A DNA stretch of 64,000 nt. It comes from Candidatus Hadarchaeota archaeon. GTDB taxonomy: Archaea; Hadarchaeota; Hadarchaeia; Hadarchaeales; JAGGTB01. The notes under the pieces were generated by a model that was not told where the DNA came from, ran no database searches, and was given only the letters and a program-made list of their open reading frames with translations. This document shows positions 1 to 64,000 of the stretch, piece after piece. How positions within the stretch are numbered: position 1 is the stretch's first letter; each line of letters starts with the position of its first letter. The position numbers were made by a program, and so were the translations under genes. The DNA is taken from assembly GCA_964384105.1 (NCBI GenBank), contig CAYLJV010000001.1, forward strand, positions 448,001 to 512,000. Direction: 5' to 3'.

Positions 1-471
1 GAAGTAAATTACTACTTTATCTGCAAGCGAAAACTCTGGCTTTTTTCTCATAATATACAGCTTGAAAAAGAACATGAGAATGTTAAGCTGGGAAAACTCC
101 TACACGAAAAATCATTCAAGAGAGAGGAGAAGGACGTTCGTCTAGGACCTATAGCCTTTGATTTTGTCAGGAAGGAGAACAAACTTGAACTCCATGAAAC
201 TAAGAAAAGCTCTAAAATGAAGGAGGCTCACAAGTTTCAAGTTCTTTATTATCTTCACTACTTGGAAAATAAGGGTGTGGAAGCTGAGGCCGTTATACAT
301 TTTCCTAACGAGAGAAAAAAGGAAAGATTGAATCTAAACGATGAAATGAGGAAAAAAATAAGGGAAGTCCTGAGCAGGATCGAGGAGATTAAAAAGAAAG
401 AGAATATACCGGCATCTAAGAAAAGCAGATTGTGCCGAAAATGCGCTTACTATGAATTCTGTTGGGTTTGA
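1..471 (+). CDS. cas4: CRISPR-associated exonuclease Cas4 (5' end outside window)
   Basis: Frame is open from base 1 (EVNYYFICKRKLWLF...GKLLHE...FDF...HETKKS...QVLYY) and ends CRKCAYYEFC. It has the Cas4 Fe-S cysteines and RecB-like motifs and lies upstream of cas1/cas2. Confidence 0.93.
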   Translation, partial: EVNYYFICKRKLWLFSHNIQLEKEHENVKLGKLLHEKSFKREEKDVRLGPIAFDFVRKENKLELHETKKSSKMKEAHKFQVLYYLHYLENKGVEAEAVIHFPNERKKERLNLNDEMRKKIREVLSRIEEIKKKENIPASKKSRLCRKCAYYEFCWV

Positions 472-600
472 GAGGAGTTTAATCACTCTATTAAAATAGA
501 GTAGAAGGACTAAGTCAGTAGAATATAATCTAGAGAAAAGAACAAATTACCAGATTAAATTAGAGTCATTTATAAAGTTAAGGTTACATAAAAATAAAAC

Positions 601-1884
601 ATGAACGAAGATATTCTTCTTGAGTGGAACCCTTGGTGGCAGGAGGAGATAGAACTTGAATACGTTGAAAGAGACATAGGTAACACGATAGAGCGGTGGA
701 TGAGGAGACCGAATGTAATTGCTCTAACGGGAGCAAGAAGAAGTGGAAAAACTACATTGATGTATATAACCATCAGAAATCTTTTGAAGGAGGTTCCCCC
801 TGAACAGATACTATTCGTTAAATGTGATGACGAGAGGGTGGAGGAACCGATAATAGAAAGGGCGAGAGAGAAACATATTGAGTTGTTTAATCCTGAGGGG
901 AAAAAATTCCTTTTTCTTGATGAAGTTCAGAACGCAGAGAACTGGAATCAGACTGTAAAAAGAATCTATGATTTGGACGAAGATATCAAGATATTTCTTT
1001 CTGGTTCTAGGCTTCTGAAAGAAGAGATCAGTTCATCTCTAGCGGGGAGGTGTGCTTATTTTGGGGTCTATCCTTTTAGTTTTAAAGAGTTCTTGAGTGC
1101 GAAGGGTGTGAAAATCGAAGATGAACTGGATAAAATCGCTAGAAAAGGTGAGATAAAGCATCACCTACGTGAGTATTTAGAATGGGGTGGATTCCCAGAA
1201 ATAGTGCTTGAAAAAGAGGAAGATATGAAAGGTGAACTGCTGGGTTTCTATTCGGATACGATTCTATATCGAGACGTTGTGGAACGGTCCAACATTCAAA
1301 AAGTCGATAAGATAGAGAAACTAAAGGCGTTTTTGATGGCGAATACCTCGAACCCAGTGAGCTATAGTAAGATAGCAAAACGATTGGGAATCTCACTAGA
1401 CAGCGTATCGGCGTATATAAGGGAAATGGAAAATGCTTATTACTTTTTTTCGGTCCCTAGATTTTCATTCTCCGTAAAGAAACAGCAGGTAAATCCCAAA
1501 AAGATTTACTGTATTGATAATGGGTTGAGAAATCATGCTGGATTCAGATTCAGTGATGATATCGGACGGCTCTATGAAAACACAGTATTTGTTCATCTTA
1601 AAAGAGGGGAAGGGGAGATCTATTACTGGAAGGATGATAGAAACAGGGAAACAGATTTTATAGTTAAGGGTGACAGGAAGGTGGAAAAAGCTCTACAAGT
1701 ATGTTACGATGTAGAAGAAACTGGGGACAGAGAAGTCGATGGCCTGATATCAGCTCTCGATGAATTTGATTTAAAGAGGGGGGTCATCATAACCTCCGAC
1801 TATGAGGATCTGGAGAAAATCAAGGGGAGGACTGTGAAGTATATCCCTCTCTGGAAATGGCTACTTGAGCAAAATGAAGAATAA
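601..1884 (+). CDS. AAA+ ATPase of COG1373 type (AAA_14 + DUF4143)
   Basis: Walker A GARRSGKT, Walker B FLFLDEVQ, GGFPE, PKKIYCIDNG, LYEN, C-terminal ETDF...LQVC nuclease-like motif. TTTATAAA box at about 569-576. Confidence 0.88.
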   Translation: MNEDILLEWNPWWQEEIELEYVERDIGNTIERWMRRPNVIALTGARRSGKTTLMYITIRNLLKEVPPEQILFVKCDDERVEEPIIERAREKHIELFNPEGKKFLFLDEVQNAENWNQTVKRIYDLDEDIKIFLSGSRLLKEEISSSLAGRCAYFGVYPFSFKEFLSAKGVKIEDELDKIARKGEIKHHLREYLEWGGFPEIVLEKEEDMKGELLGFYSDTILYRDVVERSNIQKVDKIEKLKAFLMANTSNPVSYSKIAKRLGISLDSVSAYIREMENAYYFFSVPRFSFSVKKQQVNPKKIYCIDNGLRNHAGFRFSDDIGRLYENTVFVHLKRGEGEIYYWKDDRNRETDFIVKGDRKVEKALQVCYDVEETGDREVDGLISALDEFDLKRGVIITSDYEDLEKIKGRTVKYIPLWKWLLEQNEE

Positions 1885-2848
1885 TTACTATATAAACTCG
1901 GACGGACAGCTTAATCGTAGAGAAAACACCATATATTTTGAAAATGTCAACACTAGAAAACCTATTCCTATAGAAAAGATCTATTCACTCTACATCTTCG
2001 GTTCAGTGACAGTATCTTCACAGGCCTTAAGACTCTTCAGCAAGAAGAACACCCCAATTCACTTTTACAGTAGAAATGATTACTACTCGGGTTCGTTCTA
2101 TCCTAGGGAATCACTAGTTTCCGGTGACGTTTTGGTCAAACAAGCTGCTCACTATAATGATAATAAAAAACGTATTGAGCTTGCGAAAAAATTCGTCGAA
2201 GGGGCTTGTAAGAATATCTGTAGAAATCTATCGAGATATGAGAGAGAAAAAGAGAAGAAGAGGATAGAAAACACCTTGCAAGGTTTGGACGGGGTGAAAC
2301 GGATTACAGAGTTAATGAACATAGAGGGTCGTTGCAGAAAAATCTACTACCGCGCCTTTGATGAGATACTTCCAAAAAAATTCAATTTCACCGTAAGAAA
2401 AAAGATGCCCCCGAATAATATGGCTAATGCGTTGATAAGTTTCGGAAATTCTTTGATGTACGGTTCAGCGCTTACTGAGATATACAAAACTCAACTAAAT
2501 CCCACAATTTCCTACCTTCACGAGCCATCGGAGAGGCGTTACTCTCTGTCATTGGACTTAGCCGATATATTCAAGCCAGTTATCGTGGATAGAACAATAT
2601 TTTACCTGACCAACAAAGGGAAGCTCACGGAGGATGATTTTAGGAAGGACCTTAACAGGTGTTTACTGAACGACAAGGGGAGGAAAAAGTTTCTAGAGAG
2701 ATATGATAGTACGATGAAAAGAACAATTAAACATAGAAATCTTGGGAGAAAAGTATCCTACAGGAGGTTAGTTAGACTGGAGTGTTACAAGCTTGTAAAA
2801 CATATTATTGGTGAGAAGGATTACAAACCTTTCGTGATATGGTGGTAG
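1865..2848 (+). CDS. cas1: CRISPR-associated endonuclease Cas1, type I-B-like (likely start ATG 1874)
   Basis: EGR, NALISFGN, SYLHEP, LSLDLADIFKP and the C-terminal YKPFVIWW typical of I-B Cas1. Confidence 0.96.
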   Translation: MSKMKNNYYINSDGQLNRRENTIYFENVNTRKPIPIEKIYSLYIFGSVTVSSQALRLFSKKNTPIHFYSRNDYYSGSFYPRESLVSGDVLVKQAAHYNDNKKRIELAKKFVEGACKNICRNLSRYEREKEKKRIENTLQGLDGVKRITELMNIEGRCRKIYYRAFDEILPKKFNFTVRKKMPPNNMANALISFGNSLMYGSALTEIYKTQLNPTISYLHEPSERRYSLSLDLADIFKPVIVDRTIFYLTNKGKLTEDDFRKDLNRCLLNDKGRKKFLERYDSTMKRTIKHRNLGRKVSYRRLVRLECYKLVKHIIGEKDYKPFVIWW

Positions 2849-2849
2849 A

Positions 2850-3113
2850 ATGTACTACGTAGCTGTCTATGACGTGAGTGTAGATCGGGTTAACAAGGTA
2901 AAGAAGGTTTTCCGCGAATACATGGACTGGATTCAAAACTCGGTATTCGAAGGCCAGCTTACTAAAAGCGAAAAAGAAGAACTTGAGACTAGAATCAGGG
3001 AGATCATAGAGGAGAACGAAGATATGATAGTTTTCTACTCTACTAGGAGTAAGAAGTATCTGGAGAAGGAAATCATTGGAGTAGAGAAAACTCCAACGGG
3101 GACGGTTATTTGA
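2850..3113 (+). CDS. cas2: CRISPR-associated endoribonuclease Cas2
   Basis: VYDV and WIQNSVFEG motifs, 87 aa, directly after cas1. Confidence 0.96.
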   Translation: MYYVAVYDVSVDRVNKVKKVFREYMDWIQNSVFEGQLTKSEKEELETRIREIIEENEDMIVFYSTRSKKYLEKEIIGVEKTPTGTVI

Positions 3114-3229
3114 TTGGCATCATCTGTGTATCTTTATAAATAGAGGACGGGATTGTGGGTGCGAGATAAACATTTACAAATGAGGGAATATACATTCTTT
3201 ATCGGCAAAAACAAGCAAAAAACCGCCGG
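3114..3229 (+). promoter_or_regulatory. CRISPR leader
   Basis: Non-coding AT-rich segment between cas2 and the first repeat, with a TTTATAAA element. The degenerate repeat lies at the opposite end of the array. Confidence 0.8.
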
Positions 3230-6200
3230 CTTAGAATCAGACTACTGTAGGATTGAAATTACATGGTAAAATCAAATGTCACGATCGACAGAGCTTCTTA
3301 GAATCAGACTACTGTAGGATTGAAATACAATAATTAAAAATATTGGTTCAGTTCAGGAAGAATACTTAGAATCAGACTACTGTAGGATTGAAATCTTTCT
3401 CAGGCATGGCAGTTAAAGCAACAGCTGATTTTGCTTAGAATCAGACTACTGTAGGATTGAAATATGCAGTCGCAGATGTTTTTCGGTGGTTGGTGGACAT
3501 CTTAGAATCAGACTACTGTAGGATTGAAATGTTGATATCTCCGACGATGTTTCGTTTGTTTCGATGACTTAGAATCAGACTACTGTAGGATTGAAATAGA
3601 TTTTCTTTTACTTCTTTCCCCCATTGATATAATACTTAGAATCAGACTACTGTAGGATTGAAATTTTGCATTAGTATTAATAGCTCTACTAGCATAATCA
3701 TAACTTAGAATCAGACTACTGTAGGATTGAAATTCTATTGAAAAAGACTGTATAAGTGGAGAATGACAATTACTTAGAATCAGACTACTGTAGGATTGAA
3801 ATAGATTTTCTTTTACTTCTTTCCCCCATTGATATAATACTTAGAATCAGACTACTGTAGGATTGAAATTTTGCATTAGTATTAATAGCTCTACTAGCAT
3901 AATCATAACTTAGAATCAGACTACTGTAGGATTGAAATTCTATTGAAAAAGACTGTATAAGTGGAGAATGACAATTACTTAGAATCAGACTACTGTAGGA
4001 TTGAAATCTCAGTTCCTAAGCTAATTGCAGTACCACCAGTTATCCTTAGAATCAGACTACTGTAGGATTGAAATAAAGAGATAAATCCACGAACAGAATT
4101 ACCAGACGAATGCTTAGAATCAGACTACTGTAGGATTGAAATGATAACAAGTAAATCAGTAGGTCCTGGAGATATTCCTCCTTAGAATCAGACTACTGTA
4201 GGATTGAAATGCTAGTTATGTTGTCTGGAAAGATTCGGGAGGAACGACTTAGAATCAGACTACTGTAGGATTGAAATCTAATAATGTGGACGATGGTGAC
4301 GATACCTATGCGATCTTAGAATCAGACTACTGTAGGATTGAAATTGATAACTAGTGGAATAGGTGTATTAGCGGGCGTAACTTAGAATCAGACTACTGTA
4401 GGATTGAAATGTTAAAGAATCGGATCACGCGATGGACGCCATGCGATACTTAGAATCAGACTACTGTAGGATTGAAATATATACCCGAAAAAAGATTCGG
4501 GATAGATACACATAAACTTAGAATCAGACTACTGTAGGATTGAAATCCTTTCGGAGGGGATTTTAATTAAAACCAGAAAAAACTTAGAATCAGACTACTG
4601 TAGGATTGAAATAGCTTTGAGGTCACAGAAACATACTCCCCGTCGGCCTCCTTAGAATCAGACTACTGTAGGATTGAAATATATACCCGAAAAAAGATTC
4701 GGGATAGATACACATAAACTTAGAATCAGACTACTGTAGGATTGAAATCCTTTCGGAGGGGATTTTAATTAAAACCAGAAAAAACTTAGAATCAGACTAC
4801 TGTAGGATTGAAATAGCTTTGAGGTCACAGAAACATACTCCCCGTCGGCCTCCTTAGAATCAGACTACTGTAGGATTGAAATTTGAATCCGCATCAATGA
4901 GAATATACAGCCGGCGTAGCTTAGAATCAGACTACTGTAGGATTGAAATTTAGGCTAGAAAACAAAGAAGAAGGTAGGATATAATGACTTAGAATCAGAC
5001 TACTGTAGGATTGAAATTACAGAGTTTATTCCAGTAATTTTGGTGTGAGCAAGCTTAGAATCAGACTACTGTAGGATTGAAATGATGGTACTGATGAAGA
5101 ATTGATTAGTGTTACTGGGGAACTTAGAATCAGACTACTGTAGGATTGAAATTTAATAATGGTTTGAAGGACAGGCTTTGTAATATCGACTTAGAATCAG
5201 ACTACTGTAGGATTGAAATTCCTCGAACACTCTTGGTAGTGCATTCATTGATTCGGGACTTAGAATCAGACTACTGTAGGATTGAAATCCTATTAATCTT
5301 ATTGAAAACTGCTTACGAGCCATCCTTCTTAGAATCAGACTACTGTAGGATTGAAATTTTTCTTCTGGTTATGCTTTTGGATCACAGGGGGGATACTTAG
5401 AATCAGACTACTGTAGGATTGAAATGAATCATCAATATTCGTAGAATTTTCTAATATATGACTTAGAATCAGACTACTGTAGGATTGAAATATACTCGTT
5501 ACTACAAGTATTGTTGATAAGAGGGCCTCACCTTAGAATCAGACTACTGTAGGATTGAAATGTAACCTCCTCATCGAACCAGTCCGCCCGACTATCAGGC
5601 TTAGAATCAGACTACTGTAGGATTGAAATACAAATAGGATCAGGTACTACTACTTTTCTTGATGTCTTAGAATCAGACTACTGTAGGATTGAAATGTTCG
5701 AGAGATAACTGGTGGTGGTACTGCAGTTAGCTTACTTAGAATCAGACTACTGTAGGATTGAAATTATTTCGATTAAAACGCTTGGTTATGATGGTACTGC
5801 CTTAGAATCAGACTACTGTAGGATTGAAATACAAATAGGATCAGGTACTACTACTTTTCTTGATGTCTTAGAATCAGACTACTGTAGGATTGAAATGTTC
5901 GAGAGATAACTGGTGGTGGTACTGCAGTTAGCTTACTTAGAATCAGACTACTGTAGGATTGAAATTATTTCGATTAAAACGCTTGGTTATGATGGTACTG
6001 CCTTAGAATCAGACTACTGTAGGATTGAAATTTTCTTTTCGACCTTCGAGGTTGTAAGATAACATGTGCTTAGAATCAGACTACTGTAGGATTGAAATAT
6101 ATGCGGTAAAAGGATTGAGGCAATGAACAGGAAGCACTTAGAATCAGACTACTGTAGGATTGAAATTTTCTCAGAGACCTCCCTAATCTGACCTAGTATC

Positions 6201-6438
6201 GAATCTTAGAATCAGACTACTGTAGGATTGAAATATATGCGGTAAAAGGATTGAGGCAATGAACAGGAAGCACTTAGAATCAGACTACTGTAGGATTGAA
6301 ATCATATCAATATAATCGTCTGTTAATAAATCAGTGACAACTTAGAATCAGACTACTGTAGGATTGAAATGATAAGGAATTATTCGATGACTTACACAAG
6401 TTCAGTAACTTAGAGCCAGACTACTGTAGGATTGAAAG
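3230..6438 (+). CRISPR. CRISPR array with 48 repeats (CTTAGAATCAGACTACTGTAGGATTGAAAT, 30 bp) and 47 spacers of 36-40 bp, 37 unique by manual count
   Basis: Exact repeats from 3230 to 6370, plus a degenerate terminal repeat CTTAGAGCCAGACTACTGTAGGATTGAAAG at 6409-6438. The ATTGAAA(N) 3' end is typical of type I-B/III repeats. Confidence 0.99.
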
Positions 6439-7071
6439 TAGCTTGGGAAGATAATTGAATGCGAAGTAGCCTCCGAAAATTAGAAGAGTCAGACTACAGG
6501 CTATTAGTAAACCTCGGTAGAACTTACTTCCTATTATCCTCTTTCCTTTGTGTATGGAATATGACATGGAGGAGAACCATCCTATATCCGCAGAGAAGTG
6601 CCCCGCTAACCAGAATCCACCACCAATCACTCCTGTTTCCCTGATCGCACTTGTTAATGTTGCGAGCCCTACCGTCATCCACCAAAGTGCTACACTAGGA
6701 TTAAAAATAGTACTGAAGAGAATACCGCCGGTTATGGGATGGTGTTTGCCCCCTGCTATTTCTTTGGTACCCTTTTCAGGTTCCCTGATTCTTCTGAGGA
6801 TTGACAAACCGAGTCCTAGTAGTAATATCCCTCCTACAGTTCCAATAGAGAGGGTGAAAATCTGGCTTTTTAAAAAGGTCCCAAGTCCAAAGGCTATAAG
6901 GGAAACTATTCCGATCTCTACGATAATATGTCCGATAGCAGCTAGTGAACCTGATTTTGGGCCAGAGTTTAGCGTTTTCATGGTTATGAATGCCAATAAA
7001 GGCCCAGGTATTAGAGCTCCTGATAGTGCAATCGTAAATCCAATACTGAACTGAAGTAAAAGATCGAACAT
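6421..7071 (-). CDS. LysE/RhtB-family translocator
   Basis: GFTIALSGALIPGPL, GHIIVE, NPSVALWW, GHFSADIGW motifs and about six hydrophobic helices. Confidence 0.88.
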   Translation of the reverse strand: MFDLLLQFSIGFTIALSGALIPGPLLAFITMKTLNSGPKSGSLAAIGHIIVEIGIVSLIAFGLGTFLKSQIFTLSIGTVGGILLLGLGLSILRRIREPEKGTKEIAGGKHHPITGGILFSTIFNPSVALWWMTVGLATLTSAIRETGVIGGGFWLAGHFSADIGWFSSMSYSIHKGKRIIGSKFYRGLLIACSLTLLIFGGYFAFNYLPKLLSILQ

Positions 7072-7087
7072 TTTAACCTACTGGCAT

Positions 7088-7223
7088 TTATTTACCTTTG
7101 TTTTGATTGTTCATTTGCTGTTCTCTTCTCTAATAGCTAGTAGTTCCTGATTCATTTCTTCTAAGACCATTGGGGTTTCTTTTTCGGAACGGAATGAGTT
7201 CACGTGATTTCTAATAGTATTCC
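7088..7223 (-). pseudogene. Degraded copy of the 3' half of tusA
   Basis: Colinear nucleotide similarity to 9270-9407. Translates EIT*THS/SEKETPMVLEEMNQELLAIREENSK*TIKTKV versus intact EITGTHSASEKEIPMAVKEMDHELLDIREENSKWIIKIKVK, with two stops and a 1-bp deletion. Confidence 0.85.
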
Positions 7224-7299
7224 TCTTCTGATAACTTAATGTACACTTTCGTACTCCAAAGCCTTAAATATACCTATAAGTATTGATTATGGGATAAAT

Positions 7300-8667
7300 A
7301 TGGAAACTACTAAATTCATACTTGACGATGATCAGATTCCAAAGAAATGGTATAATATCCAGGCAGATATGCCGGAGTTGCCGGATCCGCCGATAAATCC
7401 CGAGACAAAGGAGCCTGTTGGCCCCGAAGATCTTGCCCCTATTTTCCCAAATGCTGTGATTGAACAGGAGATGTCCCAGGATAGATGGATAAAAATACCT
7501 GATGAGGTCAGGGAAATTTACAGTATATGGAGACCTACTCCGATGTATCGGGCTAGAAGACTGGAGAAGGCTCTTGGTACTCCTGCCAAGATTTACTATA
7601 AGTGGGAGGGTGTGAGTCCGCCAGGAAGCCACAAACCGAATACCGCGATTGCTCAAGCTTATTATAATTCTAAAGAAGGTACTGAGAGGTTATCTACCGA
7701 GACCGGTGCAGGTCAGTGGGGTAGTGCATTAGCCTTTGGTACTTCTTTCTTCGATATAGAAACGAGGGTTTACATGGTTAGGGTCAGTTACGACCAGAAG
7801 CCGTATCGTAGAGTCCTCATGAACACCTGGGGTGCGGAATGTGTGGCCTCTCCAAGCGAGTACACAGAGTATGGTAAGAAGATGCTCAAAGAGGATCCAG
7901 ATACGACCGGCAGTTTAGGTATGGCGATAGGTGAGGCGATTGAGGATGCGGCTAGTAATGAGAACACAAAATATTCTATTGGTAGCGTTTTGAATCATGT
8001 TGTTTTGCATCAGACGGTTATTGGTTTGGAGGCGAAGAAGCAGTTTGAAATGGCAGACGACTATCCTGACGTAGTGGTTGGTTGTGTTGGTGGAGGAAGT
8101 AATTTCGCGGGTGCTGCTTTCCCCTTCTTGAAAGATAAGTTGGATGGGGACCATCCTGATTTGAAGGTTCTTGCTTGTGAACCGGAAGCTTGTCCAACCT
8201 TGAGCCGTGCACCTTATGCTTACGATTTCGGCGATTCCGCGGGTCTTACACCACTCCTGAAGATGTATACACTTGGTCATACTTTTGTTCCGCCTCCCGT
8301 TCATGCAGGGGGACTTCGATATCATGGCGACTCGCCACTGGTATGCAAGTTAGTTAAAGATGGGTATATCGAACCATCTGCTCACTACCAGGAAGAGACC
8401 TTTGAAGCAGCCATTCAGTTTGCGAGAACTGAAGGATTTGTCATTGCTCCTGAAGCCGCCCATGCTGCTAGAGGTGTTATAGACGAAGCACTAGAATGCA
8501 AGAAAACCGGCGAGGAGAAGACAATACTCTTCGCTAACAGTGGCCATGGACACTTTGATCTTTCTTCCTACAAAGATTACCTTGCTGGGAAGCTGGAAGA
8601 CTATGAATATCCAGCTGAGCTGGCGAAGAAGGCGCTCGAAAAGGTTCCTGATGTTCCCGACTTTTGA
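7300..8667 (+). CDS. trpB: Tryptophan synthase beta chain, type 2 (stand-alone TrpB2)
   Basis: GSHKPN PLP lysine, [33 protein letters not shown]. Confidence 0.95.
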
Positions 8668-8705
8668 GAAATAATTTCTTTTTTAGTGGGTAAGTCAAAG
8701 ATTTA

Positions 8706-8774
8706 GGCACGTCAGACCGCCCATCATTCTATTCATCGCATTAGCTCAGAAGATGTCGTGACATCATCCGTGCC
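8706..8774 (-). ncRNA. Box C/D guide sRNA, predicted target 16S rRNA C1402 (E. coli numbering)
   Basis: Minus strand reads GGCACG-G-ATGATGT(C)-CACGACATCTT-CTGA(D')-GCTAAT-GCGATGA(C')-ATAGAATGATGGGCGGT-CTGA(D)-CGTGCC. It has a 6-bp terminal stem, and the D guide pairs with ACCGCCCGUCA. Confidence 0.85.
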
Positions 8775-8830
8775 AAGAATTACTTTTGTTGGAGGTAGTT
8801 AAAAAAGCCCGATTCAACTCGGCTTTCTGT

Positions 8831-9250
8831 TTATATGAATAGTGTGATTTGTGATTCTTTTGCTTCTTTGAGGTAGGTTCCGACTGCGCAGTAGTCGGTT
8901 ATGACTTCGTCGCGTAAGTCTTGTTTGCTTATCCCCATGATTTCCATGGTCATGTCGCAGGCGAGGATTTTTCCTCCGAGTTCGACGTAGTCTTGGAGCA
9001 TGTCTTCTAGTGATCTGACGTTGGCTTCCTTCATCTTCTTATTGATCATCCACTTTCCTAAACCCATCATGTTCTTCCTCGAGAGTGAACCTTCCTCCAG
9101 TTCACCCTTCTTCAAGCGTTCCAAACCCCAGAAGGTGAAGAACATTGAAACATCCATGTCCATGGACAACGCTCCATTACCAATAATGAAAGCACTGTAA
9201 ACCTTATCCATATCTCCACTATGCACAATCAAAGTCACTTTTTCAGACAA
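8831..9250 (-). CDS. DsrE/DsrF/DrsH-like (DsrE2-type) sulfur relay protein
   Basis: MFFTFWGL, ACDMTMEIMG, C-terminal ITLFI; downstream of tusA. Confidence 0.9.
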   Translation of the reverse strand: MSEKVTLIVHSGDMDKVYSAFIIGNGALSMDMDVSMFFTFWGLERLKKGELEEGSLSRKNMMGLGKWMINKKMKEANVRSLEDMLQDYVELGGKILACDMTMEIMGISKQDLRDEVITDYCAVGTYLKEAKESQITLFI

Positions 9251-9269
9251 ATTTAGACCTCCTTATATT

Positions 9270-9494
9270 CTATTTCACTTTTATTTTGATTATCCATTTA
9301 CTATTCTCCTCTCTAATATCCAGTAGTTCGTGATCCATCTCTTTTACGGCCATTGGGATTTCTTTTTCCGAAGCGGAATGAGTTCCTGTGATTTCTATAA
9401 TGTCTCCTTGGGAAGCGGCAATAATTGCTTTTCGAGTTTCCACTAGGGGGACTGGGCAGGTTTCCCCCACGACGTCTATTTTCTTTACAGTCAA
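9270..9494 (-). CDS. tusA: TusA/SirA-family sulfur carrier
   Basis: IDVVGETCPVPL (CPxP motif), 74 aa. Confidence 0.9.
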   Translation of the reverse strand: MTVKKIDVVGETCPVPLVETRKAIIAASQGDIIEITGTHSASEKEIPMAVKEMDHELLDIREENSKWIIKIKVK

Positions 9495-9545
9495 CTTTTA
9501 TTTCACCATTTTACTATTATCTCAAAACTTTTATAAACTTTACTC

Positions 9546-9562
9546 ACAATATAGTGATTATA
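9546..9562 (+). promoter_or_regulatory. Candidate operator ACAATATAGTGATTATA downstream of the TATA box of the hemerythrin operon
   Basis: 15/17 identical to the motif at 14161-14177 in the cooS promoter, in the same orientation relative to transcription. Confidence 0.5.
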
Positions 9563-9563
9563 G

Positions 9564-10271
9564 GTGTGGGTATTGAAAGTAGAGAGTTTAAAGCGAACGC
9601 TTAAAGGGCTTCATAGTGGTGAGGTTTCGGAAGAAGAGGCTTTGAGGGTTATTAAAGATGCTACACCTCTCGAGATTTCTAAGGCTGAACAGAGCCTTTT
9701 GGATGAGGGAATAAGTGAGTCAGAGTTAAAGGATTTCTGTAAAGTGCATTTACAAGCTGTTCAGGATCGAATAGATAAAATAAAGTCTCGATTGGGAGAT
9801 AGTCATCCAATAAAAATTCTAATTTCTGAACACGATGATATATTGGGTTTTCTTGATGTTCTGGAGGAGATTGGTGACAGAATTCCCTCTGGTCTTTCAG
9901 AAGAAGATAAAGGAAAATTAAAGAAAGTGGCCAAAAATCTCGTAGAATCAGAGAAACATCATGAACGGGAAGAGGAGGTAATTTTTCCTAGGTTGGAGGA
10001 GAGGGGGATTGACGGTCCTCCGAGGATAATGAAACAAGATCACAATGAGTTCAGACCTCGGAAAAAGAAACTTCTTGAACTTTCGAAAAATCCAGAGAAA
10101 AATAAAGAAGAGATTGTAGAGTTGATAGACTTTTTAACATACAATTTACGAGACCATATTTTCAAGGAAAACAACATTCTTTATCCGACGGCTTTGGACG
10201 AGTTAGAAGATTGGGATGTTATTGGAGAGGAGGGGGAGAGGATAGGGTTATGTTCTTTCTCCAATATTTGA
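9564..10271 (+). CDS. DUF438 + hemerythrin-like domain protein
   Basis: PLEISKAEQSLL...FCKVH, HPIKILISEH, HHEREEEVIFP, HIFKENNILYP. Confidence 0.85.
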   Translation: MWVLKVESLKRTLKGLHSGEVSEEEALRVIKDATPLEISKAEQSLLDEGISESELKDFCKVHLQAVQDRIDKIKSRLGDSHPIKILISEHDDILGFLDVLEEIGDRIPSGLSEEDKGKLKKVAKNLVESEKHHEREEEVIFPRLEERGIDGPPRIMKQDHNEFRPRKKKLLELSKNPEKNKEEIVELIDFLTYNLRDHIFKENNILYPTALDELEDWDVIGEEGERIGLCSFSNI

Positions 10272-10320
10272 AAGGAATCCCAAGCTTTGGATCTCTGATC
10301 CCTGATAAATTGGGGGTGAT

Positions 10321-10617
10321 TTGAGAGTGGTGAGTAAAGAAAAGGTTTGGAAAAAATTGGAAAAAGTTCAGGACCCGGAATTCGGAACTCCTGTAACTAA
10401 GATGGGTTTGATAGATGAAGCGGAAGTAGATGATGCTAAAGTATCCGTGAAATTCCATTTAGCAGCGCCAATGTGCCCTCCGCCTTTTGTTATGAATATG
10501 GGTAAGCAGATCAAAGAGTACATTTCAGAAATAGATGGTGTGGAGGAGGTTGAGGTTATAGTCCAGGAACATTTCCAAGCCGATGATTTGAATCGACGTC
10601 TCAAAGAGGTGGAATAA
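10321..10617 (+). CDS. DUF59/SufT-like metal-sulfur cluster assembly factor
   Basis: LEKVQDPE...MGLI...APMCP motif. Confidence 0.85.
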   Translation: MRVVSKEKVWKKLEKVQDPEFGTPVTKMGLIDEAEVDDAKVSVKFHLAAPMCPPPFVMNMGKQIKEYISEIDGVEEVEVIVQEHFQADDLNRRLKEVE

Positions 10618-10619
10618 CT

Positions 10620-11171
10620 ATGGAGTTCACTGAAGATCAGAAAAAGGAGCACAGAGTTATTGAAGAAGCTTTAGATATTCTGGAAGAGATTAACAAGAAA
10701 TTTGAAAATGATGAGGAAGTTAAGTCCGATATTTTGGGGGATCTGATCGATTTTTTCAGAATTTTCGCTGATAAATGCCATCATGGCAAAGAACAAGACT
10801 TGCTTTTTCCTGCATTAGAAATGACGGGGATGTCAAGGGTTAACAGCCCGATAGGTATTCTCCTTAGAGAACATGAAATTTCTAGGAGCTATATACAGAA
10901 CATTGATCGAGCTCTGCAGGATTACGAGATTGGTGACATTACTGCAAAGAAGGATATTCTCCAGAACTCTCGTGTATATATAGAACTCCTGAATCAGCAT
11001 ATAGAAAAAGAGGACAGTCTCCTTTACCCTATGGCGGAGGAAAAAATCTCAGATGATCGTAAAATTGACCTTTTGAATGCATACGAGAATTTTGAAAAAG
11101 AGGTTATCAGAGAGGGGGTTCACGAAAAATACCATGATATGATTGAACGACTGAAGAATGGAGGACTCTGA
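10620..11171 (+). CDS. Hemerythrin HHE cation-binding domain protein
   Basis: EH, FADKCHHGKE, GILLREHE, HIEKEDSLLYP. Confidence 0.88.
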   Translation: MEFTEDQKKEHRVIEEALDILEEINKKFENDEEVKSDILGDLIDFFRIFADKCHHGKEQDLLFPALEMTGMSRVNSPIGILLREHEISRSYIQNIDRALQDYEIGDITAKKDILQNSRVYIELLNQHIEKEDSLLYPMAEEKISDDRKIDLLNAYENFEKEVIREGVHEKYHDMIERLKNGGL

Positions 11172-11186
11172 TTTAGGGGGATTAAT

Positions 11187-12206
11187 TTGAGGGTTGGAAG
11201 GGACTTAAGGTTTCTGTTTAATGCTTTAAAGATGCGGTTCTTCACCAAGAGGCCGATATTTCTTAGTCATATGATTACCTCCCGGTGTGATTGTGAGTGT
11301 GAGACATGTCATTATTGGTCTCTTGGGAGTAGGGAGGAGATGTCCACGGAGGAGATTCAGCGGATGCTCAGCGATGCTTACTCGTATGGTATGACTGATT
11401 ATGTTGTGTGGGGAGGGGAACCTTTATTGCGAGAGGATTTACCAAGGATTCTTTCTTTTTCAGATTCAATTGGTCTGGATACTACAGTTATTACAAATGG
11501 GAGTAAGCTTACTGAAAAGATAGATAGTATCGGCGAATATCTCTACGGTTTGATTGTTTCTATTGATCATCCGGATCCTACTGTTCATGATAGTATTCGG
11601 AAGAAGAAGGGGATATACCATAAAGCTATCCAGGGGATAAAGGATGCGAAAAAATACTCCGATTTGGACATATTCATAAACTGTGTGATAAGCAGGAGGA
11701 ATTTTCACCAGCTAAGGGAGATTACTGAGCTAGCTAGTGAGCTTGATGTGAAAATTTCCTTTGAAATGATGGAGCTCATCGAAGGTTATAATGAAGGTCT
11801 ATCTTTGAGTCGAGAGGAGGTTTCAGAGGCTTGTAGAGAGCTAATTGATTTAAAACGAGAGGGTTATCCCATTGTTAATTCTGAAGCTTATTTTGAATCG
11901 GTGGCAGATGAGGAGGAATATTCTTGTCATGTTCCCAAAATCCTTGTTACTGTAGAATGGGATGGCGAGGTTAGACTTTGTTCCACAATTTCCGAAGATG
12001 TGAGGCCTGATTTAGAGGTAGGGAGTCTAGGGAATTTAAGAGAGGATAGTTTTAGGGAGATATTCGAGTCCGAAAACTATGAGAAATACGTTGATGCTGC
12101 GGAGAAATGTTGGAAGTGTGATCTTTCTTATCCCAGAGAATCCGCTCATTTGTATTCACTGGATAAGAAGGCTCTGAAAAATTTCTTTGGAAGAATAATG
12201 GGATAA
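11187..12206 (+). CDS. Radical SAM protein with C-terminal SPASM/twitch-like cysteines
   Basis: CDCECETC (CxxxCxxC), GGEPLLR, TNG, VSID; C-terminal C..DGEVRLC..CWKC. Confidence 0.9.
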   Translation: MRVGRDLRFLFNALKMRFFTKRPIFLSHMITSRCDCECETCHYWSLGSREEMSTEEIQRMLSDAYSYGMTDYVVWGGEPLLREDLPRILSFSDSIGLDTTVITNGSKLTEKIDSIGEYLYGLIVSIDHPDPTVHDSIRKKKGIYHKAIQGIKDAKKYSDLDIFINCVISRRNFHQLREITELASELDVKISFEMMELIEGYNEGLSLSREEVSEACRELIDLKREGYPIVNSEAYFESVADEEEYSCHVPKILVTVEWDGEVRLCSTISEDVRPDLEVGSLGNLREDSFREIFESENYEKYVDAAEKCWKCDLSYPRESAHLYSLDKKALKNFFGRIMG

Positions 12207-12250
12207 AAAAATAAATAAAAAAGAATTGGAAAATAACTTTCAAGAAAAAT

Positions 12251-14128
12251 TCACAAACCAAGTCTCTTTCTCTTGTCTTCTATGTGTGCCTCTATGTCAT
12301 CAACAGCTTCCACAGGATCATCCCCAACGGCTAGTTTTCCGCCTGTTATTCCCTCCAGGTCTTCTGTGAGGAGTTTTACGACGTTTTCACTCCCGGTTAC
12401 TGGCGGTGTTGGAGAGACGTGAGCATATAGTCCATAAGCTACTGCAGCGATTGCATCGATAGTAGCCTTTTGCTCCATGTATTCTGGGGCAGTTACTGCT
12501 ACGGGCAGATCAGTTGGATCAACTCCTAGCTCTTTAGCTACCGTACTCACTAAATTTATCAATCTGCCAGTGTCTGTGCAAGTTCCGAAGCCCAAAACGG
12601 GTGGTATGTCTAAAGCTTCACATACAGTCTCCAGACCTTCGCCTGCTTTTGCTTTTGCTTCTAGACTCGTGAGACCTCCGACTTGCAGGCCTGCGTTTCC
12701 ACATCCTGCGCTTAGGACAAGTATGTCCCTCTTTATCAGTTCCTCGGCAACGGCGATCGTTGTCTCGTCCTGTGGCCCATTTTTCAGAGTGGTGCAGCTT
12801 ACGAGCGCCACGATACCCCTTATATTTCCTTCTTTAATCTGATCTATGAGAGGATCTAAAGAGCCACCTAATGCTTCGAGGACTGATTCTGTTGAGAACC
12901 CAGTTGTTATTTCCTTCTTGTAGTCGGGAACGTTGGTTGGTTTTCCCTTTCTCCCTTTGAAGTTTTCTATTGCTTTATCGATTATTTTCAGTGCTTGTTC
13001 TTCTGCTTTTTCTGGCTTATAGTTGATCTCGTGTTCGACGTTAGGTATGTTTACTAGTTTCGTTACCGGAATTATGGTAGAATTGAATCTCTCTGCATAC
13101 TCACCGGCTGTGGGGACGGTACAGTTCATATCGGCAACGAAAGCATCTACGGCTCCGGTAGCCAGAACGTATTCCTCGTTTAACCAGTTTCCTGTAAGGC
13201 CCACAAAGGTGTCATCACATTCAAATCTTTGAAGCAGTTCTTGTCCTGTCTCTATTGATCCTACTATATGAACTCCTTTTGCTCCTGCCTTCTTTGCTTT
13301 TTCTTGTACCTCGTCTCTTCTGGCAACCTGAATAAGCGCGGCACCTATGAATGGCTCGTGTCCATTTGGTAATATATTCACGTATTCGGGATCAAGAACA
13401 CCCATGTCAACTTCTGCTTTGTGAGGCTTTGCTGTTCCAAAGAGAATATCCTGTACTTCTTCAAGTAAAGTTAAAGAACCATAAGCGGTGGCTAGTCCCA
13501 TTCGAAGAGTTTTTAGTCCCATGCTTTCGTAATCGCTGTCCACGTTTGTCATAACACTGGTTTTTACGTCCATCATTTCATGTAGTGGTCCACCTGGGAG
13601 AATACCCAGTTCCCTCCAGACCTTTTTTCTAGACTCAGGTGCTAGGGCTTGCAACACTTCAGATGGTTCTTCGCTGTCTCTATTGATCTCTTCCATCATG
13701 AAATCTGCTAGGTCTATGGCTAATTCGGCGGTTTCTTTTTCTGTATCTAGGTCCAGCTTTTCTCCGATAGTTCTAAGTTTTTCTTCGTCTTTAATCTCAA
13801 ATATTGTGTCGCCTTTAGCGGTGGCTTTCAAAGTTTTTGCAGCTGTTTTGGCGTGGTAAGTGTATGCAGCGGTTCCCAAACTATTTACTCGCAGTAGATT
13901 TCTCATTACTAATCCATCTATGTTTATGCCACAGACTCCTCTGTCTGTTATACCCGGAACTATTTTACAGGGTCCTTGGCTACAGATCGTGCATTTCACC
14001 CCTTTTTCACAGTAGGGACACCTTACTTTTTCCATCTCTTTGAACCTTTTGTGAACATTTGAGAGACCTTCCTCCGAGACCTTTTCGAACATTTCTGAAA
14101 CGGATTTGTGTGCACTAACTTCGTCCAT
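12251..14128 (-). CDS. cooS: Ni-CODH (CooS)-family protein with atypical active-site residues
   Basis: CPYC...CTICSQGPC...VCG (D/B clusters), NGHEP, DMNC, VSC, AGCG, GTCTD, EQKA. GSIETGQE replaces the usual GxCCTGNE. Confidence 0.92.
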   Translation of the reverse strand: MDEVSAHKSVSEMFEKVSEEGLSNVHKRFKEMEKVRCPYCEKGVKCTICSQGPCKIVPGITDRGVCGINIDGLVMRNLLRVNSLGTAAYTYHAKTAAKTLKATAKGDTIFEIKDEEKLRTIGEKLDLDTEKETAELAIDLADFMMEEINRDSEEPSEVLQALAPESRKKVWRELGILPGGPLHEMMDVKTSVMTNVDSDYESMGLKTLRMGLATAYGSLTLLEEVQDILFGTAKPHKAEVDMGVLDPEYVNILPNGHEPFIGAALIQVARRDEVQEKAKKAGAKGVHIVGSIETGQELLQRFECDDTFVGLTGNWLNEEYVLATGAVDAFVADMNCTVPTAGEYAERFNSTIIPVTKLVNIPNVEHEINYKPEKAEEQALKIIDKAIENFKGRKGKPTNVPDYKKEITTGFSTESVLEALGGSLDPLIDQIKEGNIRGIVALVSCTTLKNGPQDETTIAVAEELIKRDILVLSAGCGNAGLQVGGLTSLEAKAKAGEGLETVCEALDIPPVLGFGTCTDTGRLINLVSTVAKELGVDPTDLPVAVTAPEYMEQKATIDAIAAVAYGLYAHVSPTPPVTGSENVVKLLTEDLEGITGGKLAVGDDPVEAVDDIEAHIEDKRKRLGL

Positions 14129-14160
14129 TTTTTCACCTCCTATTCGTACCTTTTACTCTT

Positions 14161-14177
14161 TATAATCACCATATAGT
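14161..14177 (-). promoter_or_regulatory. Candidate operator ACTATATGGTGATTATA downstream of the cooS TATA box
   Basis: Matches 9546-9562 at 15/17 positions and lies between cooS and a divergent regulator. Confidence 0.5.
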
Positions 14178-14201
14178 TTTTTATATCCTTTTGAATAATC
14201 C

Positions 14202-14864
14202 TTGAATAAGGGTAATATGATGAAAAGGCAAGAAGGGATACCACTTAGCGAGACTAGGTCCTCAATATTGAGGCATTTGTTAGGCGAAGACTTGAGTGCG
14301 ATAAACTTAGAGGAAAAAATTGGGATTAATGAAAGTGCTATAAGAAGACATTTAGACGTACTTGAGCAAAAAGGATATGTAACCCACTATTTTGAAAAAG
14401 CCGAGCGTGGACGTCCAAAAAAGATGTATGAGATAACACTTACTGGAAGGCGGGTTTTTCCACAAAAAACTCATATTTTATTTGCATTCCTTGCTAAGGA
14501 AGTCAAAGAAAAATATGGAGAGACTGGGCTCGAAGACTTATTGTCGGAAGTTGCATCTGATTTTTCAGATCTTCTTGTTTCGGAAAAAGATGAAATTTCC
14601 ACAGATGAGCGATTAGAAAGACTAGTTGAATCCTTAGATGAATTCGGTTTTTATCCGTCGTTGAAGCGGAAGAATGGTGAGTATTACATAGAGTACCGTA
14701 ATTGTGTTTTTGGGAGCGTTGTTAACGAATTTGATGTACCCCTTTGCAAAATGCATAGAAAGATAATTAAGAATGCTCTGTCGGATTCACGGGTGAATCA
14801 GCAAAAGAGCATTTTGAAAGGAGACAACTTTTGCACTCATAGAGTCAGTTTTGAAAATGGTTGA
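14202..14864 (+). CDS. wHTH transcriptional regulator, SufR-like, with C-terminal Cys triad (likely start ATG 14217)
   Basis: AIRRHLDVLEQKG...RGRPKKMY HTH; NCVF...LCKMH...NFC possible Fe-S ligands; divergent from cooS. Confidence 0.82.
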   Translation: MNKGNMMKRQEGIPLSETRSSILRHLLGEDLSAINLEEKIGINESAIRRHLDVLEQKGYVTHYFEKAERGRPKKMYEITLTGRRVFPQKTHILFAFLAKEVKEKYGETGLEDLLSEVASDFSDLLVSEKDEISTDERLERLVESLDEFGFYPSLKRKNGEYYIEYRNCVFGSVVNEFDVPLCKMHRKIIKNALSDSRVNQQKSILKGDNFCTHRVSFENG

Positions 14865-14927
14865 AGACGCAATTGTTTGACTGTATCCGATAATAGTGTC
14901 TGCTTTTACGTTTTACATCCTTGGAAT

Positions 14928-16124
14928 TTATCCGAACATCACTTCGGTTTTAGTACATTCTTCTGTTGAAAGGACTTTCGAGATGGCTTTTTCGAAGTCT
15001 GCGTTAGTTACTTTATCTCTGTCATTTCTGATGGCTTCCATACCTGCCTCGGTACAGATCGCTTTTATTTCGGCCCCTGTGGCATCCTTAGTTCTTGCTG
15101 CAAGAAAGTCTATGTTTATTTCCTCTCCTAAGGCCATGTTTCTGGTGTGTATCTTAAGTATCGATTTTCGTGCTCCTTCGCCGGGGATCGGGAATTCAAT
15201 CAGTCTATCAAATCGGCCGGGTCTTAATAGTGCTCGGTCCAGCATATCTGGTCTGTTTGTGGCGGCTAGTATTTTCACGTCTCCTCTAGGATCAAAGCCG
15301 TCTAGTTCGCCAAGGAACTGCATCATTGTTCTTTGAACTTCTCGGTCACCACTTGTCGAGTTACTTTCTCTTTTTGATGCTATCGCGTCTATTTCATCTA
15401 TAAATACTATGCTTGGAGCCTTTTCGCGAGCGAGATCGAACAACTCTCGTACCATCCGGCTTCCTTCACCTATATATTTCTGAACGAGTTCAGACCCTAT
15501 CAGTTTGATAAATGTTGAATTTGTTTCGTGAGCTACGGCTCTTGCCAATAATGTTTTCCCTGTTCCGGGTGGTCCGTGTAGGAGGACGCCTGAAGGTGGA
15601 TCTACTCCTATTTCCTTGAATTTTTCTTTTTTTGTCAAAGGAAGTTCTACAGTTTCTCTTATTTCCATGATTTGCTCTTCGAGTCCACCAACGTCATTGT
15701 AAGTTACGTTTGGAGATTCTTCTATTTCCATTCCTTTTACTAATGGGTCCTTTTCGGATGGTAGTACCTCCATCACGTTTAGGGTTCTTTGATTAAGCCC
15801 TACACGAGTTCCTGTTTTGATTTCATTATTGTCTATAAATTTCGAAACTTCGACTAGAAATTTCGGTCCGGAACTACTTTGAACAACAGCTTTCTTTTCT
15901 GGGAATACATCTAGAATCGTAGCGGTTATTAGAGGGGGTGATTTCAACTTGTCGAATTCTGCCCTCAAATCTTTTAATTCCCTTTCTAATCTACTCTTTT
16001 CTGATTCTATTGCTCCTCTTTCATTCTCTAATCCGCGTATTCTCTCTTCAAGTTGCTTTACGTAGTTTGCGAGATAAGAATCCTCGTGTTCCTTGATTTT
16101 GTCTGAGTCATAATATTCGCTCAA
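14928..16124 (-). CDS. pan: Proteasome-activating nucleotidase
   Basis: N-terminal coiled coil and OB domain, GPPGTGKT, KYIGEG, IDEID, RPGRFDR, C-terminal MFG. Confidence 0.96.
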   Translation of the reverse strand: MSEYYDSDKIKEHEDSYLANYVKQLEERIRGLENERGAIESEKSRLERELKDLRAEFDKLKSPPLITATILDVFPEKKAVVQSSSGPKFLVEVSKFIDNNEIKTGTRVGLNQRTLNVMEVLPSEKDPLVKGMEIEESPNVTYNDVGGLEEQIMEIRETVELPLTKKEKFKEIGVDPPSGVLLHGPPGTGKTLLARAVAHETNSTFIKLIGSELVQKYIGEGSRMVRELFDLAREKAPSIVFIDEIDAIASKRESNSTSGDREVQRTMMQFLGELDGFDPRGDVKILAATNRPDMLDRALLRPGRFDRLIEFPIPGEGARKSILKIHTRNMALGEEINIDFLAARTKDATGAEIKAICTEAGMEAIRNDRDKVTNADFEKAISKVLSTEECTKTEVMFG

Positions 16125-16291
16125 TTAATTCCCCAAGTCTAGGATTACTTTTCTACTCTATAAAAATTTTCAATCGTAATCTCAAATTCGATAAATATTC
16201 CAAAATCGAGTGGATAAACGAACGGAGAACTTTTACTACTATTAGAAATTATGGGTCTAACAAGGATCTGTCAAATGTTTTTTTAGCCTAA

Positions 16292-17602
16292 ATGGAACAC
16301 AGTAGATTTGTAAGTAAAATTGTAGTTTTCATTGAAAGGGTTATCATGAGAGTAATTTTAGTAGAAAGGCGTGAACCTCGGGAATCCTCTCGTCTTGATG
16401 AGCTGGCTGCGCTGGCTGAAACTCTTGATTACGAAGTGGTGGGGAGAATGGATCAGACCCGTAAGCCTGATCCGGCCTACTATATAGGGAGGGGTAAAGT
16501 AGAGGAACTTGCGAATGAGATTGAGTCTAAAGATGTTGAGAAGGTAATATTTGCTAATGAGCTTAAACCTTCTCAGGTTTTTAAACTCGAGGAGAAGGTC
16601 GGAGTCGAGGTTATTGACCGATTTCAGTTGATTTTGGAGATTTTTGCGATGAGGGCTGGGTCACCTGAAGCAAAACTTCAAGTGGAATATGCTAAGCTGA
16701 AATATGAGCTTCCTAGAGTGAAAGAAAGGGTTAAAAGAGCTAAACTTGGTGAATTTCCTGGATTGAGAGGTGGTGGAGAGTATGGTGAGCGAGCCAGAGT
16801 AGAAGCTGTCAAGAACCGAATGAAATCTCTAGAGGAAAAACTCGAGTCGTTTGAGAAAGCTAGAGAACAGAGACAGAAGAGAAGAAGGGAGAGAGGATTT
16901 AACCTTGTGGCACTAGCTGGTTACACTAATGCAGGAAAAAGCACTCTTTTAAATAGCCTTTCTTCTGCTGATGTTGAAGTGGACGATAGACTTTTTACAA
17001 CTCTTTCTCCCCGGACTCGGGAACTCGAGGGAAGCTCTCGTAAAATTCTGATTACGGATACAGTAGGTTTCATAGATGATTTGCCCCCTTGGTTGATAGA
17101 AGCGTTCAAGGCCGCGTTAGAAGAGGTTTATCTTGCCGATCTGGTCCTATTGGTTGTGGATGTTTCAGAATCTTTTACGAATATTCTACGCAAAATAAAG
17201 ACTTCGAGGGATATCCTTTCAGAGTCTTCTGCTCAGATGATAACAGTTCTGAATAAGATCGATAAGGTCTCAAAGGATTCTTTTCAAAGAAAGCTAAATG
17301 CTTTGAAGGAAATCTGTTCTGATATTGTTCCGGTCTCGGCGAAAGAGGAAATAAATCTTGATCAACTCAAGGAACGCATTCGTTCGATTTTACTAAAACA
17401 AATCCAAGCTCGCTTGACGACTCATCGTAGTGAGGGAGTTGAAAAGTTATTACATAAATTGTATGAAGAGACAGAAGTAATGGATGTAAAATACGAAAAT
17501 CCAACTCAGGTGACATTTTGGACCGATAAAGAATCAATTGGTAGGCTTAGTAAGTTCTTAGATAGTGAAGCTGAGATAGAGATTATAGGTGAAGCAGCAT
17601 GA
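16292..17602 (+). CDS. hflX: GTPase HflX (likely start ATG 16346)
   Basis: IDRFQLILEIF, GYTNAGKST, LFTTL, DTVGF, NKID. Confidence 0.96.
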   Translation: MEHSRFVSKIVVFIERVIMRVILVERREPRESSRLDELAALAETLDYEVVGRMDQTRKPDPAYYIGRGKVEELANEIESKDVEKVIFANELKPSQVFKLEEKVGVEVIDRFQLILEIFAMRAGSPEAKLQVEYAKLKYELPRVKERVKRAKLGEFPGLRGGGEYGERARVEAVKNRMKSLEEKLESFEKAREQRQKRRRERGFNLVALAGYTNAGKSTLLNSLSSADVEVDDRLFTTLSPRTRELEGSSRKILITDTVGFIDDLPPWLIEAFKAALEEVYLADLVLLVVDVSESFTNILRKIKTSRDILSESSAQMITVLNKIDKVSKDSFQRKLNALKEICSDIVPVSAKEEINLDQLKERIRSILLKQIQARLTTHRSEGVEKLLHKLYEETEVMDVKYENPTQVTFWTDKESIGRLSKFLDSEAEIEIIGEAA

Positions 17603-18129
17603 GCGAAGTGGTTGTTCTTAGGATCGGACATAGGCCCGGAAGAGATTTAAGAATTAGTACTCACGCGGCATTAGTGGCTCGTGCTTTTGGTGCCAAGGGA
17701 ATTATTTTTTCAAATTATGAGGCTAAAAAGACTCGGGAAAGTTTGGAGAGGGTTAATGAGAACTGGGGTGGTTCATTTTTTGTAGAAGGTGGGAAGTCGT
17801 GGCGAAAAGTAATCGACGATTGGCAATCCTCCGGAGGGGTAGTGGCTCATTTGACTATGTATGGTTTGCCTGTTCGTGAGGTAATACCTAAAATTAGAGA
17901 TGAGGATGTGCTTGTTGTTATCGGAGCCGAAAAGGTACCGGGGGAGATTTACAATCTCGTAGACTTTAATGTTGCAGTAGGTAATCAACCACATTCAGAA
18001 ATTTCGGCTTTGGCAGTTTTTTTGGATAGACTCTTTGAGGGGGAAGAACTAGAAGAGGAGTTTCAAGGAGCTAGAAGAAAGATAATACCCTCTGAGTCAG
18101 GAAAAAAGGTTCTAGAAATAGATAAATAG
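17599..18129 (+). CDS. trm56: tRNA (cytidine(56)-2'-O)-methyltransferase aTrm56
   Basis: LRIGHRPGRDLRISTH, HLTMYG, GAEKVP, NQPHSE. Confidence 0.95.
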   Translation: MSEVVVLRIGHRPGRDLRISTHAALVARAFGAKGIIFSNYEAKKTRESLERVNENWGGSFFVEGGKSWRKVIDDWQSSGGVVAHLTMYGLPVREVIPKIRDEDVLVVIGAEKVPGEIYNLVDFNVAVGNQPHSEISALAVFLDRLFEGEELEEEFQGARRKIIPSESGKKVLEIDK

Positions 18130-18227
18130 GCCCTTCTCTTTTCTATATCTTACGGGATAGTTTTATTACTTAATCTCAATAGAGAGTCTTGTTAAGTGAA
18201 GAACTTTAAAAAGTAGGTCAGTTATCT

Positions 18228-18749
18228 ATGGCAACTATTGACGAATTAACGAAAACCCCCGAATTTGAAAAGATTTTAAACAGGGTAGCGGGTGACCATG
18301 GCAGCGAAGTGATAGAGGTACTCTTGGATAAAGAGGAGACAACAGATGAGGAAATCGCCAATGAAACAGGAATAAGACTGAATTTGGTACGAAAAATTCT
18401 CTATGACCTGTACGATAATCGAGTTGTTGATTATAGAAGGACGAGAGATGATAGCACGGGTTGGTACTCTTATTATTGGCACGTAGAACCTGAGCGTGCT
18501 TTGGAACTAATTAGCGAAAACAAACGAGCACTTTTGGATAAGTTAAAGGAAAGGTTAGAGCATGAAAGAAATACCTTATTTTTCACTTGCGGTGACGATT
18601 GCCCCAGAGTAGAGTTTGGCGAAGCATTAGAAATGAATTTCGAATGTCCTCGCTGTGGAGGGAAAATGAGTGAGTTTGACAATAGCGGTATAGTAAAATC
18701 TCTGGAAAACCAGATAGAAATGCTTGAACAAGAAACTTCGGGGAATTAG
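18228..18749 (+). CDS. tfe: Transcription factor E (TFE alpha)
   Basis: TDEEIA...VRKILYDL...GWYSYYW wHTH plus Zn ribbon ending FECPRCG. Confidence 0.95.
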   Translation: MATIDELTKTPEFEKILNRVAGDHGSEVIEVLLDKEETTDEEIANETGIRLNLVRKILYDLYDNRVVDYRRTRDDSTGWYSYYWHVEPERALELISENKRALLDKLKERLEHERNTLFFTCGDDCPRVEFGEALEMNFECPRCGGKMSEFDNSGIVKSLENQIEMLEQETSGN

Positions 18750-19268
18750 TTGATTTCATCTGAACATGCTCTTAGAGTTTTAGAGGATGAAGGTTGCTCT
18801 TCTGAAGTTATTGAGCATGTTAAGACTGTTACTGATAAGTCAGTTGAGATTGCGAAGAAGATAGCCGAAGATGGACATCAAGTTGATATTGAACTAGTTA
18901 GAATTGGGGCTCTCTTGCATGATATTGGAAGATCTAAATCTCATGACATCTCTCATGGGGTGGAAGGGGGAAGGATACTCAGAGAGAGGGGGCTTGAGAG
19001 ATTATCGGCTTTTGCAGAAAATCATGTAGGGGCAGGCATAACTTTCACTGAGGCAAAAGAACTTGGTATACCGCCAAAGGATTATCTTCCAGTTACCATA
19101 GAGGAGAAGATTGTAACTTATAGTGATAATCTTGTTAGAGGGAGTCAAGTGATTTCTTTCACGGAAGCTCTGGAAGAATTTGAGGAAGAATTGGGATCGG
19201 AACATCCTTCTATAGAGAGATTTAAGAAATTACATGAGGAGCTCCGGGAGCTGGGTGGAGCCGATTAG
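18750..19268 (+). CDS. HD(IG)-domain metal-dependent phosphohydrolase
   Basis: LLHDIGR, HGVEG, HVGAG, EEKIVTYSD; adjacent to tfe. Confidence 0.9.
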   Translation: MISSEHALRVLEDEGCSSEVIEHVKTVTDKSVEIAKKIAEDGHQVDIELVRIGALLHDIGRSKSHDISHGVEGGRILRERGLERLSAFAENHVGAGITFTEAKELGIPPKDYLPVTIEEKIVTYSDNLVRGSQVISFTEALEEFEEELGSEHPSIERFKKLHEELRELGGAD

Positions 19269-19310
19269 TTTAATCTTATTAAAAAAATATTTGAACTCCT
19301 TTCAAGAACT

Positions 19311-20210
19311 TTAGGAATCATTTTCTGGTTCTAGATGAAGGTAGACCGCATCGACTTCCGATAAGGAGCCTATCTCTTTCTTCAAATCCTCCTCTATATC
19401 ATGCACGGTATAGAAGTCGAGCTTGTCTGAGAGGTGTATGTTTAGTGAAACATGTATCTCCGGTCCGACGTAGTGAGCTTCTAGGTCGTGATAGGATATC
19501 ACTTCTTTCTTTTCATCTAATATTTTCCTTATTCTATCGACGATTTTCTCAGGAGCTGCGCCGCCAGTTAAAAATTTGAAGTTCTTCTTTCCGATGGAGT
19601 AAGCGGTTTTGAATATCCATACTGAAACGATTAATCCCACAAAGGTGTCTAGAAAAAGTAATCCACCCCCCGCTCCTATTACACCTACAAGAGCAGTAAA
19701 AGAGGCCAAGACATCAGTTTTTGAGTCTTCTGACGAAGATATTAATGCGGTTGATCCTAATTCTTTTCCTTTCTTTTTCAAGAAAACAGATAATCCGAAT
19801 TTGGTAATTGCTGATATGATTAGAGCGATGATAAGAAATATACTAAACTTGTAAACTGGATTGAAGATACTTTCTATCGCTTGCTTGACTATTAAGACCC
19901 CAGTAATCCCGATCGCAATAGCGACGACTAAGGATATGAAAGGCTCAAATCTTTCGTGACCATGAGGATGAGAGTCATCTTTTGGTCTTAGTAATATCTC
20001 AAAGCCGAGAAACAGGAACCCGGAATAAGCGAGATCACCGAGGGAGTTAAAGGCATCTGCTTTTACCGATATTGATTGGTAGAAAAAAGTGGGTACCCAT
20101 TTTATGAGGAATAGGGATAGATTTACCCCGATCAGGAGCAAAGCTATCATTCTAACCTTTTTTCTTTTTTCCGTTATCTCCATGACATTGATAATTGTTC
20201 CTAATTCCAA
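19311..20210 (-). CDS. Cation diffusion facilitator transporter (FieF-like)
   Basis: ADAFNSLGD, HPHGHERFE, hydrophobic helices, C-terminal dimerisation domain ending HLEP. Confidence 0.92.
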   Translation of the reverse strand: MELGTIINVMEITEKRKKVRMIALLLIGVNLSLFLIKWVPTFFYQSISVKADAFNSLGDLAYSGFLFLGFEILLRPKDDSHPHGHERFEPFISLVVAIAIGITGVLIVKQAIESIFNPVYKFSIFLIIALIISAITKFGLSVFLKKKGKELGSTALISSSEDSKTDVLASFTALVGVIGAGGGLLFLDTFVGLIVSVWIFKTAYSIGKKNFKFLTGGAAPEKIVDRIRKILDEKKEVISYHDLEAHYVGPEIHVSLNIHLSDKLDFYTVHDIEEDLKKEIGSLSEVDAVYLHLEPENDS

Positions 20211-20269
20211 AAAAGTTAGTTGTATTAAAGAAACTCATTACTTGTTTTGAAGCTCAAGTTCTATGTGGA

Positions 20270-20830
20270 TTAATCCTTTAATGTAACGTTTTTTATCTCT
20301 CTTCTTTCGATTATCTTTTCTATGAAAAATCCCATGAGTGAAACGAAAATTATTGTCAATATAAGTCTTGTAACCATGAAGTTCAGACCCAAGAACTGTA
20401 GTTCTATCATCTCTTGTGGAATTTTTATGCAGGCCCAGGCCGAGAGAAAGATGATTATGTTCATGACTCGTGCACCTTTTTTAAGCATCGCTGCCGCTAG
20501 TGGAAAAGCCACATAAAGAGGGCCGGTCGGCGTAGCTCCGAGAACGACAGCTATCAAAATCCCTTTTAGCCCTGAAGCTTTGCCTAAATATTTAACAACT
20601 AACTCTTTCGAAATCCAGACTTTGAAAAGTCCCATCAAAATCATTACTGCGGGGAGTATCCATATCATCTCTAAGAGATAATCCCATGAGGTAGAAACTA
20701 CGGGCCCGGTTTTTTCAGGAAAGATAGATAGAAGAATTGCCATTACTACTAATGCAAGTCCAAGAAGAATCCAGTCTCGGAGTACCTTCTTTTTGGATCT
20801 CTTCTCTTTCCCTTTACTTTCAGGCTTCAA
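20270..20830 (-). CDS. Permease (DUF318/ArsP-like half), cassette 1
   Basis: GATPTGPLYVAFPLAAAMLKKGA, FLSAWACIKIP...ELQFLG. Confidence 0.8.
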   Translation of the reverse strand: MKPESKGKEKRSKKKVLRDWILLGLALVVMAILLSIFPEKTGPVVSTSWDYLLEMIWILPAVMILMGLFKVWISKELVVKYLGKASGLKGILIAVVLGATPTGPLYVAFPLAAAMLKKGARVMNIIIFLSAWACIKIPQEMIELQFLGLNFMVTRLILTIIFVSLMGFFIEKIIERREIKNVTLKD

Positions 20831-21309
20831 AGTATCAACCCCATTAAAATGGATATTATAATGGCGATTACGAAGCTCAGACCGTTCCTAAGAAAGGCCA
20901 TCTTTTTTCCTAGTATCTTTATCTCTACAGGAAGGTAGACCGTTCCGATCATTGTTAAAGTTGTAATAAATGCCGCGGCTGCCATAATTGAGGCCCCGCT
21001 TTCCAGTAAAGATGCTGCGAGAGGGAAAGCTATGAGGGACGGAATATGTAAAATTGATCCTATTCCTCCAATTATCAAAACTCCCAGAATTCCTGATTGT
21101 TCGCCAAAGAACCTTGCTATTTGATCGGGGGGTACGAAACCCAGAAGCAAACCGACTATCACTACGATAACTAATATCATCGGGAGGATCTTAATCAGAG
21201 ATTTGCCCGCAACCTTCAGAGAACGAATCGCTTTTTCCTTATTTTTAAAGAAGGCTATTATGAGTCCAGCTAAAGCGAAGGCGTTTATTATGATTGCTGT
21301 GAGGTTCAT
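20827..21309 (-). CDS. Permease (DUF318/ArsP-like half), cassette 1
   Basis: IPSLIAFPLAASLLESGA, FITTLTMIG, E...GKK...RN. Confidence 0.8.
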   Translation of the reverse strand: MNLTAIIINAFALAGLIIAFFKNKEKAIRSLKVAGKSLIKILPMILVIVVIVGLLLGFVPPDQIARFFGEQSGILGVLIIGGIGSILHIPSLIAFPLAASLLESGASIMAAAAFITTLTMIGTVYLPVEIKILGKKMAFLRNGLSFVIAIIISILMGLIL

Positions 21310-21968
21310 TGTACCCCTCCCATATTTCTATACTCGATAGAATCTACGGGGCATACTTCCTCACATCTGAAACATACTAGACATTCTTTATTTTTGATTT
21401 CTCTTGCACCTGAGTCGAGGGTGGATATCGTATTATTTGGGCAGACCTCCTGACACTTTCCACATCCAATACAGCTAGATTTATCTACTTTCAGTCCATA
21501 TTTGGCGTAATTTGAAGATAAGCTGAGGATAGCTCCATAAGGACATATATTTTTGTGGAAGGTTTCTTCTTCGAATATAAGAAAAAAACCTACCCCTATC
21601 AGTGTTATGATTAGGAATACTGGCAATTGTGTTCCTGCGGTTCTTATGTAGATAATACTAGAAATTAAAGCGATCAACGCGATCCACCTTCCCCAGCCTT
21701 TTGAAAGTAGCGAAGGTGTTTTTCTTCTTGTTCTACCTAGCTTACTATAGACCCATCCTATTGGACGAGCTAGTGCTCCTATAGGACAGATCCATCCACA
21801 GTAAAATCTGCTGAAAACTATAGATGCCAATACTCCAATGCCAAATATCAAGAGCCAGAATTGGGTAAGTCCATTCAGGACAAGTACAATAAAGAGAGAA
21901 AAAAATAGCGTTTGAATCGCTGCCCTAAGGATATATCTGAATCTACTGTTGTTTTTGATTAGTATCAC
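21306..21968 (-). CDS. Membrane 4Fe-4S-binding protein (NapH/YccM-like)
   Basis: RFYCGWICPIG, ICPYG, CIGCGKCQEVCP, CLVCFRCEEVCP. Confidence 0.88.
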   Translation of the reverse strand: MILIKNNSRFRYILRAAIQTLFFSLFIVLVLNGLTQFWLLIFGIGVLASIVFSRFYCGWICPIGALARPIGWVYSKLGRTRRKTPSLLSKGWGRWIALIALISSIIYIRTAGTQLPVFLIITLIGVGFFLIFEEETFHKNICPYGAILSLSSNYAKYGLKVDKSSCIGCGKCQEVCPNNTISTLDSGAREIKNKECLVCFRCEEVCPVDSIEYRNMGGVQ

Positions 21969-22555
21969 CTTTTTAGGATTTTAAACAGTTCTTCAGTGAT
22001 CTTGTCAGCTTTCTCAGTCAATGAATAGGAAAATTTGTTGTCTCTCCATTCTAATGCAGACATCCTGACGGCACCCATAAAAAGCAGAGCGAATATTTCT
22101 GGGTCTGTCTCTTTGGAAAAATGTCCTTTTTCCTGTCCATTTTTTATAATATTTTTTAAAGTCTCTTTCTTTGCTTCATGATGTTTAGTAAACAGCTCCT
22201 TTATTTCTGGATATTCTCTGAAAATCTCTCCTTGAAAAAGAACAGCTGTTATGTGCGGATTTTCTTCTAGCCTTTCTAAGTGATTGTAAAGTAAATCTCC
22301 AAGTAAGTCGTAGGGGTCCTCGTATTCATTTGGGTTAGTGGGCGCCTGACTTTTTTCAAACACCATGTTTGCTAGGTTTCTTAAAATCTCTTCTTTGTTT
22401 TCAAAGTGTCTATAAATTGCTGGCTCTGAAATATTTATCCTGTCGGCTATATTTCGGACAGTTAAATTCTTGTAACCCTCTTCATGGATGATTCGAAGTC
22501 CTATTTTTAGTATTTCTCCTTGTCTTTCTTCGCTACTCATTCGCTTTTGACTCAT
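21965..22555 (-). CDS. TetR/AcrR-family regulator
   Basis: LTVRNIADRINISEPAIYRHFENKEEI. Confidence 0.92.
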   Translation of the reverse strand: MSQKRMSSEERQGEILKIGLRIIHEEGYKNLTVRNIADRINISEPAIYRHFENKEEILRNLANMVFEKSQAPTNPNEYEDPYDLLGDLLYNHLERLEENPHITAVLFQGEIFREYPEIKELFTKHHEAKKETLKNIIKNGQEKGHFSKETDPEIFALLFMGAVRMSALEWRDNKFSYSLTEKADKITEELFKILKR

Positions 22556-22562
22556 TTAATCT

Positions 22563-22586
22563 ATGTTAGCTAACGATAACTAACAT
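22563..22586. promoter_or_regulatory. Candidate TetR operator ATGTTAG-N10-CTAACAT
   Basis: Inverted repeat between the TTTATAAA box (22586-22593) and the TetR start; same GTTAG-N10-CTAAC core as 25547-25566. Confidence 0.7.
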
Positions 22587-22683
22587 TTATAAATTTTTCT
22601 ATCTGTATTTTTGATGTTTACGCAAAAAGATGCAAGAAAGTCATTTGATTTAGATATCGGAAAAGATTTAATTGGTTTCTTGG

Positions 22684-22998
22684 TCAACCCGTATCCTTTA
22701 CTTTATCGGTGATCTTGATCGCTTTTCCTAAGTTACTTTGATTTAGTTCTCCACTTTTTTGGATTATCCATCCCGTTTCGCCGGTTGAGGGCTTACTTGC
22801 GGCGATACTGATATCTTGGTGGACAGTGAATCCTTCTTTTTCGGCCATTTTTCCATCTTCTACTTTTACTTTGAGAATTTCTCTTTCCATCCCTCTTTTC
22901 TTAGCCAGATCTGCTAAGAGTTCGACGTCTTCTTTATTCTTGTAGATTCTACGACCCTTCTTACCTTCAAACATTTCCAATTTGGACACCTTGATCAA
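22684..22998 (-). CDS. Hypothetical protein, possibly an eroded C-terminal remnant of a phenylacetate-CoA-ligase-like gene
   Basis: EILKVKVE...GELNQSNLGKAIKITDK loosely resembles the PaaK C-terminus (LxVxVE...GxLPRSEGKAxRVIDxR). Weak start. Confidence 0.35.
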   Translation of the reverse strand: MIKVSKLEMFEGKKGRRIYKNKEDVELLADLAKKRGMEREILKVKVEDGKMAEKEGFTVHQDISIAASKPSTGETGWIIQKSGELNQSNLGKAIKITDKVKDTG

Positions 22999-23031
22999 AT
23001 GGATTGATTTTATAGTCTCTTGATTTCCCGC

Positions 23032-23649
23032 TCATTTACTAGGGACTTTTTTAATTCCAGTTACCACGTAGAGACTGGCTAAATCTGGATCGTTGGAGTC
23101 GAAGACCTTCTTACCTTTAATGCCAAGAAAGTATTCGCTTTCTGTTGAGAAATACTTTTTCATGTGTTTTTCGATTGCTTTTGGTTCTGATTGAACTTTT
23201 CTGAAGTAGGAGCCTTCTTTTTTAATATGGGATTTAAAATACTCGGACTCAGGATTGAGCATCATGGCTAGCAGTTTACCGCCCGGGACGAGAACTCTTG
23301 CCATCTCTTGAACCGCCCTTTCGGAATCTTCGATAAATTCTAGAGCAGTTATGGAGTAAGCACAGTCGAGACTCTTTTCCTTGAATGGTAGCCGCTCTGC
23401 GCTAGCGAGAACGAGAGGGCCCTCTACTCTATTTTTAGCCTCCAAGAGCATTTGAAAAGAGGAGTCCAAGTAGATTATATCGAGGTCTCCGATTCTTTCG
23501 CCTATAGAACCGATACCACATCCTACGCTGAGAACGGTGTCACATCCCCGGAGCTTTTCTCTTACCCGTTTGGCCTCTCTGTCCATGAGTTTCTTGCCGA
23601 AGTCTTTGTTGCAGAAATCGATGAATTTTTTGACTTCTTTTTCGGTCAT
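23032..23649 (-). CDS. Class I SAM-dependent methyltransferase
   Basis: VLSVGCGIG, LDSS, AERLPF, ARVLVPGG. Confidence 0.9.
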   Translation of the reverse strand: MTEKEVKKFIDFCNKDFGKKLMDREAKRVREKLRGCDTVLSVGCGIGSIGERIGDLDIIYLDSSFQMLLEAKNRVEGPLVLASAERLPFKEKSLDCAYSITALEFIEDSERAVQEMARVLVPGGKLLAMMLNPESEYFKSHIKKEGSYFRKVQSEPKAIEKHMKKYFSTESEYFLGIKGKKVFDSNDPDLASLYVVTGIKKVPSK

Positions 23650-23703
23650 CCTTATTGTGATTCTCCTTTGTGAACCTTTTAATTTTCTTATTGAGATTGT
23701 GAA

Positions 23704-24429
23704 CTACTTTTTGCTAATGATAACCGGTTTTTCCACAGATCTCATTATTTTTTCTTTCACTTTTTCCCCTCCGGGCTTGCACTTGTCGAGATCAGCCTTT
23801 CCCTTTGCTATCGCTTCTGCATAGTTGGGGCAGCTGTCGTAACCGCAGGCACCGCAGTTGTGCCCAGGGAGTATGTCCATTATTTTCTGCACCTTCTCAC
23901 TGATTTTCCCGATGGAGGAGATGATTTCCTCTCGACTTACGAGTTTTCCCATTAGATATCCTATAGCGATTATCGCCGGAAGTGTTAGAGTCCATCTCGC
24001 GAGCATGAAACTTACGCCCAGAAACTGGATTTCGAGCAGGAGTATAGGGAGCTTAGTTACGGCCCAAGTGCTCAATATGATTGTGATGTTGGAGACGCTT
24101 GCTCCTTTGCGTAGAAGTGATTGGGTTACCGGAAATCCTGCGTAGATAGGGCCGGCTGAGACAGTTCCCAAACCGAAAGAGGCGAGCTTTCCTTTGATTC
24201 CGGATTCCGAACCAAAAGTGTTCAAGATTTTTTCTCTGGGAACCCAGACTTCCAAAAGGCCTGTGAATATCAATATTGGCGGGAGAACCTCCATCATTTC
24301 ACGAATATAGATCCAGGATGTGTCGAGCGCTTGCCTGAAGATGTTCCCGTCGAATAAAAGGACGATTATGTATGCCACTATGGCTGCCACGAGTATTTTG
24401 TTATCTTTGAGATAGTTTTTCAAATTCAC
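23704..24429 (-). CDS. Permease (DUF318/ArsP-like half) fused to a C-terminal RnfB-type Fe-S domain, cassette 2
   Basis: SAGPIYAGFP...EIQFLG followed by LPGHNCGACGYDSC...AIAKG...CKPGG. Confidence 0.85.
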   Translation of the reverse strand: MNLKNYLKDNKILVAAIVAYIIVLLFDGNIFRQALDTSWIYIREMMEVLPPILIFTGLLEVWVPREKILNTFGSESGIKGKLASFGLGTVSAGPIYAGFPVTQSLLRKGASVSNITIILSTWAVTKLPILLLEIQFLGVSFMLARWTLTLPAIIAIGYLMGKLVSREEIISSIGKISEKVQKIMDILPGHNCGACGYDSCPNYAEAIAKGKADLDKCKPGGEKVKEKIMRSVEKPVIISKK

Positions 24430-24433
24430 TTTA

Positions 24434-24925
24434 TCAGAACCATCCTAGTAAGATTGCCATCCCCAGGGCGATCAGTATCGCAAATATGAAGCTGAGGATG
24501 TTTCTAACGAGAGTGAATTTTTTACCGAAATGCTCAATTTCTACCGGGGACGTTGCGAACCCGACCATGGTAAGAGTTGTAATGAACCCTGCGGCCACTA
24601 CTAGGTAAGCTCCTTGACTCATCAGGTCGGCAGCCATGGGGATCGCCACAAATTTTGGCAGGATTAGTAACGTTCCAATACCTGCGCCGTACAAAGTAGC
24701 TAGGAAAGCGTTACCTGTGCCTAGTAATGATTGAATGGCGCCGTCGGGGATGAGAGCGAAAAACAGAGCCACCAGCAGGAGGAGGCCAAAAATTTCCCCT
24801 CCTATTTTTATGGCCATTCCTTTTGCAACGTTTAGACTCTCCTTTGTCTTTTCCTTGCTCTTGATGACGGACCATCCCAGCAGAACCAAAGCTGCAGGAA
24901 CCATAATTAGAACGATAATATTCAT
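24434..24925 (-). CDS. Permease (DUF318/ArsP-like half), cassette 2
   Basis: FITTLTMVG, EIEHFGKKFTLVRN; paralog of 20827-21309. The ATG at 24925 overlaps the TetR stop (TAATG). Confidence 0.8.
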   Translation of the reverse strand: MNIIVLIMVPAALVLLGWSVIKSKEKTKESLNVAKGMAIKIGGEIFGLLLLVALFFALIPDGAIQSLLGTGNAFLATLYGAGIGTLLILPKFVAIPMAADLMSQGAYLVVAAGFITTLTMVGFATSPVEIEHFGKKFTLVRNILSFIFAILIALGMAILLGWF

Positions 24926-25542
24926 TATTGATCGCTCCCCTTTCCCACGAGTTTTTTGAACTGCATCCAAAGTTCGTCCATCTGTCCTTCGAGAGATTTC
25001 TCGCCTCCGCTAAGAGACCAAAAAAGTATCTGTGCTTGTATCATCCCGAAGTAAAAACTGAAAGAAGAATCCGGCTTGATGTCTTCCCTTATCTGGTTTT
25101 TCTCGATTCCCTTTCTGAGAAGGCTTTTGATGAGGTCCTTATATTTGTTGATGATGTTGAGAAGTTCTTTTTGAAGGCTCTCTTCATTGAAATGTACTTC
25201 GTCGGAGAATAAGAGACGCGTGATTCCGGGATTGTTTTGTATGAATCTCATATGGGTTTTAAATACCCTTCTTATTTTCTCTAGGTTGTCGTCAGTTTCG
25301 GCTTCTTCAGCTGAAGCGGATAGTGATTCAATTAGTTCTTTTCCGGCAGCTCGAATCGTTGCCGTGATAACATCCTTCTTGGTGGAGAAATGCTTGTAGA
25401 GGGCAGCTTCTGAGAAGCCGACTCGCTCTGCGATCTCGGATGTTCTTAGGAGTCCTATTCCTTTTTCACCGACTAATTCCAGAGTTGCCTCTATGATTTC
25501 TTTCTTGCGTTCGCTTTTGCTTTTTCGTGTAATCTCAAACAC
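24925..25542 (-). CDS. TetR/AcrR-family regulator
   Basis: LRTSEIAERVGFSEAALYKHFSTKKDV. Confidence 0.92.
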   Translation of the reverse strand: MFEITRKSKSERKKEIIEATLELVGEKGIGLLRTSEIAERVGFSEAALYKHFSTKKDVITATIRAAGKELIESLSASAEEAETDDNLEKIRRVFKTHMRFIQNNPGITRLLFSDEVHFNEESLQKELLNIINKYKDLIKSLLRKGIEKNQIREDIKPDSSFSFYFGMIQAQILFWSLSGGEKSLEGQMDELWMQFKKLVGKGSDQ

Positions 25543-25546
25543 CTTT

Positions 25547-25566
25547 GTTAGTAACCACTTACTAAC
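25547..25566. promoter_or_regulatory. Candidate TetR operator GTTAGTAA-CCAC-TTACTAAC
   Basis: Perfect 8-bp inverted repeat just upstream of the TetR start codon. Confidence 0.72.
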
Positions 25567-25701
25567 TTATACTTTTAAATGTTGGGTTCTAATAGCTCTC
25601 GAGTAATTTCCTTTTTAATTGAATGGAAGAACCGAAAGGGAAAATGTCTTAAGATAAAGTTCTTGGAATTATAGGGGAGAAAGAACAATTGAGGTATTGT
25701 T

Positions 25702-26010
25702 ATGGAAATTATAGATTTGAAGTCGATTGAGTCCTCGGAGGAGTTCAGACCCCACAAGCTGATACAGAAGGACGAGGTTGAAGTGGTTCTCTTGGCCTTT
25801 GAACCGGGACAGGGCCTGCCTGTACACGAGACTCCAGTGGACGTGTTTTTCCATGTGATAGAGGGTGAAGCTAAAATAAAGGTCGGTGAAGAGGAAAAAA
25901 CTGTTTCAGAAGGAAATATTGTGCTGAGTCCTGCCGATATACCACATACGGTTAGGAATGAATCGGAAGAAGAAGCGAAGATCCTGGTAGTAAAGACTCC
26001 TAAACCGTAA
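25702..26010 (+). CDS. Cupin-domain protein
   Basis: PGQGLPVHETP...VIEGE...PADIPHTVRN. Confidence 0.9.
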   Translation: MEIIDLKSIESSEEFRPHKLIQKDEVEVVLLAFEPGQGLPVHETPVDVFFHVIEGEAKIKVGEEEKTVSEGNIVLSPADIPHTVRNESEEEAKILVVKTPKP

Positions 26011-26117
26011 TCTAGGCATTAGTCTCTTTTAACGATTCTACAATTTTTTAATAAGATAGCACTTCTTGCTATTCAGATTGGATACTCATTTACTTTAGGA
26101 AATCGTTAAGAGTTTGG

Positions 26118-28802
26118 TTGAGAGGAGAACAGAGAATGGGTGAAAAATGGCACACTAAGCCATTTAAGGAGATCTTACAGGAGCTAGGTAGTTCAAAGAA
26201 GGGGTTAAACGAAGATGAAGCGGAACAAAGGCTGAAAGAATTTGGAAAAAATGAAATTGAGAGAGGCGAAGAGGCCTCGGTTCTCAAAATATTCACGGAT
26301 CAGTTCAAGGATTTTCTAATACTAATTCTCATTGTGGCAGCTGCTATTTCTTTTCTCATAGGGCACCGAATTGATGGAGCTTTGATAGTAAGCATTGTGA
26401 TCGCAAACGGGGTTTTTGGATTCGCACAAGATTGGAAAGCAGAAAAATCCATTCAGGCTCTCAGGGATATGGCTTCCCCAGCAGCCCTCGTCCTGAGGGA
26501 CGGTGAAAAAACTGAAATCGATTCTAAGGAGATTGTTCCAGGAGATATTATAATTCTCGCTCAGGGGTCTTCAATCCCGGCCGATGCGAGGTTGATAGAA
26601 GAGCAACATCTGGAGGTCGACGAGTCGCCTCTTACTGGAGAAAGTGTGGCGGTGGACAAAAATACTGGAGTTCTTGATGGTGACGTTCCGTTGGCGGAAA
26701 GGAAGAACATGGTCTACAAGGAAACTAATGTTGTCAAGGGGAGGGGAAAAGCCGTCGTCGTTGAGACGGGAATGGACACGGAGATTGGTAAGATAGCCAC
26801 CCAACTTGAAATGGTAGAGGAGGAAGAGACAGTCTTTCAGAGGGAGATAAATGCTCTAGGAAAAAAACTAGGAATTATCATCCTTGTTGTATGTGCCGTT
26901 TTGATTCCAGTTCTGATTTGGCAGGGGCTTAGCCTTATGACGTCTTTTCTTACAGGAGTAGCGCTTGCGGTTGGGGCAGTCCCCGAAGGCCTTCCGGCAG
27001 TTGTAACTCTCACCCTTGCGTTAGGGACGAAAAAGATGGTTGGTAAGAATGCTCTGGTGAGAAGACTTCCAGTTATTGAGACTCTCGGTTCAGTGGACGT
27101 CATTTGTACTGACAAGACAGGAACTCTCACGGAAAACAAAATGGTGGTGCAGAATATATACGCTGGTGGTCGTGATGTAGAGGTTTCGGGCGGGTTCTCT
27201 GATGAAGGGAAGTTCGAAGAAGATGGTCATGAGGTGAATTTCGATGAACTTGAGTTGATTCTCAAAGCGGGTGCGCTTTGCAATGATTCCGAAATCCAGG
27301 AGGATGGGGATGTTCTGGGAGACCCTACAGAGATCGCTCTGATTCAAGTGGCAAGAAAGGCTGGAATGACTCGAGAAAATCTTCAGAAGGAATATCCTCG
27401 AATTGATGAGATTCCATTTTCTTCCAAAAGAAAGAGAATGACGACTATTCATGAAGATTCCGGAAGGAGGATAGCTTACGTCAAGGGTGCCACCGAAGTG
27501 ATTTTGGATAAGTGTGATCGGTATGTGGATGATGGGAAGATAAAGAATCTCAGTGAGGAAAAAAAGAATGAATTTCTGAAGAAGAACGACGAATATGCAC
27601 GGAATGCTCTGCGCGTGTTAGGCTTTGCTTTTAGAAAGTTAGAGAATGAAACAAAAAAGGACGATGCCATCGAATCCAATCTGATTTTTATAGGGTTGCA
27701 GGGAATGATGGACCCGCCTCGCGAAGAGGTAAAGGAAGCTATAGAGACCTGTAGAAAAGCTGGGATAAGAACGGTAATGGTAACGGGAGATAACGCCGTA
27801 ACCGCGAAGGCAATTGGAGAAAAACTCGGTTTTGAGGGAGGGGTTGTTACCGGAAGTGAGATGGGAAATATGTCGGAGGAAGAACTGGCAGATCGGATAG
27901 AGGAAATAGAGATTTTCGCCAGGACTTCACCGAGCGATAAGGTCAAGATTTTGAACGCTCTGAGGGATAACGGTCATATAGTCGCCATGACTGGCGATGG
28001 AGTGAACGATGCACCTTCCCTGAAGAGTGCTGATGTGGGAGCTTCGATGGGGATGAGAGGTACTGATGTCGCAAAACAGGCCTCGGACATTATTCTGCTT
28101 GATGATAATTACAGGACCATTAAGGAGGCAATTGCGGAAGGAAGGGGTGTTTTCGACAATATTCGCAAGTTCGTGAATCTTCTGATTTCTAGCAATGCCG
28201 GAGAGGTTATGATGGTCTTTGTAGCAGCGATACTGTTCTCACCCGGACGACCGCCTCTGACACCGGCTATGCTCCTCTGGGTCAACCTGCTTACTGATGG
28301 TCTACCTGCACTCGCCTTGGGCGTTGATTCAAAGTCCGCAGATATAATGAAGAGGCCTCCGAAGAAGAAGGGAGAAAGTATTATAGACGAGAAGATAGGT
28401 TTCTCAATTTTTTGGATGGGGGTCACGGTTATGATAGTAATGGTCCTTCTATACGGACAATATGTTGGACAGTCTACTGAAAAAGCTATGACGATGGCTT
28501 TGACTTCCTTCGTCTTTATGAAGTTTGGCGCTATAATTCCGATTAGATCTAGATATGGGACACCAGCTATTTCGAATAAATGGTTGGGTCTCGCGGTGCT
28601 GTCTTCAATCCTTGCGCATTTGGCGCTTCTTTACTCACCTCTGAATCGGCTCTTTGCGGTCGTTCCGATTGGGTTAGATAGTTGGCTCTTGATCATGATG
28701 ATTACAGCCGGATTCTTCGCCTTTTCTTGGCTTATGATAAAAAATGAAGATAAATCTCTAAGATGGATGAAGAAAATCCGAAATCGAATATTCTCTCATT
28801 AA
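26118..28802 (+). CDS. P-type cation-transporting ATPase, Ca2+-type IIA-like (likely start ATG 26136)
   Basis: TGES, PEGLP, DKTGTLT, KGA, TGDN, TGDGVNDAP, NLLTDG. Confidence 0.95.
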   Translation: MRGEQRMGEKWHTKPFKEILQELGSSKKGLNEDEAEQRLKEFGKNEIERGEEASVLKIFTDQFKDFLILILIVAAAISFLIGHRIDGALIVSIVIANGVFGFAQDWKAEKSIQALRDMASPAALVLRDGEKTEIDSKEIVPGDIIILAQGSSIPADARLIEEQHLEVDESPLTGESVAVDKNTGVLDGDVPLAERKNMVYKETNVVKGRGKAVVVETGMDTEIGKIATQLEMVEEEETVFQREINALGKKLGIIILVVCAVLIPVLIWQGLSLMTSFLTGVALAVGAVPEGLPAVVTLTLALGTKKMVGKNALVRRLPVIETLGSVDVICTDKTGTLTENKMVVQNIYAGGRDVEVSGGFSDEGKFEEDGHEVNFDELELILKAGALCNDSEIQEDGDVLGDPTEIALIQVARKAGMTRENLQKEYPRIDEIPFSSKRKRMTTIHEDSGRRIAYVKGATEVILDKCDRYVDDGKIKNLSEEKKNEFLKKNDEYARNALRVLGFAFRKLENETKKDDAIESNLIFIGLQGMMDPPREEVKEAIETCRKAGIRTVMVTGDNAVTAKAIGEKLGFEGGVVTGSEMGNMSEEELADRIEEIEIFARTSPSDKVKILNALRDNGHIVAMTGDGVNDAPSLKSADVGASMGMRGTDVAKQASDIILLDDNYRTIKEAIAEGRGVFDNIRKFVNLLISSNAGEVMMVFVAAILFSPGRPPLTPAMLLWVNLLTDGLPALALGVDSKSADIMKRPPKKKGESIIDEKIGFSIFWMGVTVMIVMVLLYGQYVGQSTEKAMTMALTSFVFMKFGAIIPIRSRYGTPAISNKWLGLAVLSSILAHLALLYSPLNRLFAVVPIGLDSWLLIMMITAGFFAFSWLMIKNEDKSLRWMKKIRNRIFSH

Positions 28803-29105
28803 AAAGGAGATAGATTAGGGTTTTGATGTGAATGCAATCCTTAATTTATCTTTTGAATACTGATTACGTATTTGAAGAGAGATTTAGATCCTAATTTGCT
28901 AGTAAATCTCTCTGACTGTTTTAATCATCAAACTGCTACGTCTGTACGCCATAGGCTGGAGAAGTCCAGATTATTCCTTAGTCTCGAGAATTAAAAGGGG
29001 GAATACTAGTGATTGGTCCCGGGAAAACTATTCCAGAGGACATCAAAGAGATTTTTAAATGTATTTTTGAGAAATATAAGTGGCAGATAAAACCGGAGGG
29101 TCGGA

Positions 29106-30881
29106 ATGGATAGCGAAAAGATCATCGAACAATCACCTTTACCAACTTTCGTTATAGATTCGAATGGTTTTGTTGAAATTGTTAACAAGGCTTTTCTCGA
29201 AGCGTATGGGGTTTTTGATAGAGAGGAGATTATTGGAACAAACGCTTTGACTCAACCTGCCAATATTCGGCAAGGTGTGGTAAAGTATATGGAGAACGCT
29301 TTGAAGGGTAAGGTTATTGAGACACCCGAAATAGACTTTGTCACCCCTCACGGAGTGAGAAGGGTCACAAAGAGCAGGTTATTTCCAATATTTGACGAAA
29401 ACAAAAAATTGACACATGTTGTCGTAATGCACGAAGATATTACCGATCGCAAACGTGCAGAGGAAGAACAGATCAGAGCCAAAAAAGAAGCTGCTGCTCT
29501 CAAAGAGAGGGCAGAGATTATTGAAGCCATTCCTGAAGTTATTTTCATACTCGATCGGGATATTAACCTGGTTGATTTTAATGATATGTTGGTAGAAAGA
29601 ACTGGTTTTTCTCCTGAAGAAGTGAAGGGATCACCTGTTTTCGAGTTTATCGTTGAAGATGATAGAGAAATGGTGTCCGAAGGAATAGAAAAGGCTATTG
29701 AAAAGGGGTGGGCTGCATGGGAAGGGAGTTTAATTACCAAAAAAGGAGAAACGATTCCCCATTCTTGGTCCGTTTCTTCGATTAAGGATGATGAAAATAA
29801 TCTTCTCAGAATAGTTGGTATTGGGAAAGATATTACAGTGCGGAAGGGGGTTGAGGAAGAACTTCGAAAGAGTAGGGAGCGGTATCGTACACTTATGGAG
29901 ACTGCTGATGAGATAATTTTGGCGCATGATGTGGGTGAGGGAGGTATCACCTATGCAAACAATGGGGCAGCGAGACAATTGGGCTACGAGGTTGAAGAGC
30001 TTCTTGGAATGAATCTTTATGACTTGATTCAGGAAGATGAAGTCTTTAAAATTAAAGAAATAGAGAAGAGAAGAAAAGATGGTGATTCGTCGGTTTATAA
30101 GGTGGAAACTAAGGCCATAAGGAAGGATAGAACTGTTTTTCCTGTGAAAGCGAGTTCTAAACCGGTTTCATTCACAAGCTCCGGAAAGCCTAAAGAGATC
30201 CTGATAATAGCAAGGAACATTTCTGAAAGGAAAAGAGCAGAAGAAAGGGAAGAGTTTCTCCATTCACTATTACGACATGATGTGAGGAACAAGGCTCAGA
30301 TTGCGAGGGGGTATTTTGAACTTTTGGAGGAGGAGAACCTTCCAAAAAGGGCTGAAGATTATTTCGAGAAGACGAAAAAGGCTTGTGATGAGGCTATCGA
30401 GATTATAGAAAAGGTGAGGAAGTTAAGGGAAATAAAGAAAGAGTCAGAGTTTGGTGTGATTGAGCTTCGGTCAATTATTGGGGAGGTGATTGATGAACAT
30501 GGAGATCAACTTAGTGAGAAATGTATTGAATTGAATTGTGAGAATTATAGTCAGAGTGTCAAGGGAGGGCCTTTGTTAGAAGAGCTTTTCTCAAACCTTC
30601 TAGAGAATGCGATTAGGCATTCAGACTGTGATAAGATTCGAATTTACTGTGATGAACGGGAAGATGAGTGTATTGTTACTGTTGAGGATAATGGTTGTGG
30701 GATTTCAGAAGAAGATAGAGACAAGGTCTTCGAAAGAGGATTCAAAAAAGGGGACGCTGGAGGTTCCGGAATTGGTTTGTATTTAGTCAAAGAAATCGCA
30801 AAAGGTTACGATAGTAGCATTGAGGTCAAAGACTCTGAACTAGGTGGAGCTAGGTTCGACATTCATTTGAAGAAGGCTTAG
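29106..30881 (+). CDS. PAS-domain sensor histidine kinase (three PAS/PAC repeats)
   Basis: DITDRKRAEE-type PAC ends, RHDVRN H-box, NLLENAIRH, DNGCG, GSGIGL. No adjacent response regulator. Confidence 0.92.
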   Translation: MDSEKIIEQSPLPTFVIDSNGFVEIVNKAFLEAYGVFDREEIIGTNALTQPANIRQGVVKYMENALKGKVIETPEIDFVTPHGVRRVTKSRLFPIFDENKKLTHVVVMHEDITDRKRAEEEQIRAKKEAAALKERAEIIEAIPEVIFILDRDINLVDFNDMLVERTGFSPEEVKGSPVFEFIVEDDREMVSEGIEKAIEKGWAAWEGSLITKKGETIPHSWSVSSIKDDENNLLRIVGIGKDITVRKGVEEELRKSRERYRTLMETADEIILAHDVGEGGITYANNGAARQLGYEVEELLGMNLYDLIQEDEVFKIKEIEKRRKDGDSSVYKVETKAIRKDRTVFPVKASSKPVSFTSSGKPKEILIIARNISERKRAEEREEFLHSLLRHDVRNKAQIARGYFELLEEENLPKRAEDYFEKTKKACDEAIEIIEKVRKLREIKKESEFGVIELRSIIGEVIDEHGDQLSEKCIELNCENYSQSVKGGPLLEELFSNLLENAIRHSDCDKIRIYCDEREDECIVTVEDNGCGISEEDRDKVFERGFKKGDAGGSGIGLYLVKEIAKGYDSSIEVKDSELGGARFDIHLKKA

Positions 30882-31051
30882 CTTAGAATAATATGCGAGA
30901 TGCTTAGAGAGTGAAACAAAATATCCTGGGTAAATTAGATTCGAAAATAAGATGGAATCAGGACTCTTATTCGCTAAAGAATTTTCTTTAAATATTTTAT
31001 AATCTGCTTTTTTTCATTTTCAAAGAAAGACTATTTATCAAAGTTTTATAA

Positions 31052-31125
<74 letters not shown>

Positions 31126-31305
31126 GTTAATCGTTACGAAGTTTCTTTTCGTATTTAGGATTTAAAAATTCGACCTGGTTTATAAGCCAGAATTCGAAGT
31201 AAAGTGATGAAATATCTGTTTAAATCCGTTGTCTCTACGGAGTTGCTAGTGTATTTTTATTAACTACCTAGTTTATTGACGAATTGGGTTAAATAGGAGG
31301 TTAAA

Positions 31306-32235
31306 TTGACGGAGAAAGTTATTGAGGTCAGGAACTTAACAAAAAAATACGATGGACTGACCGCTGTGGACCGTGTTTCCTTTGACGTTCTTAAGGGTGA
31401 GGTTTTCTCTCTTGTAGGTCCTAACGGCGCAGGTAAAACTACTACCGTAGAGATTTTGGAGTGCCTCAGGAAACCTACTGAGGGAAGTGCGAAAGTTTTC
31501 GGGTATGATGTATTGGATGAGGAAGAGAAAATTAAGAAAAGAATAGGGGTAGTCCCTCAGGAGTTTAACACTTTCGACCGTTTGACTGTTGAAGAAAACG
31601 TCAGTTTGATTGCGAAAATTTATGGTAAAAAAGAGAACGTCGAACGTTCTCTCGAGATTCTTGGTTTGGTTGATGATAAGACCAAGCAGTTCGGTGATCT
31701 TTCCGGTGGGATGAAGAGAAGAGTTGGCATCGCCATGGCCCTTGCGGGTGATCCGGAACTTTTGTTCCTTGATGAACCGACGACCGGTTTGGACCCTCAG
31801 GCCCGAAGGGAACTCTGGGGAACTATAAAGGGGTTGAAGAAGACGGGTGTTACTGTTTTTCTCACGACTCATTACATGGAGGAGGTAGAGGAGCTCAGTG
31901 ATCGTGCCTCTATCATTCTGGAGGGGAAGGTACTCTCTACGGACACTATTGATAAACTTATTTCAAAATTTGGCGGCAAGATCAAGATAGTGGTAAAGGA
32001 CGGGGAGGATACTCGGGAGCTTCTGGAGGATTTTGCCGAAGAGGTGTTTCTGGATGAGAGCGAGAATCTCATAGGTATTTTTGATAGCAGGAAAAAGGCC
32101 GCGGAGGCAAACCTGTCTCTCTATACTAAATTCTCGGAGGACCTGAAGGTGGATATGGTGGAGCCGTCCATGGAAGACGTGTTCCTCCATGTGGCCGGTG
32201 GTAGATTGGATGAGAGTGGTGAGTTGGTAGAATGA
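31306..32235 (+). CDS. ABC transporter ATP-binding protein (DrrA-like exporter)
   Basis: GPNGAGKTT, LSGGMKRR, FLDEPTTGLD, TTHYMEE. Confidence 0.95.
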   Translation: MTEKVIEVRNLTKKYDGLTAVDRVSFDVLKGEVFSLVGPNGAGKTTTVEILECLRKPTEGSAKVFGYDVLDEEEKIKKRIGVVPQEFNTFDRLTVEENVSLIAKIYGKKENVERSLEILGLVDDKTKQFGDLSGGMKRRVGIAMALAGDPELLFLDEPTTGLDPQARRELWGTIKGLKKTGVTVFLTTHYMEEVEELSDRASIILEGKVLSTDTIDKLISKFGGKIKIVVKDGEDTRELLEDFAEEVFLDESENLIGIFDSRKKAAEANLSLYTKFSEDLKVDMVEPSMEDVFLHVAGGRLDESGELVE

Positions 32236-33485
32236 GGGGAAGTTTCACGGTATTTGCCGCAGTTTTAAAGAACTGGTTCAGGAGTAAGAGCGGAGTTTTC
32301 TTTTCCTTCCTCTTTCCTTTGATGCTGTTGTTAATTTTCGGTACGATATTTGGGGGAACTGGAGATCAAAGTTACTCTCTGACTGTTCAGAACAACGACC
32401 TGGTGGACGGCCAACCCACTGAGCTCTCTAGTAATTTTGTGGAGACGTTAAATTCCGTTGGAGCACTTAATGTAGATACTATCTCTTCAGGCATAGATCT
32501 GGATAAATATGCCGGGGAGGATCCGTCCTTTGAGACCAGAAGGATTCTAGTGATTCCCGAGGGTTTTCAGAAGAGGGCGATGGAGAGGAATATCTATGTT
32601 AGAACGGGGGTAATCCTCGACACGTTGGACTACTTTGTAGATAACTATTCTCAATGGGTTGGAGAGAAAAACCTGGAGTCGATGGAGCAGGGGATCTACG
32701 CACTTAGGTCCTTCAGGGAAAATATGAGTATCGAGAATGTTGGAGTAGTCCTTTTGACCAGTCAGGGTGACACCTCAGCAGGTATAGTTCAAAGTATAGT
32801 TTCCAGCGTAACTAACGCCTTTAATGATCGGATTATCGGTGCAGAGTCGGTCGTAACTATCGACACGGGGGAGATCGTCCAGAGGGAGTTGGACCCGGTC
32901 GACTACTATCTACCGGGTTATATTGCGGCTTTCATTATGACAAATGGGATTATCGGAGTGACGACTAATTTTTCTGAGTTCAGGAGGAACGGGGTTATCA
33001 AGAGGTTGGCTGCAACTCCGCTAGGGAAGGGTTCCTGGATAATGGGTAACCTTCTGCACCAGGCCTTGTTGGCGTTTATATTGATGGTCGTGATGATCGG
33101 GGCGGGTTGGGCCATCTTCGGAGTTCAGGCTATCCCCGGAGTGTTCGCGCTTTCACTCATCTTTCTGGGGGCTGTAGTTTTCAGTAGCATCGGAATTGTT
33201 CTCGGTGGTATGATAAAGGACACTGAGGCGGCCAGTGCCGCGGGCAATGCAATCGGTTTTCCAATGATGTTTCTCTCGGGAGCATTCTGGCCGGTGGAGA
33301 TGATGCCTAGTTTCATGCAGTCTGTCGCCAAGGCTATGCCCCTTTACTACTTCCACGAGGGTTTGAGGGAATTAATGATCTACGATAGTCCGAGCGGTGC
33401 TTTGTTCTCTTTCATACTCTATGGTTCACTCGCCGTAGTCTTCGTCCTTCTCGCGATAAAAGTAACTAAGTGGAAGGAATTTTAA
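32232..33485 (+). CDS. ABC-2 type transporter permease
   Basis: N-terminal TM helix, large extracellular loop, RLAATP, FLSGAFWP. Confidence 0.92.
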   Translation: MRGSFTVFAAVLKNWFRSKSGVFFSFLFPLMLLLIFGTIFGGTGDQSYSLTVQNNDLVDGQPTELSSNFVETLNSVGALNVDTISSGIDLDKYAGEDPSFETRRILVIPEGFQKRAMERNIYVRTGVILDTLDYFVDNYSQWVGEKNLESMEQGIYALRSFRENMSIENVGVVLLTSQGDTSAGIVQSIVSSVTNAFNDRIIGAESVVTIDTGEIVQRELDPVDYYLPGYIAAFIMTNGIIGVTTNFSEFRRNGVIKRLAATPLGKGSWIMGNLLHQALLAFILMVVMIGAGWAIFGVQAIPGVFALSLIFLGAVVFSSIGIVLGGMIKDTEAASAAGNAIGFPMMFLSGAFWPVEMMPSFMQSVAKAMPLYYFHEGLRELMIYDSPSGALFSFILYGSLAVVFVLLAIKVTKWKEF

Positions 33486-33549
33486 TCTTTATCAGGTAAT
33501 GAGAGATTCGGTTAAAAGTTTTTATTAGATCTGTTTAGGACCTCAGATC

Positions 33550-34179
33550 TTATTCTCTTTTGAGCCAAGAGACACCTAGATAAACGAATGGGGTATCAAA
33601 CAGAGCAACTACGATTTTTAGTATCCAGTAGGGTATTATTAGCGCAAAAATGTAGGAAACTGTAAATTTTGGTGATATTCCGTAGAATGCTATGAACATG
33701 AATATTGTGGTGTCTAGAAATTGGCTTGTTATTGTGGATAGGTTGTTTCTTAGCCACAAAAATCTGCCGTGAGTTTTTTCTTTCCAGAAATTAAAAGCCC
33801 AAACGTCATGAAATTGGCTTATAGAGAAGGCGGTTATGCTGGCCACGAAGATTCTCAAACTGATGCCGAAAATTTGAGTGTATTCTTCTTGCACGAGACT
33901 TCTTTCTGCGAATGGAAGAGATACCGAGAGGGATGTCAGCAGTAAAACGAATATTAGGGAAATCAAACCTGTGGTTACCAATTGTTTTGTTTTTTCTTTT
34001 CCGTGTACCTCTTCGATTACATCTGTTATCAAGAAAGTTATTGGAAAAGCGAATATACCTACGGAAAATTCGATAAACCATAATTTTGCGATTTTTGTTC
34101 CTAGCAAATTGGCTGCGATCAAGGCGGCTATAAAAAGACCTTGCAGTAGACTGGTTTTTTTCTCTTTGTTAAATTTCAT
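33550..34179 (-). CDS. Queuosine/archaeosine precursor (preQ0) transporter, YhhQ/Vut_1 family
   Basis: FPITFLITDVIEEVHG, SQFHDV, LWLRNNLST..SQFLDT..F..IAF, DTPFVY. Confidence 0.9.
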   Translation of the reverse strand: MKFNKEKKTSLLQGLFIAALIAANLLGTKIAKLWFIEFSVGIFAFPITFLITDVIEEVHGKEKTKQLVTTGLISLIFVLLLTSLSVSLPFAERSLVQEEYTQIFGISLRIFVASITAFSISQFHDVWAFNFWKEKTHGRFLWLRNNLSTITSQFLDTTIFMFIAFYGISPKFTVSYIFALIIPYWILKIVVALFDTPFVYLGVSWLKRE

Positions 34180-34283
34180 ACAACAACAAGAAAATCCATA
34201 GACTTATTAATTTTCCTGAAACAACTCTAAGTCCTGGGTTTAAGAAAAAATATTAGTTCAAAAAGAAATAATAGATAAAGGAG

Positions 34284-34565
34284 GTGAAAAGAATCCTATT
34301 TAGAAAGGATTTCGCATTTATTCAGGCGATAGTAGGTGTTATCCTGATTTTTATCCCTATTGCCACGCTTCTTACTATCTCTAAAGATCAAATGACCTTT
34401 TATCAGGCGAGGGCTTTCTTCACACTGGTTAGTATAGCCTGCGGAGGAGTGGGAGTGTTCCTGATTATGAATGGCTACTACAAGCTTCTCAATAAGTTTA
34501 AAGAATTCGAAGCTTCGGATTTGGAGGAAATCAGAAAAAAAGCACCCTCTTCTGAGTCCGATTAA
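34284..34565 (+). CDS. Hypothetical two-TM membrane protein
   Basis: ORF with AGGAGG upstream and two hydrophobic segments. Confidence 0.65.
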   Translation: MKRILFRKDFAFIQAIVGVILIFIPIATLLTISKDQMTFYQARAFFTLVSIACGGVGVFLIMNGYYKLLNKFKEFEASDLEEIRKKAPSSESD

Positions 34566-34881
34566 TCGGACCTTAGTTTGAGTTCCGGGAGCTTTTAATT
34601 TTCCCCCTTCTTAAGGCTCTAGTCTTATAATTCTTTAAATAAACTCTATTTTCGCAAAGGCTATTTAATTACCCTTTGTGAACTTTTCTAGGCTTTATGG
34701 ATTCCTAAAACTCCGGAAGAAGCTTTTATGTTGTCTTTTTAGTTCTTTAGGTAAACGGTCGTTGGAGATTCTTTAAATATGCCGTTCTTTATCTGGTTAC
34801 CCATGACTGCAAGTGAATGGAGTTAGATTTCAAAAAGTCCAAACACGGATTTCAGTCTCAAAAATCAAGTCAGGAGGTGAA

Positions 34882-35895
34882 ATGAAAATGTTGAATTTAG
34901 GACAAACAGGGATAGCATCAGTAGCGGCAGTGATGGTTTTAGTTGCGGTAGCTGGTGGAGCCGTTGGAACTCCGGTGGCGATGGACTCCTTAGCGGATCA
35001 ACAACCTGATAGTCCGTTGTATGCGCTTGAGAGGCTCGGAGAACGTATAAAAGAGGCAACTTACGCAGGAGGATCTGACTGGAACTTAGATAGGGCGAGA
35101 GAGCGGATAGAAGAGTATCGGCAGGTTTCTGGGAAGGAAGTATCCAACAATCATATTGGTTTGCTTGAAGATGCAGGAAATAATCTAACTACGGCTTCTA
35201 GAAAGGCTGGAGGTGTAGCTGGCTTGGAAAGAGTACAGCAAGCTACTAGAAATCATATAAGAGTTTTAGAAAATTTGAAGGAAGAAGTTTCGGATTCCGC
35301 CAGACCCGCAGTAGAAAGAGCATTGATACACAGCAGATATCAGGAAAGAGTTCTCGAAAACGTTTCAGAGAGGTTAAGAGCGGGTATTCTATCTCCAAGG
35401 TCTCTTAAAGGAGAGTTGGAGAACAGAGACTTCACTCTCGAGGATATTAGAGATCTTCTAGAAAATAAAGGGGTTTCACTGGAAACACTAGAAGAAATCA
35501 TGGAGAATCGAGATATTCCTCTCGAAAACTTGAGTGATTTTCTGAAAGGGAAGAGAGTATCACCTTTGATACTTTGGCAAGTTTTGGATAGAGAGTTCGA
35601 AAATGTGGACAGTGAAGATATTGAAGAGTTAATTCAAAGAATCGAGAATAGACTGGGTAACCTTTGTGACGGAGATGAATTAACTGAGAGAGTAAGAGAG
35701 AGATTGGAGCAGAGATTGGAACAGTCTCAAGGAATAACCGAAAGAATCAGAGATCGACTTACGAATCTTGGTGACCTCGATAAAAAGGTACGCGAGAGAC
35801 TTGAGAATGAACTGAGAGAGATGGAAGGTAGAGAGAGGAGGATCAGAGAAATGCTAGAAAAGAGATTTGAGAACAAGGATGCTAAAGGTTCATAG
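34882..35895 (+). CDS. Membrane-anchored or secreted helical protein (DUF5667-like N-domain, 14-aa repeats, charged coiled-coil tail)
   Basis: GGAGGTGA SD before ATG 34882, hydrophobic N-terminus, PDSPLYALERLGE motif, E/R-rich C-terminus. Confidence 0.7.
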   Translation: MKMLNLGQTGIASVAAVMVLVAVAGGAVGTPVAMDSLADQQPDSPLYALERLGERIKEATYAGGSDWNLDRARERIEEYRQVSGKEVSNNHIGLLEDAGNNLTTASRKAGGVAGLERVQQATRNHIRVLENLKEEVSDSARPAVERALIHSRYQERVLENVSERLRAGILSPRSLKGELENRDFTLEDIRDLLENKGVSLETLEEIMENRDIPLENLSDFLKGKRVSPLILWQVLDREFENVDSEDIEELIQRIENRLGNLCDGDELTERVRERLEQRLEQSQGITERIRDRLTNLGDLDKKVRERLENELREMEGRERRIREMLEKRFENKDAKGS

Positions 35896-36272
35896 AAAGC
35901 TTAAAATTCGGGTTAAAGACTGCTGCGATACTTTTTTTCAAATATTTTTTATTTTCTAACTCAGGTAAGTGGTTTAAATTTCGGCAGGTGAGGATCTTGT
36001 TTCTGGCTGAAAGTGCATGGAGGACTTCGCCAATTGTTTCGGCAGAAAATTCATCAATGTAAATGGCTACTCGATGAGGTTACTTATGGGATTTAATCTC
36101 AAGTTCTGCTGAAAGAGGGATCTTTTCCGAAGCCTTTTTTGAAGTGTTTACCAGCAGTCTTATGTGTTAAACATGAATTCATGGTAGAAACGCAAACTCC
36201 AAATTACATAAAAATGAGCGGGAGATAGGCTATGAAACTTTATACTCTATCTTAAACTCATAATGGAATCGT

Positions 36273-36644
36273 ATGAAGTGGAAACAAATAGTTGCGATAA
36301 TAGCAGGTTTCATCATAGGCCTTATGATTCTATACGGTTTTGCGGAGTTAGATTTAGGACAAAGTAGAGTTGTGGTTGATAGGACTGTAAGTATAGGAAA
36401 TAATCATACTTTTAATTACGATTTAGACGCTGGGAGATACGCTATAGAGGTTAGCTCTGACGAATATGTAGTGATAAGGTTTGGTGGAGGAGGAGTAGAT
36501 AAGGCTATGAATACTAGCCAAAGCGTCAAACACTATAATCGAACGGTAATTGTCACTGATCCTAGTGTAATGGAGATCCATAATCCACCTGAGATTCTAG
36601 ATAACGATACAGCTACTGTAAATTTGAAAATTCTTAGAGAGTAA
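36273..36644 (+). CDS. Hypothetical protein with N-terminal TM anchor and beta-rich domain
   Basis: 123-aa ORF with a signal-anchor segment and an upstream TTTATA box. Confidence 0.65.
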   Translation: MKWKQIVAIIAGFIIGLMILYGFAELDLGQSRVVVDRTVSIGNNHTFNYDLDAGRYAIEVSSDEYVVIRFGGGGVDKAMNTSQSVKHYNRTVIVTDPSVMEIHNPPEILDNDTATVNLKILRE

Positions 36645-36875
36645 TCTACTCAGTTTAAAAGTAGTAGATTTAACGTTTATTTGGTTCGAAAGGTTGTTAT
36701 CCCTCGTTTCTAGTTTTAGTACTTTTTCCGAAGTTGCTATAGATCTATCTTTTCGATGAAATTCCTAAAGAGCACTGTATAATCTGTGGATAGTAGCGAA
36801 GTTGGATTTTCTGTTGATTTAAGAGTTTAAAAAAGGATGTAATGGAATTAATAACTTAAGATTTGATTATTTTAT

Positions 36876-36946
36876 GATGTCGATGAAGAGGGATTGTTTC
36901 CTGACTTTCGTTTTGAATGATGTCATAAAAAGGCCTCTGAGACATC
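36876..36946 (+). ncRNA. Box C/D guide sRNA, target unassigned
   Basis: GATGTC-G-ATGAAGA(C)-GGGATTGTTTC-CTGA(D')-CTTTCGTTTTGA-ATGATGT(C')-CATAAAAAGGCCT-CTGA(D)-GACATC, then TTTT. Same architecture as 8706-8774. Confidence 0.75.
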
Positions 36947-37053
36947 TTTTGTGATTTATTTTTTATTCACGGATTTATTTTCAGAATATAGTTCAGTACT
37001 GTTACTAATAGTACTAAATAATATTTTATAAGCGGGGCAAAGGGGAGATAAAT

Positions 37054-37440
37054 TTGATTGATTTGAGCATATATACGTCTAATAGCTCATCTGAATTATG
37101 TCAGAAAGACTACCCTATAGTTTGGATTGAGAAAAAATATTATGGTGACAATGAGGATTTAAAGCAGGATATTAGAGACTTATCTCGTGAGGTTGGATTT
37201 AAAATAACAAAAATAGTCACTCATAAATCTCCTGACAATAGTCGGAATGAGATAGTTAAAGCTTATACTAAAACATATCGAGAAATTCCTTTTTCTATGA
37301 AAAAAGTCGTAAAAAAATGGTTGATGAAAATTTCATGGTCCAAATATATAGTCGATGTTAGTATCAAGATAAGTGAAATTTCGGAAATTAATGAACCAGG
37401 TAAAAATCCAAAAAAACTTGAAGGCAGTGTTTATTCTTAG
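37054..37440 (+). CDS. Hypothetical protein
   Basis: 128-aa ORF with GGGGAG upstream and no recognised motif. Confidence 0.5.
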   Translation: MIDLSIYTSNSSSELCQKDYPIVWIEKKYYGDNEDLKQDIRDLSREVGFKITKIVTHKSPDNSRNEIVKAYTKTYREIPFSMKKVVKKWLMKISWSKYIVDVSIKISEISEINEPGKNPKKLEGSVYS

Positions 37441-37462
37441 AGGATGGATAATCTCTGAGAGT

Positions 37463-38038
37463 TTAAAATGGATATTGGTCTGCTTGTAGCGATTCTCTGA
37501 TTTTACCTTCTATGATTTTAGCATACATTTCCATTTCAATAGTTCTTATGTCTCCCATTATGTAAACTAAAATATTTGAATTTCTGAAGAGAATATTTCT
37601 TGAATCTCTTCCTCTTTCTAAGGAGCGGCTTTCTCTGCCTATTTTAATCACTGGCACCTCTTCGATTCTATGGGGGTATAATGTGGTAATCGAGTCAAAA
37701 GCTACCTTAGCTCCTATAACGTCTTCAAATCTAGAGACTAGTACATAGAATTTACTTTCCTCTTTTTCGCTACTATGATAATGAACGATTGACCCGGTCT
37801 CATATCTCCACGTTTTGACTTTCTCAAGATCAGGCCCCATGATTGCGGAGAATTGATAAGTTGGAACGGAAGATTGGGACGTTATTTCAAAGTCCTGTCT
37901 TATTTCTCGTTCGGTTAGAGTAAATTCGATAGGCTCTGTTTCTATAGCTTCTTCGCGTGGAGGGGTTTGAAAGTAATATGCCAGTGATAGCCCGCTGATT
38001 AGTATTGCTATACCAAGCGCTAGAAAGACTTTAACCAT
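37463..38038 (-). CDS. Hypothetical membrane-anchored protein
   Basis: 191-aa ORF with an N-terminal TM segment and GGGGG SD. Confidence 0.65.
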   Translation of the reverse strand: MVKVFLALGIAILISGLSLAYYFQTPPREEAIETEPIEFTLTEREIRQDFEITSQSSVPTYQFSAIMGPDLEKVKTWRYETGSIVHYHSSEKEESKFYVLVSRFEDVIGAKVAFDSITTLYPHRIEEVPVIKIGRESRSLERGRDSRNILFRNSNILVYIMGDIRTIEMEMYAKIIEGKIRESLQADQYPF

Positions 38039-38116
38039 GTTTCTAACCCCCTTGTCAAAATTCTAATTCTGGATGATTTTTTATGAGTTCTCCCAACTCT
38101 ATTTGTTTTTTCTTTG

Positions 38117-38602
38117 TTATCTTTCATAAAGCGAGTTTAACCCCCTCATGAATTTTTTTCTGAAACGGAAGAAGAGAGCAATCAAGAGACTAGCTGAGAA
38201 GACTATGGAGGTTACTCCAGTCCAGTAGCTATGCATGTAGCTTATCTCATAGAAATAGGTTACAAAGATATAACTTTCGTTTGGGTTCGATATTTCAAAT
38301 CTATAATCCGCTTCTCTGGATATCGGAATGGTTATATCTACGCTGGATCCCTGAACCCGATAGCTCATTTTTCTGCCTTCTATCTGGATTCGTGCTTCTC
38401 TGTTTTCTAGAGTTGACAGATTTATTTTAACTTGATCTCCTCTCTGGAGGTGTGATTCGAGAATGATTTCGGAGTCGGGATAAAGAACTTCGGTGTCTTC
38501 ATAGCTTTGATTGCTTTGATTAAATGTAGTGTAAATGCCGATAGATAAGAAAGTTGCTATGATTATAATAGTAACAGTAATGATTTTGTTTTCTTCTCCC
38601 AA
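38117..38602 (-). CDS. Hypothetical protein with N- and C-terminal TM helices around a beta-rich domain
   Basis: Hydrophobicity pattern; follows 38609-39304 on the same strand. Confidence 0.65.
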   Translation of the reverse strand: MGEENKIITVTIIIIATFLSIGIYTTFNQSNQSYEDTEVLYPDSEIILESHLQRGDQVKINLSTLENREARIQIEGRKMSYRVQGSSVDITIPISREADYRFEISNPNESYIFVTYFYEISYMHSYWTGVTSIVFSASLLIALFFRFRKKFMRGLNSLYER

Positions 38603-38608
38603 CGAAAC

Positions 38609-39304
38609 TCATCCTCCAGTGATCAGGAATATTCGCCCTATTAGAATTCCGAGATATACGGCAGCGAGAGAGGTCCCGACGATCAGAGTGGTCCGCTTAA
38701 GGACTTTCCAGTTATTCTCCATTTCATTATCTGGTTTTTGGTGATATCCTTCTTCGAATACTAGAATTAGGATAAGATAAGCTACTGTAATTGGGGCGAA
38801 CGGTGTAACAAGAGTTGAAATTACGAAGACTGGAGTTATCCATATAAGAAGCTTTAGATGGTTCTTCATCCATATAATAGGTAGAAATCCTATCATGGAG
38901 AATACTTCTACTTCGGGGGCTTTCCAGTCCCAAATATAGTTTCTTTCTACCCCATAGTGCAGAAGTTGTTCTCCTACCAGATCTTCTACGGATAAATAGG
39001 CTCCTTTTACAATAAAGAATACGGATATTAAGAAAAGATAGTTACGTACATTGCTCTGCTTAAGTTGGTCGCTATAGTACATTCCCAGAATCCCTATTGA
39101 GAGTGCAATATATCCGATGAGTCCATGGTGGATTCCTAGATGGATATCTAAGAACAATGTGTCGAGTAGAATAAATTGACTGGGATTGAGATTTGCTGCT
39201 GCCAAAAAATAGGGAATGTTGAGAAAGGTGATAAAAAGCCACAAACTAGCGAAAAATTTAGGAAAGAATTGTTTCCTGATTTTTTCATCTTTTAAGTTTT
39301 CCAT
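38609..39304 (-). CDS. Hypothetical polytopic membrane protein
   Basis: 231 aa with several TM helices, a His-rich IHLGIHHG segment and a GAGGAGGGG SD. Confidence 0.7.
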   Translation of the reverse strand: MENLKDEKIRKQFFPKFFASLWLFITFLNIPYFLAAANLNPSQFILLDTLFLDIHLGIHHGLIGYIALSIGILGMYYSDQLKQSNVRNYLFLISVFFIVKGAYLSVEDLVGEQLLHYGVERNYIWDWKAPEVEVFSMIGFLPIIWMKNHLKLLIWITPVFVISTLVTPFAPITVAYLILILVFEEGYHQKPDNEMENNWKVLKRTTLIVGTSLAAVYLGILIGRIFLITGG

Positions 39305-39446
39305 AGACCCCTCCTCGGTTTTGATTTATATCCCTCCCTTTCTTATATTGAATTCTTCCTCTTAGAATCTTTTTTTTTAGTATTTTCACCGACTAATTGT
39401 TTTATTAGTAATTATTTAATCTAGAGAGAAAATGGAGGTGTGTTAA

Positions 39447-39773
39447 TTGACTATTTTCAGAGATGAACTCGATAAAATCGAAGAGCCGATACCTCTCTTA
39501 AGAAAAATGAGTAGGGATACATTCTATTCTTATGAAGAGATGGTCGAGAAAATATTGGGTAAGAGTTTCTCATTTAAAGAAGAAAATTTGTTGAATGATT
39601 TCAGGGAAAAATTTGGAGAGAAAGAGACTGAAACAGAAGATTTGATGGCATGGGCTCTCGGATTTACTAGAAATATCGCACGTGTTGAGGCGGTGCTTGC
39701 AATTCATATAATAACCGGTGATATCGTACTTGGTTTTAAGGGAAATGAAATTTATTACGGTAAATCGGAGTGA
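39447..39773 (+). CDS. Hypothetical protein
   Basis: 108-aa ORF with a GGAGGTG SD before the TTG start. Confidence 0.65.
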   Translation: MTIFRDELDKIEEPIPLLRKMSRDTFYSYEEMVEKILGKSFSFKEENLLNDFREKFGEKETETEDLMAWALGFTRNIARVEAVLAIHIITGDIVLGFKGNEIYYGKSE

Positions 39774-40004
39774 CTGAAGTATCTTTACTACGGTTAGGGC
39801 TACTCCTAAAATTTAGGCAATCATAGTAAACTTAATTTAGAGTCTTGTTGATTTATTGGAATTAATTTTCTAGATCCAATGGAGAGTAAAGATAAATTGC
39901 AAACGGTGGAGCATTTTGGGAATTAGTTGCTTAAGAAGATATAATTTTTCCAGAGGTATTAAGAAACATTATTAATTCTAGAATCCACTAGTAAAAAATG
40001 GATT

Positions 40005-40823
40005 ATGGATTTTAAGTTGGATGTGTCGACTCTTCTATATGCAATAGGTATCATACTTGGGATAGTATCCGTTGTTTACTTTGGTAGGAGCATAATCGCA
40101 GATTTGTCTCCTACTATAAAATCTGTCTTGCTTTTGTTAGGTTTTCCCGTACTTTTTGTCTCAGGGGATCTGATTCAAAAAAGAATTATAGATAAGTTCT
40201 TTTATCTGCTTTCTGCGGTATCTTACGTAGTTTTCCTTTGGTATGCGTTTGGTACTTTTGAGCTGGGTGGTAATTTTGTCTTTCTTATCTTGGTCTTATC
40301 TTCCGTTCTTTTTCTGAGTTTGGGATATTTGAAGAGTCGAGAAGTCAACTTAAAGAGCAGTTGGAAGAAAATAACTCTTATTGTCCTGATAGCTCTAATG
40401 ATCGGCTTGACTTCGTTTGATGTTATGGGAGCTCAACCTAAATACGACTTGCAATTAGAGGATAGTATAAATTTTGAGGGAGTCTGGGAGAGGGATGAAC
40501 AGAGAATCAGAATAGGAACTTTAGAAGTAAGGAATGATTTTGTATTTTCCAGATTCACGCATTTTCCTGAGTTAAGGGCATGTTTATATACTCCAGGAAA
40601 ACATGAAATTTATCCTTATTATTCTCGGTGGGAAGTCAATATAGTTGGAGGGGGAGAAACGGAAAACATTGAGGTTTCAATATATCCACCTCGGGGAGAG
40701 GAACTTGGAAAACCTCCTGCCTATATGGAAAATATTAAAATAGTGCCGATTGAGGGGGCAGATTCTTGCCCGGAGGAGGTAGAGGAGCCAAAGTTGATAG
40801 TGACTACGGGTGGGAGATTCTGA
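40005..40823 (+). CDS. Hypothetical membrane protein (about five TM helices plus a C-terminal extracellular domain)
   Basis: 272-aa ORF; hydrophobicity pattern; two C-terminal cysteines. Confidence 0.7.
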   Translation: MDFKLDVSTLLYAIGIILGIVSVVYFGRSIIADLSPTIKSVLLLLGFPVLFVSGDLIQKRIIDKFFYLLSAVSYVVFLWYAFGTFELGGNFVFLILVLSSVLFLSLGYLKSREVNLKSSWKKITLIVLIALMIGLTSFDVMGAQPKYDLQLEDSINFEGVWERDEQRIRIGTLEVRNDFVFSRFTHFPELRACLYTPGKHEIYPYYSRWEVNIVGGGETENIEVSIYPPRGEELGKPPAYMENIKIVPIEGADSCPEEVEEPKLIVTTGGRF

Positions 40824-40835
40824 TTTGTAAAAATA

Positions 40836-40853
40836 GCTCCCAAGATTGGGAGC
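40836..40853. terminator. Inverted repeat GCTCCCAA-GA-TTGGGAGC
   Basis: Perfect 8-bp arms 12 bp after the preceding stop codon; function inferred only. Confidence 0.3.
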
Positions 40854-41053
40854 GGTAGGTCTTCGACCTTTCCCTTAGATGGATTGAATTCATATTGTGG
40901 ATAAATTAGTGTCAGGTGAAGAAGGTATTGCTAGGAATCTTCTAAAAACTTTTTAACGTTTAAATGCCTCTGGACTACACCAAGGATTCATAAACCTAAT
41001 TGAAAACTGATTACCCTATATTAACTAAATTTTTTAAATGTTCGAGGAAGTAT

Positions 41054-41130
41054 TGGTGGACCCGTCGGGATTTGAACCCGAGACCTCCGCCTTGCGAAGG
41101 CGGCGCTCATACCAGCTGAGCTACGGGCCC
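41054..41130 (-). tRNA. tRNA-Ala(CGC)
   Basis: GGGCCCG/CGGGTCC acceptor with G3:U70, CCGCC-TTCGCAA-GGCGG anticodon arm, encoded CCA. Confidence 0.97.
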
Positions 41131-41293
41131 TCCTTACATTTTTGGTAATTTCGCTTGAAAGTCTTTCATAAATAAGCCTATTTAAGATTGTTTTTGTTAA
41201 ATCTACGTTTGATTGGATGAAGAGAATCGGAGTCTGAAGACAAATTTCTTAATTGTAGTTACTAAATTTAACAATAGAATTCTGAATTGAAAG

Positions 41294-41563
41294 ATGGAGG
41301 TGATATATTTGACTGGGGAACATGAAGGTAGAGAGAATCTTACAGAGGAGACTAAGGATCTCGAGAGGGCAAGACAGTCTTTGATAGAAGAACTTGAGGC
41401 TATAAATTGGTATCAAGAGAGAATTGAAAATACAAAGAATAAAGAGCTAAAGAAGATATTGGAGCATAATCGCGATGAAGAGAAGGAGCATGTCGCTATG
41501 TTGGTAGAATGGTTAAGAGCTAACGATGAGGTACAAGACCGCGAGTTTGAAGACCACGATTAA
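41294..41563 (+). CDS. Encapsulated-ferritin (EncFtn)-type ferritin-like protein (likely start TTG 41309)
   Basis: RARQSLIEELEAINWYQER...ILEHNRDEEKEHVAMLVEWLR family signature. Confidence 0.88.
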   Translation: MEVIYLTGEHEGRENLTEETKDLERARQSLIEELEAINWYQERIENTKNKELKKILEHNRDEEKEHVAMLVEWLRANDEVQDREFEDHD

Positions 41564-41655
41564 GTTTATCAACCTTATTTCTTTCGTAAAACCAAAATTT
41601 TTCTTTTATTTACAATTAAAAAGGATAGGAGGAGACCTTGGGGCCTCGTGTAGAA

Positions 41656-42180
41656 TTATTCGTCGTTATCTCCGTCATCCTCTATTTCATTCAGGACCCT
41701 TTCACCAAGTTGCGAATCTATCATTAGCAAACTGCTGGTACTGTCTTTTGCCATTTCCAATTTCTGTACGATTTTATTCACGGAATTCTCTTCTTCTACC
41801 TGTTCTTCTACAAACCACTGGAGCATTTTTACCGTTGCTTTATCTTTCTCTTTTTCTGCCAAGTCGACTAGATCGTTAATTCTACCCGTGATGTACTGTT
41901 CGTGTTCATAAGCGTCTTTGAATGCTTTGTGGGGTGATTCCCATTCCGTTTTAGGTTTGTCTATTGCTTTCAGTTTTACTCTTCCACCTCTCTCTTCGAG
42001 GTAATCGTACAGTCTTATAGCATGTTCAACCTCCTCCTGAGCTTGTATCCTCATCCAATTAGCGAATCCTTCTAGATTCTTATCGCCGAAATCTGCAGCT
42101 ATCGAGAGATACAAGTAGGCAGAGTATAGCTCTGCATTTATCTGGTCGTTAATCGCTTCTTCTATTTTTTCTTTAATCAT
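41656..42180 (-). CDS. ftnA: Non-heme ferritin
   Basis: QINAELYSAYLY, QAQEEVEHA, HEQYIT, QWFVEEQVEEE ferroxidase motifs; GGAGGTGA SD before ATG 42180. Confidence 0.93.
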   Translation of the reverse strand: MIKEKIEEAINDQINAELYSAYLYLSIAADFGDKNLEGFANWMRIQAQEEVEHAIRLYDYLEERGGRVKLKAIDKPKTEWESPHKAFKDAYEHEQYITGRINDLVDLAEKEKDKATVKMLQWFVEEQVEEENSVNKIVQKLEMAKDSTSSLLMIDSQLGERVLNEIEDDGDNDE

Positions 42181-42233
42181 ATTTTTCACCTCCTGTGGTG
42201 TATGTGGGCTAAAAAAAAACAAAAAAAATGAAT

Positions 42234-42899
42234 TTATGGTGCCTTATGACAAAGCCACCAGTCGTAACATTCGAATTCTCCCTTTTTCGATCTTTTCAAT
42301 CTATCTTTTGCGGTTTCAACGTCTTTGGCCGGCGGTATTATTACATGGTCGCTCATCAATTCGTTTTCTGGCCAGTTAGCGGGAATTGCTACATTATCTT
42401 TGTCTGCTTTTTGGAATCCTTTTATCATTCTTATTAATTCGTCCATATTTCTCCCAAGTTCTTGGGGGTAATAAAGAATCGCCCGGATAGTGGATTCAGG
42501 GTCTACCATAAAAACGGCTCTTACTGTGTTATTTCCTTTGTTTGGATGAATTAGACCAAGAGTATCTGCTACTTTGCCTCGATCGTCTGCAATTATGGGG
42601 AACTCTATTTCCTCTCCTAATTTTTCTTCGATCCATTCGGCCCATTTTATGTGGCTGAACACTTGATCTATACTAAGTCCGATAAGTTCGGTATTTAATT
42701 CTCTAAATTTGTCATACCTTTTTTGGAAAGCATAGAATTCGGTGGTGCACACAGGTGTGAAATCTCCAGGGTGGGAGAATAGTATCCACCATTTTCCTTT
42801 ATAATCTTCTGGGAGCTTCTTTGTTCCATGAGTGGTTGTGACCGACATTTCTGGGAAGTTATCTCCTATCAAGGGCATTCTTGTTTTTCCTTCTTCCAT
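42234..42899 (-). CDS. Peroxiredoxin (archaeal Prx6-type)
   Basis: [33 protein letters not shown]. Confidence 0.95.
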
Positions 42900-43011
42900 A
42901 ATTATTCCACCTCCCTTTACGTTTTATCTAAATTTTTCTACGATAGTAAGATATTTAAGCTTTTAGTTTCGTATTATTTAGTGCGATATTCGTAGGTTAT
43001 GTGGTAAAGTC

Positions 43012-43446
43012 ATGGTTGATGAAATAGATGAAAAATTAATTGAAATTCTCCAGAAGGACTCAAGGACGCCTAACACTGAAGTGGCAGAAAAATTGGATAT
43101 CAGTGAGGCATCGGTCAGAAATCGAATCAAGGATCTTCAGGAGCGGAATGTGATAAAGAAATTCACTGTTGAGGTCGATCCCGGAAAGATTGGCTATAAC
43201 TCAATAGCGTTAGTTGGCGTTGATGTGGACCCAGAAAAATTTCTCCCTGCTGCTAATAAGCTTGCAGAGTTCGATGAGATTCGAGAAGTCAGTCTTACAA
43301 CAGGCGACCATATGATTATGATGGAAATATGGGCTAGAACCGGAGAACATTTGACAAAAATTTTGAGCAAAAAAGTTGGGAGTATTGAAGGTGTAGAAAG
43401 GATATGTCCTGCCGTTATTCTCGAAAAAATAAAGGACGGTTTTTGA
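43012..43446 (+). CDS. Lrp/AsnC-family transcriptional regulator
   Basis: DSRTPNTEVAEKLDISEASVRNRI HTH, TTGDHMI, CPAVILE. Confidence 0.93.
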   Translation: MVDEIDEKLIEILQKDSRTPNTEVAEKLDISEASVRNRIKDLQERNVIKKFTVEVDPGKIGYNSIALVGVDVDPEKFLPAANKLAEFDEIREVSLTTGDHMIMMEIWARTGEHLTKILSKKVGSIEGVERICPAVILEKIKDGF

Positions 43447-43531
43447 GAATGGTTTCTTGTAGGAAAGTATTGCATAGGACTTGTTTTTAATAAAATGAAA
43501 ATTTCAACTTAGTTAAGTTGGTGAGTCCTAA

Positions 43532-44341
43532 ATGGTGGAACTAATTTCGTTAGGGTGCGGTGGCGGGAGGTATCAAACTTTGGATCAGACTTTTCGAACT
43601 GGTGGATTTAGAATTCATGATGAGGTAAAATTACACATAGACCCTGGCCCTGGAGCACTTCTATTGACTAACCAGCTTGGATTAAATCCGATGGAATTGG
43701 ATGGGGTAGTCGTTTCTCATTCTCATCCAGATCACTATGCAGATGCTGAGGTCCTTATAGATGCAATGTATCGGGGTGATTCAGGTGGTGTTTTTTTGGG
43801 GAACAAAAGTGCAATAGATGGTGCTGCTGATCATGGGCCCCTTGTCTCTAGATATCACAGAGAAAGAGCTAGTAAGATTGTCTCTTTGAAGCCTGGCGAG
43901 AATTTTGATCTACGGGGTTTAAATATTGAGTCTACTCCTACGGAACATACCGATCCCACTGCGATTGGGTTAAAATTTAGTACAGAAGATGGTACAATTG
44001 GGTACACAGGAGACACTGGTTATTTTGAAGAACTCCCGGGGATTTTTGTGGATTCAAGAATTTTGATTGCAAATGTTACCAGACCAGGGGATAAAAGGAT
44101 ATACGGACATCTCTGCTCGGATGATTTAATTAAAATATTGAATGTTGTCGAACCGGAGCTTGCTGTAGTAGTACATATGGGGATGTTATTTTTGCGGAGT
44201 TCTCCTAAAAAAGAAGCAAAATATGTTGAAGAAAAGACTGGGGTTAGGTCGATCCCAGGATACGTCGGGATGAAGGTAGATATGTGTGAAGAAGTGAACA
44301 TTATAAGAAAGTCTGTCCCCGATTTAACAAAATTTTCTTAA
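43532..44341 (+). CDS. Metallo-beta-lactamase-fold hydrolase
   Basis: HIDPGPG, SHSHPDHYAD, EH, YTGDT, GHL, VHMG. Confidence 0.9.
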   Translation: MVELISLGCGGGRYQTLDQTFRTGGFRIHDEVKLHIDPGPGALLLTNQLGLNPMELDGVVVSHSHPDHYADAEVLIDAMYRGDSGGVFLGNKSAIDGAADHGPLVSRYHRERASKIVSLKPGENFDLRGLNIESTPTEHTDPTAIGLKFSTEDGTIGYTGDTGYFEELPGIFVDSRILIANVTRPGDKRIYGHLCSDDLIKILNVVEPELAVVVHMGMLFLRSSPKKEAKYVEEKTGVRSIPGYVGMKVDMCEEVNIIRKSVPDLTKFS

Positions 44342-44386
44342 CTGGCTATTACTATTCCTTTTATACCGGAAGAATTCGAATTTGTT

Positions 44387-47065
44387 GTGATAGAGATGGA
44401 CATCCCGAAATCTTACGAACCGGAGAAAGTCGAGGAGAAATGGCAGAAAAAGTGGCGAGAGTTGAATATTGACGAGTTTGATCGGGAGGATCAGGAATCC
44501 CCGACCTATGTGATAGATACTCCACCTCCTTATCCCAGTGGAGAATTTCATATTGGAAACGCTTTAAATTGGATGTATTTTGATTTCGTTGCCAGATACA
44601 AACGGATGAAGGGATACAATGTACTATTTCCTCAAGGTTGGGATTGCCATGGATTACCAACTGAAGTTCAAGTTGAGAAAGAGAATAATGTGAGAAAGGG
44701 GGATATGCCCCGTGATGAGTTCCGAAGATTGTGTGTTGAGCTAACTGAAAAGAATATATCTCATATGAAAGAGGAGATGCGTTCTCTGGGCCTCTCCATA
44801 GATTGGTCTACTGAATATAGGACTATGGATCCCGAATATTTTGGAAAGACACAGCTGTCTTTTGTTAAATTGTATAATGACGGGTTGATTTATGAAGGCA
44901 AGCACCCGGTTAACTGGTGCCCCCGTTGTGAGACGGCGATAGCCGATGCGGAGGTTGAATATGAGGATCGAGAAGGAGTTATCAACTATATCAAATTCAA
45001 GGTTAAGGGAGAAGATGATCACCTTGTCATTGCCACTACCCGACCTGAGCTACTTCCCGCATGTGTTCTTGCAGCTGTCCATCCTGGGGACGAGAGGTAT
45101 GAAGAGTACGTTGGTAAGGAACTGGTAGTTCCAATTTTTGGACAGACTGTTAAGATAGTCGAGGATAATGAAGTGGATCCGGATTTTGGAACCGGAGCTG
45201 TGATGATTTGTACTTTTGGTGACAAGACGGATGTTCAATGGGTCAACAGATACGATCTTCCTATAATCGAAGCAATTAACGAAAAGGGTGAGTTGACAGA
45301 GGTTGCAGGATCTTATTCTGGACTTAGTGTTGATGAAGGCAAGAAAAAGTTTATCGAGGATTTGGGGGAGAAAGAGATTCTCATTAAAAAGGAACCTTTA
45401 GAACAAAACGTTGGCGTTTGTTGGCGTTGCAAGACCCCTGTTGAGATTTTGACAAAGGATCAGTGGTTTATGAGAGTTATGGATCTCAACGACGAAGTTG
45501 TAAGGGTGGCGGAGGAGATTAGATGGGTTCCTGAACACATGAGACTTCGGTTGCAAGAATGGGCGAGTTCCATGGATTGGGATTGGGTTATTTCTAGACA
45601 AAGAATATTTGCTACTCCCATTCCCGTTTGGTATTGCTCGGAGTGTGGGAATCCAATAGTAGCTAGAGAAGAGGATGTTCCAGTTAATCCTGTTCAAGAT
45701 GAAGCCCCGATAGAGGCTTGTCCAGAATGTGGTTGCTCTGATTTTGAGCCAGAAGAGGATGTTTTGGATACTTGGATGGATAGCTCTATTACCCCTGCGG
45801 TCCACGCGGGTTGGCCGGATATGGATTCAAGGCTGTTCCCTGCAGATCTCCAACCTAATGGAACGGACATCATTCGGACTTGGGACTACTATCTTCTGGT
45901 AAGAAGTTTGGCCTTGTTTGATCAACCACCATATAAAACTGTTCTAATAAATGGCATGGTTTTTGGGGAGGATGGAAGGAAAATGTCAAAGTCACAAGGA
46001 AACTATGTTGAAACAACTAGGGCGAGGAATCGGCATGGTGCAGATGCTCTCCGACAATGGGCGGCGATGGGGGCTACTCCTGGATCAGATGTTCCATTTT
46101 CTTGGAAAGAGGTGGATTTTGGATATAGGTTCTTCAGGAAATTATGGAATGCAGCTCGTTTTGCGGCACCACATATTGAGGAGGTAGATCTAGATTGGAA
46201 TCACGAAAATGTTGAAATGCGTCCGCCCGACAGATGGATTTTGAGCAGATTGAATAGGGTTATCGATCAGGCTACTCAGCATATGGATAATTTCAAATTC
46301 AATCAAGCTTTGAAAGAAATTCGAACTTTTGTTTGGCACGAATTTTGTGACATGTATATTGAAGAAATAAAGCATCGTCTCTACGATGGGGATATATCTG
46401 CTAGTGGTGCAAGATATTCTTTATATCAAGTTCTTTGGAATATTACCCGGCTTCTTGCTCCGTTCGTACCTCACTTTTCAGAGGAGTTGTATCATACTCA
46501 TTTCGCTTCCGAATACCCGTATGACAGTATTCATCAGTCTGAATGGCCGAAGTCTCAGGGGGGACGGATTGATGAAGATGCAGAAGAGCTTGGAAATGTA
46601 TTAAATTCGATTATTTCCGAGATTAGACAATTTAAATCGGATAGAGACATGCCTTTAAATGAAGAAATTTCTTCCGTAGAGATATATTCTCAGTCTGAAA
46701 AGGTAGCGGGGATTGTTGAGAAAGTGAAGGAGGATATTGAGGGATCTGCTAAAGTTTCCGAGCTTGTTACCAGTACTAAAAAACCGGATGTGGATGAGAA
46801 GATAATATCGGTGGAGCCGGATATGGCAGTTCTAGGTCCAAAGTTAAGAAATGATTCCAAATTGGTTTCCCGGGCTTTGTCTGAAAAGGATCCTGAAAAG
46901 TTAGCTAAGGAATTTGATGGGGAGTTATTAGTAGAGATTAATGGAAGAGAGTTTAATTTAACTGAAGAAGATTTGATAATAAAAAGAGGAACCGTTAGTT
47001 CCGGCAAGAAGGTGGAAGTTAGGAACATTTCAAATCCGGGAATAACTTTGGTAATATCTCGTTAA
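44387..47065 (+). CDS. valS: Valine--tRNA ligase
   Basis: [13 protein letters not shown] (HIGH), [13 protein letters not shown]. Confidence 0.96.
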
Positions 47066-47119
47066 AGGAAGCTATTGGTTATGGATCTAATAGAATTAAG
47101 ATTCTTAGAGGGAGATTAA

Positions 47120-47842
47120 GTGAGATGTATTATATGTGGTAAAGGAGGGTCTGGAAAAAGCGTTATAACCTCCCTTTTGGCGAAAGAGATTTCGAGTAGG
47201 GGTCTGAATGTAGTCGTTGTTGATAACGATGAATCTAATTTTGGTCTTCATTCTTACCTTGGGGTGGATCTTCCTGGGAAGCTTATGGATTATTTTGGGG
47301 GACGGAAGGAGTTGTTCGATCGAGTAGAAGAAATGGAGCAGTTTAAAGTAGATTCTTTACCTTCCAAGTTCGTGTCCGAAAATAATGGCATAAAGCTCTT
47401 GGCCATGGGTAAGATAGAAGATTATGGTGAGGGGTGTGCATGTCCTATAAACGTTCTTACAAGCAAGTTTCTAAAAAATTTGGATTTAAATGAAAATGTT
47501 TTTCTATTAATTGATTCCGAAGCAGGTATTGAGCACTTTGGGAGGAAGGTAGAGGATGCATGCGATTCTGTTCTGGTAGTTGTAGACCCGACTCAGGAAT
47601 CCTTGAGACTTGCCGAAAAGATTTTGGGATTTGAGAGTATTGTAGAAAAAGGCGTTTTCTTTGTTTTGAATAAAGTTGATAAAGAAAGTGAAGATTTTCT
47701 ACTGAAATCCCTACCTAAAGAGAGAGTAATCGCTACTGTGTATGATAATCGGGATATATTCAAGGCGGGTATGAGAGGGAGGGAAGTAGATGGAAAGTAT
47801 AGGGGGATTGAGAAATTAGCGGATTTCTTGTTGGGAATATAG
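47120..47842 (+). CDS. cooC: CooC-like nickel-insertion ATPase
   Basis: GKGGSGKS, GEGCACP (CxC Ni site), DSEAGIEHFGR. Confidence 0.85.
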   Translation: MRCIICGKGGSGKSVITSLLAKEISSRGLNVVVVDNDESNFGLHSYLGVDLPGKLMDYFGGRKELFDRVEEMEQFKVDSLPSKFVSENNGIKLLAMGKIEDYGEGCACPINVLTSKFLKNLDLNENVFLLIDSEAGIEHFGRKVEDACDSVLVVVDPTQESLRLAEKILGFESIVEKGVFFVLNKVDKESEDFLLKSLPKERVIATVYDNRDIFKAGMRGREVDGKYRGIEKLADFLLGI

Positions 47843-47898
47843 GAAGAAATAGTTTTAGCATTCCTCTAATTTTTTCTAATTGAAATTTTGGTGTTTAA

Positions 47899-48294
47899 AT
47901 GAGTAGTTCAGATAAGAGTTTGCAAGAGACACTTGACGAGGGTTTGGAAAATTTTTGGAAAATATTGGATAGAATTATCGGTTCAACTTCAAAACGCCCT
48001 CGAAAAGAGCTCGATGAAGCGATTATGAGACTCGAAAGGAGACTGAAAGAAGGGGTTAATAAAAAAGTTGGAGATACTGAAGAGAAGAAATCAAAAATCC
48101 TTCAGATTGAGGTGATGATAAGCGAGATCAGAAATAACTTGGATAGGATTTTAGAAGTAAAAGCTGATGATCGTGGAGAAAAGAAAAAACTGAAAATTTC
48201 GGGTGATTCAAAAGATTCACAAAAAAAGCTCGACGAATATCCCGATAGCAATCTAGAATCATTTAAGGAGAAAATAAATTCTTTAGACTTTTGA
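47899..48294 (+). CDS. Hypothetical charged helical protein
   Basis: 131-aa ORF with no recognised motif. Confidence 0.6.
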   Translation: MSSSDKSLQETLDEGLENFWKILDRIIGSTSKRPRKELDEAIMRLERRLKEGVNKKVGDTEEKKSKILQIEVMISEIRNNLDRILEVKADDRGEKKKLKISGDSKDSQKKLDEYPDSNLESFKEKINSLDF

Positions 48295-48320
48295 AGACTG
48301 ACTTCTGACCGGAGAATTTA

Positions 48321-49022
48321 CTATTTGTTTCCTGGTGGCAGAATTAGAGTTCCGCTGTGAGCTGCTCCGTCCATTATCTCAGGTAGTCTTTCAATTTCGT
48401 TTTTGCCTAGTACTAGACTTTTGATTTTTGCCCCTTGAATTATTCGAGTAGCCATAGGGTCTATGATAGTAGTCATTCCAGGTTCGAATTTCATTTTTTT
48501 CATTAGATCTGAAAGCTCTGCTGTTGTCATTTTGTCTATCTTCTCTGCTTTTTTGTTCTTTTTTGGATCTGCGGTATAAACGCCATCGACATCGGTGAAA
48601 AATATCAACATCTTAGAGTCGCTAGTCTCTGCAAGTTTTGCTGCCACAGCATCGGTTGTATGGCCTGGTTTTGTTCCACCCATGACGGGTATTTTGTTTT
48701 TGAAAGTTGAACGATTAGCTTTTTCGAAGTTTTCCGTTGGTTTTTCCTCCGCTATTTCACCCAAGGAGGAAATAAGGAGCTGAGCATTTAGTCTAGTGAC
48801 CGCTATTCCTATTATATCGAGATCTTTATGTGAAATTCCAAGTTCTTTACCCGCTTGTATATATCTACGGGCGGTCCGTCCTCCACCTGTTACAACTAAG
48901 ATTTCATGACCTTCTTTTTTTAATTGTTTCAATGTTTTAGATATGGTCTTTATTACTTCAACGTCTATTTCATCTGGATTTAGAATAGAGCCACCGAAAT
49001 TTATTGTTACTTTCATTAGCAT
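48321..49022 (-). CDS. pyrH: Uridylate kinase
   Basis: GGS, VTGGGRTAR, MGGTKPGHTTDAVAA, TDVDGVYTADP. Confidence 0.95.
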   Translation of the reverse strand: MLMKVTINFGGSILNPDEIDVEVIKTISKTLKQLKKEGHEILVVTGGGRTARRYIQAGKELGISHKDLDIIGIAVTRLNAQLLISSLGEIAEEKPTENFEKANRSTFKNKIPVMGGTKPGHTTDAVAAKLAETSDSKMLIFFTDVDGVYTADPKKNKKAEKIDKMTTAELSDLMKKMKFEPGMTTIIDPMATRIIQGAKIKSLVLGKNEIERLPEIMDGAAHSGTLILPPGNK

Positions 49023-49185
49023 CCGAAATCTTCTTTTGAATTTTATATTATTAACTTGGTGGTTATTTTTGAAAAATTAACAAAAAATGCTTTTGTTATT
49101 AATAAATGGAACAAAAAGTACTTAGATAAACATTACAAAATTCCTATAAAGGAGAAATTACACCTTTGAGTAGGGAGGTTTCGGA

Positions 49186-49425
49186 ATGGTACGAGCATAT
49201 ATTTTGGTAACTACCGAAGTTGGAAAAATGAGAGAAGTCTTTGAACAGTTGGAGAAAATCGAATCCGTAAAGGAAATCGATATGCTTACTGGGCCATATG
49301 ATCTAATTGTTCAAGCTGAAGCCGAAGATATGACAGATCTTACAGATGGAATTGTAGAAAGAATAAGGGATGCTGATGGTGTAAAGGATACGACTACTAA
49401 TATCGTGATAGAGGGCAGTGCTTAA
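49186..49425 (+). CDS. Stand-alone Lrp/AsnC ligand-binding (RAM) domain protein
   Basis: AYILV...LTGPYDLIV...GVKDTTT, no HTH. Confidence 0.88.
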   Translation: MVRAYILVTTEVGKMREVFEQLEKIESVKEIDMLTGPYDLIVQAEAEDMTDLTDGIVERIRDADGVKDTTTNIVIEGSA

Positions 49426-49500
49426 CCTCGGTTATATTTTAGAAGTTTAGAATCCGAAATCATCTCTAATTAATAGATATAAAGGATAAGGAGGTGTGAG

Positions 49501-49719
49501 ATGGTCTTTATAAGAATAGATCAGAATGATTGTTCTGGTTGCGGAGCTTGTTTTAGTGTTTGCAACAGGGTTTTTAGAACTGATGAGGGGAGAAATTCAC
49601 AGCTTGTCGAGCAATATCAAGGTGATAGTCCGTATGTAGGTGAAGTCCCAGATAGTTTGAAGAGCTGTGCTAAGAATGCCGCGGATAGCTGTCCCAATAA
49701 TGCCATTAATATCCAGTAG
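49501..49719 (+). CDS. Ferredoxin (single cluster)
   Basis: CSGCGAC...C and AADSCPNNAI. Confidence 0.9.
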   Translation: MVFIRIDQNDCSGCGACFSVCNRVFRTDEGRNSQLVEQYQGDSPYVGEVPDSLKSCAKNAADSCPNNAINIQ

Positions 49720-49946
49720 AAAACTCATTCGTTTGTTTATTTTTTACTTAAGGGTTTACTTTTGACTGGTCTTTATGCTAAGGTAGTGGGGAATGTAGAA
49801 TTTTTTCTGCGATCTATCTTTTAGTTAAAGTTGATTTTATTTTTTAGCTGATCTATTAATAGCTATTTATTAAGTCTTCAGTTTCAGGGGAAGATCGGGT
49901 TATTGATCCTAAAAGGATTTAAACTAAAGAAAATATTAGCATTCTA

Positions 49947-50351
49947 ATGCAAACTTTTTTACCCTATTCCAGTTTTCAAGCCTCTGCTAGAGTTCTTGAT
50001 TATAGAAGATTAGGTAAACAACGAAGCGAAGCATTGGTTATAGTGAGGGCTATAGAAAAAGGTAATGGATGGAGCAATCATCCAGTGACAAAAATGTGGA
50101 AGGATTATGTTATGGCTCTCAAACTTTATCATAACGTAATTATTGAAGAGTGGATAAAAAGAGGTTATAATAACAATATGGATCTTTTCGAGATTAGAAA
50201 ACCAGTTGTTAAACCACCATGGCTAGGTGATCAAAGACTTCATAGAAGCCACAGATCAAATTTACTGAGAAAAGACTTGGAATACTACAGTCAATTCGGT
50301 TGGAATGTTCCAGACAATCTTGGATATTTTTGGCCTACAAAAGATTATTAA
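49947..50351 (+). CDS. MSMEG_6728-family / pyrimidine-dimer DNA glycosylase-like protein
   Basis: MQTFLPY...LDYRRLGKQRSE...HPVTKMW...EWIKRGY...PPWLG...SHRSNLLRK...YFWP. Confidence 0.85.
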   Translation: MQTFLPYSSFQASARVLDYRRLGKQRSEALVIVRAIEKGNGWSNHPVTKMWKDYVMALKLYHNVIIEEWIKRGYNNNMDLFEIRKPVVKPPWLGDQRLHRSHRSNLLRKDLEYYSQFGWNVPDNLGYFWPTKDY

Positions 50352-50455
50352 GAATAAAAAAATTGAAAGTTCAAATTCTATTAGTGAATATAGTTTGTCT
50401 TGGACCATTAATAGACTATTTTTCTCGATAATGTGAAACAAGATAGCTTAGTTCT

Positions 50456-50599
50456 CTAAAAGCCAGTGTAATATTTCTTAACTTCTTTTGCTACTGCCTC
50501 ACAAGGCATCAAGTTCTTTCCACAAATAGAACATTTACCATCTGATGTAATTTTTGGTTGTTCTTTTACTTCTTTTCCACAAATTCCGCACTTAACCAT
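50456..50599 (-). CDS. 47-aa zinc-ribbon microprotein (below the ORF track cutoff)
   Basis: MVKCGICGKEVKEQPKITSDGKCSICGKNLMPCEAVAKEVKKYYTGF; two CxxCG knuckles; GGGGGTGA SD 6 nt before the ATG. Confidence 0.8.
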   Translation of the reverse strand: MVKCGICGKEVKEQPKITSDGKCSICGKNLMPCEAVAKEVKKYYTGF

Positions 50600-50742
50600 A
50601 ATTAATCACCCCCCTCGGTCTTTATAAAGCGTTTTTCCCAAACCAGGCCTACTAATAACATCTTATCTTTAAGATAATTAAAGATTACGTATTATTTTAA
50701 ATGTTAGTTCCTATATATCATTATAAGGGGTAGTGAGGTAAT

Positions 50743-51498
50743 TTGAATTCTGATTTTTCCTTTTTAAGAAAATTTAATGCTTTTATGGGTTTTCTACACC
50801 TTTTTCAGGCTATTTTAATGTTAATCCTCAGTAATGATTTTTCTCTCACGATAACGAATACTTATCCGGGGGGACCGCCGGGAAGTGGGGAAATAATTAC
50901 GGAAAGTATTGGTAGTTTAAGAATAGGTCCATTAGTAGCAGTTTTTCTACTTATTTCTGCAGTTTGTCACTTTTTGCTCGCAACAATTCTCTACGATTGG
51001 TACGTCAGAAACTTAAAGAGAAACATCAATCATCTTCGTTGGATTGAATATTCCTTCAGCAGTTCGATTATGATTGTTATTATCGCTATGTTTGTTGGAT
51101 TTTTTGATATCAGCGTTCTCCTATTGATCTTCATCTTGAACGCTTCTATGATATTTTTTGGATGGTTGATGGAACTTTATAATCAGAGAACTGAGGAAAC
51201 TAAGTGGTCTCCGTTCATTTTTGGTTGCATTGCTGGTGCGGCTCCATGGGTTGCAATTGCCATTCGTCTTATAACGGCTGTTTGGAGTTCTCCAGTAGAC
51301 GTTCCAGGTTTTGTAATAGGAATTTTTGTCTCCATAGCCATTTTCTTTAATATATTCGCCTTGAATCAGTTACTTCAGTACAAGAAAGTAGGTCGTTGGA
51401 GGAATTACATATTCGGCGAAAAAATGTATATCGTTCTTAGCCTTGTAGCAAAATCAGCATTGGCTTGGCAGATTTTCTCTGGAACCCTGATAGATTAA
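50743..51498 (+). CDS. Heliorhodopsin
   Basis: LHLFQ, GGPPG loop, VCHF, RWIEYSFSSS counter-ion helix, GWLME, LSLVAKSALAWQ retinal-binding lysine. Confidence 0.95.
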   Translation: MNSDFSFLRKFNAFMGFLHLFQAILMLILSNDFSLTITNTYPGGPPGSGEIITESIGSLRIGPLVAVFLLISAVCHFLLATILYDWYVRNLKRNINHLRWIEYSFSSSIMIVIIAMFVGFFDISVLLLIFILNASMIFFGWLMELYNQRTEETKWSPFIFGCIAGAAPWVAIAIRLITAVWSSPVDVPGFVIGIFVSIAIFFNIFALNQLLQYKKVGRWRNYIFGEKMYIVLSLVAKSALAWQIFSGTLID

Positions 51499-51939
51499 GT
51501 CAATGTCTATTTCGGCGATTGATAAAAGACGAATTACTAACGTATCTTGATAAGAGTTATTCTTAGTGCAATAAATTTAGTATGGGGATTTCTATCCCAA
51601 GTACCAAATCCCGATAGTGAACTCTCAATCGAGATTGAAAAATTCAAAATTGACACAAGAATCTCAATCTTGATATTCTTTCATTCAGTATGGAGGAGAG
51701 CGGCTTAGTTCTTCTAGAAGAATTAAAAATACCCCGAATCAAACCAAAGTCAGATTCTTCACTTTTAAGAAGTATAATTGACGAAATAGTAAGAGCAAGA
51801 GGTTGTGGTACCTGTATGAAAAAGGAAGAATCTCTACTTTATAAAAGGCTTTTTAGAAAAGAATAAATACGATCTCCATCAAGTTTGTTTGAATGATTTC
51901 ACACTTGATACTATTTTTCATAAACAAAGGATTTGAAGG

Positions 51940-53457
51940 TTGAAAATTTTGGCTAAGTCGCTTATGGGTAAAAAACCGAAAGTAGCCTTCTTTGATTTTG
52001 CAGGTTGTGAAGGAGATCAGTTACAGATAGCAAATCTTGAAGAAAAAATACTGAATCTGTTGGATCTTGTGGAAATAGTAAGTTTCAGAGAGGTTATGAC
52101 TGAACACTCAAACGACTATGATATCGCATTTGTTGAAGGTTCCATAACGAGACCAATGGATGAAGAGCGATTAAAAACTATAAGAGCAGAGGCTAAGAAG
52201 CTTATTGCTTTGGGAGATTGTGCCTGTAATGGTGGTGTAAACAAGTTACGGAATGATTGGTCGGTAGAGGATGTGGAAGAGGAGGTTTATCAGGGATCGG
52301 AGGATGTGATAAAAGACAACGAATTCTTCAACGCATATCCAACTAAGGCAGTTGATGAGATTGTGGATGTGGACTATTACATACGGGGATGTCCGGTTGA
52401 AGGAGAACAGGTGTTTTATTTCATAAAAAGACTGGTCTCTATGCCTTTAGAATCTAACAAAGATGTTTATTTTGACATTACGTTAAAAAATATAGATGTA
52501 GACGAACGTTCTCTGGTCAGTTACAATCCCAACAAGTGCATTCTATGCCGACGATGTGCCAATATTTGCCAAGACGTTTTGGGTGTTGATGCATTAGGCC
52601 CGGTCGATAGAGGGTGGACTACCATTATTTCGACCCCTGAAAACATAGGCTTTGATGCTAATGGTTGCATACAGTGTGGTCAGTGTATTTCTGTTTGTCC
52701 AGTCAATGCGCTTTACACAAAGTCACCTGTAGAGGGTTTGATTGAAGAGCTGAAAAATAGTGAACTTTCTATTGCTGTGGATTCCGTTGCGCTAGCATCT
52801 TTTGTTCAGAATCACCGGCTACTCAGTGATCTAGATCCAAGTCTCGCAGAGAAATATGTTGTAGCAGGTCTTAGGAAAATAGGATTTCGTAGAGTACTTC
52901 AGTATGATAATTATCTCCATAAGTCTCGAGAGGAGGATGAGAAGGCCGATAGTGCGATTCTTGCTAGCTGGTGTCTCCCTGCTCGAAATTATTTTGATGT
53001 TAGTAGTACCAGTGTTCTACGTTCGTATGAGGAAAACTCTCCTTGGAATTTGCTTATAGGTGAGGAGGGCGAAGGAGTCTGCTTGTTGAGTCCGTGTATA
53101 GGTCTCAAGGAGATTGAGCGATTAGGACCTGTGATTACTTCTCCGGAATTGGAAGAACTTTTCAATAAGATGGAATTAGATTTGGGGTTTTTGGATCCAG
53201 AGAATGGCGAGTATGACGGAGAGGTTGTTGACGAAGGTTTCGAACATCCAGGTGTTCCATCTAAAAAGGATACATTCAATATCACTGATGATTTGAAAAA
53301 TGAATTAGCTGAATCAGATCTTTCTGAGGGCCCAATTGGTGTTTTTCCATGTCTTAAGGGATGTGTGAGTGGTGGCGGTAATTATCCCACCGTCGATGAA
53401 TCCGATATACAGGAAAGAGTTGATTGGATTAATAATTTGAGGGGGGTTAATTTATGA
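51940..53457 (+). CDS. Fusion of a [NiFe]-hydrogenase small-subunit N-domain, a 2x[4Fe-4S] domain and a reduced [FeFe] H-cluster-like domain (likely start ATG 51964)
   Basis: GCEGD, VEGSI, GDCACNGG, RGCP; CILCRRCANIC, CIQCGQCISVCP; ASWCLPA, SPCIGLK, VITSPEL, PCLKGCVSGGGNYP. Confidence 0.85.
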   Translation: MKILAKSLMGKKPKVAFFDFAGCEGDQLQIANLEEKILNLLDLVEIVSFREVMTEHSNDYDIAFVEGSITRPMDEERLKTIRAEAKKLIALGDCACNGGVNKLRNDWSVEDVEEEVYQGSEDVIKDNEFFNAYPTKAVDEIVDVDYYIRGCPVEGEQVFYFIKRLVSMPLESNKDVYFDITLKNIDVDERSLVSYNPNKCILCRRCANICQDVLGVDALGPVDRGWTTIISTPENIGFDANGCIQCGQCISVCPVNALYTKSPVEGLIEELKNSELSIAVDSVALASFVQNHRLLSDLDPSLAEKYVVAGLRKIGFRRVLQYDNYLHKSREEDEKADSAILASWCLPARNYFDVSSTSVLRSYEENSPWNLLIGEEGEGVCLLSPCIGLKEIERLGPVITSPELEELFNKMELDLGFLDPENGEYDGEVVDEGFEHPGVPSKKDTFNITDDLKNELAESDLSEGPIGVFPCLKGCVSGGGNYPTVDESDIQERVDWINNLRGVNL

Positions 53458-53939
53458 TGGAGAGCAAGGTTGAAGAGTTGTCTTGGGAAGAGAAAAGGAA
53501 ACTAGAGAAGATAATAGACTCTGTTGATAATCCTGAATATCAGAAAATAGAGCTTCTTCAAAAGACTCAAGAGGAGTATGGATGGTTGAAAGGTGAACAC
53601 ATGAAGTATATCGCTGAATGTATTGATACCAGTTATACAGATCTTTTTGGTATTGCGACCTTCTATTCTCAATTTACTCTTCATCCGCCAGGTCGTCACA
53701 AGATATCTGTCTGCATGGGGACCAGTTGTCATGTGAAAGGGGGCGAAGAGCTGATGGAAGAGTTACAGGAAATATTGAATATAGGAGTTGGCGAAACAAC
53801 GGACGACAAACGATTCTCTCTTAATCAGGTTAGATGTTTAGGTTGTTGTGGTCTTGCTCCGGTGATTGATATAGATGGTAAGATATTCAGTAGGGTTAGA
53901 CCCGCTCAAATAGAAGATATTCTGGAAGAATTTGAATAG
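53454..53939 (+). CDS. HydC/NuoE-like [2Fe-2S] subunit
   Basis: ATFYSQF, VCMGTSCHVKG, RCLGCCGLAP. Confidence 0.93.
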   Translation: MMESKVEELSWEEKRKLEKIIDSVDNPEYQKIELLQKTQEEYGWLKGEHMKYIAECIDTSYTDLFGIATFYSQFTLHPPGRHKISVCMGTSCHVKGGEELMEELQEILNIGVGETTDDKRFSLNQVRCLGCCGLAPVIDIDGKIFSRVRPAQIEDILEEFE

Positions 53940-53947
53940 GTGATAAG

Positions 53948-56900
53948 ATGGTTATAGAAAAAATAGAAGATTTGGAAGAGATGGCCAAGATAGGCAAAAG
54001 AGAATTGGAATCCTATAATCCTAAGATAATATTTGGACATTCTACGTGCGGTATAGCTGCTGGTGCAGACGAGTTGATTGATTTTACAAAAGAATATTTA
54101 CGCAAAAATAATATCAAAGAAAAAATTGGGGAAAGAGGTCAGCCAGATATCGTTTCAGTAGGCTGTATAGGGATGTGTCATGCTGAACCACTTGTTGATA
54201 TTAAGATGCCAAAAAAGCCCAGAGTCACTTACTATAATGTTGATAAAAATAAATTGGAGCGCATATTAAACGAGCACTTGATCAATGACCGTCCAGTTGA
54301 AGAGTATGTACTGGGTCAACTCTCAAAAGAATTATCCGTTTGTGAACACGGGAGAGTTGATTACTCGTGGCAGTACGAACGCATACCCTCTTTAGATGAA
54401 CTTCCATTTTTATCCAAGCAAGTCAGAGTAGTTCTCAGAAATTGTGGTATTATAAATCCCGAATCTATTGGACAGTATGTTGCCAGAGGTGGTTACAGGT
54501 CCGCTTTAAAGGTTCTCAGTAAATACCATCCGCAGGGGGTCATAGAGGAGGTAAAAGAAGCAAATCTAAGAGGGCGGGGTGGAGCTGGTTTCCCGACTGG
54601 TTTAAAGTGGGAATTTGTGAGAAAGGCCGATGGAGAGCCAAAGTATTTAATTTGTAATGCCGATGAGGGGGATCCAGGCGCGTATATGGATCGTTCAGTT
54701 TTGGAGGGTGATCCACACAGCGTTATAGAGGGTATGATAATTGGTGCATACGCTATGGGTGCCTCTGTTGGTTATATTTACGTGAGAGCTGAATATCCGC
54801 TAGCCATTAAAAGATTGAAAAATGCTATAGAACAGGCGAAAGAGTACAACCTTCTCGGCGAGAATATTATGGGTAGCGATTTTTCTTTTGAGCTGAAAAT
54901 AATGAAGGGTGCTGGTGCTTTTGTTTGCGGTGAAGAGACTGCGCTTATCGCTTCTATAGAGGGTAAGAGAGGGGAACCACGTACTAAACCACCTTTCCCT
55001 GCGAATTCCGGTTTGTTTGGTAAGCCAACTAATGTGAACAATGTTGAGACGTGGGCGAACGTTCCTATGATTTTCGAGAAAGGTGCTGATTGGTTTAAAA
55101 GTATTGGTACAGAGAAGAGCAAGGGTACAAAGGTCTTTTCTCTTGTGGGAAACGTAGAACGTTCTGGGTTAGTTGAGATACCGATGGGAACCAAATTGAA
55201 AGAGATAATATACGAAATTGGAGGGAACATGGAAAATAACAGGAGGTTTAAAGCCGTGCAAACTGGTGGGCCTTCAGGCGGATGTATACCTGTAGATCAT
55301 CTCGATGTTGAAGTTGATTATGAGAACTTGAAAAAACTCGGATCTATTGTCGGTTCCGGCGGAATGGTTGCTATGGATGAAGACACATGTATGGTCGATG
55401 TTGCCAGATACTTTTTGGATTTTTGTGTAGGAGAATCCTGTGGACAGTGTGTTCCCTGTAGAATAGGAACCAGACGAATGCTCGAGATTCTGGACCGTAT
55501 AACTAGAGGTGAAGGAGATATAAAGGACATTGATATTTTGGAACATCTCGCGGTTCAAGTTAGAGATGGTTCACTTTGTGCCCTTGGTGGGACTGCTCCC
55601 AACCCAGTCCTAACTACTCTCAAATATTTCAGAAATGAGTATGAACAACATATTGAGGGAAAAGAGTGCCCTGCATCTTCCTGTGCCACCTTATTCCTTT
55701 CTCCCTGTCAAGACACGTGCCCAGCTGGTACGAATGTGCCTGGTCAAATGCAACTAGTTGTAGAAGGACGAATTGGAGAAGCTTATGAGCTACAGCGGGA
55801 GGATAATCCATTCCCTGGAGTTTCTGGTAGAGTATGTGATCACCCTTGTGAGGACCGGTGTCAACGGAGTCAACTTGATCGAGCGGTTTCGGTTATGGCT
55901 CAACATAGATTCGTCGCAGACCAGGTTTATTCTGGGGAGGTAGAGGATAGACCAGAGACCACAAGACTCGATCCAACAGGCAGAAGTATTGGAATTATTG
56001 GAGGGGGACCGGCAGGTCTTACAGCTGCTTATTTCCTGAAGAGACTGGGCCATGATGTTACAATATATGAAGGCCGTCCTGAACTTGGTGGCATGCTTAG
56101 GTGGGGGATCCCTGAGTACAGACTTCCTAGAGATATATTGGACTGGGAGATTCAGCAGATAATAGATCTTGGCGTTAATGTAAAACTTGACACTTCTGTT
56201 GGAAAAGACATATCATTTAATGAGGTACTGGATACGCATGATTCGATTTTCCTAGGTATTGGGGCTCATAAAGATATCTCGCTTGGATTAGAAAACAGCG
56301 ATGTGCTTGGGATACTGGAGGGGATGAAACTTTTAGAGAAGGTAAACAAGGGCGAGGAAGTAGAACTAGGTAACACAGTTCTGATAATTGGTGGGGGGAA
56401 CGTTTCAGTTGATATGGCAAGAACAGCACGGAGGTTAGGTTGTGAGAGAGTTATAGTCGCATATAGGCGGGAAGAGGTCGACATGCCGGCTTACCCTGAA
56501 GAAGTCGAGGAGGCTAAAAGGGAAGGTGTTGATTTCAAATTCCTCCTGTCTCCTGAAGAGATTATAGTTGAAGGTGGGAAGGCTGCAGGAATGGTATTTA
56601 CTAAGACTGAGATGGGTGAATATACCAAGGAAGGGCGTCGAAAACCGATGCCTTTAGAATATGAGAAAACCGTTTTGATGGCTGACACCATCATAACTGC
56701 TATCGGTCAGGAGATAGACAAAAGTTTTGCAGAAGATTTAGTTGATGAACTAACTGATGAGGAAAATAGACTTTTAGAGGTTGATTCCCTCACAATGAAG
56801 ACAAATCATCCAAAAATATTCGCGGGTGGGGATGCAGTTTTAGGTCCCTCAACAGTAATTGAAGCAGTCTCTCATGGTAAAAAAGCTGCTAAGGAAATAG

Positions 56901-57136
56901 ATGCTGAACTAATGGGTGAAGATAGGATGGAAGAACTGAGGAGTATTAATGACTATGATTATTCCATGGAAGAACGTGATAATGAGCAGTATATCCCCAG
57001 AGCGGAATTACAATCGCTCTCTGTTGAGGAGAGAAAAGATAATTTCAAAGAGGTTATTAAGTGTATGGATAGAGAAACTGCTGTGGGGGAGGCAGAACGC
57101 TGCCTAAGGTGTGATATAGGGAAGGGAGGAAAATAA
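53948..57136 (+). CDS. HydB/NuoF-like FMN/NAD(H) subunit fused to a GltD/NfnB-like FAD oxidoreductase
   Basis: GRGGAGFPTGLKW, NADEGDPG, CGEETAL, CGQCVPC; then PCQDTCP, GRVCDHPCEDRC, GGGPAG, GGGNV, YRR, FAGGD, RCLRC. Confidence 0.92.
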   Translation: MVIEKIEDLEEMAKIGKRELESYNPKIIFGHSTCGIAAGADELIDFTKEYLRKNNIKEKIGERGQPDIVSVGCIGMCHAEPLVDIKMPKKPRVTYYNVDKNKLERILNEHLINDRPVEEYVLGQLSKELSVCEHGRVDYSWQYERIPSLDELPFLSKQVRVVLRNCGIINPESIGQYVARGGYRSALKVLSKYHPQGVIEEVKEANLRGRGGAGFPTGLKWEFVRKADGEPKYLICNADEGDPGAYMDRSVLEGDPHSVIEGMIIGAYAMGASVGYIYVRAEYPLAIKRLKNAIEQAKEYNLLGENIMGSDFSFELKIMKGAGAFVCGEETALIASIEGKRGEPRTKPPFPANSGLFGKPTNVNNVETWANVPMIFEKGADWFKSIGTEKSKGTKVFSLVGNVERSGLVEIPMGTKLKEIIYEIGGNMENNRRFKAVQTGGPSGGCIPVDHLDVEVDYENLKKLGSIVGSGGMVAMDEDTCMVDVARYFLDFCVGESCGQCVPCRIGTRRMLEILDRITRGEGDIKDIDILEHLAVQVRDGSLCALGGTAPNPVLTTLKYFRNEYEQHIEGKECPASSCATLFLSPCQDTCPAGTNVPGQMQLVVEGRIGEAYELQREDNPFPGVSGRVCDHPCEDRCQRSQLDRAVSVMAQHRFVADQVYSGEVEDRPETTRLDPTGRSIGIIGGGPAGLTAAYFLKRLGHDVTIYEGRPELGGMLRWGIPEYRLPRDILDWEIQQIIDLGVNVKLDTSVGKDISFNEVLDTHDSIFLGIGAHKDISLGLENSDVLGILEGMKLLEKVNKGEEVELGNTVLIIGGGNVSVDMARTARRLGCERVIVAYRREEVDMPAYPEEVEEAKREGVDFKFLLSPEEIIVEGGKAAGMVFTKTEMGEYTKEGRRKPMPLEYEKTVLMADTIITAIGQEIDKSFAEDLVDELTDEENRLLEVDSLTMKTNHPKIFAGGDAVLGPSTVIEAVSHGKKAAKEIDAELMGEDRMEELRSINDYDYSMEERDNEQYIPRAELQSLSVEERKDNFKEVIKCMDRETAVGEAERCLRCDIGKGGK

Positions 57137-57804
57137 TGGAAATAATCATAGATGGTGAACAGTATGAATGCCAGCCGGGTCAGAAAGTTTATGATGTGGC
57201 TGAAGAGAATGGTATTCATATTCCCACTCTCTGCTATAATCATTTGATTCCTGAGATAAGACCAGGTGCATGTAGAATTTGTGTTGTAGAGGTTGTTAAT
57301 AATGGTAAAGAAACGCAACTTGAGTCTAGTTGCACTTTGCCAGTCTCTGAAGGTCTAGAAGTTTCAACAAATAGTCAGGCTGTATACGATGAGAGGAGAC
57401 AGGACCTTGAACTGATGCTTTCTGAACATGAACAGGATTGTCGAAATTGTGTCAAGAGTGGAAATTGTAACTTTGCCGAGCTATGCTTGGAATATGATAT
57501 AGATGGAGTATCTATATGTGCAGAGTGTCCTAAGCAAGAGAGTGGATGTTTTCTTTCCAGGGGGGTGCTTTGCCTCGGTCCGATAACCCATGCAGGTTGC
57601 GATGCTTTCTGTCTGAGGAAGGACGAACCATGCGAGGGGTGTTTCAGCTTGCTTAGCGATGAGAGTGTACTAAAATTCGGTATTGAAGCCTTAAAGGAGA
57701 CGGGATTTGATAAGGATGAAGTACTTGAGGCTGTGAAGATTTTTTCTTTTGATGGGTTAAAACGGTTAGAAATGTTAATGGAAAAAGAGGGATGGAATGA
57801 GTAA
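57136..57804 (+). CDS. Fusion of a HydA/NuoG N-terminal [2Fe-2S] + His-ligated [4Fe-4S] domain with a [NiFe] small-subunit C-terminal cluster domain
   Basis: IPTLC...GACRICVVE...SC, HEQDCRNCVKSGNC; then CAEC...GCFL...CLGPITHAGC...C...PCEGC. Confidence 0.87.
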   Translation: MEIIIDGEQYECQPGQKVYDVAEENGIHIPTLCYNHLIPEIRPGACRICVVEVVNNGKETQLESSCTLPVSEGLEVSTNSQAVYDERRQDLELMLSEHEQDCRNCVKSGNCNFAELCLEYDIDGVSICAECPKQESGCFLSRGVLCLGPITHAGCDAFCLRKDEPCEGCFSLLSDESVLKFGIEALKETGFDKDEVLEAVKIFSFDGLKRLEMLMEKEGWNE

Positions 57805-59104
57805 AATTGATATAAATGTGGAACTTTTGACTCGAGTTGAGGGACACGGTAACATAGTAGTTAATGCAGAGGAGGGCAAGATTAAGGAACTTTCGTGGAA
57901 AGTTGAAGAAGCCCCGCGATATTTTGAGGCTTTAGTTAAAGGTAAACCACATCACCAGTTAGCTCAGATTACTTCGAGAATTTGCGGAATTTGTTCCATG
58001 GCTCATCAATTAACTTCTTTGAAAGCTACAGAAAACGCGATGAATATCGAAGTATCTGAACGCGATGAACTTCTTAGAAGGCTTGCACTTCACGGTGAAT
58101 TTATTCAAAGCCATGTTCTCCACTGTGGTTATTTGGCTTTGCCGGATTTACTTGAAGTTGGATCAGTTATACCTTTAGCTTCTTCAAATCCAGATGAACT
58201 TAAAAATGTCATTAGGGTGCATAGAGTGGGTAATGAACTTTCTGACTTAGTCGGAGGTAGAAATACGCATCAACGAAGGCTTGTCCTAGGTGGACTTTCA
58301 AAACTGCCTTCACCACTAGAACTTAGGACATTAAAAAGTAAATTAGCTGATTCTTTAAAGGATTTAGAGAAATTGGTATCGTTCTTGAAGGGAGTGGTGT
58401 CCCAGTTACCTGATTTTAGACGCGAGACTGAATTTATATCTTTGAATCATGAAAAAAGATATCCACTCTACGATGGTAACATAGTTTCATCTGATACAGG
58501 TACTGCTCCGGTTGAGAAGTATTTGTCGATAACTAATGAGTATGTGGTTCCACAATCAACAGCTAAATACACTAAGCACAATCGGGAATCTTATATGACT
58601 GGAGCTCTAGCGAGATTTAATAATAATTATGATCATCTTGGGTCAGAGGCTAAGGAAGTTGCAGAAGAGTTTGGATTGGAACCAATATGTCATAGACCTT
58701 TCATGAACAATATTGCTCAGGTAGTAGAAACTGTACACTGTACTGTAGACGCAATAAAAATTATCGATGAATTGTTAGACAAAGGACTGGACTCTCAGGG
58801 TGAATATTGTCAACCTCACGTAGACGTAAAATCAGGAAGAGGAGTTGGAGCAGTTGAAGCTCCACGAGGTATTCTCTTCCACGACTATACTTACAATAAG
58901 AAGGGAGTGTGTACTAAAGCGAATTGTATTATTCCTACTAATCAGAATCATGGAAACATTCAGAGAGATTTAGAAAAAATGGTGCCAGAAATGATGGATG
59001 AGCCAGAGGAAAAAATAGAACATTCTTTAGAAATGTTGGTGAGAGCCTATGATCCATGTATTTCTTGTTCTACACATTATCTAGACGTAGATTTCGTTGA
59101 TTAA
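57797..59104 (+). CDS. [NiFe]-hydrogenase large subunit, group 3b-like
   Basis: TRVEGHG, L1 SRICGIC, EAPRG, L2 DPCISCSTH with a cleavable C-terminal tail. Confidence 0.95.
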   Translation: MSKIDINVELLTRVEGHGNIVVNAEEGKIKELSWKVEEAPRYFEALVKGKPHHQLAQITSRICGICSMAHQLTSLKATENAMNIEVSERDELLRRLALHGEFIQSHVLHCGYLALPDLLEVGSVIPLASSNPDELKNVIRVHRVGNELSDLVGGRNTHQRRLVLGGLSKLPSPLELRTLKSKLADSLKDLEKLVSFLKGVVSQLPDFRRETEFISLNHEKRYPLYDGNIVSSDTGTAPVEKYLSITNEYVVPQSTAKYTKHNRESYMTGALARFNNNYDHLGSEAKEVAEEFGLEPICHRPFMNNIAQVVETVHCTVDAIKIIDELLDKGLDSQGEYCQPHVDVKSGRGVGAVEAPRGILFHDYTYNKKGVCTKANCIIPTNQNHGNIQRDLEKMVPEMMDEPEEKIEHSLEMLVRAYDPCISCSTHYLDVDFVD

Positions 59105-59161
59105 CTGCTTTTTGTTCGATCAATTCATGAAGATCTTTGAGAATACAGATTTAACTTTACG

Positions 59162-59623
59162 ATGAAGGCAATTATAGGTTTGGGAAATCCAATTAGGGCT
59201 GATGATGGAATAGGCATACGCTTAATTAAAGAAATTAGGAAAAAGGATCTCCCTCCCGATGTGGAAGTTTTCGACTCTGGCAACCGGGTAATGAGATTAT
59301 TACATCTTTTAAACGATTTAGAAATAGCCGTTATAGTAGATGCAGTCCATTTTGGTGGAAATCCAGGAGATTTTGTTTTCTTTTCGCCGGAAGAAGTAAA
59401 GTCTCTGAACACATCTAAAAATACCCATGATACCAATATTCTGGAGGTTCTTGAACTATCCAAAACTCTGAATAAAGAATCAAAAGAGATAATAATAATG
59501 GGGATTGAACCGAAAGATACGTCTTTTGAGGAAGGTATTTCGCAAGAACTTAAAGATCGCCTGCCTGAGATGATAGATGAATTATTAAAGAAAATAATGG
59601 TTATGGGATCGGATGGAAAATGA
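59162..59623 (+). CDS. Hydrogenase maturation protease
   Basis: GLGNPIRADDGIG, IVDAV, NTHD, GIEP. Confidence 0.94.
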   Translation: MKAIIGLGNPIRADDGIGIRLIKEIRKKDLPPDVEVFDSGNRVMRLLHLLNDLEIAVIVDAVHFGGNPGDFVFFSPEEVKSLNTSKNTHDTNILEVLELSKTLNKESKEIIIMGIEPKDTSFEEGISQELKDRLPEMIDELLKKIMVMGSDGK

Positions 59624-59760
59624 TATTTCTTTTAAAATCGAATCTTAGTTTTTGAGTTTTTAGTTTGAATCTAGATTCGGGGTTTATTTTTTACTGACTA
59701 TAATCTTTAAGATAGTTCGTAGATTTATACTATAAACCTTTGATTGACTAAATTTGTCTG

Positions 59761-61023
59761 GTGGATAATATGTCTGGAAAAAGTAAGAACAAGTATCAAT
59801 ATAAAAAGCTTCTTGAGAAATTGGAAGGAATAGAGGGTAGAGGTACTGAACTTGTAACGGTTTACATAACTCCGGGTTATGATCTCAATCAGGTGGTTCA
59901 GCAGTTGAGGGAGGAGGAGGGCACTGCCCAGAACATAAAGTCGAAAAATACGAGAAAAAACGTAGTTTCCGCATTACGTCGAATTATAAATTTTCTACAG
60001 AAGTATTCTGAAAAACATGGTAATGGGGCCCCGGAGCATGGAATGGCTATTTTTAGCGGTAATGTTTCGGGCGAGGAGGGAAAATCTGATATTAAATTGT
60101 ACTGGGTTGAACCTCCAGAGCCAATAGAATCTAGAATATATAGATGTGATCAAAATTTCCTGCTTGAACCCTTAAGTAAAGCCATGGAATCAAAGGAAAA
60201 AGTTGGATTAATTGTAGTTGATTCCAAGGATGCAACAATAGCGACTTTGAAAGGTAAAAATCTTAACATAGCTCGTAGGATGACCTCAGGAGTTTGGGGA
60301 AAGCATAGCAAGGGAGGACAATCCTCTCAGAGATTCGAAAGACTTAGGGAAAAAGCTCTCGATGAATTTTTGAAAAGAGCGGCAGCTTCTGCTAATCGTG
60401 AGTTTTATGATGATCCTGAGTTAAATGCTGTTCTTGTTGGAGGGCCTGGTCCTACAAAGGAGCGTTTTGTCAAAGAGGGTTATCTAAAGAATGAGGTTCA
60501 AGAAAAGATAGCTTCTGTTATTGATACGGGTTATTCGGATGAACAAGGTATTAAAGAATTGATGAATCGAGCGGAAGAGATTTTAGAGGGTTTAGAGGTT
60601 TCTAAGGAGAAATCTTTGATAAGAAGGTTTATGTCAGGTGTGGTTTCGAACGAAGGTTTGGTTACTTATGGGGAAGAGGAAGTTCGAAAACATTTAAAGA
60701 ATGGAGCCGTTGAGACTCTTTTGATTTCTGAAAGTCTGGATTTATATAGAGTTAATATTGAATGTGGCTCGTGTGGTGCGAAGTTTAGTGATATAGTTCG
60801 CGATAAGTTAAGTTTGGAACGGAAGTTATCAGAGAAACCGTGTCCGGAATGTGGGCAAACCGAACTCTCGTTAGTAAGTTCTAAAGATATAATTGGCGAG
60901 CTTTGTGATTTGGCTGATAAAACCGGAGCTGAAGTGGAGTTCATATCCGAGGAGACGGAGGAAGGCAAACAGTTTTCTAACGCCTTTAAAGGTATAGGCG
61001 CACTTTTGAGGTATAAGTTCTAG
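59761..61023 (+). CDS. prf1: Peptide chain release factor aRF1
   Basis: GRGTEL, NIKS, YRCD, KGGQSSQRF, GIGALLRY; Zn-ribbon insertion. Confidence 0.96.
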   Translation: MDNMSGKSKNKYQYKKLLEKLEGIEGRGTELVTVYITPGYDLNQVVQQLREEEGTAQNIKSKNTRKNVVSALRRIINFLQKYSEKHGNGAPEHGMAIFSGNVSGEEGKSDIKLYWVEPPEPIESRIYRCDQNFLLEPLSKAMESKEKVGLIVVDSKDATIATLKGKNLNIARRMTSGVWGKHSKGGQSSQRFERLREKALDEFLKRAAASANREFYDDPELNAVLVGGPGPTKERFVKEGYLKNEVQEKIASVIDTGYSDEQGIKELMNRAEEILEGLEVSKEKSLIRRFMSGVVSNEGLVTYGEEEVRKHLKNGAVETLLISESLDLYRVNIECGSCGAKFSDIVRDKLSLERKLSEKPCPECGQTELSLVSSKDIIGELCDLADKTGAEVEFISEETEEGKQFSNAFKGIGALLRYKF

Positions 61024-61162
61024 ATTTATTTTACGATACACACTACTAAAGCAAATAATTAGGAATTTGAACTGTTTTGGTCAAAAATTTATTTTTAGTT
61101 TTAGTGACAATAATAGAGACAAAGGATGATTGTAACGCTTTTTAAAATGGTAGGAACTTGAG

Positions 61163-63859
61163 ATGTCGGGCTCGAATGAAAATTTAACTTCAAAGTACAG
61201 CTCGAGGTCTGTCGAGGAAGTTTATGAAGATCTCAATGTTTCGAGAAGGTCTGGTCTGAGTGCAGCCGAAGTTGAAAAACGAAAAAAGAAATATGGTCTT
61301 AATAAGCTTCGAGAAACGAAGCAAGCATCGGCTATTGACATTCTTATTAATCAATTTAAGAGTCTCATAGTTTTGCTTCTTGTTGCCGCCGCTGTCATCT
61401 CTCTTATTTTTGGGGATCTGTTTGAGTCTATAGCTATCATGATAGTATTAGCTGTAAATACGGGCATTGGATTCTTTACTGAGATTAGAGCCGTTCGTTC
61501 CATGGAGGCACTTCGGAAGATGGGTAAGGTAGCTACGAGAGTTCGAAGAGATGGGGAGGTAAAGGAGATACCAGCTGACGAGATAGTACCCGGTGATGTA
61601 GTCCTGCTAAGCGGCGGGGATATTGTTACGGCAGATATTCGAATAGTGGAAGCGTCTAAACTTCAGTGCGATGAGTCTGCATTGACGGGAGAATCCGTTC
61701 CGGTAAGTAAAAATCCTGAAGTTATTGAAGAAGAAGTTTCGATTGCAGAAAGAAAGAATATGGTTTTCAAGGGAACTGCAGTCACTAGAGGAGAGGGGGA
61801 GGGAATAGTCGTTGGTACCGGTATGAATACTGAATTGGGAGAGATATCCACATTGGTTGGTGAAGCTGAGGATGAAAAGACTCCTTTGGAAAAAAAGTTG
61901 GCCAGTCTTGGAAATAAGCTTATATTGGTGACATTGGGGGTAGCAGCCGTCGCTACTATCTCTGGGATATTATCCGGTCGAGAAGTTTTCTTGATGGTGG
62001 AAACGGGGATAGCCTTGGCAGTAGCCGCTATTCCGGAGGGACTTCCAATCGTGGCTACTGTTGCTTTGGCTAGAGGTATGTGGAGAATGGCTAAGAGAAA
62101 TGCTTTGATTAATCAACTTTCTTCTGTAGAAACCCTCGGTGGAACTGGTATCATCTTTACCGATAAGACGGGTACGCTTACGGAAAATAAAATGACCGTC
62201 ACGAAATATGCTTTTGAGTCCGGAGACATAGACTTGGCGGGAGAAGGAGAGAGTCTAGATTCTAAATTCAGCGTGGATGAAAAGCCAATCAGGGTCGAGG
62301 AAAACAGGGTTTTGAAAGAAGCATTAGAGGTGGGGGTACTCTGCAATAATGCGTCTTTACCTAGATCCGAAGATCAAGATGATTCATTTGGGGATCCTCT
62401 TGAAATCAGCCTTTTGGTTGCGGGAAGAAAGGGTGGTATAAAAAGAAAGGAACTTCTCGAAAACCAGCCTGAGGTTCGGGAGGTTGCTTTTGATCCCGAG
62501 GTGAAAATGATGGCCACTTACCATAAGAAAAATAGGGGTTATAGAGTGGCTGTAAAAGGAGCTCCTGAGGTTGTCTTGAAGGCTTCTACTCATATTATGA
62601 CCGAGAGTGGAAAAACTGAGTTGAATGAAACTAATCGAGAAAAATGGTTAGAAAGAAACAAAGAAATGGCCAAAAAAGGACTCCGATTGTTGGCACTTGC
62701 TTCTAAAACTGTTGAATCCAGAGAGGAGGAGCCCTATCAGAATCTTACTTTCATCGGATTGGTCGCTATGTTAGATCCAGCTCGAGCAGATATTAAAGAG
62801 TCTATAGAGCGGGCGCAGCAGGCGGGAATAAGAGTGATAATGGTCACAGGTGATCAGGCTGATACGGCGAAGAATATAGGAATTTCAGTAGGTTTAGCGA
62901 AGGAGGAAGATGAGGTAATTCATGCTGATAATATAAGAAGTTTTCACGAATTATCGGAAGAAGAAAAAGAAATATTTTTGAGATCACCTATTTTTGCGAG
63001 AGTAAGTCCAAAACAAAAATTGGATATTTTGACCGCTCATCAAGAGACGGGTTCAGTAGTTGCGATGACCGGTGATGGAGTGAACGATGCACCGGCCCTC
63101 AAAAAGGCCGATATTGGTATTTCGATGGGTAAGCGAGGGACTCAAGTCGCCCAAGAAGCATCTGATATGGTTCTAAAAGACGATGCCTTTTCCACAATTT
63201 TGTCTGCGATCGAGGAAGGTAGGATAATATTCAACAATATAAAAAAGTTTGTTTTCTATCTGCTTTCCTGCAATATAAGTGAGATTATGGTCATTGCACT
63301 TGGCTCCGTATTGGGATTACCCCTACCACTTCTTCCCTTGCAAATTCTGTTTCTTAATATGGTAAATGATGTTTTTCCTGCTCTCTCTTTAGGTATGGGT
63401 GAGGGTAATCCAAATATAATGAATGAAGGGCCTCGGGATCCTAAAGAACCTGTGCTTACTAAAAATAATTGGTGGGGTATACTTGGATATGGAGCTATCA
63501 TAACAGCTTCAGTTATCATTTCACTGGTAGTGGCGTTAACGGTCTTGGGTCTGACTGGTACTAGGGCTATTACGATCTCATTTTTAACTCTGGCTCTTGC
63601 TCAGTTATGGCATGTCTTCAATATGAGGGGTAGAAACACTTCAGTCCTGTCAAATGAGGTAACTAGAAATAAGTATGTTTTAGGTTCTTTAGTTCTTTGC
63701 GTGGGTCTGATCTTTCTTGCTTTGTATGTTCCAGGGGTTTCTGACGTATTAGACTTAGTTCCTCCGGGTTTAGATGGTTGGGCACTTGTTATTGGATTGA
63801 GTCTGGTGCCTTTCATTATAGGTCAGTTGTTCTTGTCTTTTCCGGATTCTAAAAGGTGA
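61163..63859 (+). CDS. P-type cation-transporting ATPase, Ca2+-type IIA-like
   Basis: TGES, PEGLP, DKTGTLT, KGAPE, TGD, TGDGVNDAP. Confidence 0.95.
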   Translation: MSGSNENLTSKYSSRSVEEVYEDLNVSRRSGLSAAEVEKRKKKYGLNKLRETKQASAIDILINQFKSLIVLLLVAAAVISLIFGDLFESIAIMIVLAVNTGIGFFTEIRAVRSMEALRKMGKVATRVRRDGEVKEIPADEIVPGDVVLLSGGDIVTADIRIVEASKLQCDESALTGESVPVSKNPEVIEEEVSIAERKNMVFKGTAVTRGEGEGIVVGTGMNTELGEISTLVGEAEDEKTPLEKKLASLGNKLILVTLGVAAVATISGILSGREVFLMVETGIALAVAAIPEGLPIVATVALARGMWRMAKRNALINQLSSVETLGGTGIIFTDKTGTLTENKMTVTKYAFESGDIDLAGEGESLDSKFSVDEKPIRVEENRVLKEALEVGVLCNNASLPRSEDQDDSFGDPLEISLLVAGRKGGIKRKELLENQPEVREVAFDPEVKMMATYHKKNRGYRVAVKGAPEVVLKASTHIMTESGKTELNETNREKWLERNKEMAKKGLRLLALASKTVESREEEPYQNLTFIGLVAMLDPARADIKESIERAQQAGIRVIMVTGDQADTAKNIGISVGLAKEEDEVIHADNIRSFHELSEEEKEIFLRSPIFARVSPKQKLDILTAHQETGSVVAMTGDGVNDAPALKKADIGISMGKRGTQVAQEASDMVLKDDAFSTILSAIEEGRIIFNNIKKFVFYLLSCNISEIMVIALGSVLGLPLPLLPLQILFLNMVNDVFPALSLGMGEGNPNIMNEGPRDPKEPVLTKNNWWGILGYGAIITASVIISLVVALTVLGLTGTRAITISFLTLALAQLWHVFNMRGRNTSVLSNEVTRNKYVLGSLVLCVGLIFLALYVPGVSDVLDLVPPGLDGWALVIGLSLVPFIIGQLFLSFPDSKR

Positions 63860-63878
63860 TTGGATTTCTTTGGTCCGG

Positions 63879-64000
63879 TTAGTGAAGGAAGGCTCTCATT
63901 CCCCCTTTATAACCAGCTTTTTCCACTTCGGGAACGTGTGCAGCTGCCATATTGTGGCGCCTGAGGGCCTTATAAGCTGCTTCATCTCTTATAGAGCCAG
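63879..64000 (-). CDS. Probable 3' end of a gene entering from outside the window
   Basis: Open frame ...GSIRDEAAYKALRRHNMAAAHVPEVEKAGYKGGMRAFLH* convergent with the ATPase. Confidence 0.4.
   Translation of the reverse strand, partial: GSIRDEAAYKALRRHNMAAAHVPEVEKAGYKGGMRAFLH

Follow-up and report, generated by a model that had tools for sequence, protein, structure and literature searches.

Layout of the hydrogenase locus

Six plus-strand open reading frames lie between positions 51,940 and 59,623 of the window, that is, the whole 64,000-nucleotide stretch of DNA analysed here. They are co-directional and either overlap or are separated by short gaps (ORF list):

51964..53457, + strand: gene 1, HyhS-N::HydA-like fusion (frame open from TTG 51940, 51940-53457)
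53454..53939, + strand: gene 2, HydC/NuoE-like thioredoxin-like [2Fe-2S] subunit (PF01257, E 3e-48; NuoE and HoxE models match)
53948..57136, + strand: gene 3, HydB, NuoF-like plus GltD/NfnL-like (Pfam, NCBIfam and PDB matches)
57136..57804, + strand: gene 4, HydD, HydA/NuoG N-half plus small-subunit C-half (Pfam, NCBIfam and PDB)
57797..59104, + strand: gene 5, HyhL, group 3b-like [NiFe] large subunit (Pfam, NCBIfam and PDB)
59162..59623, + strand: gene 6, HycI/HyaD-type maturation endopeptidase (PF01750, E 1e-22)

A preliminary description of this DNA had reported a six-gene cluster in this order, with HydC and HydB-GltD between two chimeras, and the reading frames agree with Pfam and NCBIfam on this point. 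The order hydA-hydC-hydB-nuoG-like-hyhL is also found in two genomes of the same genus. Profile and PDB matches likewise agree with the described group 3b-like large subunit followed by its protease, the latter scoring 120.8 bits against TIGR00072 (cut-off 47.45). The best solved match of gene 5, sulfhydrogenase I (SHI) alpha of Pyrococcus furiosus (group 3b, 9NEZ; E 3e-65), is also the closest solved large subunit. In translation, gene 5 carries both Cys pairs (RICGICSMAH and DPCISCSTH) and an 8-residue tail after the C-terminal His, and the genome encodes HypD (490 bits) and HypF (904 bits). The assignment of the [NiFe] site as the catalyst of the complex is secure.

Counted from TTG 51940, the gene 1 product (P0001) has 505 amino acids. 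However, ATG 51964 is likely the true start, since the database copy (P0007) has 497 amino acids and homologues begin there. Residues of gene 1 are numbered here with residue 1 at 51940.

A small subunit and a HydA-like chain divided over two genes

Genes 1 and 4 each join a part of a [NiFe] small subunit to a part of HydA, with the following features:

51976..52449, + strand: [NiFe] small-subunit N-terminal domain of gene 1 (residues ~13-170, Oxidored_q6)
52006..52017, + strand: C-E-G-D motif (C23..D26), read directly from the sequence
52507..52725, + strand: ferredoxin-like domain with two [4Fe-4S] clusters, the HydA F-cluster domain (residues ~190-262)
52726..53454, + strand: short H-like domain with the HydA H-domain fold (residues ~263-505)
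57136-57507, + strand: HydA/NuoG N-half of gene 4 (Pfam Fer2_4 at 2-80, NADH-G_4Fe-4S_3 at 87-124)
57511-57786, + strand: small-subunit C-half of gene 4 (eight Cys, C128 to C169)

At the N-terminus of gene 1, Oxidored_q6 matches residues 23-164 (Pfam, E 3e-24), and residues 10-167 correspond to positions 3-155 of the 261-position sulfhydrogenase delta profile (NCBIfam, E 2e-23). The modelled residues 12-176 superpose on positions 3-210 of P. furiosus SHI delta (9nez_A) with a Z score of 21.6 and an rmsd of 1.8 A over 156 residues. We propose C23, D26, C94 and C151 as the ligands of the proximal cluster. C94 and C151 are kept in 79/79 fusion proteins and C23 in 75/75. The replacement of CxxC by CxxD, noted in the preliminary description, can be read at 52006-52017 as C23-E-G-D26; among the 75 fusion proteins with this column, position 26 is Asp in 10 and Cys in 65, and all 10 CxxD proteins form a single clade in the tree. 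FrhG of the F420-reducing hydrogenase offers a parallel, in that Asp60 replaces one Cys of its proximal [4Fe-4S] cluster, although FrhG belongs to group 3a, unlike the hydrogenase here, and M. thermolithotrophicus FrhG has Cys where Asp60 stands (PMC3591093, PMC3930138). By alignment offsets, chain position 60 of 3zfs_B corresponds to D26 or to one of its direct neighbours. Downstream, Fer4 families cover residues 193-259 (Pfam), and C200, C203, C206, C210, C243, C246, C249 and C253 are invariant in the 79 aligned proteins.

The gene 4 product (P0004, 222 aa) has a [2Fe-2S] site (C33, C46, C49, C66) and a His-ligated [4Fe-4S] site (H98, C102, C105, C111), and its residues 3-128 align with HydA (8a6t_A) 6-125. 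Residues 121-217 continue the sulfhydrogenase delta profile from 161 to 257 of 261 (NCBIfam, E 7e-12). When residues 126-217 are used as a lone query, they match 9nez_A 162-254 (E 2e-10) with 8/8 Cys aligned, which upholds the earlier assignment of 57510-57650 to the small-subunit C-domain. Across 72 HydD proteins the cluster ligands, including the eight Cys of the C-half, are invariant.

Gene 1 thus spans SHI delta from 3 to ~155 and HydA from ~121 to the end, and gene 4 spans HydA 6-125 and SHI delta 162-254; by these alignments, the split points of the two genes are complementary. When the two products were predicted as a complex, an ipSAE of 0.83 was obtained in 3/3 runs, compared with 0.00 for the best of three controls; the mark applied is passed by 116/157 solved complexes and 2/215 mismatched pairs. 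Contact agreement between runs was at least 89%, partner pLDDT was at least 86, and both halves of either chain contribute residues to the predicted interface. This pass may be due to the likeness of the pair to HydA and small subunits that were solved as single chains. Complementary coverage and the complex prediction are both in line, in silico, with the earlier proposal that the chimeras rebuild both parent proteins in trans.

The short H-like domain of gene 1

FeFe_hydrog_A6 matches gene 1 at residues 186-321 (profile 134-267 of 571; NCBIfam, E 6e-29). The AlphaFold2 model of the protein has a mean pLDDT of 88.1, with values from residue 261 onward mostly at least 94, apart from two blocks at 82-86. 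Its residues 175-505 superpose on CpI 118-538 (Z 31, rmsd 3.0-3.6 A, 318-326 residues) and on 8a6t_A of T. kivui HydABC 121-530 (Z 25.6). The fold alignment to CpI sets 52500-53457 to the HydA fold, as first described, but the accompanying label "H-domain" passes over the degeneracy of the class to which this protein belongs. Short-class proteins (~500 aa) are separated from long-class proteins by one branch of the tree (support 100), and their H-like domain lacks ~70-95 residues and most of the canonical residues near the H-cluster. In gene 1, ~95 CpI residues are unpaired in the fold alignment.

The residues kept and lost in this domain point in two directions. Gene 1 has S343-W344-C345, C386, C471 and C475-x-x-GGG, and the four cubane Cys and the GGG are invariant in 79/79 fusion proteins. 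On the pocket side, W344, P368, K390 and GGG are strongly conserved, as are D333, W369 and H436-P437-G438 within the short class; this conservation suggests more than a cubane site. Our mapping of W344 and C345 to CpI roles is tentative and does not agree throughout with the comparator proteins. Conversely, C299 (CpI numbering) is replaced by Trp in 79/79 fusion proteins, and in the short class P231 is replaced by Ser, K358 by Leu or Met, M353 by Ser or Thr and M497 by Phe or Tyr, while R286, E361 and R364 lack a counterpart. HydE, HydF and HydG were not found above cut-off in a profile search of the genome (90.2% complete). Relic H-domains holding a [4Fe-4S] cluster alone are known from NiFe-HydABCSL and Nfn-Bfu (PMC8880783, PMC12018979). 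These precedents, the residue losses and the negative search count against a standard H-cluster, and we consider a cubane-only or non-canonical accessory site somewhat the likelier state of the short-class domain.

The proposed complex and its relatives

The flavin module resides largely in gene 3, whose NuoF part covers residues 170-573 and whose GltD-like part covers 575-1056 (Pfam/NCBIfam). Residues ~26-583 correspond to a Bfu-type FMN/NAD(H) subunit, and the GltD/NfnL-like FAD/NAD(P)H module includes a Fer4_20 cluster domain. C481, H568, C574 and C579 correspond to C438, H525, C531 and C536 in the ligand list of A. mobile HydB (PMC9304861). T519 occupies the position of the A. mobile ligand C476, as in Stn and Nfn enzymes, where Zn occupies that site (PMC12018979). 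A Fer4-type B3/B4 domain, the place of ferredoxin reduction in Bfu enzymes (PMC12018979), was not found in HydB by Pfam, and bifurcation and the identity of a third substrate are therefore unsupported. Since HydB is by sequence a Bfu-type flavoprotein, the earlier idea that a NiFe site is wired into a HydABC-like flavin module is reasonable.

Several solved enzymes share parts of this design. NiFe-HydABCSL of A. mobile (7T2R, PMC8880783) also places a [NiFe] module on a HydABC scaffold, and its HydB is closely related to the one here (E 3e-202). However, its HydS (7t2r_E, 179 aa), which resembles gene 1 residues 12-167, is free-standing and carries the proximal cluster alone, and the complex lacks the medial and distal small-subunit clusters. 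Its HydA is undivided (one chain, 692 aa), with a C-terminal domain that no longer has the H-cluster motif and holds cluster A5. At the end of its HydB stands a ferredoxin-like B3/B4 domain instead of the GltD-like module. The best solved matches to HydB are Nfn-Bfu/StnABC (9N5U, 9BOV, 8OH5; PMC12018979; residues 26-595, E 1e-205 to 2e-209), which share the Thr at the A. mobile C476 position. Their A subunits match HydB 585-1056 (9bov_A 102-567, 9n5u_A 104-508), but there the NfnL-like module follows the [2Fe-2S] domain of the A subunit, the B subunit keeps the ferredoxin-like domain where ferredoxin docks, and a hydrogenase module is lacking. HydABC (T. maritima 7P5H, T. kivui 8A6T) and CpI have the fold and cluster layout of genes 1 and 4, whereas here the chain breaks near HydA residue 121-125, S-W-C forms the L1 motif, K358, M353, M497 and P231 are replaced and ~95 residues are missing. 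SHI delta, which maps to gene 1 with its residues 3-148 (by sequence) or 3-210 (by fold) and to gene 4 with 162-254, is unsplit, whereas here it is divided. The beta and gamma diaphorase subunits of SHI are not known to be HydBC.

The operon is a further case of the published archaeal hybrid of group F [FeFe] and group 3f [NiFe] hydrogenases and not a new kind. In section 10 and supplement 2, Greening et al. 2024 (Cell, PMC11216029, of which parts were drawn on throughout) publish this exact architecture; the preliminary description had noted that the class has precedent. Shared features are the HyhS-N::2x[4Fe-4S]::H-domain fusion, the gene order hydA-hydC-hydB-nuoG-like-hyhL (supplement 2), the GltA/GltD-type domain on HydB and a large subunit typed as group 3b by HydDB. 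The paper's group F members have 413-591 aa; one group F protein of 500 aa (P0062, tied to the paper's group by eye) is 46% identical to gene 1 and falls inside the same 57-row short clade. The proteins assayed and modelled there are long class (590 and 591 aa), the hybrid complex being modelled for Thermoplasmatota UBA147, whereas gene 1 is short class. The locus here also has CxxD rather than CxxC at the proximal cluster (Asp in 10/75) and a protease gene after the large subunit. Large subunits are shorter (386 and 398 aa) at the two same-genus long-class loci compared, and at one of these loci (L035) the first following ORF of at least 120 aa is on the opposite strand. In the parts of PMC11216029 drawn on, HydD is described as a four-cluster, NuoG-like conduit, and its small-subunit C-half is not spelled out; the methods place the HydD cofactors from 7T2R chain A and small subunit 5ODC chain E, and the swap is thus implicit. 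Details specific to the window are the short-class H-like domain, the CxxD subclade and the presence of HypD and HypF without HydE, HydF and HydG.

The locus most probably encodes one soluble multi-subunit hydrogenase of this archaeal hybrid type, in which, by sequence and fold, the large subunit is paired with a small subunit split over two genes. In gene 1 the proximal-cluster domain precedes the HydA-like F-cluster and H-like domains, and in gene 4 the medial/distal-cluster domain follows the [2Fe-2S] and His-[4Fe-4S] domains of the HydA/NuoG N-terminus. Docking of the two would complete both the small subunit and a HydA-like Y-shaped cluster scaffold. HydC and the Bfu-type HydB provide the FMN/NAD(H) site, with the GltD/NfnL-like FAD/NAD(P)H module of HydB standing where other Bfu B subunits have a two-cluster ferredoxin domain. 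H2 would be split or made at the [NiFe] site, and electrons would travel from the proximal cluster (three Cys and one Asp) by way of the medial and distal clusters and the HydA-type clusters to the FMN in HydB. From there they would go on to NAD(H), with the GltD-like module as the route to NADP(H) and/or ferredoxin.

The H-like domain might instead build a working H-cluster without HydEFG, placing [NiFe] and [FeFe] sites on one flavin module, which we regard as possible but doubtful. Dual catalysis has been proposed by Greening et al. for group F (PMC11216029), and the invariant cubane Cys and GGG (79/79), the HydA fold (Z 31) and the strongly conserved pocket residues are compatible with it. 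In the same source, the long-class protein Th1 made H2 after [2Fe]adt loading, with 5.1% of the activity shown by the C. reinhardtii enzyme. Of 130 archaeal genomes in that source only 5 have a full HydEFG set, yet some of their enzymes are active when expressed, and most archaea with active [FeFe] hydrogenases lack HydEFG. However, both assayed proteins are long class and none is short class, and the other, Th2, gave 0.36% only (PMC11216029). In addition, the short class lacks P231, K358, M353, M497, C299, the canonical proton path and ~70-95 H-domain residues, and none of the three maturases exceeded its cut-off in this genome. That the complex has a regulatory role, with gene 1 sensing H2 or the redox state either alone or together with the [NiFe] module, is improbable. 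Its missing proton-relay Cys is reminiscent of [FeFe] groups C and D, which are putatively sensory, and in two bacterial relatives (P0047, 859 aa; P0063, 869 aa, annotated as a response regulator, from Planctomycetota) the whole fusion is preceded by a receiver domain together with a histidine-kinase ATPase. Yet the operon encodes a complete diaphorase module (HydB, HydC, GltD-like) but neither a kinase nor a regulator, and the closest PAS histidine kinase lies ~21 kb off. As in catalytic enzymes, the large subunit comes with a dedicated protease and a tail that can be cleaved.

Two readings would dissolve the hybrid altogether. Adjacency is no proof of a complex, and a minimal [NiFe] hydrogenase and a HydABC-like oxidoreductase could merely stand side by side, but nothing specific speaks for this and we hold it to be very unlikely: either parent is incomplete without the other chimera, the only small subunit for the large subunit is the pair of halves on genes 1 and 4, and the genes overlap or abut in a conserved order and pass the complex prediction. 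That the chimeric junctions are assembly misjoins is next to inconceivable. Four runs were compared, two of which (X4, X5) come from other studies. The gene 1 junction (~52432-52510) is bridged by X5 record 25 (52033-52908) and X4 record 17 (52161-52502), and the gene 4 junction (~57496-57515) by X4 record 22 (57061-57762) and X5 record 29 (56891-57572), with no joints or indels reported in the bridging contigs. The same arrangements recur in 79 full-length fusion proteins and 72 HydD proteins from several sources.

Reciprocal split of two parent proteins

The hydrogenase operon occupies 51940 to 59623 on the plus strand, as six open reading frames that overlap or lie at most 57 nt apart. Gene 1 (P0001) encodes 505 aa if counted from the TTG at 51940. 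The ATG at 51964 is the likely start, since homologues and an identical database copy of the protein (P0007, 497 aa) begin there; residues of gene 1 are numbered here from 51940. Pfam places Oxidored_q6 at residues 23-164 and ferredoxin-type motifs at 193-259. Residues 10-167 match the N-terminal part of the NCBIfam sulfhydrogenase delta profile (positions 3-155 of 261), and residues 186-321 match positions 134-267 of the 571-position [FeFe] hydrogenase model.

In a sequence search of solved structures, HydA was matched by gene 1 residues 175-321 only, apart from a weak hit around the final Cys motif, and gene 1 was therefore modelled with 79 aligned fusion proteins as input. The model has a mean pLDDT of 88.1, with 10-residue blocks from residue 261 on mostly at 94 or above and two at 82-86. 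Fold alignment of residues 12-176 with the small subunit of Pyrococcus furiosus soluble hydrogenase I (SHI delta) gave Z 21.6, and that of residues 175-505 with the [FeFe] hydrogenase CpI (118-538) gave Z 31 at an rmsd of 3.0-3.6 Å over 318-326 residues. The top Foldseek match of the model is T. maritima HydA (E 2.5e-17).

Gene 4 (P0004, HydD, 222 aa) carries Fer2_4 and a His-ligated NuoG-type [4Fe-4S] motif across residues 2-124 (Pfam). By fold, residues 1 to ~123 match the N-termini of NuoG, HydA and NfnA (Z 15-17); the fold search covered these N-half matches, and the C-half is assigned by sequence. Residues 121-217 match the C-terminal positions 161-257 of 261 of the sulfhydrogenase delta profile (NCBIfam), and residues 126-217 searched alone match SHI delta (9nez_A) at 162-254 with E 2e-10 and all eight Cys aligned. 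Across 72 HydD homologues these ligands do not vary: the [2Fe-2S] site keeps its four Cys, the following cluster its His and three Cys, and the C-terminal part its eight Cys.

Taken together, SHI delta is covered at 3-148 (sequence) or 3-210 (fold) by gene 1 and at 162-254 by gene 4, and T. kivui HydA (8a6t_A) at 6-125 by gene 4 and at 121-530 by gene 1. The cuts in the two parent proteins are complementary, at ~155-160 in SHI delta and at ~121-125 in HydA. The preliminary description had read gene 1 as a [NiFe] small-subunit N-half joined to a HydA C-half and gene 4 as the converse, and these profile and fold matches bear it out in its domains, split points and gene order; the cluster exists as described, and its interpretation was right. 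It had also allowed that the fusion junctions might be misassembled. Seven public runs from four studies contain part of the stretch, one of which may be its source; no RNA run was listed among them, and the samples with this DNA are microbial mats. In the four runs compared no joints or indels were reported. Contigs from both other-study runs span both junctions (X5 record 25 and X4 record 17; X4 record 22 and X5 record 29), which rules out misassembly there.

When genes 1 and 4 were predicted as a complex with alignments as input, a score of 0.83 was obtained in all three runs, against 0.00 for the best control. Among solved complexes, 116 of 157 attain the mark applied; among mismatched pairs, 2 of 215 do. 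Contacts agreed between runs to at least 89%, and partner pLDDT was at least 86. On the gene 1 side the predicted interface includes residues 93-106 and 146-151, around the proximal-cluster ligands, and 196-259, 402-410 and 472-490 in the F-cluster and H-like domains; on the gene 4 side it takes in both halves (32-113 and 120-207). Because both parents are known as solved single chains, this result indicates likeness to them and is not proof of binding.

Relation to published hybrids and two classes of fusion protein

Group F [FeFe] hydrogenases were defined by a HydA-HyhS fusion (Greening et al. 2024, PMC11216029). That study describes five contiguous genes (the fusion, HydC, a HydB that bears a glutamate-synthase-type domain, a four-cluster NuoG-like HydD, and HyhL) and hybrid genes in 21 genomes, and proposes group F and group 3f as names. 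Its methods place the HydD cofactors from 7T2R chain A together with the small subunit 5ODC chain E; the article text, in the parts available, does not spell out the small-subunit second half of HydD. The order in the window operon is that of its supplement 2, with hydC, hydB, nuoG-like hydD and hyhL contiguous behind the fusion gene. The group F list covers 413-591 aa and includes one 500-aa protein. Two database homologues, P0062 and P0085, were matched by eye to the paper's DAEG01000100.1_3 and SR-2_scaffold_141_2318042_5, with E-values to P0001 of 6e-127 and 1e-97, respectively. P0062 (500 aa) is 46% identical to gene 1 and groups with it in the short clade of a FastTree phylogeny of fusion proteins only, built without other HydA groups. 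In search listings from 2024 on, no further work on group F hybrid complexes appeared beyond the Cell paper and the papers citing it; PMC13195033, as far as available, names the hybrids in its reference list only.

The window operon is a further member of this already published hybrid class. What it adds is modest, namely an H-like domain of the short class, Asp as a cluster ligand, and split points mapped explicitly in both parents. The operon is clean and lies on a long contig of a genome that is 90% complete, and the locus also gives evidence of two classes within the family. As far as is known, only hybrid [FeFe]/[NiFe] complexes physically connect the two main superfamilies of hydrogenases, and none is known to have been purified in native form.

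The alignment of 79 proteins was drawn from 85 fusion-type rows, after removal of the duplicate of the window protein, four fragmentary sequences and two proteins fused to kinase domains. In a midpoint-rooted FastTree phylogeny without outgroup, one branch (support 100) separates a long class (22 proteins, 554-591 aa) from a short class (57 proteins, 458-529 aa) that includes gene 1. Both proteins assayed for H2 evolution after [2Fe]adt loading belong to the long class, Th1 (591 aa) with 5.1% and Th2 (590 aa) with 0.36% of reference activity; the assayed proteins described in the available text include none of the short class (PMC11216029).

Among 65 species genomes of the window's taxonomic class, mostly 0.6-2.2 Mb, full-length fusions are confined to the window's own genus. 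Two of its genomes (G000 and G052) carry short-class fusions (63% identity) and three (G049, G050 and G053) carry long-class fusions (33-34% identity). A single genus thus contains species with either type, the two being only 33-34% identical. The remaining 16 genomes with matches encode ordinary small subunits of 252-296 aa, and G000 carries, besides its fusion, an ordinary small subunit 49% identical to gene 1 residues 9-207. Two long-class loci of the genus (L034 and L035) have the gene order of the window. Their large subunits are shorter (386 and 398 aa), and at L035 the first open reading frame of at least 120 aa beyond the large subunit runs in the opposite direction.

The two kinase-fused proteins, P0047 and P0063, are bacterial, one of them named Planctomycetota. 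Because they place receiver and histidine-kinase ATPase domains ahead of a whole HyhS-N/2x[4Fe-4S]/short H-like protein, a sensory use of this module is suggested.

Proximal cluster and H-like domain

The preliminary description had given the proximal-cluster motif as CxxD rather than CxxC, and gene 1 indeed has D26 in place of the second Cys of the N-terminal pair. The same Asp occurs in 10 of the 75 fusion proteins with that column, and Cys in the other 65. These ten proteins form one clade nested within the short class (support 98, FastTree), a pattern that would fit a single Cys-to-Asp change. The solved small subunits MvhG, SHI delta and M. thermolithotrophicus FrhG differ in having Cys at this position, whereas in M. 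marburgensis FrhG Asp60 ligates the proximal cluster (PMC3591093, PMC3930138). Judged from alignment offsets, D26 lies at or beside the Asp60 position. The substitution is a natural variant at a site tuning cluster potential.

Canonical group A H-domains carry the motifs TSCCPxW (L1), MPCxxKxxE (L2) and ExMxCxxGCxxGGGQP (L3). Gene 1 lacks this signature, reading ASWCLPA, SPCIGLK and FPCLKGCVSGGGNY, respectively. The pocket was compared between the fusions and 29 group A HydA proteins, with residue roles that we take from CpI, including C299 as the presumed proton-relay Cys of group A. The four cubane Cys (C345, C386, C471 and C475) are present in all 79 fusion proteins, and these Cys, P324, K359 and GGG are common to both classes. 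All 79 have Trp at the C299 position. In the short class, Ser replaces P231 (53 of 57) and Asp replaces E279 (57 of 57); K358 is replaced by Leu or Met, M353 by Ser or Thr, M497 by Phe or Tyr and Q509 by Asn, and the stretch around F417-R429 and beyond is missing. Relative to the group A set, gene 1 itself has Trp for C299, Ser for M353, Leu for K358, Phe for M497 and Asn for Q509. A His-Pro-Gly is conserved in the short-class H-like domain. On this alignment, the short class has lost most of the canonical H-cluster surroundings.

In 24 of the 29 group A comparators the residue after C299 is Ser, L1 reading TSCSPGW (CpI has a second Cys there), and all 29 share a Cys at 321, within S[T/S]CKSPQQ. 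We cannot bring these two observations into line with the usual ligand assignment.

In the 1.62-Mb genome (12 contigs, 90.2% complete), HydE, HydF and HydG, the maturases that go with a canonical group A H-domain, all stayed below their cut-offs (254.6, 325.55 and 312.15 bits), with best scores of 49.5, 53.8 and 25 bits. The genome encodes HypD, HypF and about five [NiFe] large-subunit genes.

With this pocket and gene content, we regard a working canonical H-cluster in the gene 1 protein as doubtful. That the short-class domain binds a non-canonical H2-activating cluster needing no known maturase, which would give a single flavin module two H2 sites of different chemistry, seems less likely again. 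In either case an active domain would be a very small, unusual H2 catalyst. The short-class domain may instead hold the cubane only, as in the relic H-domains of A. mobile NiFe-HydA and NfnA, for which a [4Fe-4S] cluster alone is documented. The hybrids would then be [NiFe] enzymes on a HydABC scaffold and would resemble an intermediate between FeFe-HydABC and NiFe-HydABCSL. However, the short-class pocket residues are very well conserved, which argues against a cubane-only domain, and most archaea with active enzymes, in the sources available, likewise lack HydE, HydF and HydG.

Remaining subunits, electron route and neighbourhood

Gene 2 is of the NuoE/HydC type (Pfam). Gene 3 (P0003, HydB, 1062 aa) is a Bfu-type B subunit, with best solved matches (E 1e-202 to 1e-209) to 9bov_B and 9n5u_B (Nfn-ABC), 8oh5_B (StnABC) and 7t2r_B (A. 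mobile NiFe-HydABCSL). Aligned with 7t2r_B, its C481, H568, C574 and C579 correspond to A. mobile C438, H525, C531 and C536, and T519 stands at the C476 position, where Stn and Nfn proteins also have Thr. In A. mobile, C438, C476, H525, C531 and C536 ligate the B2 cluster, the His marking bifurcating B subunits (Schut et al.); Stn and Nfn enzymes have zinc in the equivalent site. Nfn, Stn and A. mobile B subunits end in a two-cluster ferredoxin domain, whereas gene 3 runs on into a GltD/NfnL-like module (575-1056) that matches Nfn/Stn A subunits (9bov_A 102-567). For the C-terminal ferredoxin-like B3/B4 domain, no Fer4-type Pfam match was found on gene 3; Fer4_20 of the GltD-like module begins at 575 instead.

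Gene 5 is the [NiFe] large subunit, closest among solved structures to sulfhydrogenase I alpha (9nez_D, E 3e-65). Both Cys pairs are present, the C-terminal His is followed by a tail of eight residues, and gene 6 encodes the endopeptidase matching this subunit (Pfam, NCBIfam). Gene 5 scores 260 and 250 bits against the ShyA and HydA alpha models, both under the equivalog cut-offs, and is of the 3b type. In group 3b [NiFe] enzymes, the delta small subunit is a single chain, and its partners are beta and gamma subunits of the sulfhydrogenase type. Here, in contrast, genes 1 and 4 each encode part of the small subunit, which is accompanied by HydB and HydC.

Starting from the observed domains, cluster ligands, complementary breakpoints and Bfu-type flavoprotein, the five structural subunits would form one complex with H2 turnover at the [NiFe] site. 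Electrons would pass from the proximal cluster (three Cys and one Asp) to the medial and distal clusters that HydD carries, then through the HydA-type clusters to FMN. Exchange with NAD(H) would occur at FMN, and exchange with NADP(H) or ferredoxin via the GltD-like module. The complex may or may not bifurcate: the domain where ferredoxin is usually reduced is absent by Pfam, and the published account, in its available text, likewise leaves the low-potential partner of the hybrid undetermined (PMC11216029).

Features of the surrounding stretch (strand where recorded)
1865-2848: Cas1 gene
~3434-6437: CRISPR array following Cas1, 30-nt repeat, period 66-69
12251-14128, minus strand: prismane/CO-dehydrogenase family protein, 625 aa
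21306-25542, minus strand: small Fe-S and membrane genes (Fer4_5, PF04060 FeS domain)
26118-28802 and 61163-63859: two genes for P-type cation ATPases (894 and 898 aa) that share one set of domains
50743-51498: heliorhodopsin gene (PF18761, E 2e-101), ~440 nt ahead of the hydrogenase operon
51690-51866, plus strand: 58-codon open reading frame with a CGTC motif, found by eye between the heliorhodopsin gene and gene 1
59761-61023: aRF1 gene, which marks an archaeon

The nearest named homologues of gene 1 are labelled 'Thermoplasmata archaeon'. The run at 21306-25542 may be an Rnf-like or related cluster. The heliorhodopsin gene sits in an otherwise anaerobic-looking genome, with several [NiFe] hydrogenases and the prismane/CODH family protein. 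Within the CRISPR array, two internal three-unit repeat-spacer blocks are duplicated at 100% identity (3567-4007, period 205; 5600-6031, period 201).

Follow-up and report, generated by a model that had tools for sequence, protein, structure and literature searches.

Hybrid [FeFe]/[NiFe] hydrogenases were first reported in 2024, and their origin is addressed here. The published system is the group F [FeFe] / group 3f [NiFe] hybrid hydrogenase of Greening et al. (2024, Cell, PMC11216029). According to passages of that paper, it comprises five genes, in which a fusion protein with a HyhS-like N-terminus and an H-cluster C-terminus is accompanied by hydC, by a hydB that carries a glutamate-synthase-like domain, by a 3b-like hyhL and by HydD, a 'NuoG-like' protein of ~220 aa. 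The group F set described in these passages includes fusions of ~500 aa with weak FeFe-HMM scores, and artificial maturation yielded H2 activity in one of two SG8-5 fusions. The passages contain no statement that HydD bears a small-subunit C-domain, that HydA is split, or that the arrangement is permuted.

The locus analysed here lies in a stretch of 64,000 nucleotides (the window) from a Candidatus Hadarchaeota archaeon (GCA_964384105.1 CAYLJV010000001.1:448001-512000). It occupies positions 51964-59104 (+) and is composed of S(N)-HydA(C) / HydC / HydB-GltD / HydA(N)-S(C) / HyhL, with a gene for the HycI protease downstream (Table 1); S, A and L denote the [NiFe] small subunit, HydA and the [NiFe] large subunit, and (N) and (C) their N- and C-terminal parts. 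As far as the passages of PMC11216029 describe them, the five genes and the neighbours of the fusion are those of the group F/3f set, and the gene order is that of the Thermoplasmatota and Bathyarchaeia B26-1 loci. ORFs and Pfam place hydC, hydB with its glutamate-synthase-like domain, HydD and a group 3 hyhL contiguously. The g1 product unites the two parts that define group F/3f, a [NiFe] small-subunit N-domain and an [FeFe] H-cluster C-domain, in one polypeptide, and has the conserved H-cluster Cys ligands. The locus is a further member of the group F/3f hybrid hydrogenases, with no difference in kind, and the exact motif of its fusion protein was not found in Table S2 of PMC11216029. No new enzyme class is revealed; the new element is an evolutionary interpretation of a system already described, comprising the invariant junctions, a spacer sum rule, the grouping of S(N) and the predicted binding of g1 to g4.

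Table 1. Genes of the hybrid locus and parts of the two chimeras, in window coordinates
Feature	Description	Position	Strand	Basis or remark
g1	chimera S(N)-HydA(C), hyhS-hydA fusion	51964..53457	+	ATG 51964 gives 497 aa, TTG 51940 gives 505 aa; database gene call P0005 starts at 51964
g1, S(N)	proximal-cluster domain	to about 52395		
g1, spacer	47 residues	52396-52536		break inferred near 52450-52465
g1, F-domain	HydA 2x[4Fe4S] domain	about 52537-52700		
g1, H-domain	shortened H-cluster domain	on to 53454		
g2	hydC, NuoE-like [2Fe-2S] thioredoxin-like subunit	53454..53939	+	Pfam PF01257 (2Fe-2S_thioredx), 3.1e-48
g3	hydB (NuoF-like FMN/NAD(H)) + GltD-like FAD/NAD(P)H domain	53948..57136	+	Pfam, PDB
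g4	chimera HydA(N)-S(C)	57136..57804	+	Pfam, PDB, alignment; 'HydD/NuoG-like conduit' in passages of Greening et al.
g4, A(N)	[2Fe-2S] and His-ligated [4Fe-4S] sites	57136 to about 57500		
g4, spacer	16 residues	57469-57516		
g4, S(C)	8-Cys medial/distal-cluster domain of group 3b small subunit	about 57511-57801		
g5	hyhL, [NiFe] large subunit, group 3b type	57797..59104	+	Pfam NiFeSe_Hases, PDB
g6	HycI/HyaD-type [NiFe] maturation endopeptidase	59162..59623	+	Pfam PF01750, 9.9e-23

Neighbouring genes from g1 to g5 overlap or sit at most 8 nt apart, the sole larger gap being that from hyhL to hycI; a hycI-type gene follows hyhL in 12 of 35 related metagenome loci. The best PDB matches of g2 are the HydC of T. 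kivui and A. woodii and the NiFe-HydC of A. mobile. In g3 (Pfam Complex1_51K, NADH_4Fe-4S, Fer4_20 and Pyr_redox_2), residues 1-580 form the NuoF/HydB part and residues 585-1056 the GltD-like part; the PDB matches include 9bov_B, 8oh5_B, NfnB 9n5u_B, NiFe-HydB 7t2r_B and FeFe-HydB 7q4v_B, and the GltD part resembles 9bov_A residues 102-567 and NfnA residues 104-508. The best PDB match of g5 is sulfhydrogenase 1 alpha (9nez_D, E 3.3e-65, residues 5-429). The g5 product carries the motif RICGICS in its N-terminal part and DPCISCSTH in its C-terminal part, the latter followed by an 8-residue extension.

Other known systems share parts of the locus. The group G [FeFe] / 3g [NiFe] locus of Brockarchaeia JAAOZO01 likewise has a short divergent H-domain, reported in passages of PMC11216029 as sister to that of group F, with a 3b-like hyhL and a small subunit adjoining. 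Unlike in the window, its HydA of 530 aa is unsplit ([2Fe2S]-(His)[4Fe4S]-2[4Fe4S]-H) and its HyhS unfused, and its order hydA-hyhS-hyhL, without hydB or hydC, corresponds to the unswapped state. The [FeFe]-HydABC enzymes (T. maritima 7p5h, T. kivui 8a6t, A. woodii 7q4v) are among the best relatives of A(N), A(C) and HydC and are also strong relatives of the window HydB, but their HydA is one polypeptide with 38-39 residues from the His-cluster motif to the F-domain, and they have no [NiFe] parts. The module order C-B-A is found also in the host genome's other HydABC-type loci. The NiFe-HydABCSL of Acetomicrobium mobile (7t2r), a copy of whose type stands on contig C5 of the host genome (hydC-hydB-hydA'-hydS-hydL-hycI), has HydB, HydC and A(N) close to those of the window; it differs in its short HydS of 179-182 aa, which is S(N) only, with no S(C) and no swap, and in its HydA', which is NuoG-like with a molybdopterin-type domain and without an H-domain.

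The group 3b sulfhydrogenase (P. furiosus SH1, 9nez; hyhB-hyhG-hyhS-hyhL) provides the best solved match or paralog of S(N), S(C) and L, and identity to the genome's own intact 3b operon is 54%, 34% and 64%, respectively. The group 3b small subunit is one polypeptide of 250-260 aa with 26 residues between its domains, whereas it is split in the window. Moreover, hyhB and hyhG stand upstream of S in all 22 intact 3b loci but are absent from the hybrid locus, and in the 39 loci of the set neither immediately precedes the fusion gene, which counts against a single exchange. That the hybrid and the intact 3b operon of the same genome recently underwent gene conversion was considered and rejected, the DNA identity of hyhL being 66%; in windows of 40 codons, conserved codons are identical at 30-59% of their third positions. 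A scan of genome contigs with g1 alone recovered three loci, all of them intact hyhS-hyhL operons and not hybrids.

Pfam places Oxidored_q6 at g1 residues 23-164 and a Fer4 dicluster at 192-259. In PDB sequence searches, residues 12-163 align with residues 3-148 of P. furiosus sulfhydrogenase-1 delta (9nez_A, E 3e-16), and residues 175-321 match HydA 121-266 of the bifurcating chains 7q4v_A, 8a6t_A and 7p5h_A. C23, C94 and C151 of the proximal cluster and C200-C253 of the F-domain are invariant in all 31 aligned fusions. The H-cluster ligand positions C345, C386, C471 and C475, equally invariant (31/31), align with Cys positions of the HydA motifs L1, L2 and L3, the L3 region being matched by residues 466-494; where the TSCCP motif has its first Cys, the residue is Trp. 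The H-domain is ~245 aa long, and Pfam gives no Fe_hyd_lg_C match at E 0.001. Identity of g1 to the 84 other fusion clusters is 36-65%, and PF02906 is found in 27 of these. A word-based search of limited sensitivity with residues 262-505 returned nine proteins, all fusions, and no unsplit HydA with a g1-type H-domain. HydE, HydF and HydG gave no match above cut-off in the host genome (~90% complete).

The Pfam domains of g4, Fer2_4 and NADH-G_4Fe-4S_3, are exclusively of the NuoG type and are confined to residues 2-124. This would suit a literal reading of the published wording, in which the fusion holds the whole small-subunit Fe-S domain (three [4Fe4S]), g4 is a NuoG/HoxU-like conduit, and nothing is split; gene 4 is indeed called a 'NuoG-like conduit' in passages of PMC11216029. 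Such a reading is scarcely credible, however, when the full length of g4 is considered: residues 1-125 match HydA 1-123 (7q4v_A, 1.7e-21; 8a6t_A; 7p5h_A) in PDB sequence searches, but residues 127-217 match the C-domain of the 3b small subunit (9nez_A 163-254, E 3.9e-10; also MvhG-type chains), not Fer4. Moreover, the g1 dicluster domain and the start of the H-domain form one unbroken alignment with HydA 121-266, and the methods of PMC11216029 themselves placed the HydD cofactors from chain E of 5ODC, a small subunit. With HydD half HydA and half small subunit, the clusters would be reassigned, the proximal and F-clusters to g1 and the medial and distal clusters to g4. A search of representative proteins with g4 gave four at E<=1e-30, all of the HydD type; among the best 150, most of the remainder match A(N) only, and the donor lineage is not revealed.

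Together, g1 and g4 cover both parents once and colinearly in the PDB sequence matches. A previous reading of this DNA from its sequence only had arrived at the layout S(N)-[HydA(C), hydC, hydB, HydA(N)]-S(C)-L, which is borne out by ORFs, Pfam and PDB matches, and the colinearity with intact HydA and the 3b small subunit on which that reading depended is seen in the complementary PDB matches. The break in g1 falls at residues about 167-175 (window about 52438-52465) and that in g4 at residues about 121-127 (window about 57496-57516), in line with the junctions it had placed near 52440-52500 and 57500-57515.

The junctions are nearly invariant among homologs, where the sequence-only reading had anticipated that they should agree. 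The spacer is 47 residues long in 83 of 85 fusion clusters and 48 in the other two; in HydD clusters it is 16 residues in 77 of 78, the remaining one being without a regex match. ORFs taken from the loci give the same lengths in 25 of 25 fusions (23 at 47, two at 48) and 36 of 36 HydD, and the published Zestosphaera locus, which has another gene order, also has spacers of 47 and 16 (counted by eye). Mapped on an intact paralog of 251 aa, the median end of S(N) is 152 and the median start of S(C) 160; in reference coordinates, A(N) ends at 119 in 72 of 75 HydD, and 140 is the first position of A(C) in 53 of 85 fusions. The HydD junction is without indel in 25 diverse members, with Y120, D121, V127, C128 and C131 invariant or nearly so. 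Among the parents, 29 of 30 intact small subunits of 3b type have a spacer of 26 residues, and 21 of 30 intact HydA have one of 38 (39-41 in eight). The sum in the chimeras (47 + 16 = 63) is nearly that in the parents (26 + 38 = 64); a reciprocal exchange predicts such agreement, although the difference of one residue counts against it. The breakpoints are complementary, with no apparent net gain or loss of sequence, and homologs share them; on the alignments, both features are those that one reciprocal crossover would leave.

It appears, with a probability of roughly 0.55, that one ancient reciprocal exchange between hyhS and hydA made both chimeras. The most economical origin would be one illegitimate reciprocal crossover hyhS x hydA with one partner circular (Campbell-type cointegration), taking place once, before group F diversified. 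Such a crossover would have joined the small-subunit N-domain to the HydA C-part (F-clusters and H-domain) in g1, and the HydA N-part to the small-subunit C-domain in g4. A fuller account has about an even chance of being correct: a single crossover cointegrated hydC-hydB-hydA with a 3b-type hyhS-hyhL, the scar (47 + 16 vs 26 + 38) was frozen before group F spread, and the scaffold was later re-used without the [NiFe] large subunit. This provides a concrete and testable origin, one reciprocal exchange backed by a linker-length sum rule; if true, an operon-scale reciprocal domain swap linked two unrelated hydrogenase classes in one step.

Two or more separate fusion or fission events, with breakpoints and order set by selection for a working complex, may instead have produced the arrangement stepwise, though this is rather unlikely; an S(N)-A(C) fusion might, for instance, have come first, the leftover parts undergoing fission and fusion afterwards. 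Domain boundaries, at which the breaks lie, would tolerate independent events as well, and complementary breakpoints there could also be function-enforced after two separate events. The unsplit, adjacent HydA and HyhS of group G indicate that [FeFe]-[NiFe] association is possible without a swap. Independent events, however, do not predict the spacer sum of 63 vs 64, and each junction is invariant over more than 75 clusters and also in the Zestosphaera locus, which has the gene order termed order 2. Moreover, no intermediate was found, one chimera occurring without the other in 0 of 17 complete loci.

These loci are the independent metagenome contigs reaching far enough upstream, and both chimeras occur in the order SA-C-B-AS (SA and AS denoting the genes for the two chimeras) in 17 of 17, a biased sample drawn from relatives at least 49% identical to g4. 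The order SA-C-B is kept in three further same-genus loci (L034-L036), of which two reach AS. An assembly artefact was rejected, because the arrangement is repeated in 17 independent contigs.

Four gene orders are seen among the 21 group F loci of Table S2 of PMC11216029: that of the window in 7, the rotated order hydC-hydB-AS-L-SA in 9 plus one likely, and two others in four. This variety indicates frequent operon rearrangement and to that extent speaks for a stepwise origin. The cyclic order SA-C-B-AS-L, which a single crossover predicts, persists in 16 or 17 of the 21 loci. The rotated order is the product expected of a mirror event, an S-L circle entering hydA, and, orders being mixed, the operon must have been rearranged at least once afterwards, whichever order came first. 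The window order, corresponding to insertion into hyhS, is thus found in 7 of the 21 published loci rather than in all descendants, so that the earlier proposal of a hydCBA circle inserted into the small-subunit gene is not established (7/21 vs 9-10/21 rotated). Its other element, a single crossover making both fusions, is favoured by the complementary breaks and the spacer sum, with either gene set a possible recipient.

Separate trees of the halves had also been proposed from the sequence; those of S(N) and S(C) cover the fusions and intact proteins of the set. A branch with support 87/83 sets all 22 rows of fused S(N) apart, whereas the tree of S(C), with 103 columns, does not recover the HydD S(C) as one clade. 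The AU test rejects a grouping of the window S(N) with same-genus intact S (p 8e-6), and it also rejects the large subunits of hybrid loci as one clade (p 0.0002). As judged from these trees, the history of the large subunit differs from that of the fused S(N); its exchange with 3b paralogs is a further point for a stepwise origin. Both S halves are nearest to 3b-type intact small subunits, and both HydA halves best-match the same three bifurcating HydA chains, with the provisos that A(N) scores equally against Fdh-type N-modules, so that it is not specific to HydA over the N-modules of Fdh or NuoG, and that the sets of intact HydA- and Fdh-type proteins against which A(N) and the F-domain were scored, each picked by one half, are biased.

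The polarity might also be the reverse, the swapped state being ancestral and intact HydA and group 3 small subunits being derived by excision or recombination. The reaction is formally reversible, and the H-domains of groups F and G are deep-branching in an unrooted tree, according to passages of PMC11216029. This is very unlikely, however, considering that a contiguous A(N)+F-domain is common to HydA, NuoG-like NiFe-HydA, and Fdh- and Nfn-type subunits, that S(N)+S(C) is contiguous in 30 of 30 intact small subunits and in the solved 3b and 3c enzymes, and that the swapped form is limited to one family.

In the assembled enzyme, the four halves would re-associate across the two polypeptides into intact small-subunit and HydA folds, as a domain-swapped heterodimer. 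The two chimeras are predicted to bind each other, with an ipSAE of 0.83 against 0.01 for the best control; of 157 solved complexes 116 attain the mark used, as do 2 of 215 mismatched pairs. Contacts agree by at least 92% between runs, and partner pLDDT is at least 86. The predicted interface involves S(N) 93-157 and F/H 196-259 and 402-490 on the g1 side, and A(N) 32-113 and S(C) 121-207 on the g4 side. This predicted binding may reflect likeness to solved intact HydA and small subunits.

In such a complex, electrons from the [NiFe] site would pass from L to the proximal cluster in g1, then to the medial and distal clusters in g4 and on to the HydA(N) clusters; those from the H-cluster would reach the same HydA(N) clusters by way of the g1 F-clusters, and both paths would lead to the HydB-GltD/HydC flavin module. 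The enzyme is presumably electron-bifurcating or confurcating, and we infer that the shortened H-domain is catalytically competent. The swap also offers an engineering handle, since the halves, when re-joined, should yield separable [FeFe] and [NiFe] modules.

Group F is present in several archaeal phyla and on a contig labelled Planctomycetota. On the fuller account given above, it is in the window's genus that the swapped scaffold would have been re-used without a [NiFe] large subunit, flanked by HdrA-MvhD and an HdrB/C-like gene.

The chimeric proteins g1, the S(N)-A(C) fusion (SA), and g4, the A(N)-S(C) protein HydD (AS), were divided into their parts, and each part was queried separately against the PDB sequence collection. 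Residues 12–163 of g1 resemble residues 3–148 of the P. furiosus sulfhydrogenase-1 delta subunit (261 aa; E = 3e-16), and also match MvhG, HoxY and the A. mobile HydS. Residues 127–217 of g4 resemble residues 163–254 of the same delta subunit (E = 3.9e-10), with weaker matches to MvhG-type chains. In its N-terminal 125 residues, g4 corresponds to residues 1–123 of bifurcating HydA from three species (A. woodii, T. kivui, T. maritima) and of the A. mobile NiFe-HydA. Residues 175–321 of g1 correspond to residues 121–266 of the same three bifurcating chains, in an unbroken alignment that begins in the inter-domain linker, spans the 2x[4Fe4S] F-domain and enters the H-domain; another HydA-matching stretch of g1, a weak one, covers the C-terminal H-cluster motif. 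Because the matches of g1 and g4 to the delta subunit and to HydA are complementary, both parents are covered once and colinearly. The half order S(N)-HydA(C)...HydA(N)-S(C), proposed in the sequence-only reading, is thereby confirmed, and the observed breaks lie within the ranges in which it had placed the two junctions (near 52440-52500 and 57500-57515).

The two genes belong to a run of six close-packed ORFs (window 51940-59623, plus strand), which overlap by 1–8 nt or lie 8 nt apart, except for the 57 nt before g6. The last 245 residues of g1 have no Pfam match. The large subunit g5 is of the 3b type, as its best match in the PDB sequence search is SH1 alpha (E = 3.3e-65, full length). Two genes outside the operon indicate an archaeal host: one for aRF1, downstream, and one for a heliorhodopsin, 440 nt upstream.

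Coordinates of the operon and of related loci in the same genome (G000) and in relatives (L numbers).
Feature	Location	Strand	Remarks
heliorhodopsin gene	window 50743-51498	+	PF18761, E 2.4e-101
g1	window 51940/51964-53457	+	Pfam Oxidored_q6 + Fer4 dicluster
g2	window 53454-53939	+	NuoE/HydC (Pfam)
g3	window 53948-57136	+	NuoF/HydB fused to Fer4_20 + Pyr_redox_2, a GltD-like domain (Pfam)
g4	window 57136-57804	+	Pfam Fer2_4 + NADH-G_4Fe-4S_3, confined to first 124 residues
g5	window 57797-59104	+	[NiFe] large subunit (Pfam)
g6	window 59162-59623	+	HycI protease (Pfam)
intact 3b hyhB-hyhG-hyhS-hyhL(-hycI)	G000 C1:230246-234165	-	identity to S(N) 54%, S(C) 34%, L 64%
A. mobile-type hydC-hydB-hydA'-hydS-hydL-hycI (NiFe-HydABCSL)	G000 C5:15549-22123	-	
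NfnABC-like hydC-hydB-[A(N)-GltD-F]	G000 C6:3099-9795	+	
Mvh-like pair	G000 C1:412780-415679	+	
L-less locus (example)	L035:4351-13499	-	HdrA-MvhD fusion 797 aa; S(N)-A(C) 577 aa; HdrB/C-like CCG protein last
S(C)-repeat ORF	L063:1324-1863		immediately 3' of HydD
S(C)-repeat ORF	L071:1738-2484		immediately 3' of HydD
hybrid-type locus, HydB without GltD-like domain	L070:45-3419		
hybrid locus with extended fusion	L069:3626-12475	+	

The enzyme is already known. The gene set is that of the group F [FeFe] / group 3f [NiFe] hybrid hydrogenase reported from 21 archaeal genomes by Greening et al. (2024; PMC11216029), who modelled the five-subunit complex with AlphaFold2 and found that one fusion protein, matured artificially, produced H2. 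In their text HydD, the counterpart of g4, has four clusters and is called a 'NuoG-like conduit', and the fusion protein is credited with the [NiFe] component's three [4Fe4S] clusters; in their methods the HydD cofactors are placed from 7T2R chain A and from 5ODC chain E, a small subunit. In the parts of that text consulted, no reading of the two proteins as a reciprocal split of HydA and HyhS, or model for one, was found, and 'permut' and 'inserted' do not occur. In the literature collection searched, HyhS, HydA and fusion together led to this paper alone.

The search with g1 gave 85 fusion clusters (P0005-P0089) in the best 120 of 506 matches, and that with g4 gave 75 HydD-type clusters, g4 counted, out of 149 matches. 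Break positions are expressed relative to the intact small subunit of the same genome (251 aa) and the intact HydA P0096. On the small subunit, the median end of S(N) is position 152 (IQR 152–153) and the median start of S(C) is position 160 (IQR 156–164); on HydA, position 119 is the end of A(N) in 72 of the 75 HydD proteins, and position 140 is the start of A(C) in 53 of the 85 fusions. In an alignment of 25 diverse proteins 40–67% identical to g4, there is no indel across the HydD junction, which is surrounded by the near-invariant motif EYDI[DN]GV[SP]VCAEC.

Spacers were counted as the residues between fixed cysteines flanking each junction. In the fusion these are the final Cys-Pro of the proximal cluster and the first Cys of the F-domain; in HydD they are the final Cys of the HxxxCxxCx5C motif and the first Cys of S(C). 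The fusion spacer is 47 residues in 83 of 85 proteins and 48 in two, and the HydD spacer is 16 in 77 of 78, one protein being without a pattern match. The comparison of junction positions across homologs, which the sequence-only reading had named as a check, thus comes out in its favour. The ORFs of the fetched loci give 47 in 23 and 48 in two for the fusion, and 16 in 36/36 for HydD. In the Zestosphaera locus, which has the order C-B-AS-L-SA, the spacers counted by eye from the Table S2 proteins of PMC11216029 are also 47 and 16, so that, as far as these entries go, the junctions are identical across gene orders. The corresponding distance is 26 residues in 29 of 30 intact 3b-type small subunits (the exception, 34, is an MvhG-like protein), and in intact HydA it is 38 in 21 of 30 and 39–41 in eight, with one lacking a pattern match. 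The spacers therefore sum to 63 in the chimeras versus 64 in the parents. A reciprocal break-and-join keeps the sum of the linkers, and the two values fit this expectation; two independent fusions are not expected to obey it. This sum rule is new evidence for reciprocal exchange, which was the core of the earlier proposal and is well supported. A single reciprocal event is the favoured reading, with a probability of roughly 0.55.

Separate trees of the halves had likewise been suggested as a check, and trees were built for S(N) and S(C). In the S(N) tree (38 rows, 173 columns), a branch (support 87/83, unstarred) sets apart all 22 fused rows, comprising the short, long, response-regulator-fused and L-less types, and the intact 3b-type small subunits fall outside. 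Constraining the S(N) of the window with the intact S of the same genus is rejected (AU p = 8e-6). In the S(C) tree (103 columns), the intact S(C) form a starred clade (99/96), and those of HydD fall in two or three groups, a pattern compatible with either one origin or several. A stepwise origin of the two chimeras is roughly half as probable as the single event; the remaining probability is shared by minor rivals and scenarios not considered.

The sequence-only reading had specified a single insertion of a circularly permuted hydC-hydB-hydA into the small-subunit gene. The exchange itself is well supported, and the direction of insertion is one of two symmetric possibilities. In the mirror event, a circular hyhS-hyhL unit would cross into the hydA of a hydC-hydB-hydA operon, which would yield exactly C-B-AS-L-SA, a cyclic rotation of the order in the window. 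In the part of PMC11216029 consulted (Table S2, sheet 4, rows oriented by hydA, as verified on two rows), the window's order is listed for 7/21 group F loci (SG8-5 and UBA186 of the Thermoplasmatota, and Bathyarchaeia B26-1), C-B-AS-L-SA for 9/21 and one probable case (Sulfolobales NBVN01, Caldarchaeales, EX4484-205, Thermofilales and an Odinarchaeota MAG), C-B-AS-SA for 3/21, and C-B-SA-AS-L for 1/21. Since the rotated order is no rarer in this published set, the order in the window alone cannot decide the direction. Genes hyhB and hyhG precede hyhS in all 22 intact 3b loci examined, and neither lies directly upstream of the fusion gene in the 39 hybrid loci of our set; hyhG is immediately upstream in one of the seven window-order loci of Table S2.

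The large subunits of hybrid loci do not form one clade, and a single hybrid-L clade is rejected (AU p = 0.0002), in agreement with the multiple clusters described in the portion of PMC11216029 consulted. The L of intact 3b operons of the same genus is the sister group (support 90) of a set made up of the window's L and its three closest hybrid relatives. Recent gene conversion with the 3b paralog was considered and rejected, the similarity being old. From the four gene orders, the exchange of L and its loss, the operon has plainly been rearranged.

The proximal-cluster positions, the eight F-domain cysteines and the four H-cluster cysteine positions are invariant in 31/31 fusions, as are the [2Fe-2S], His-cluster and eight S(C) cysteines in 25/25 g4-type proteins. 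The second proximal ligand position (g1 residue 26, window 52015-52017) is Asp (GCEGD) in the window fusion, as in P0009 and the intact 3b small subunit of the genome; most fusions have Cys (CEGC). At about 245 aa the H-domain is short; compared with the long type, its deletions amount to about 70 residues. The predicted g1 + g4 complex reaches an ipSAE of 0.83 (best of three controls, 0.01), passing a mark reached by 116/157 solved complexes and 2/215 mismatched pairs; contact agreement between runs is 92% or more, and the partner pLDDT does not fall below 86. In the modelled interface, S(N) contacts S(C) residues and the F/H-domain contacts A(N) residues. This pass may reflect likeness to the solved parent folds rather than independent evidence. 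The two proteins would form a domain-swapped pair rebuilding both parent folds, in which the [NiFe] and [FeFe] electron paths would merge at the HydA(N) clusters, and these would feed the HydB(FMN)-GltD/HydC module.

The genome (1.62 Mb, estimated completeness 90%) carries four further hydrogenase- or HydABC-type loci. No HydE, HydF or HydG is found in it at the family cut-off at this completeness of about 90%, as in most archaea according to the parts of PMC11216029 consulted.

A metagenome scan with the HydD alignment gave 35 loci, all at least 49% identical to g4. The order SA-C-B(GltD)-AS is present in all 17 that extend far enough upstream, and hyhL follows HydD in 31 of the 35; two end at the contig edge. 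The other two (L063 and L071) have at the usual hyhL place an ORF (representative P0248, 248 aa; no Pfam match) of two tandem S(C)-like modules (residues 44–133 and 152–242; 38% and 31% identity to the S(C) of g4), and their contigs stop before any view of hyhL beyond it. At L070, about 250 nt separate the end of hydB from the HydD gene.

Within the window's genus, the same short fusion occurs in one genome and a divergent long type (577–584 aa, PF02906-positive) in three (G051, G050 and G054; loci L034, L035 and L036). The latter have the order HdrA-MvhD, SA, C, B-GltD, AS, HdrB/C-like, with no [NiFe] large subunit nearby, and their S(N) is on a very long branch (3.03) with most cluster ligands retained. 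This suggests an [FeFe]-hydrogenase/Hdr-type complex re-using the small-subunit halves as Fe-S adaptors. Term searches of the consulted main text of PMC11216029 found no discussion of this arrangement.

The fusions P0061 (869 aa, locus L069) and P0045 (859 aa) carry an N-terminal response-regulator + HATPase extension. L069 otherwise retains SA-C-B-AS-L-HycI, and a protein of its contig is labelled Planctomycetota by one source; it may be a bacterial, signalling-linked member of group F. 'Planctomycet' does not occur in the main text of PMC11216029 as consulted.

Hybrid operons often adjoin other hydrogenase operons. A NiFe-HydABCSL-type cluster lies upstream on the opposite strand at L040, L041, L043 and L055, and downstream at L044. 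An intact hyhB-hyhG-hyhS-hyhL-hycI operon lies 1–3 kb downstream at L047 and L068, and at L067 hyhB-hyhG-hyhS begins downstream before the contig ends. A neighbouring hydrogenase operon is likewise listed for UBA147 in the consulted part of Table S2 of PMC11216029.
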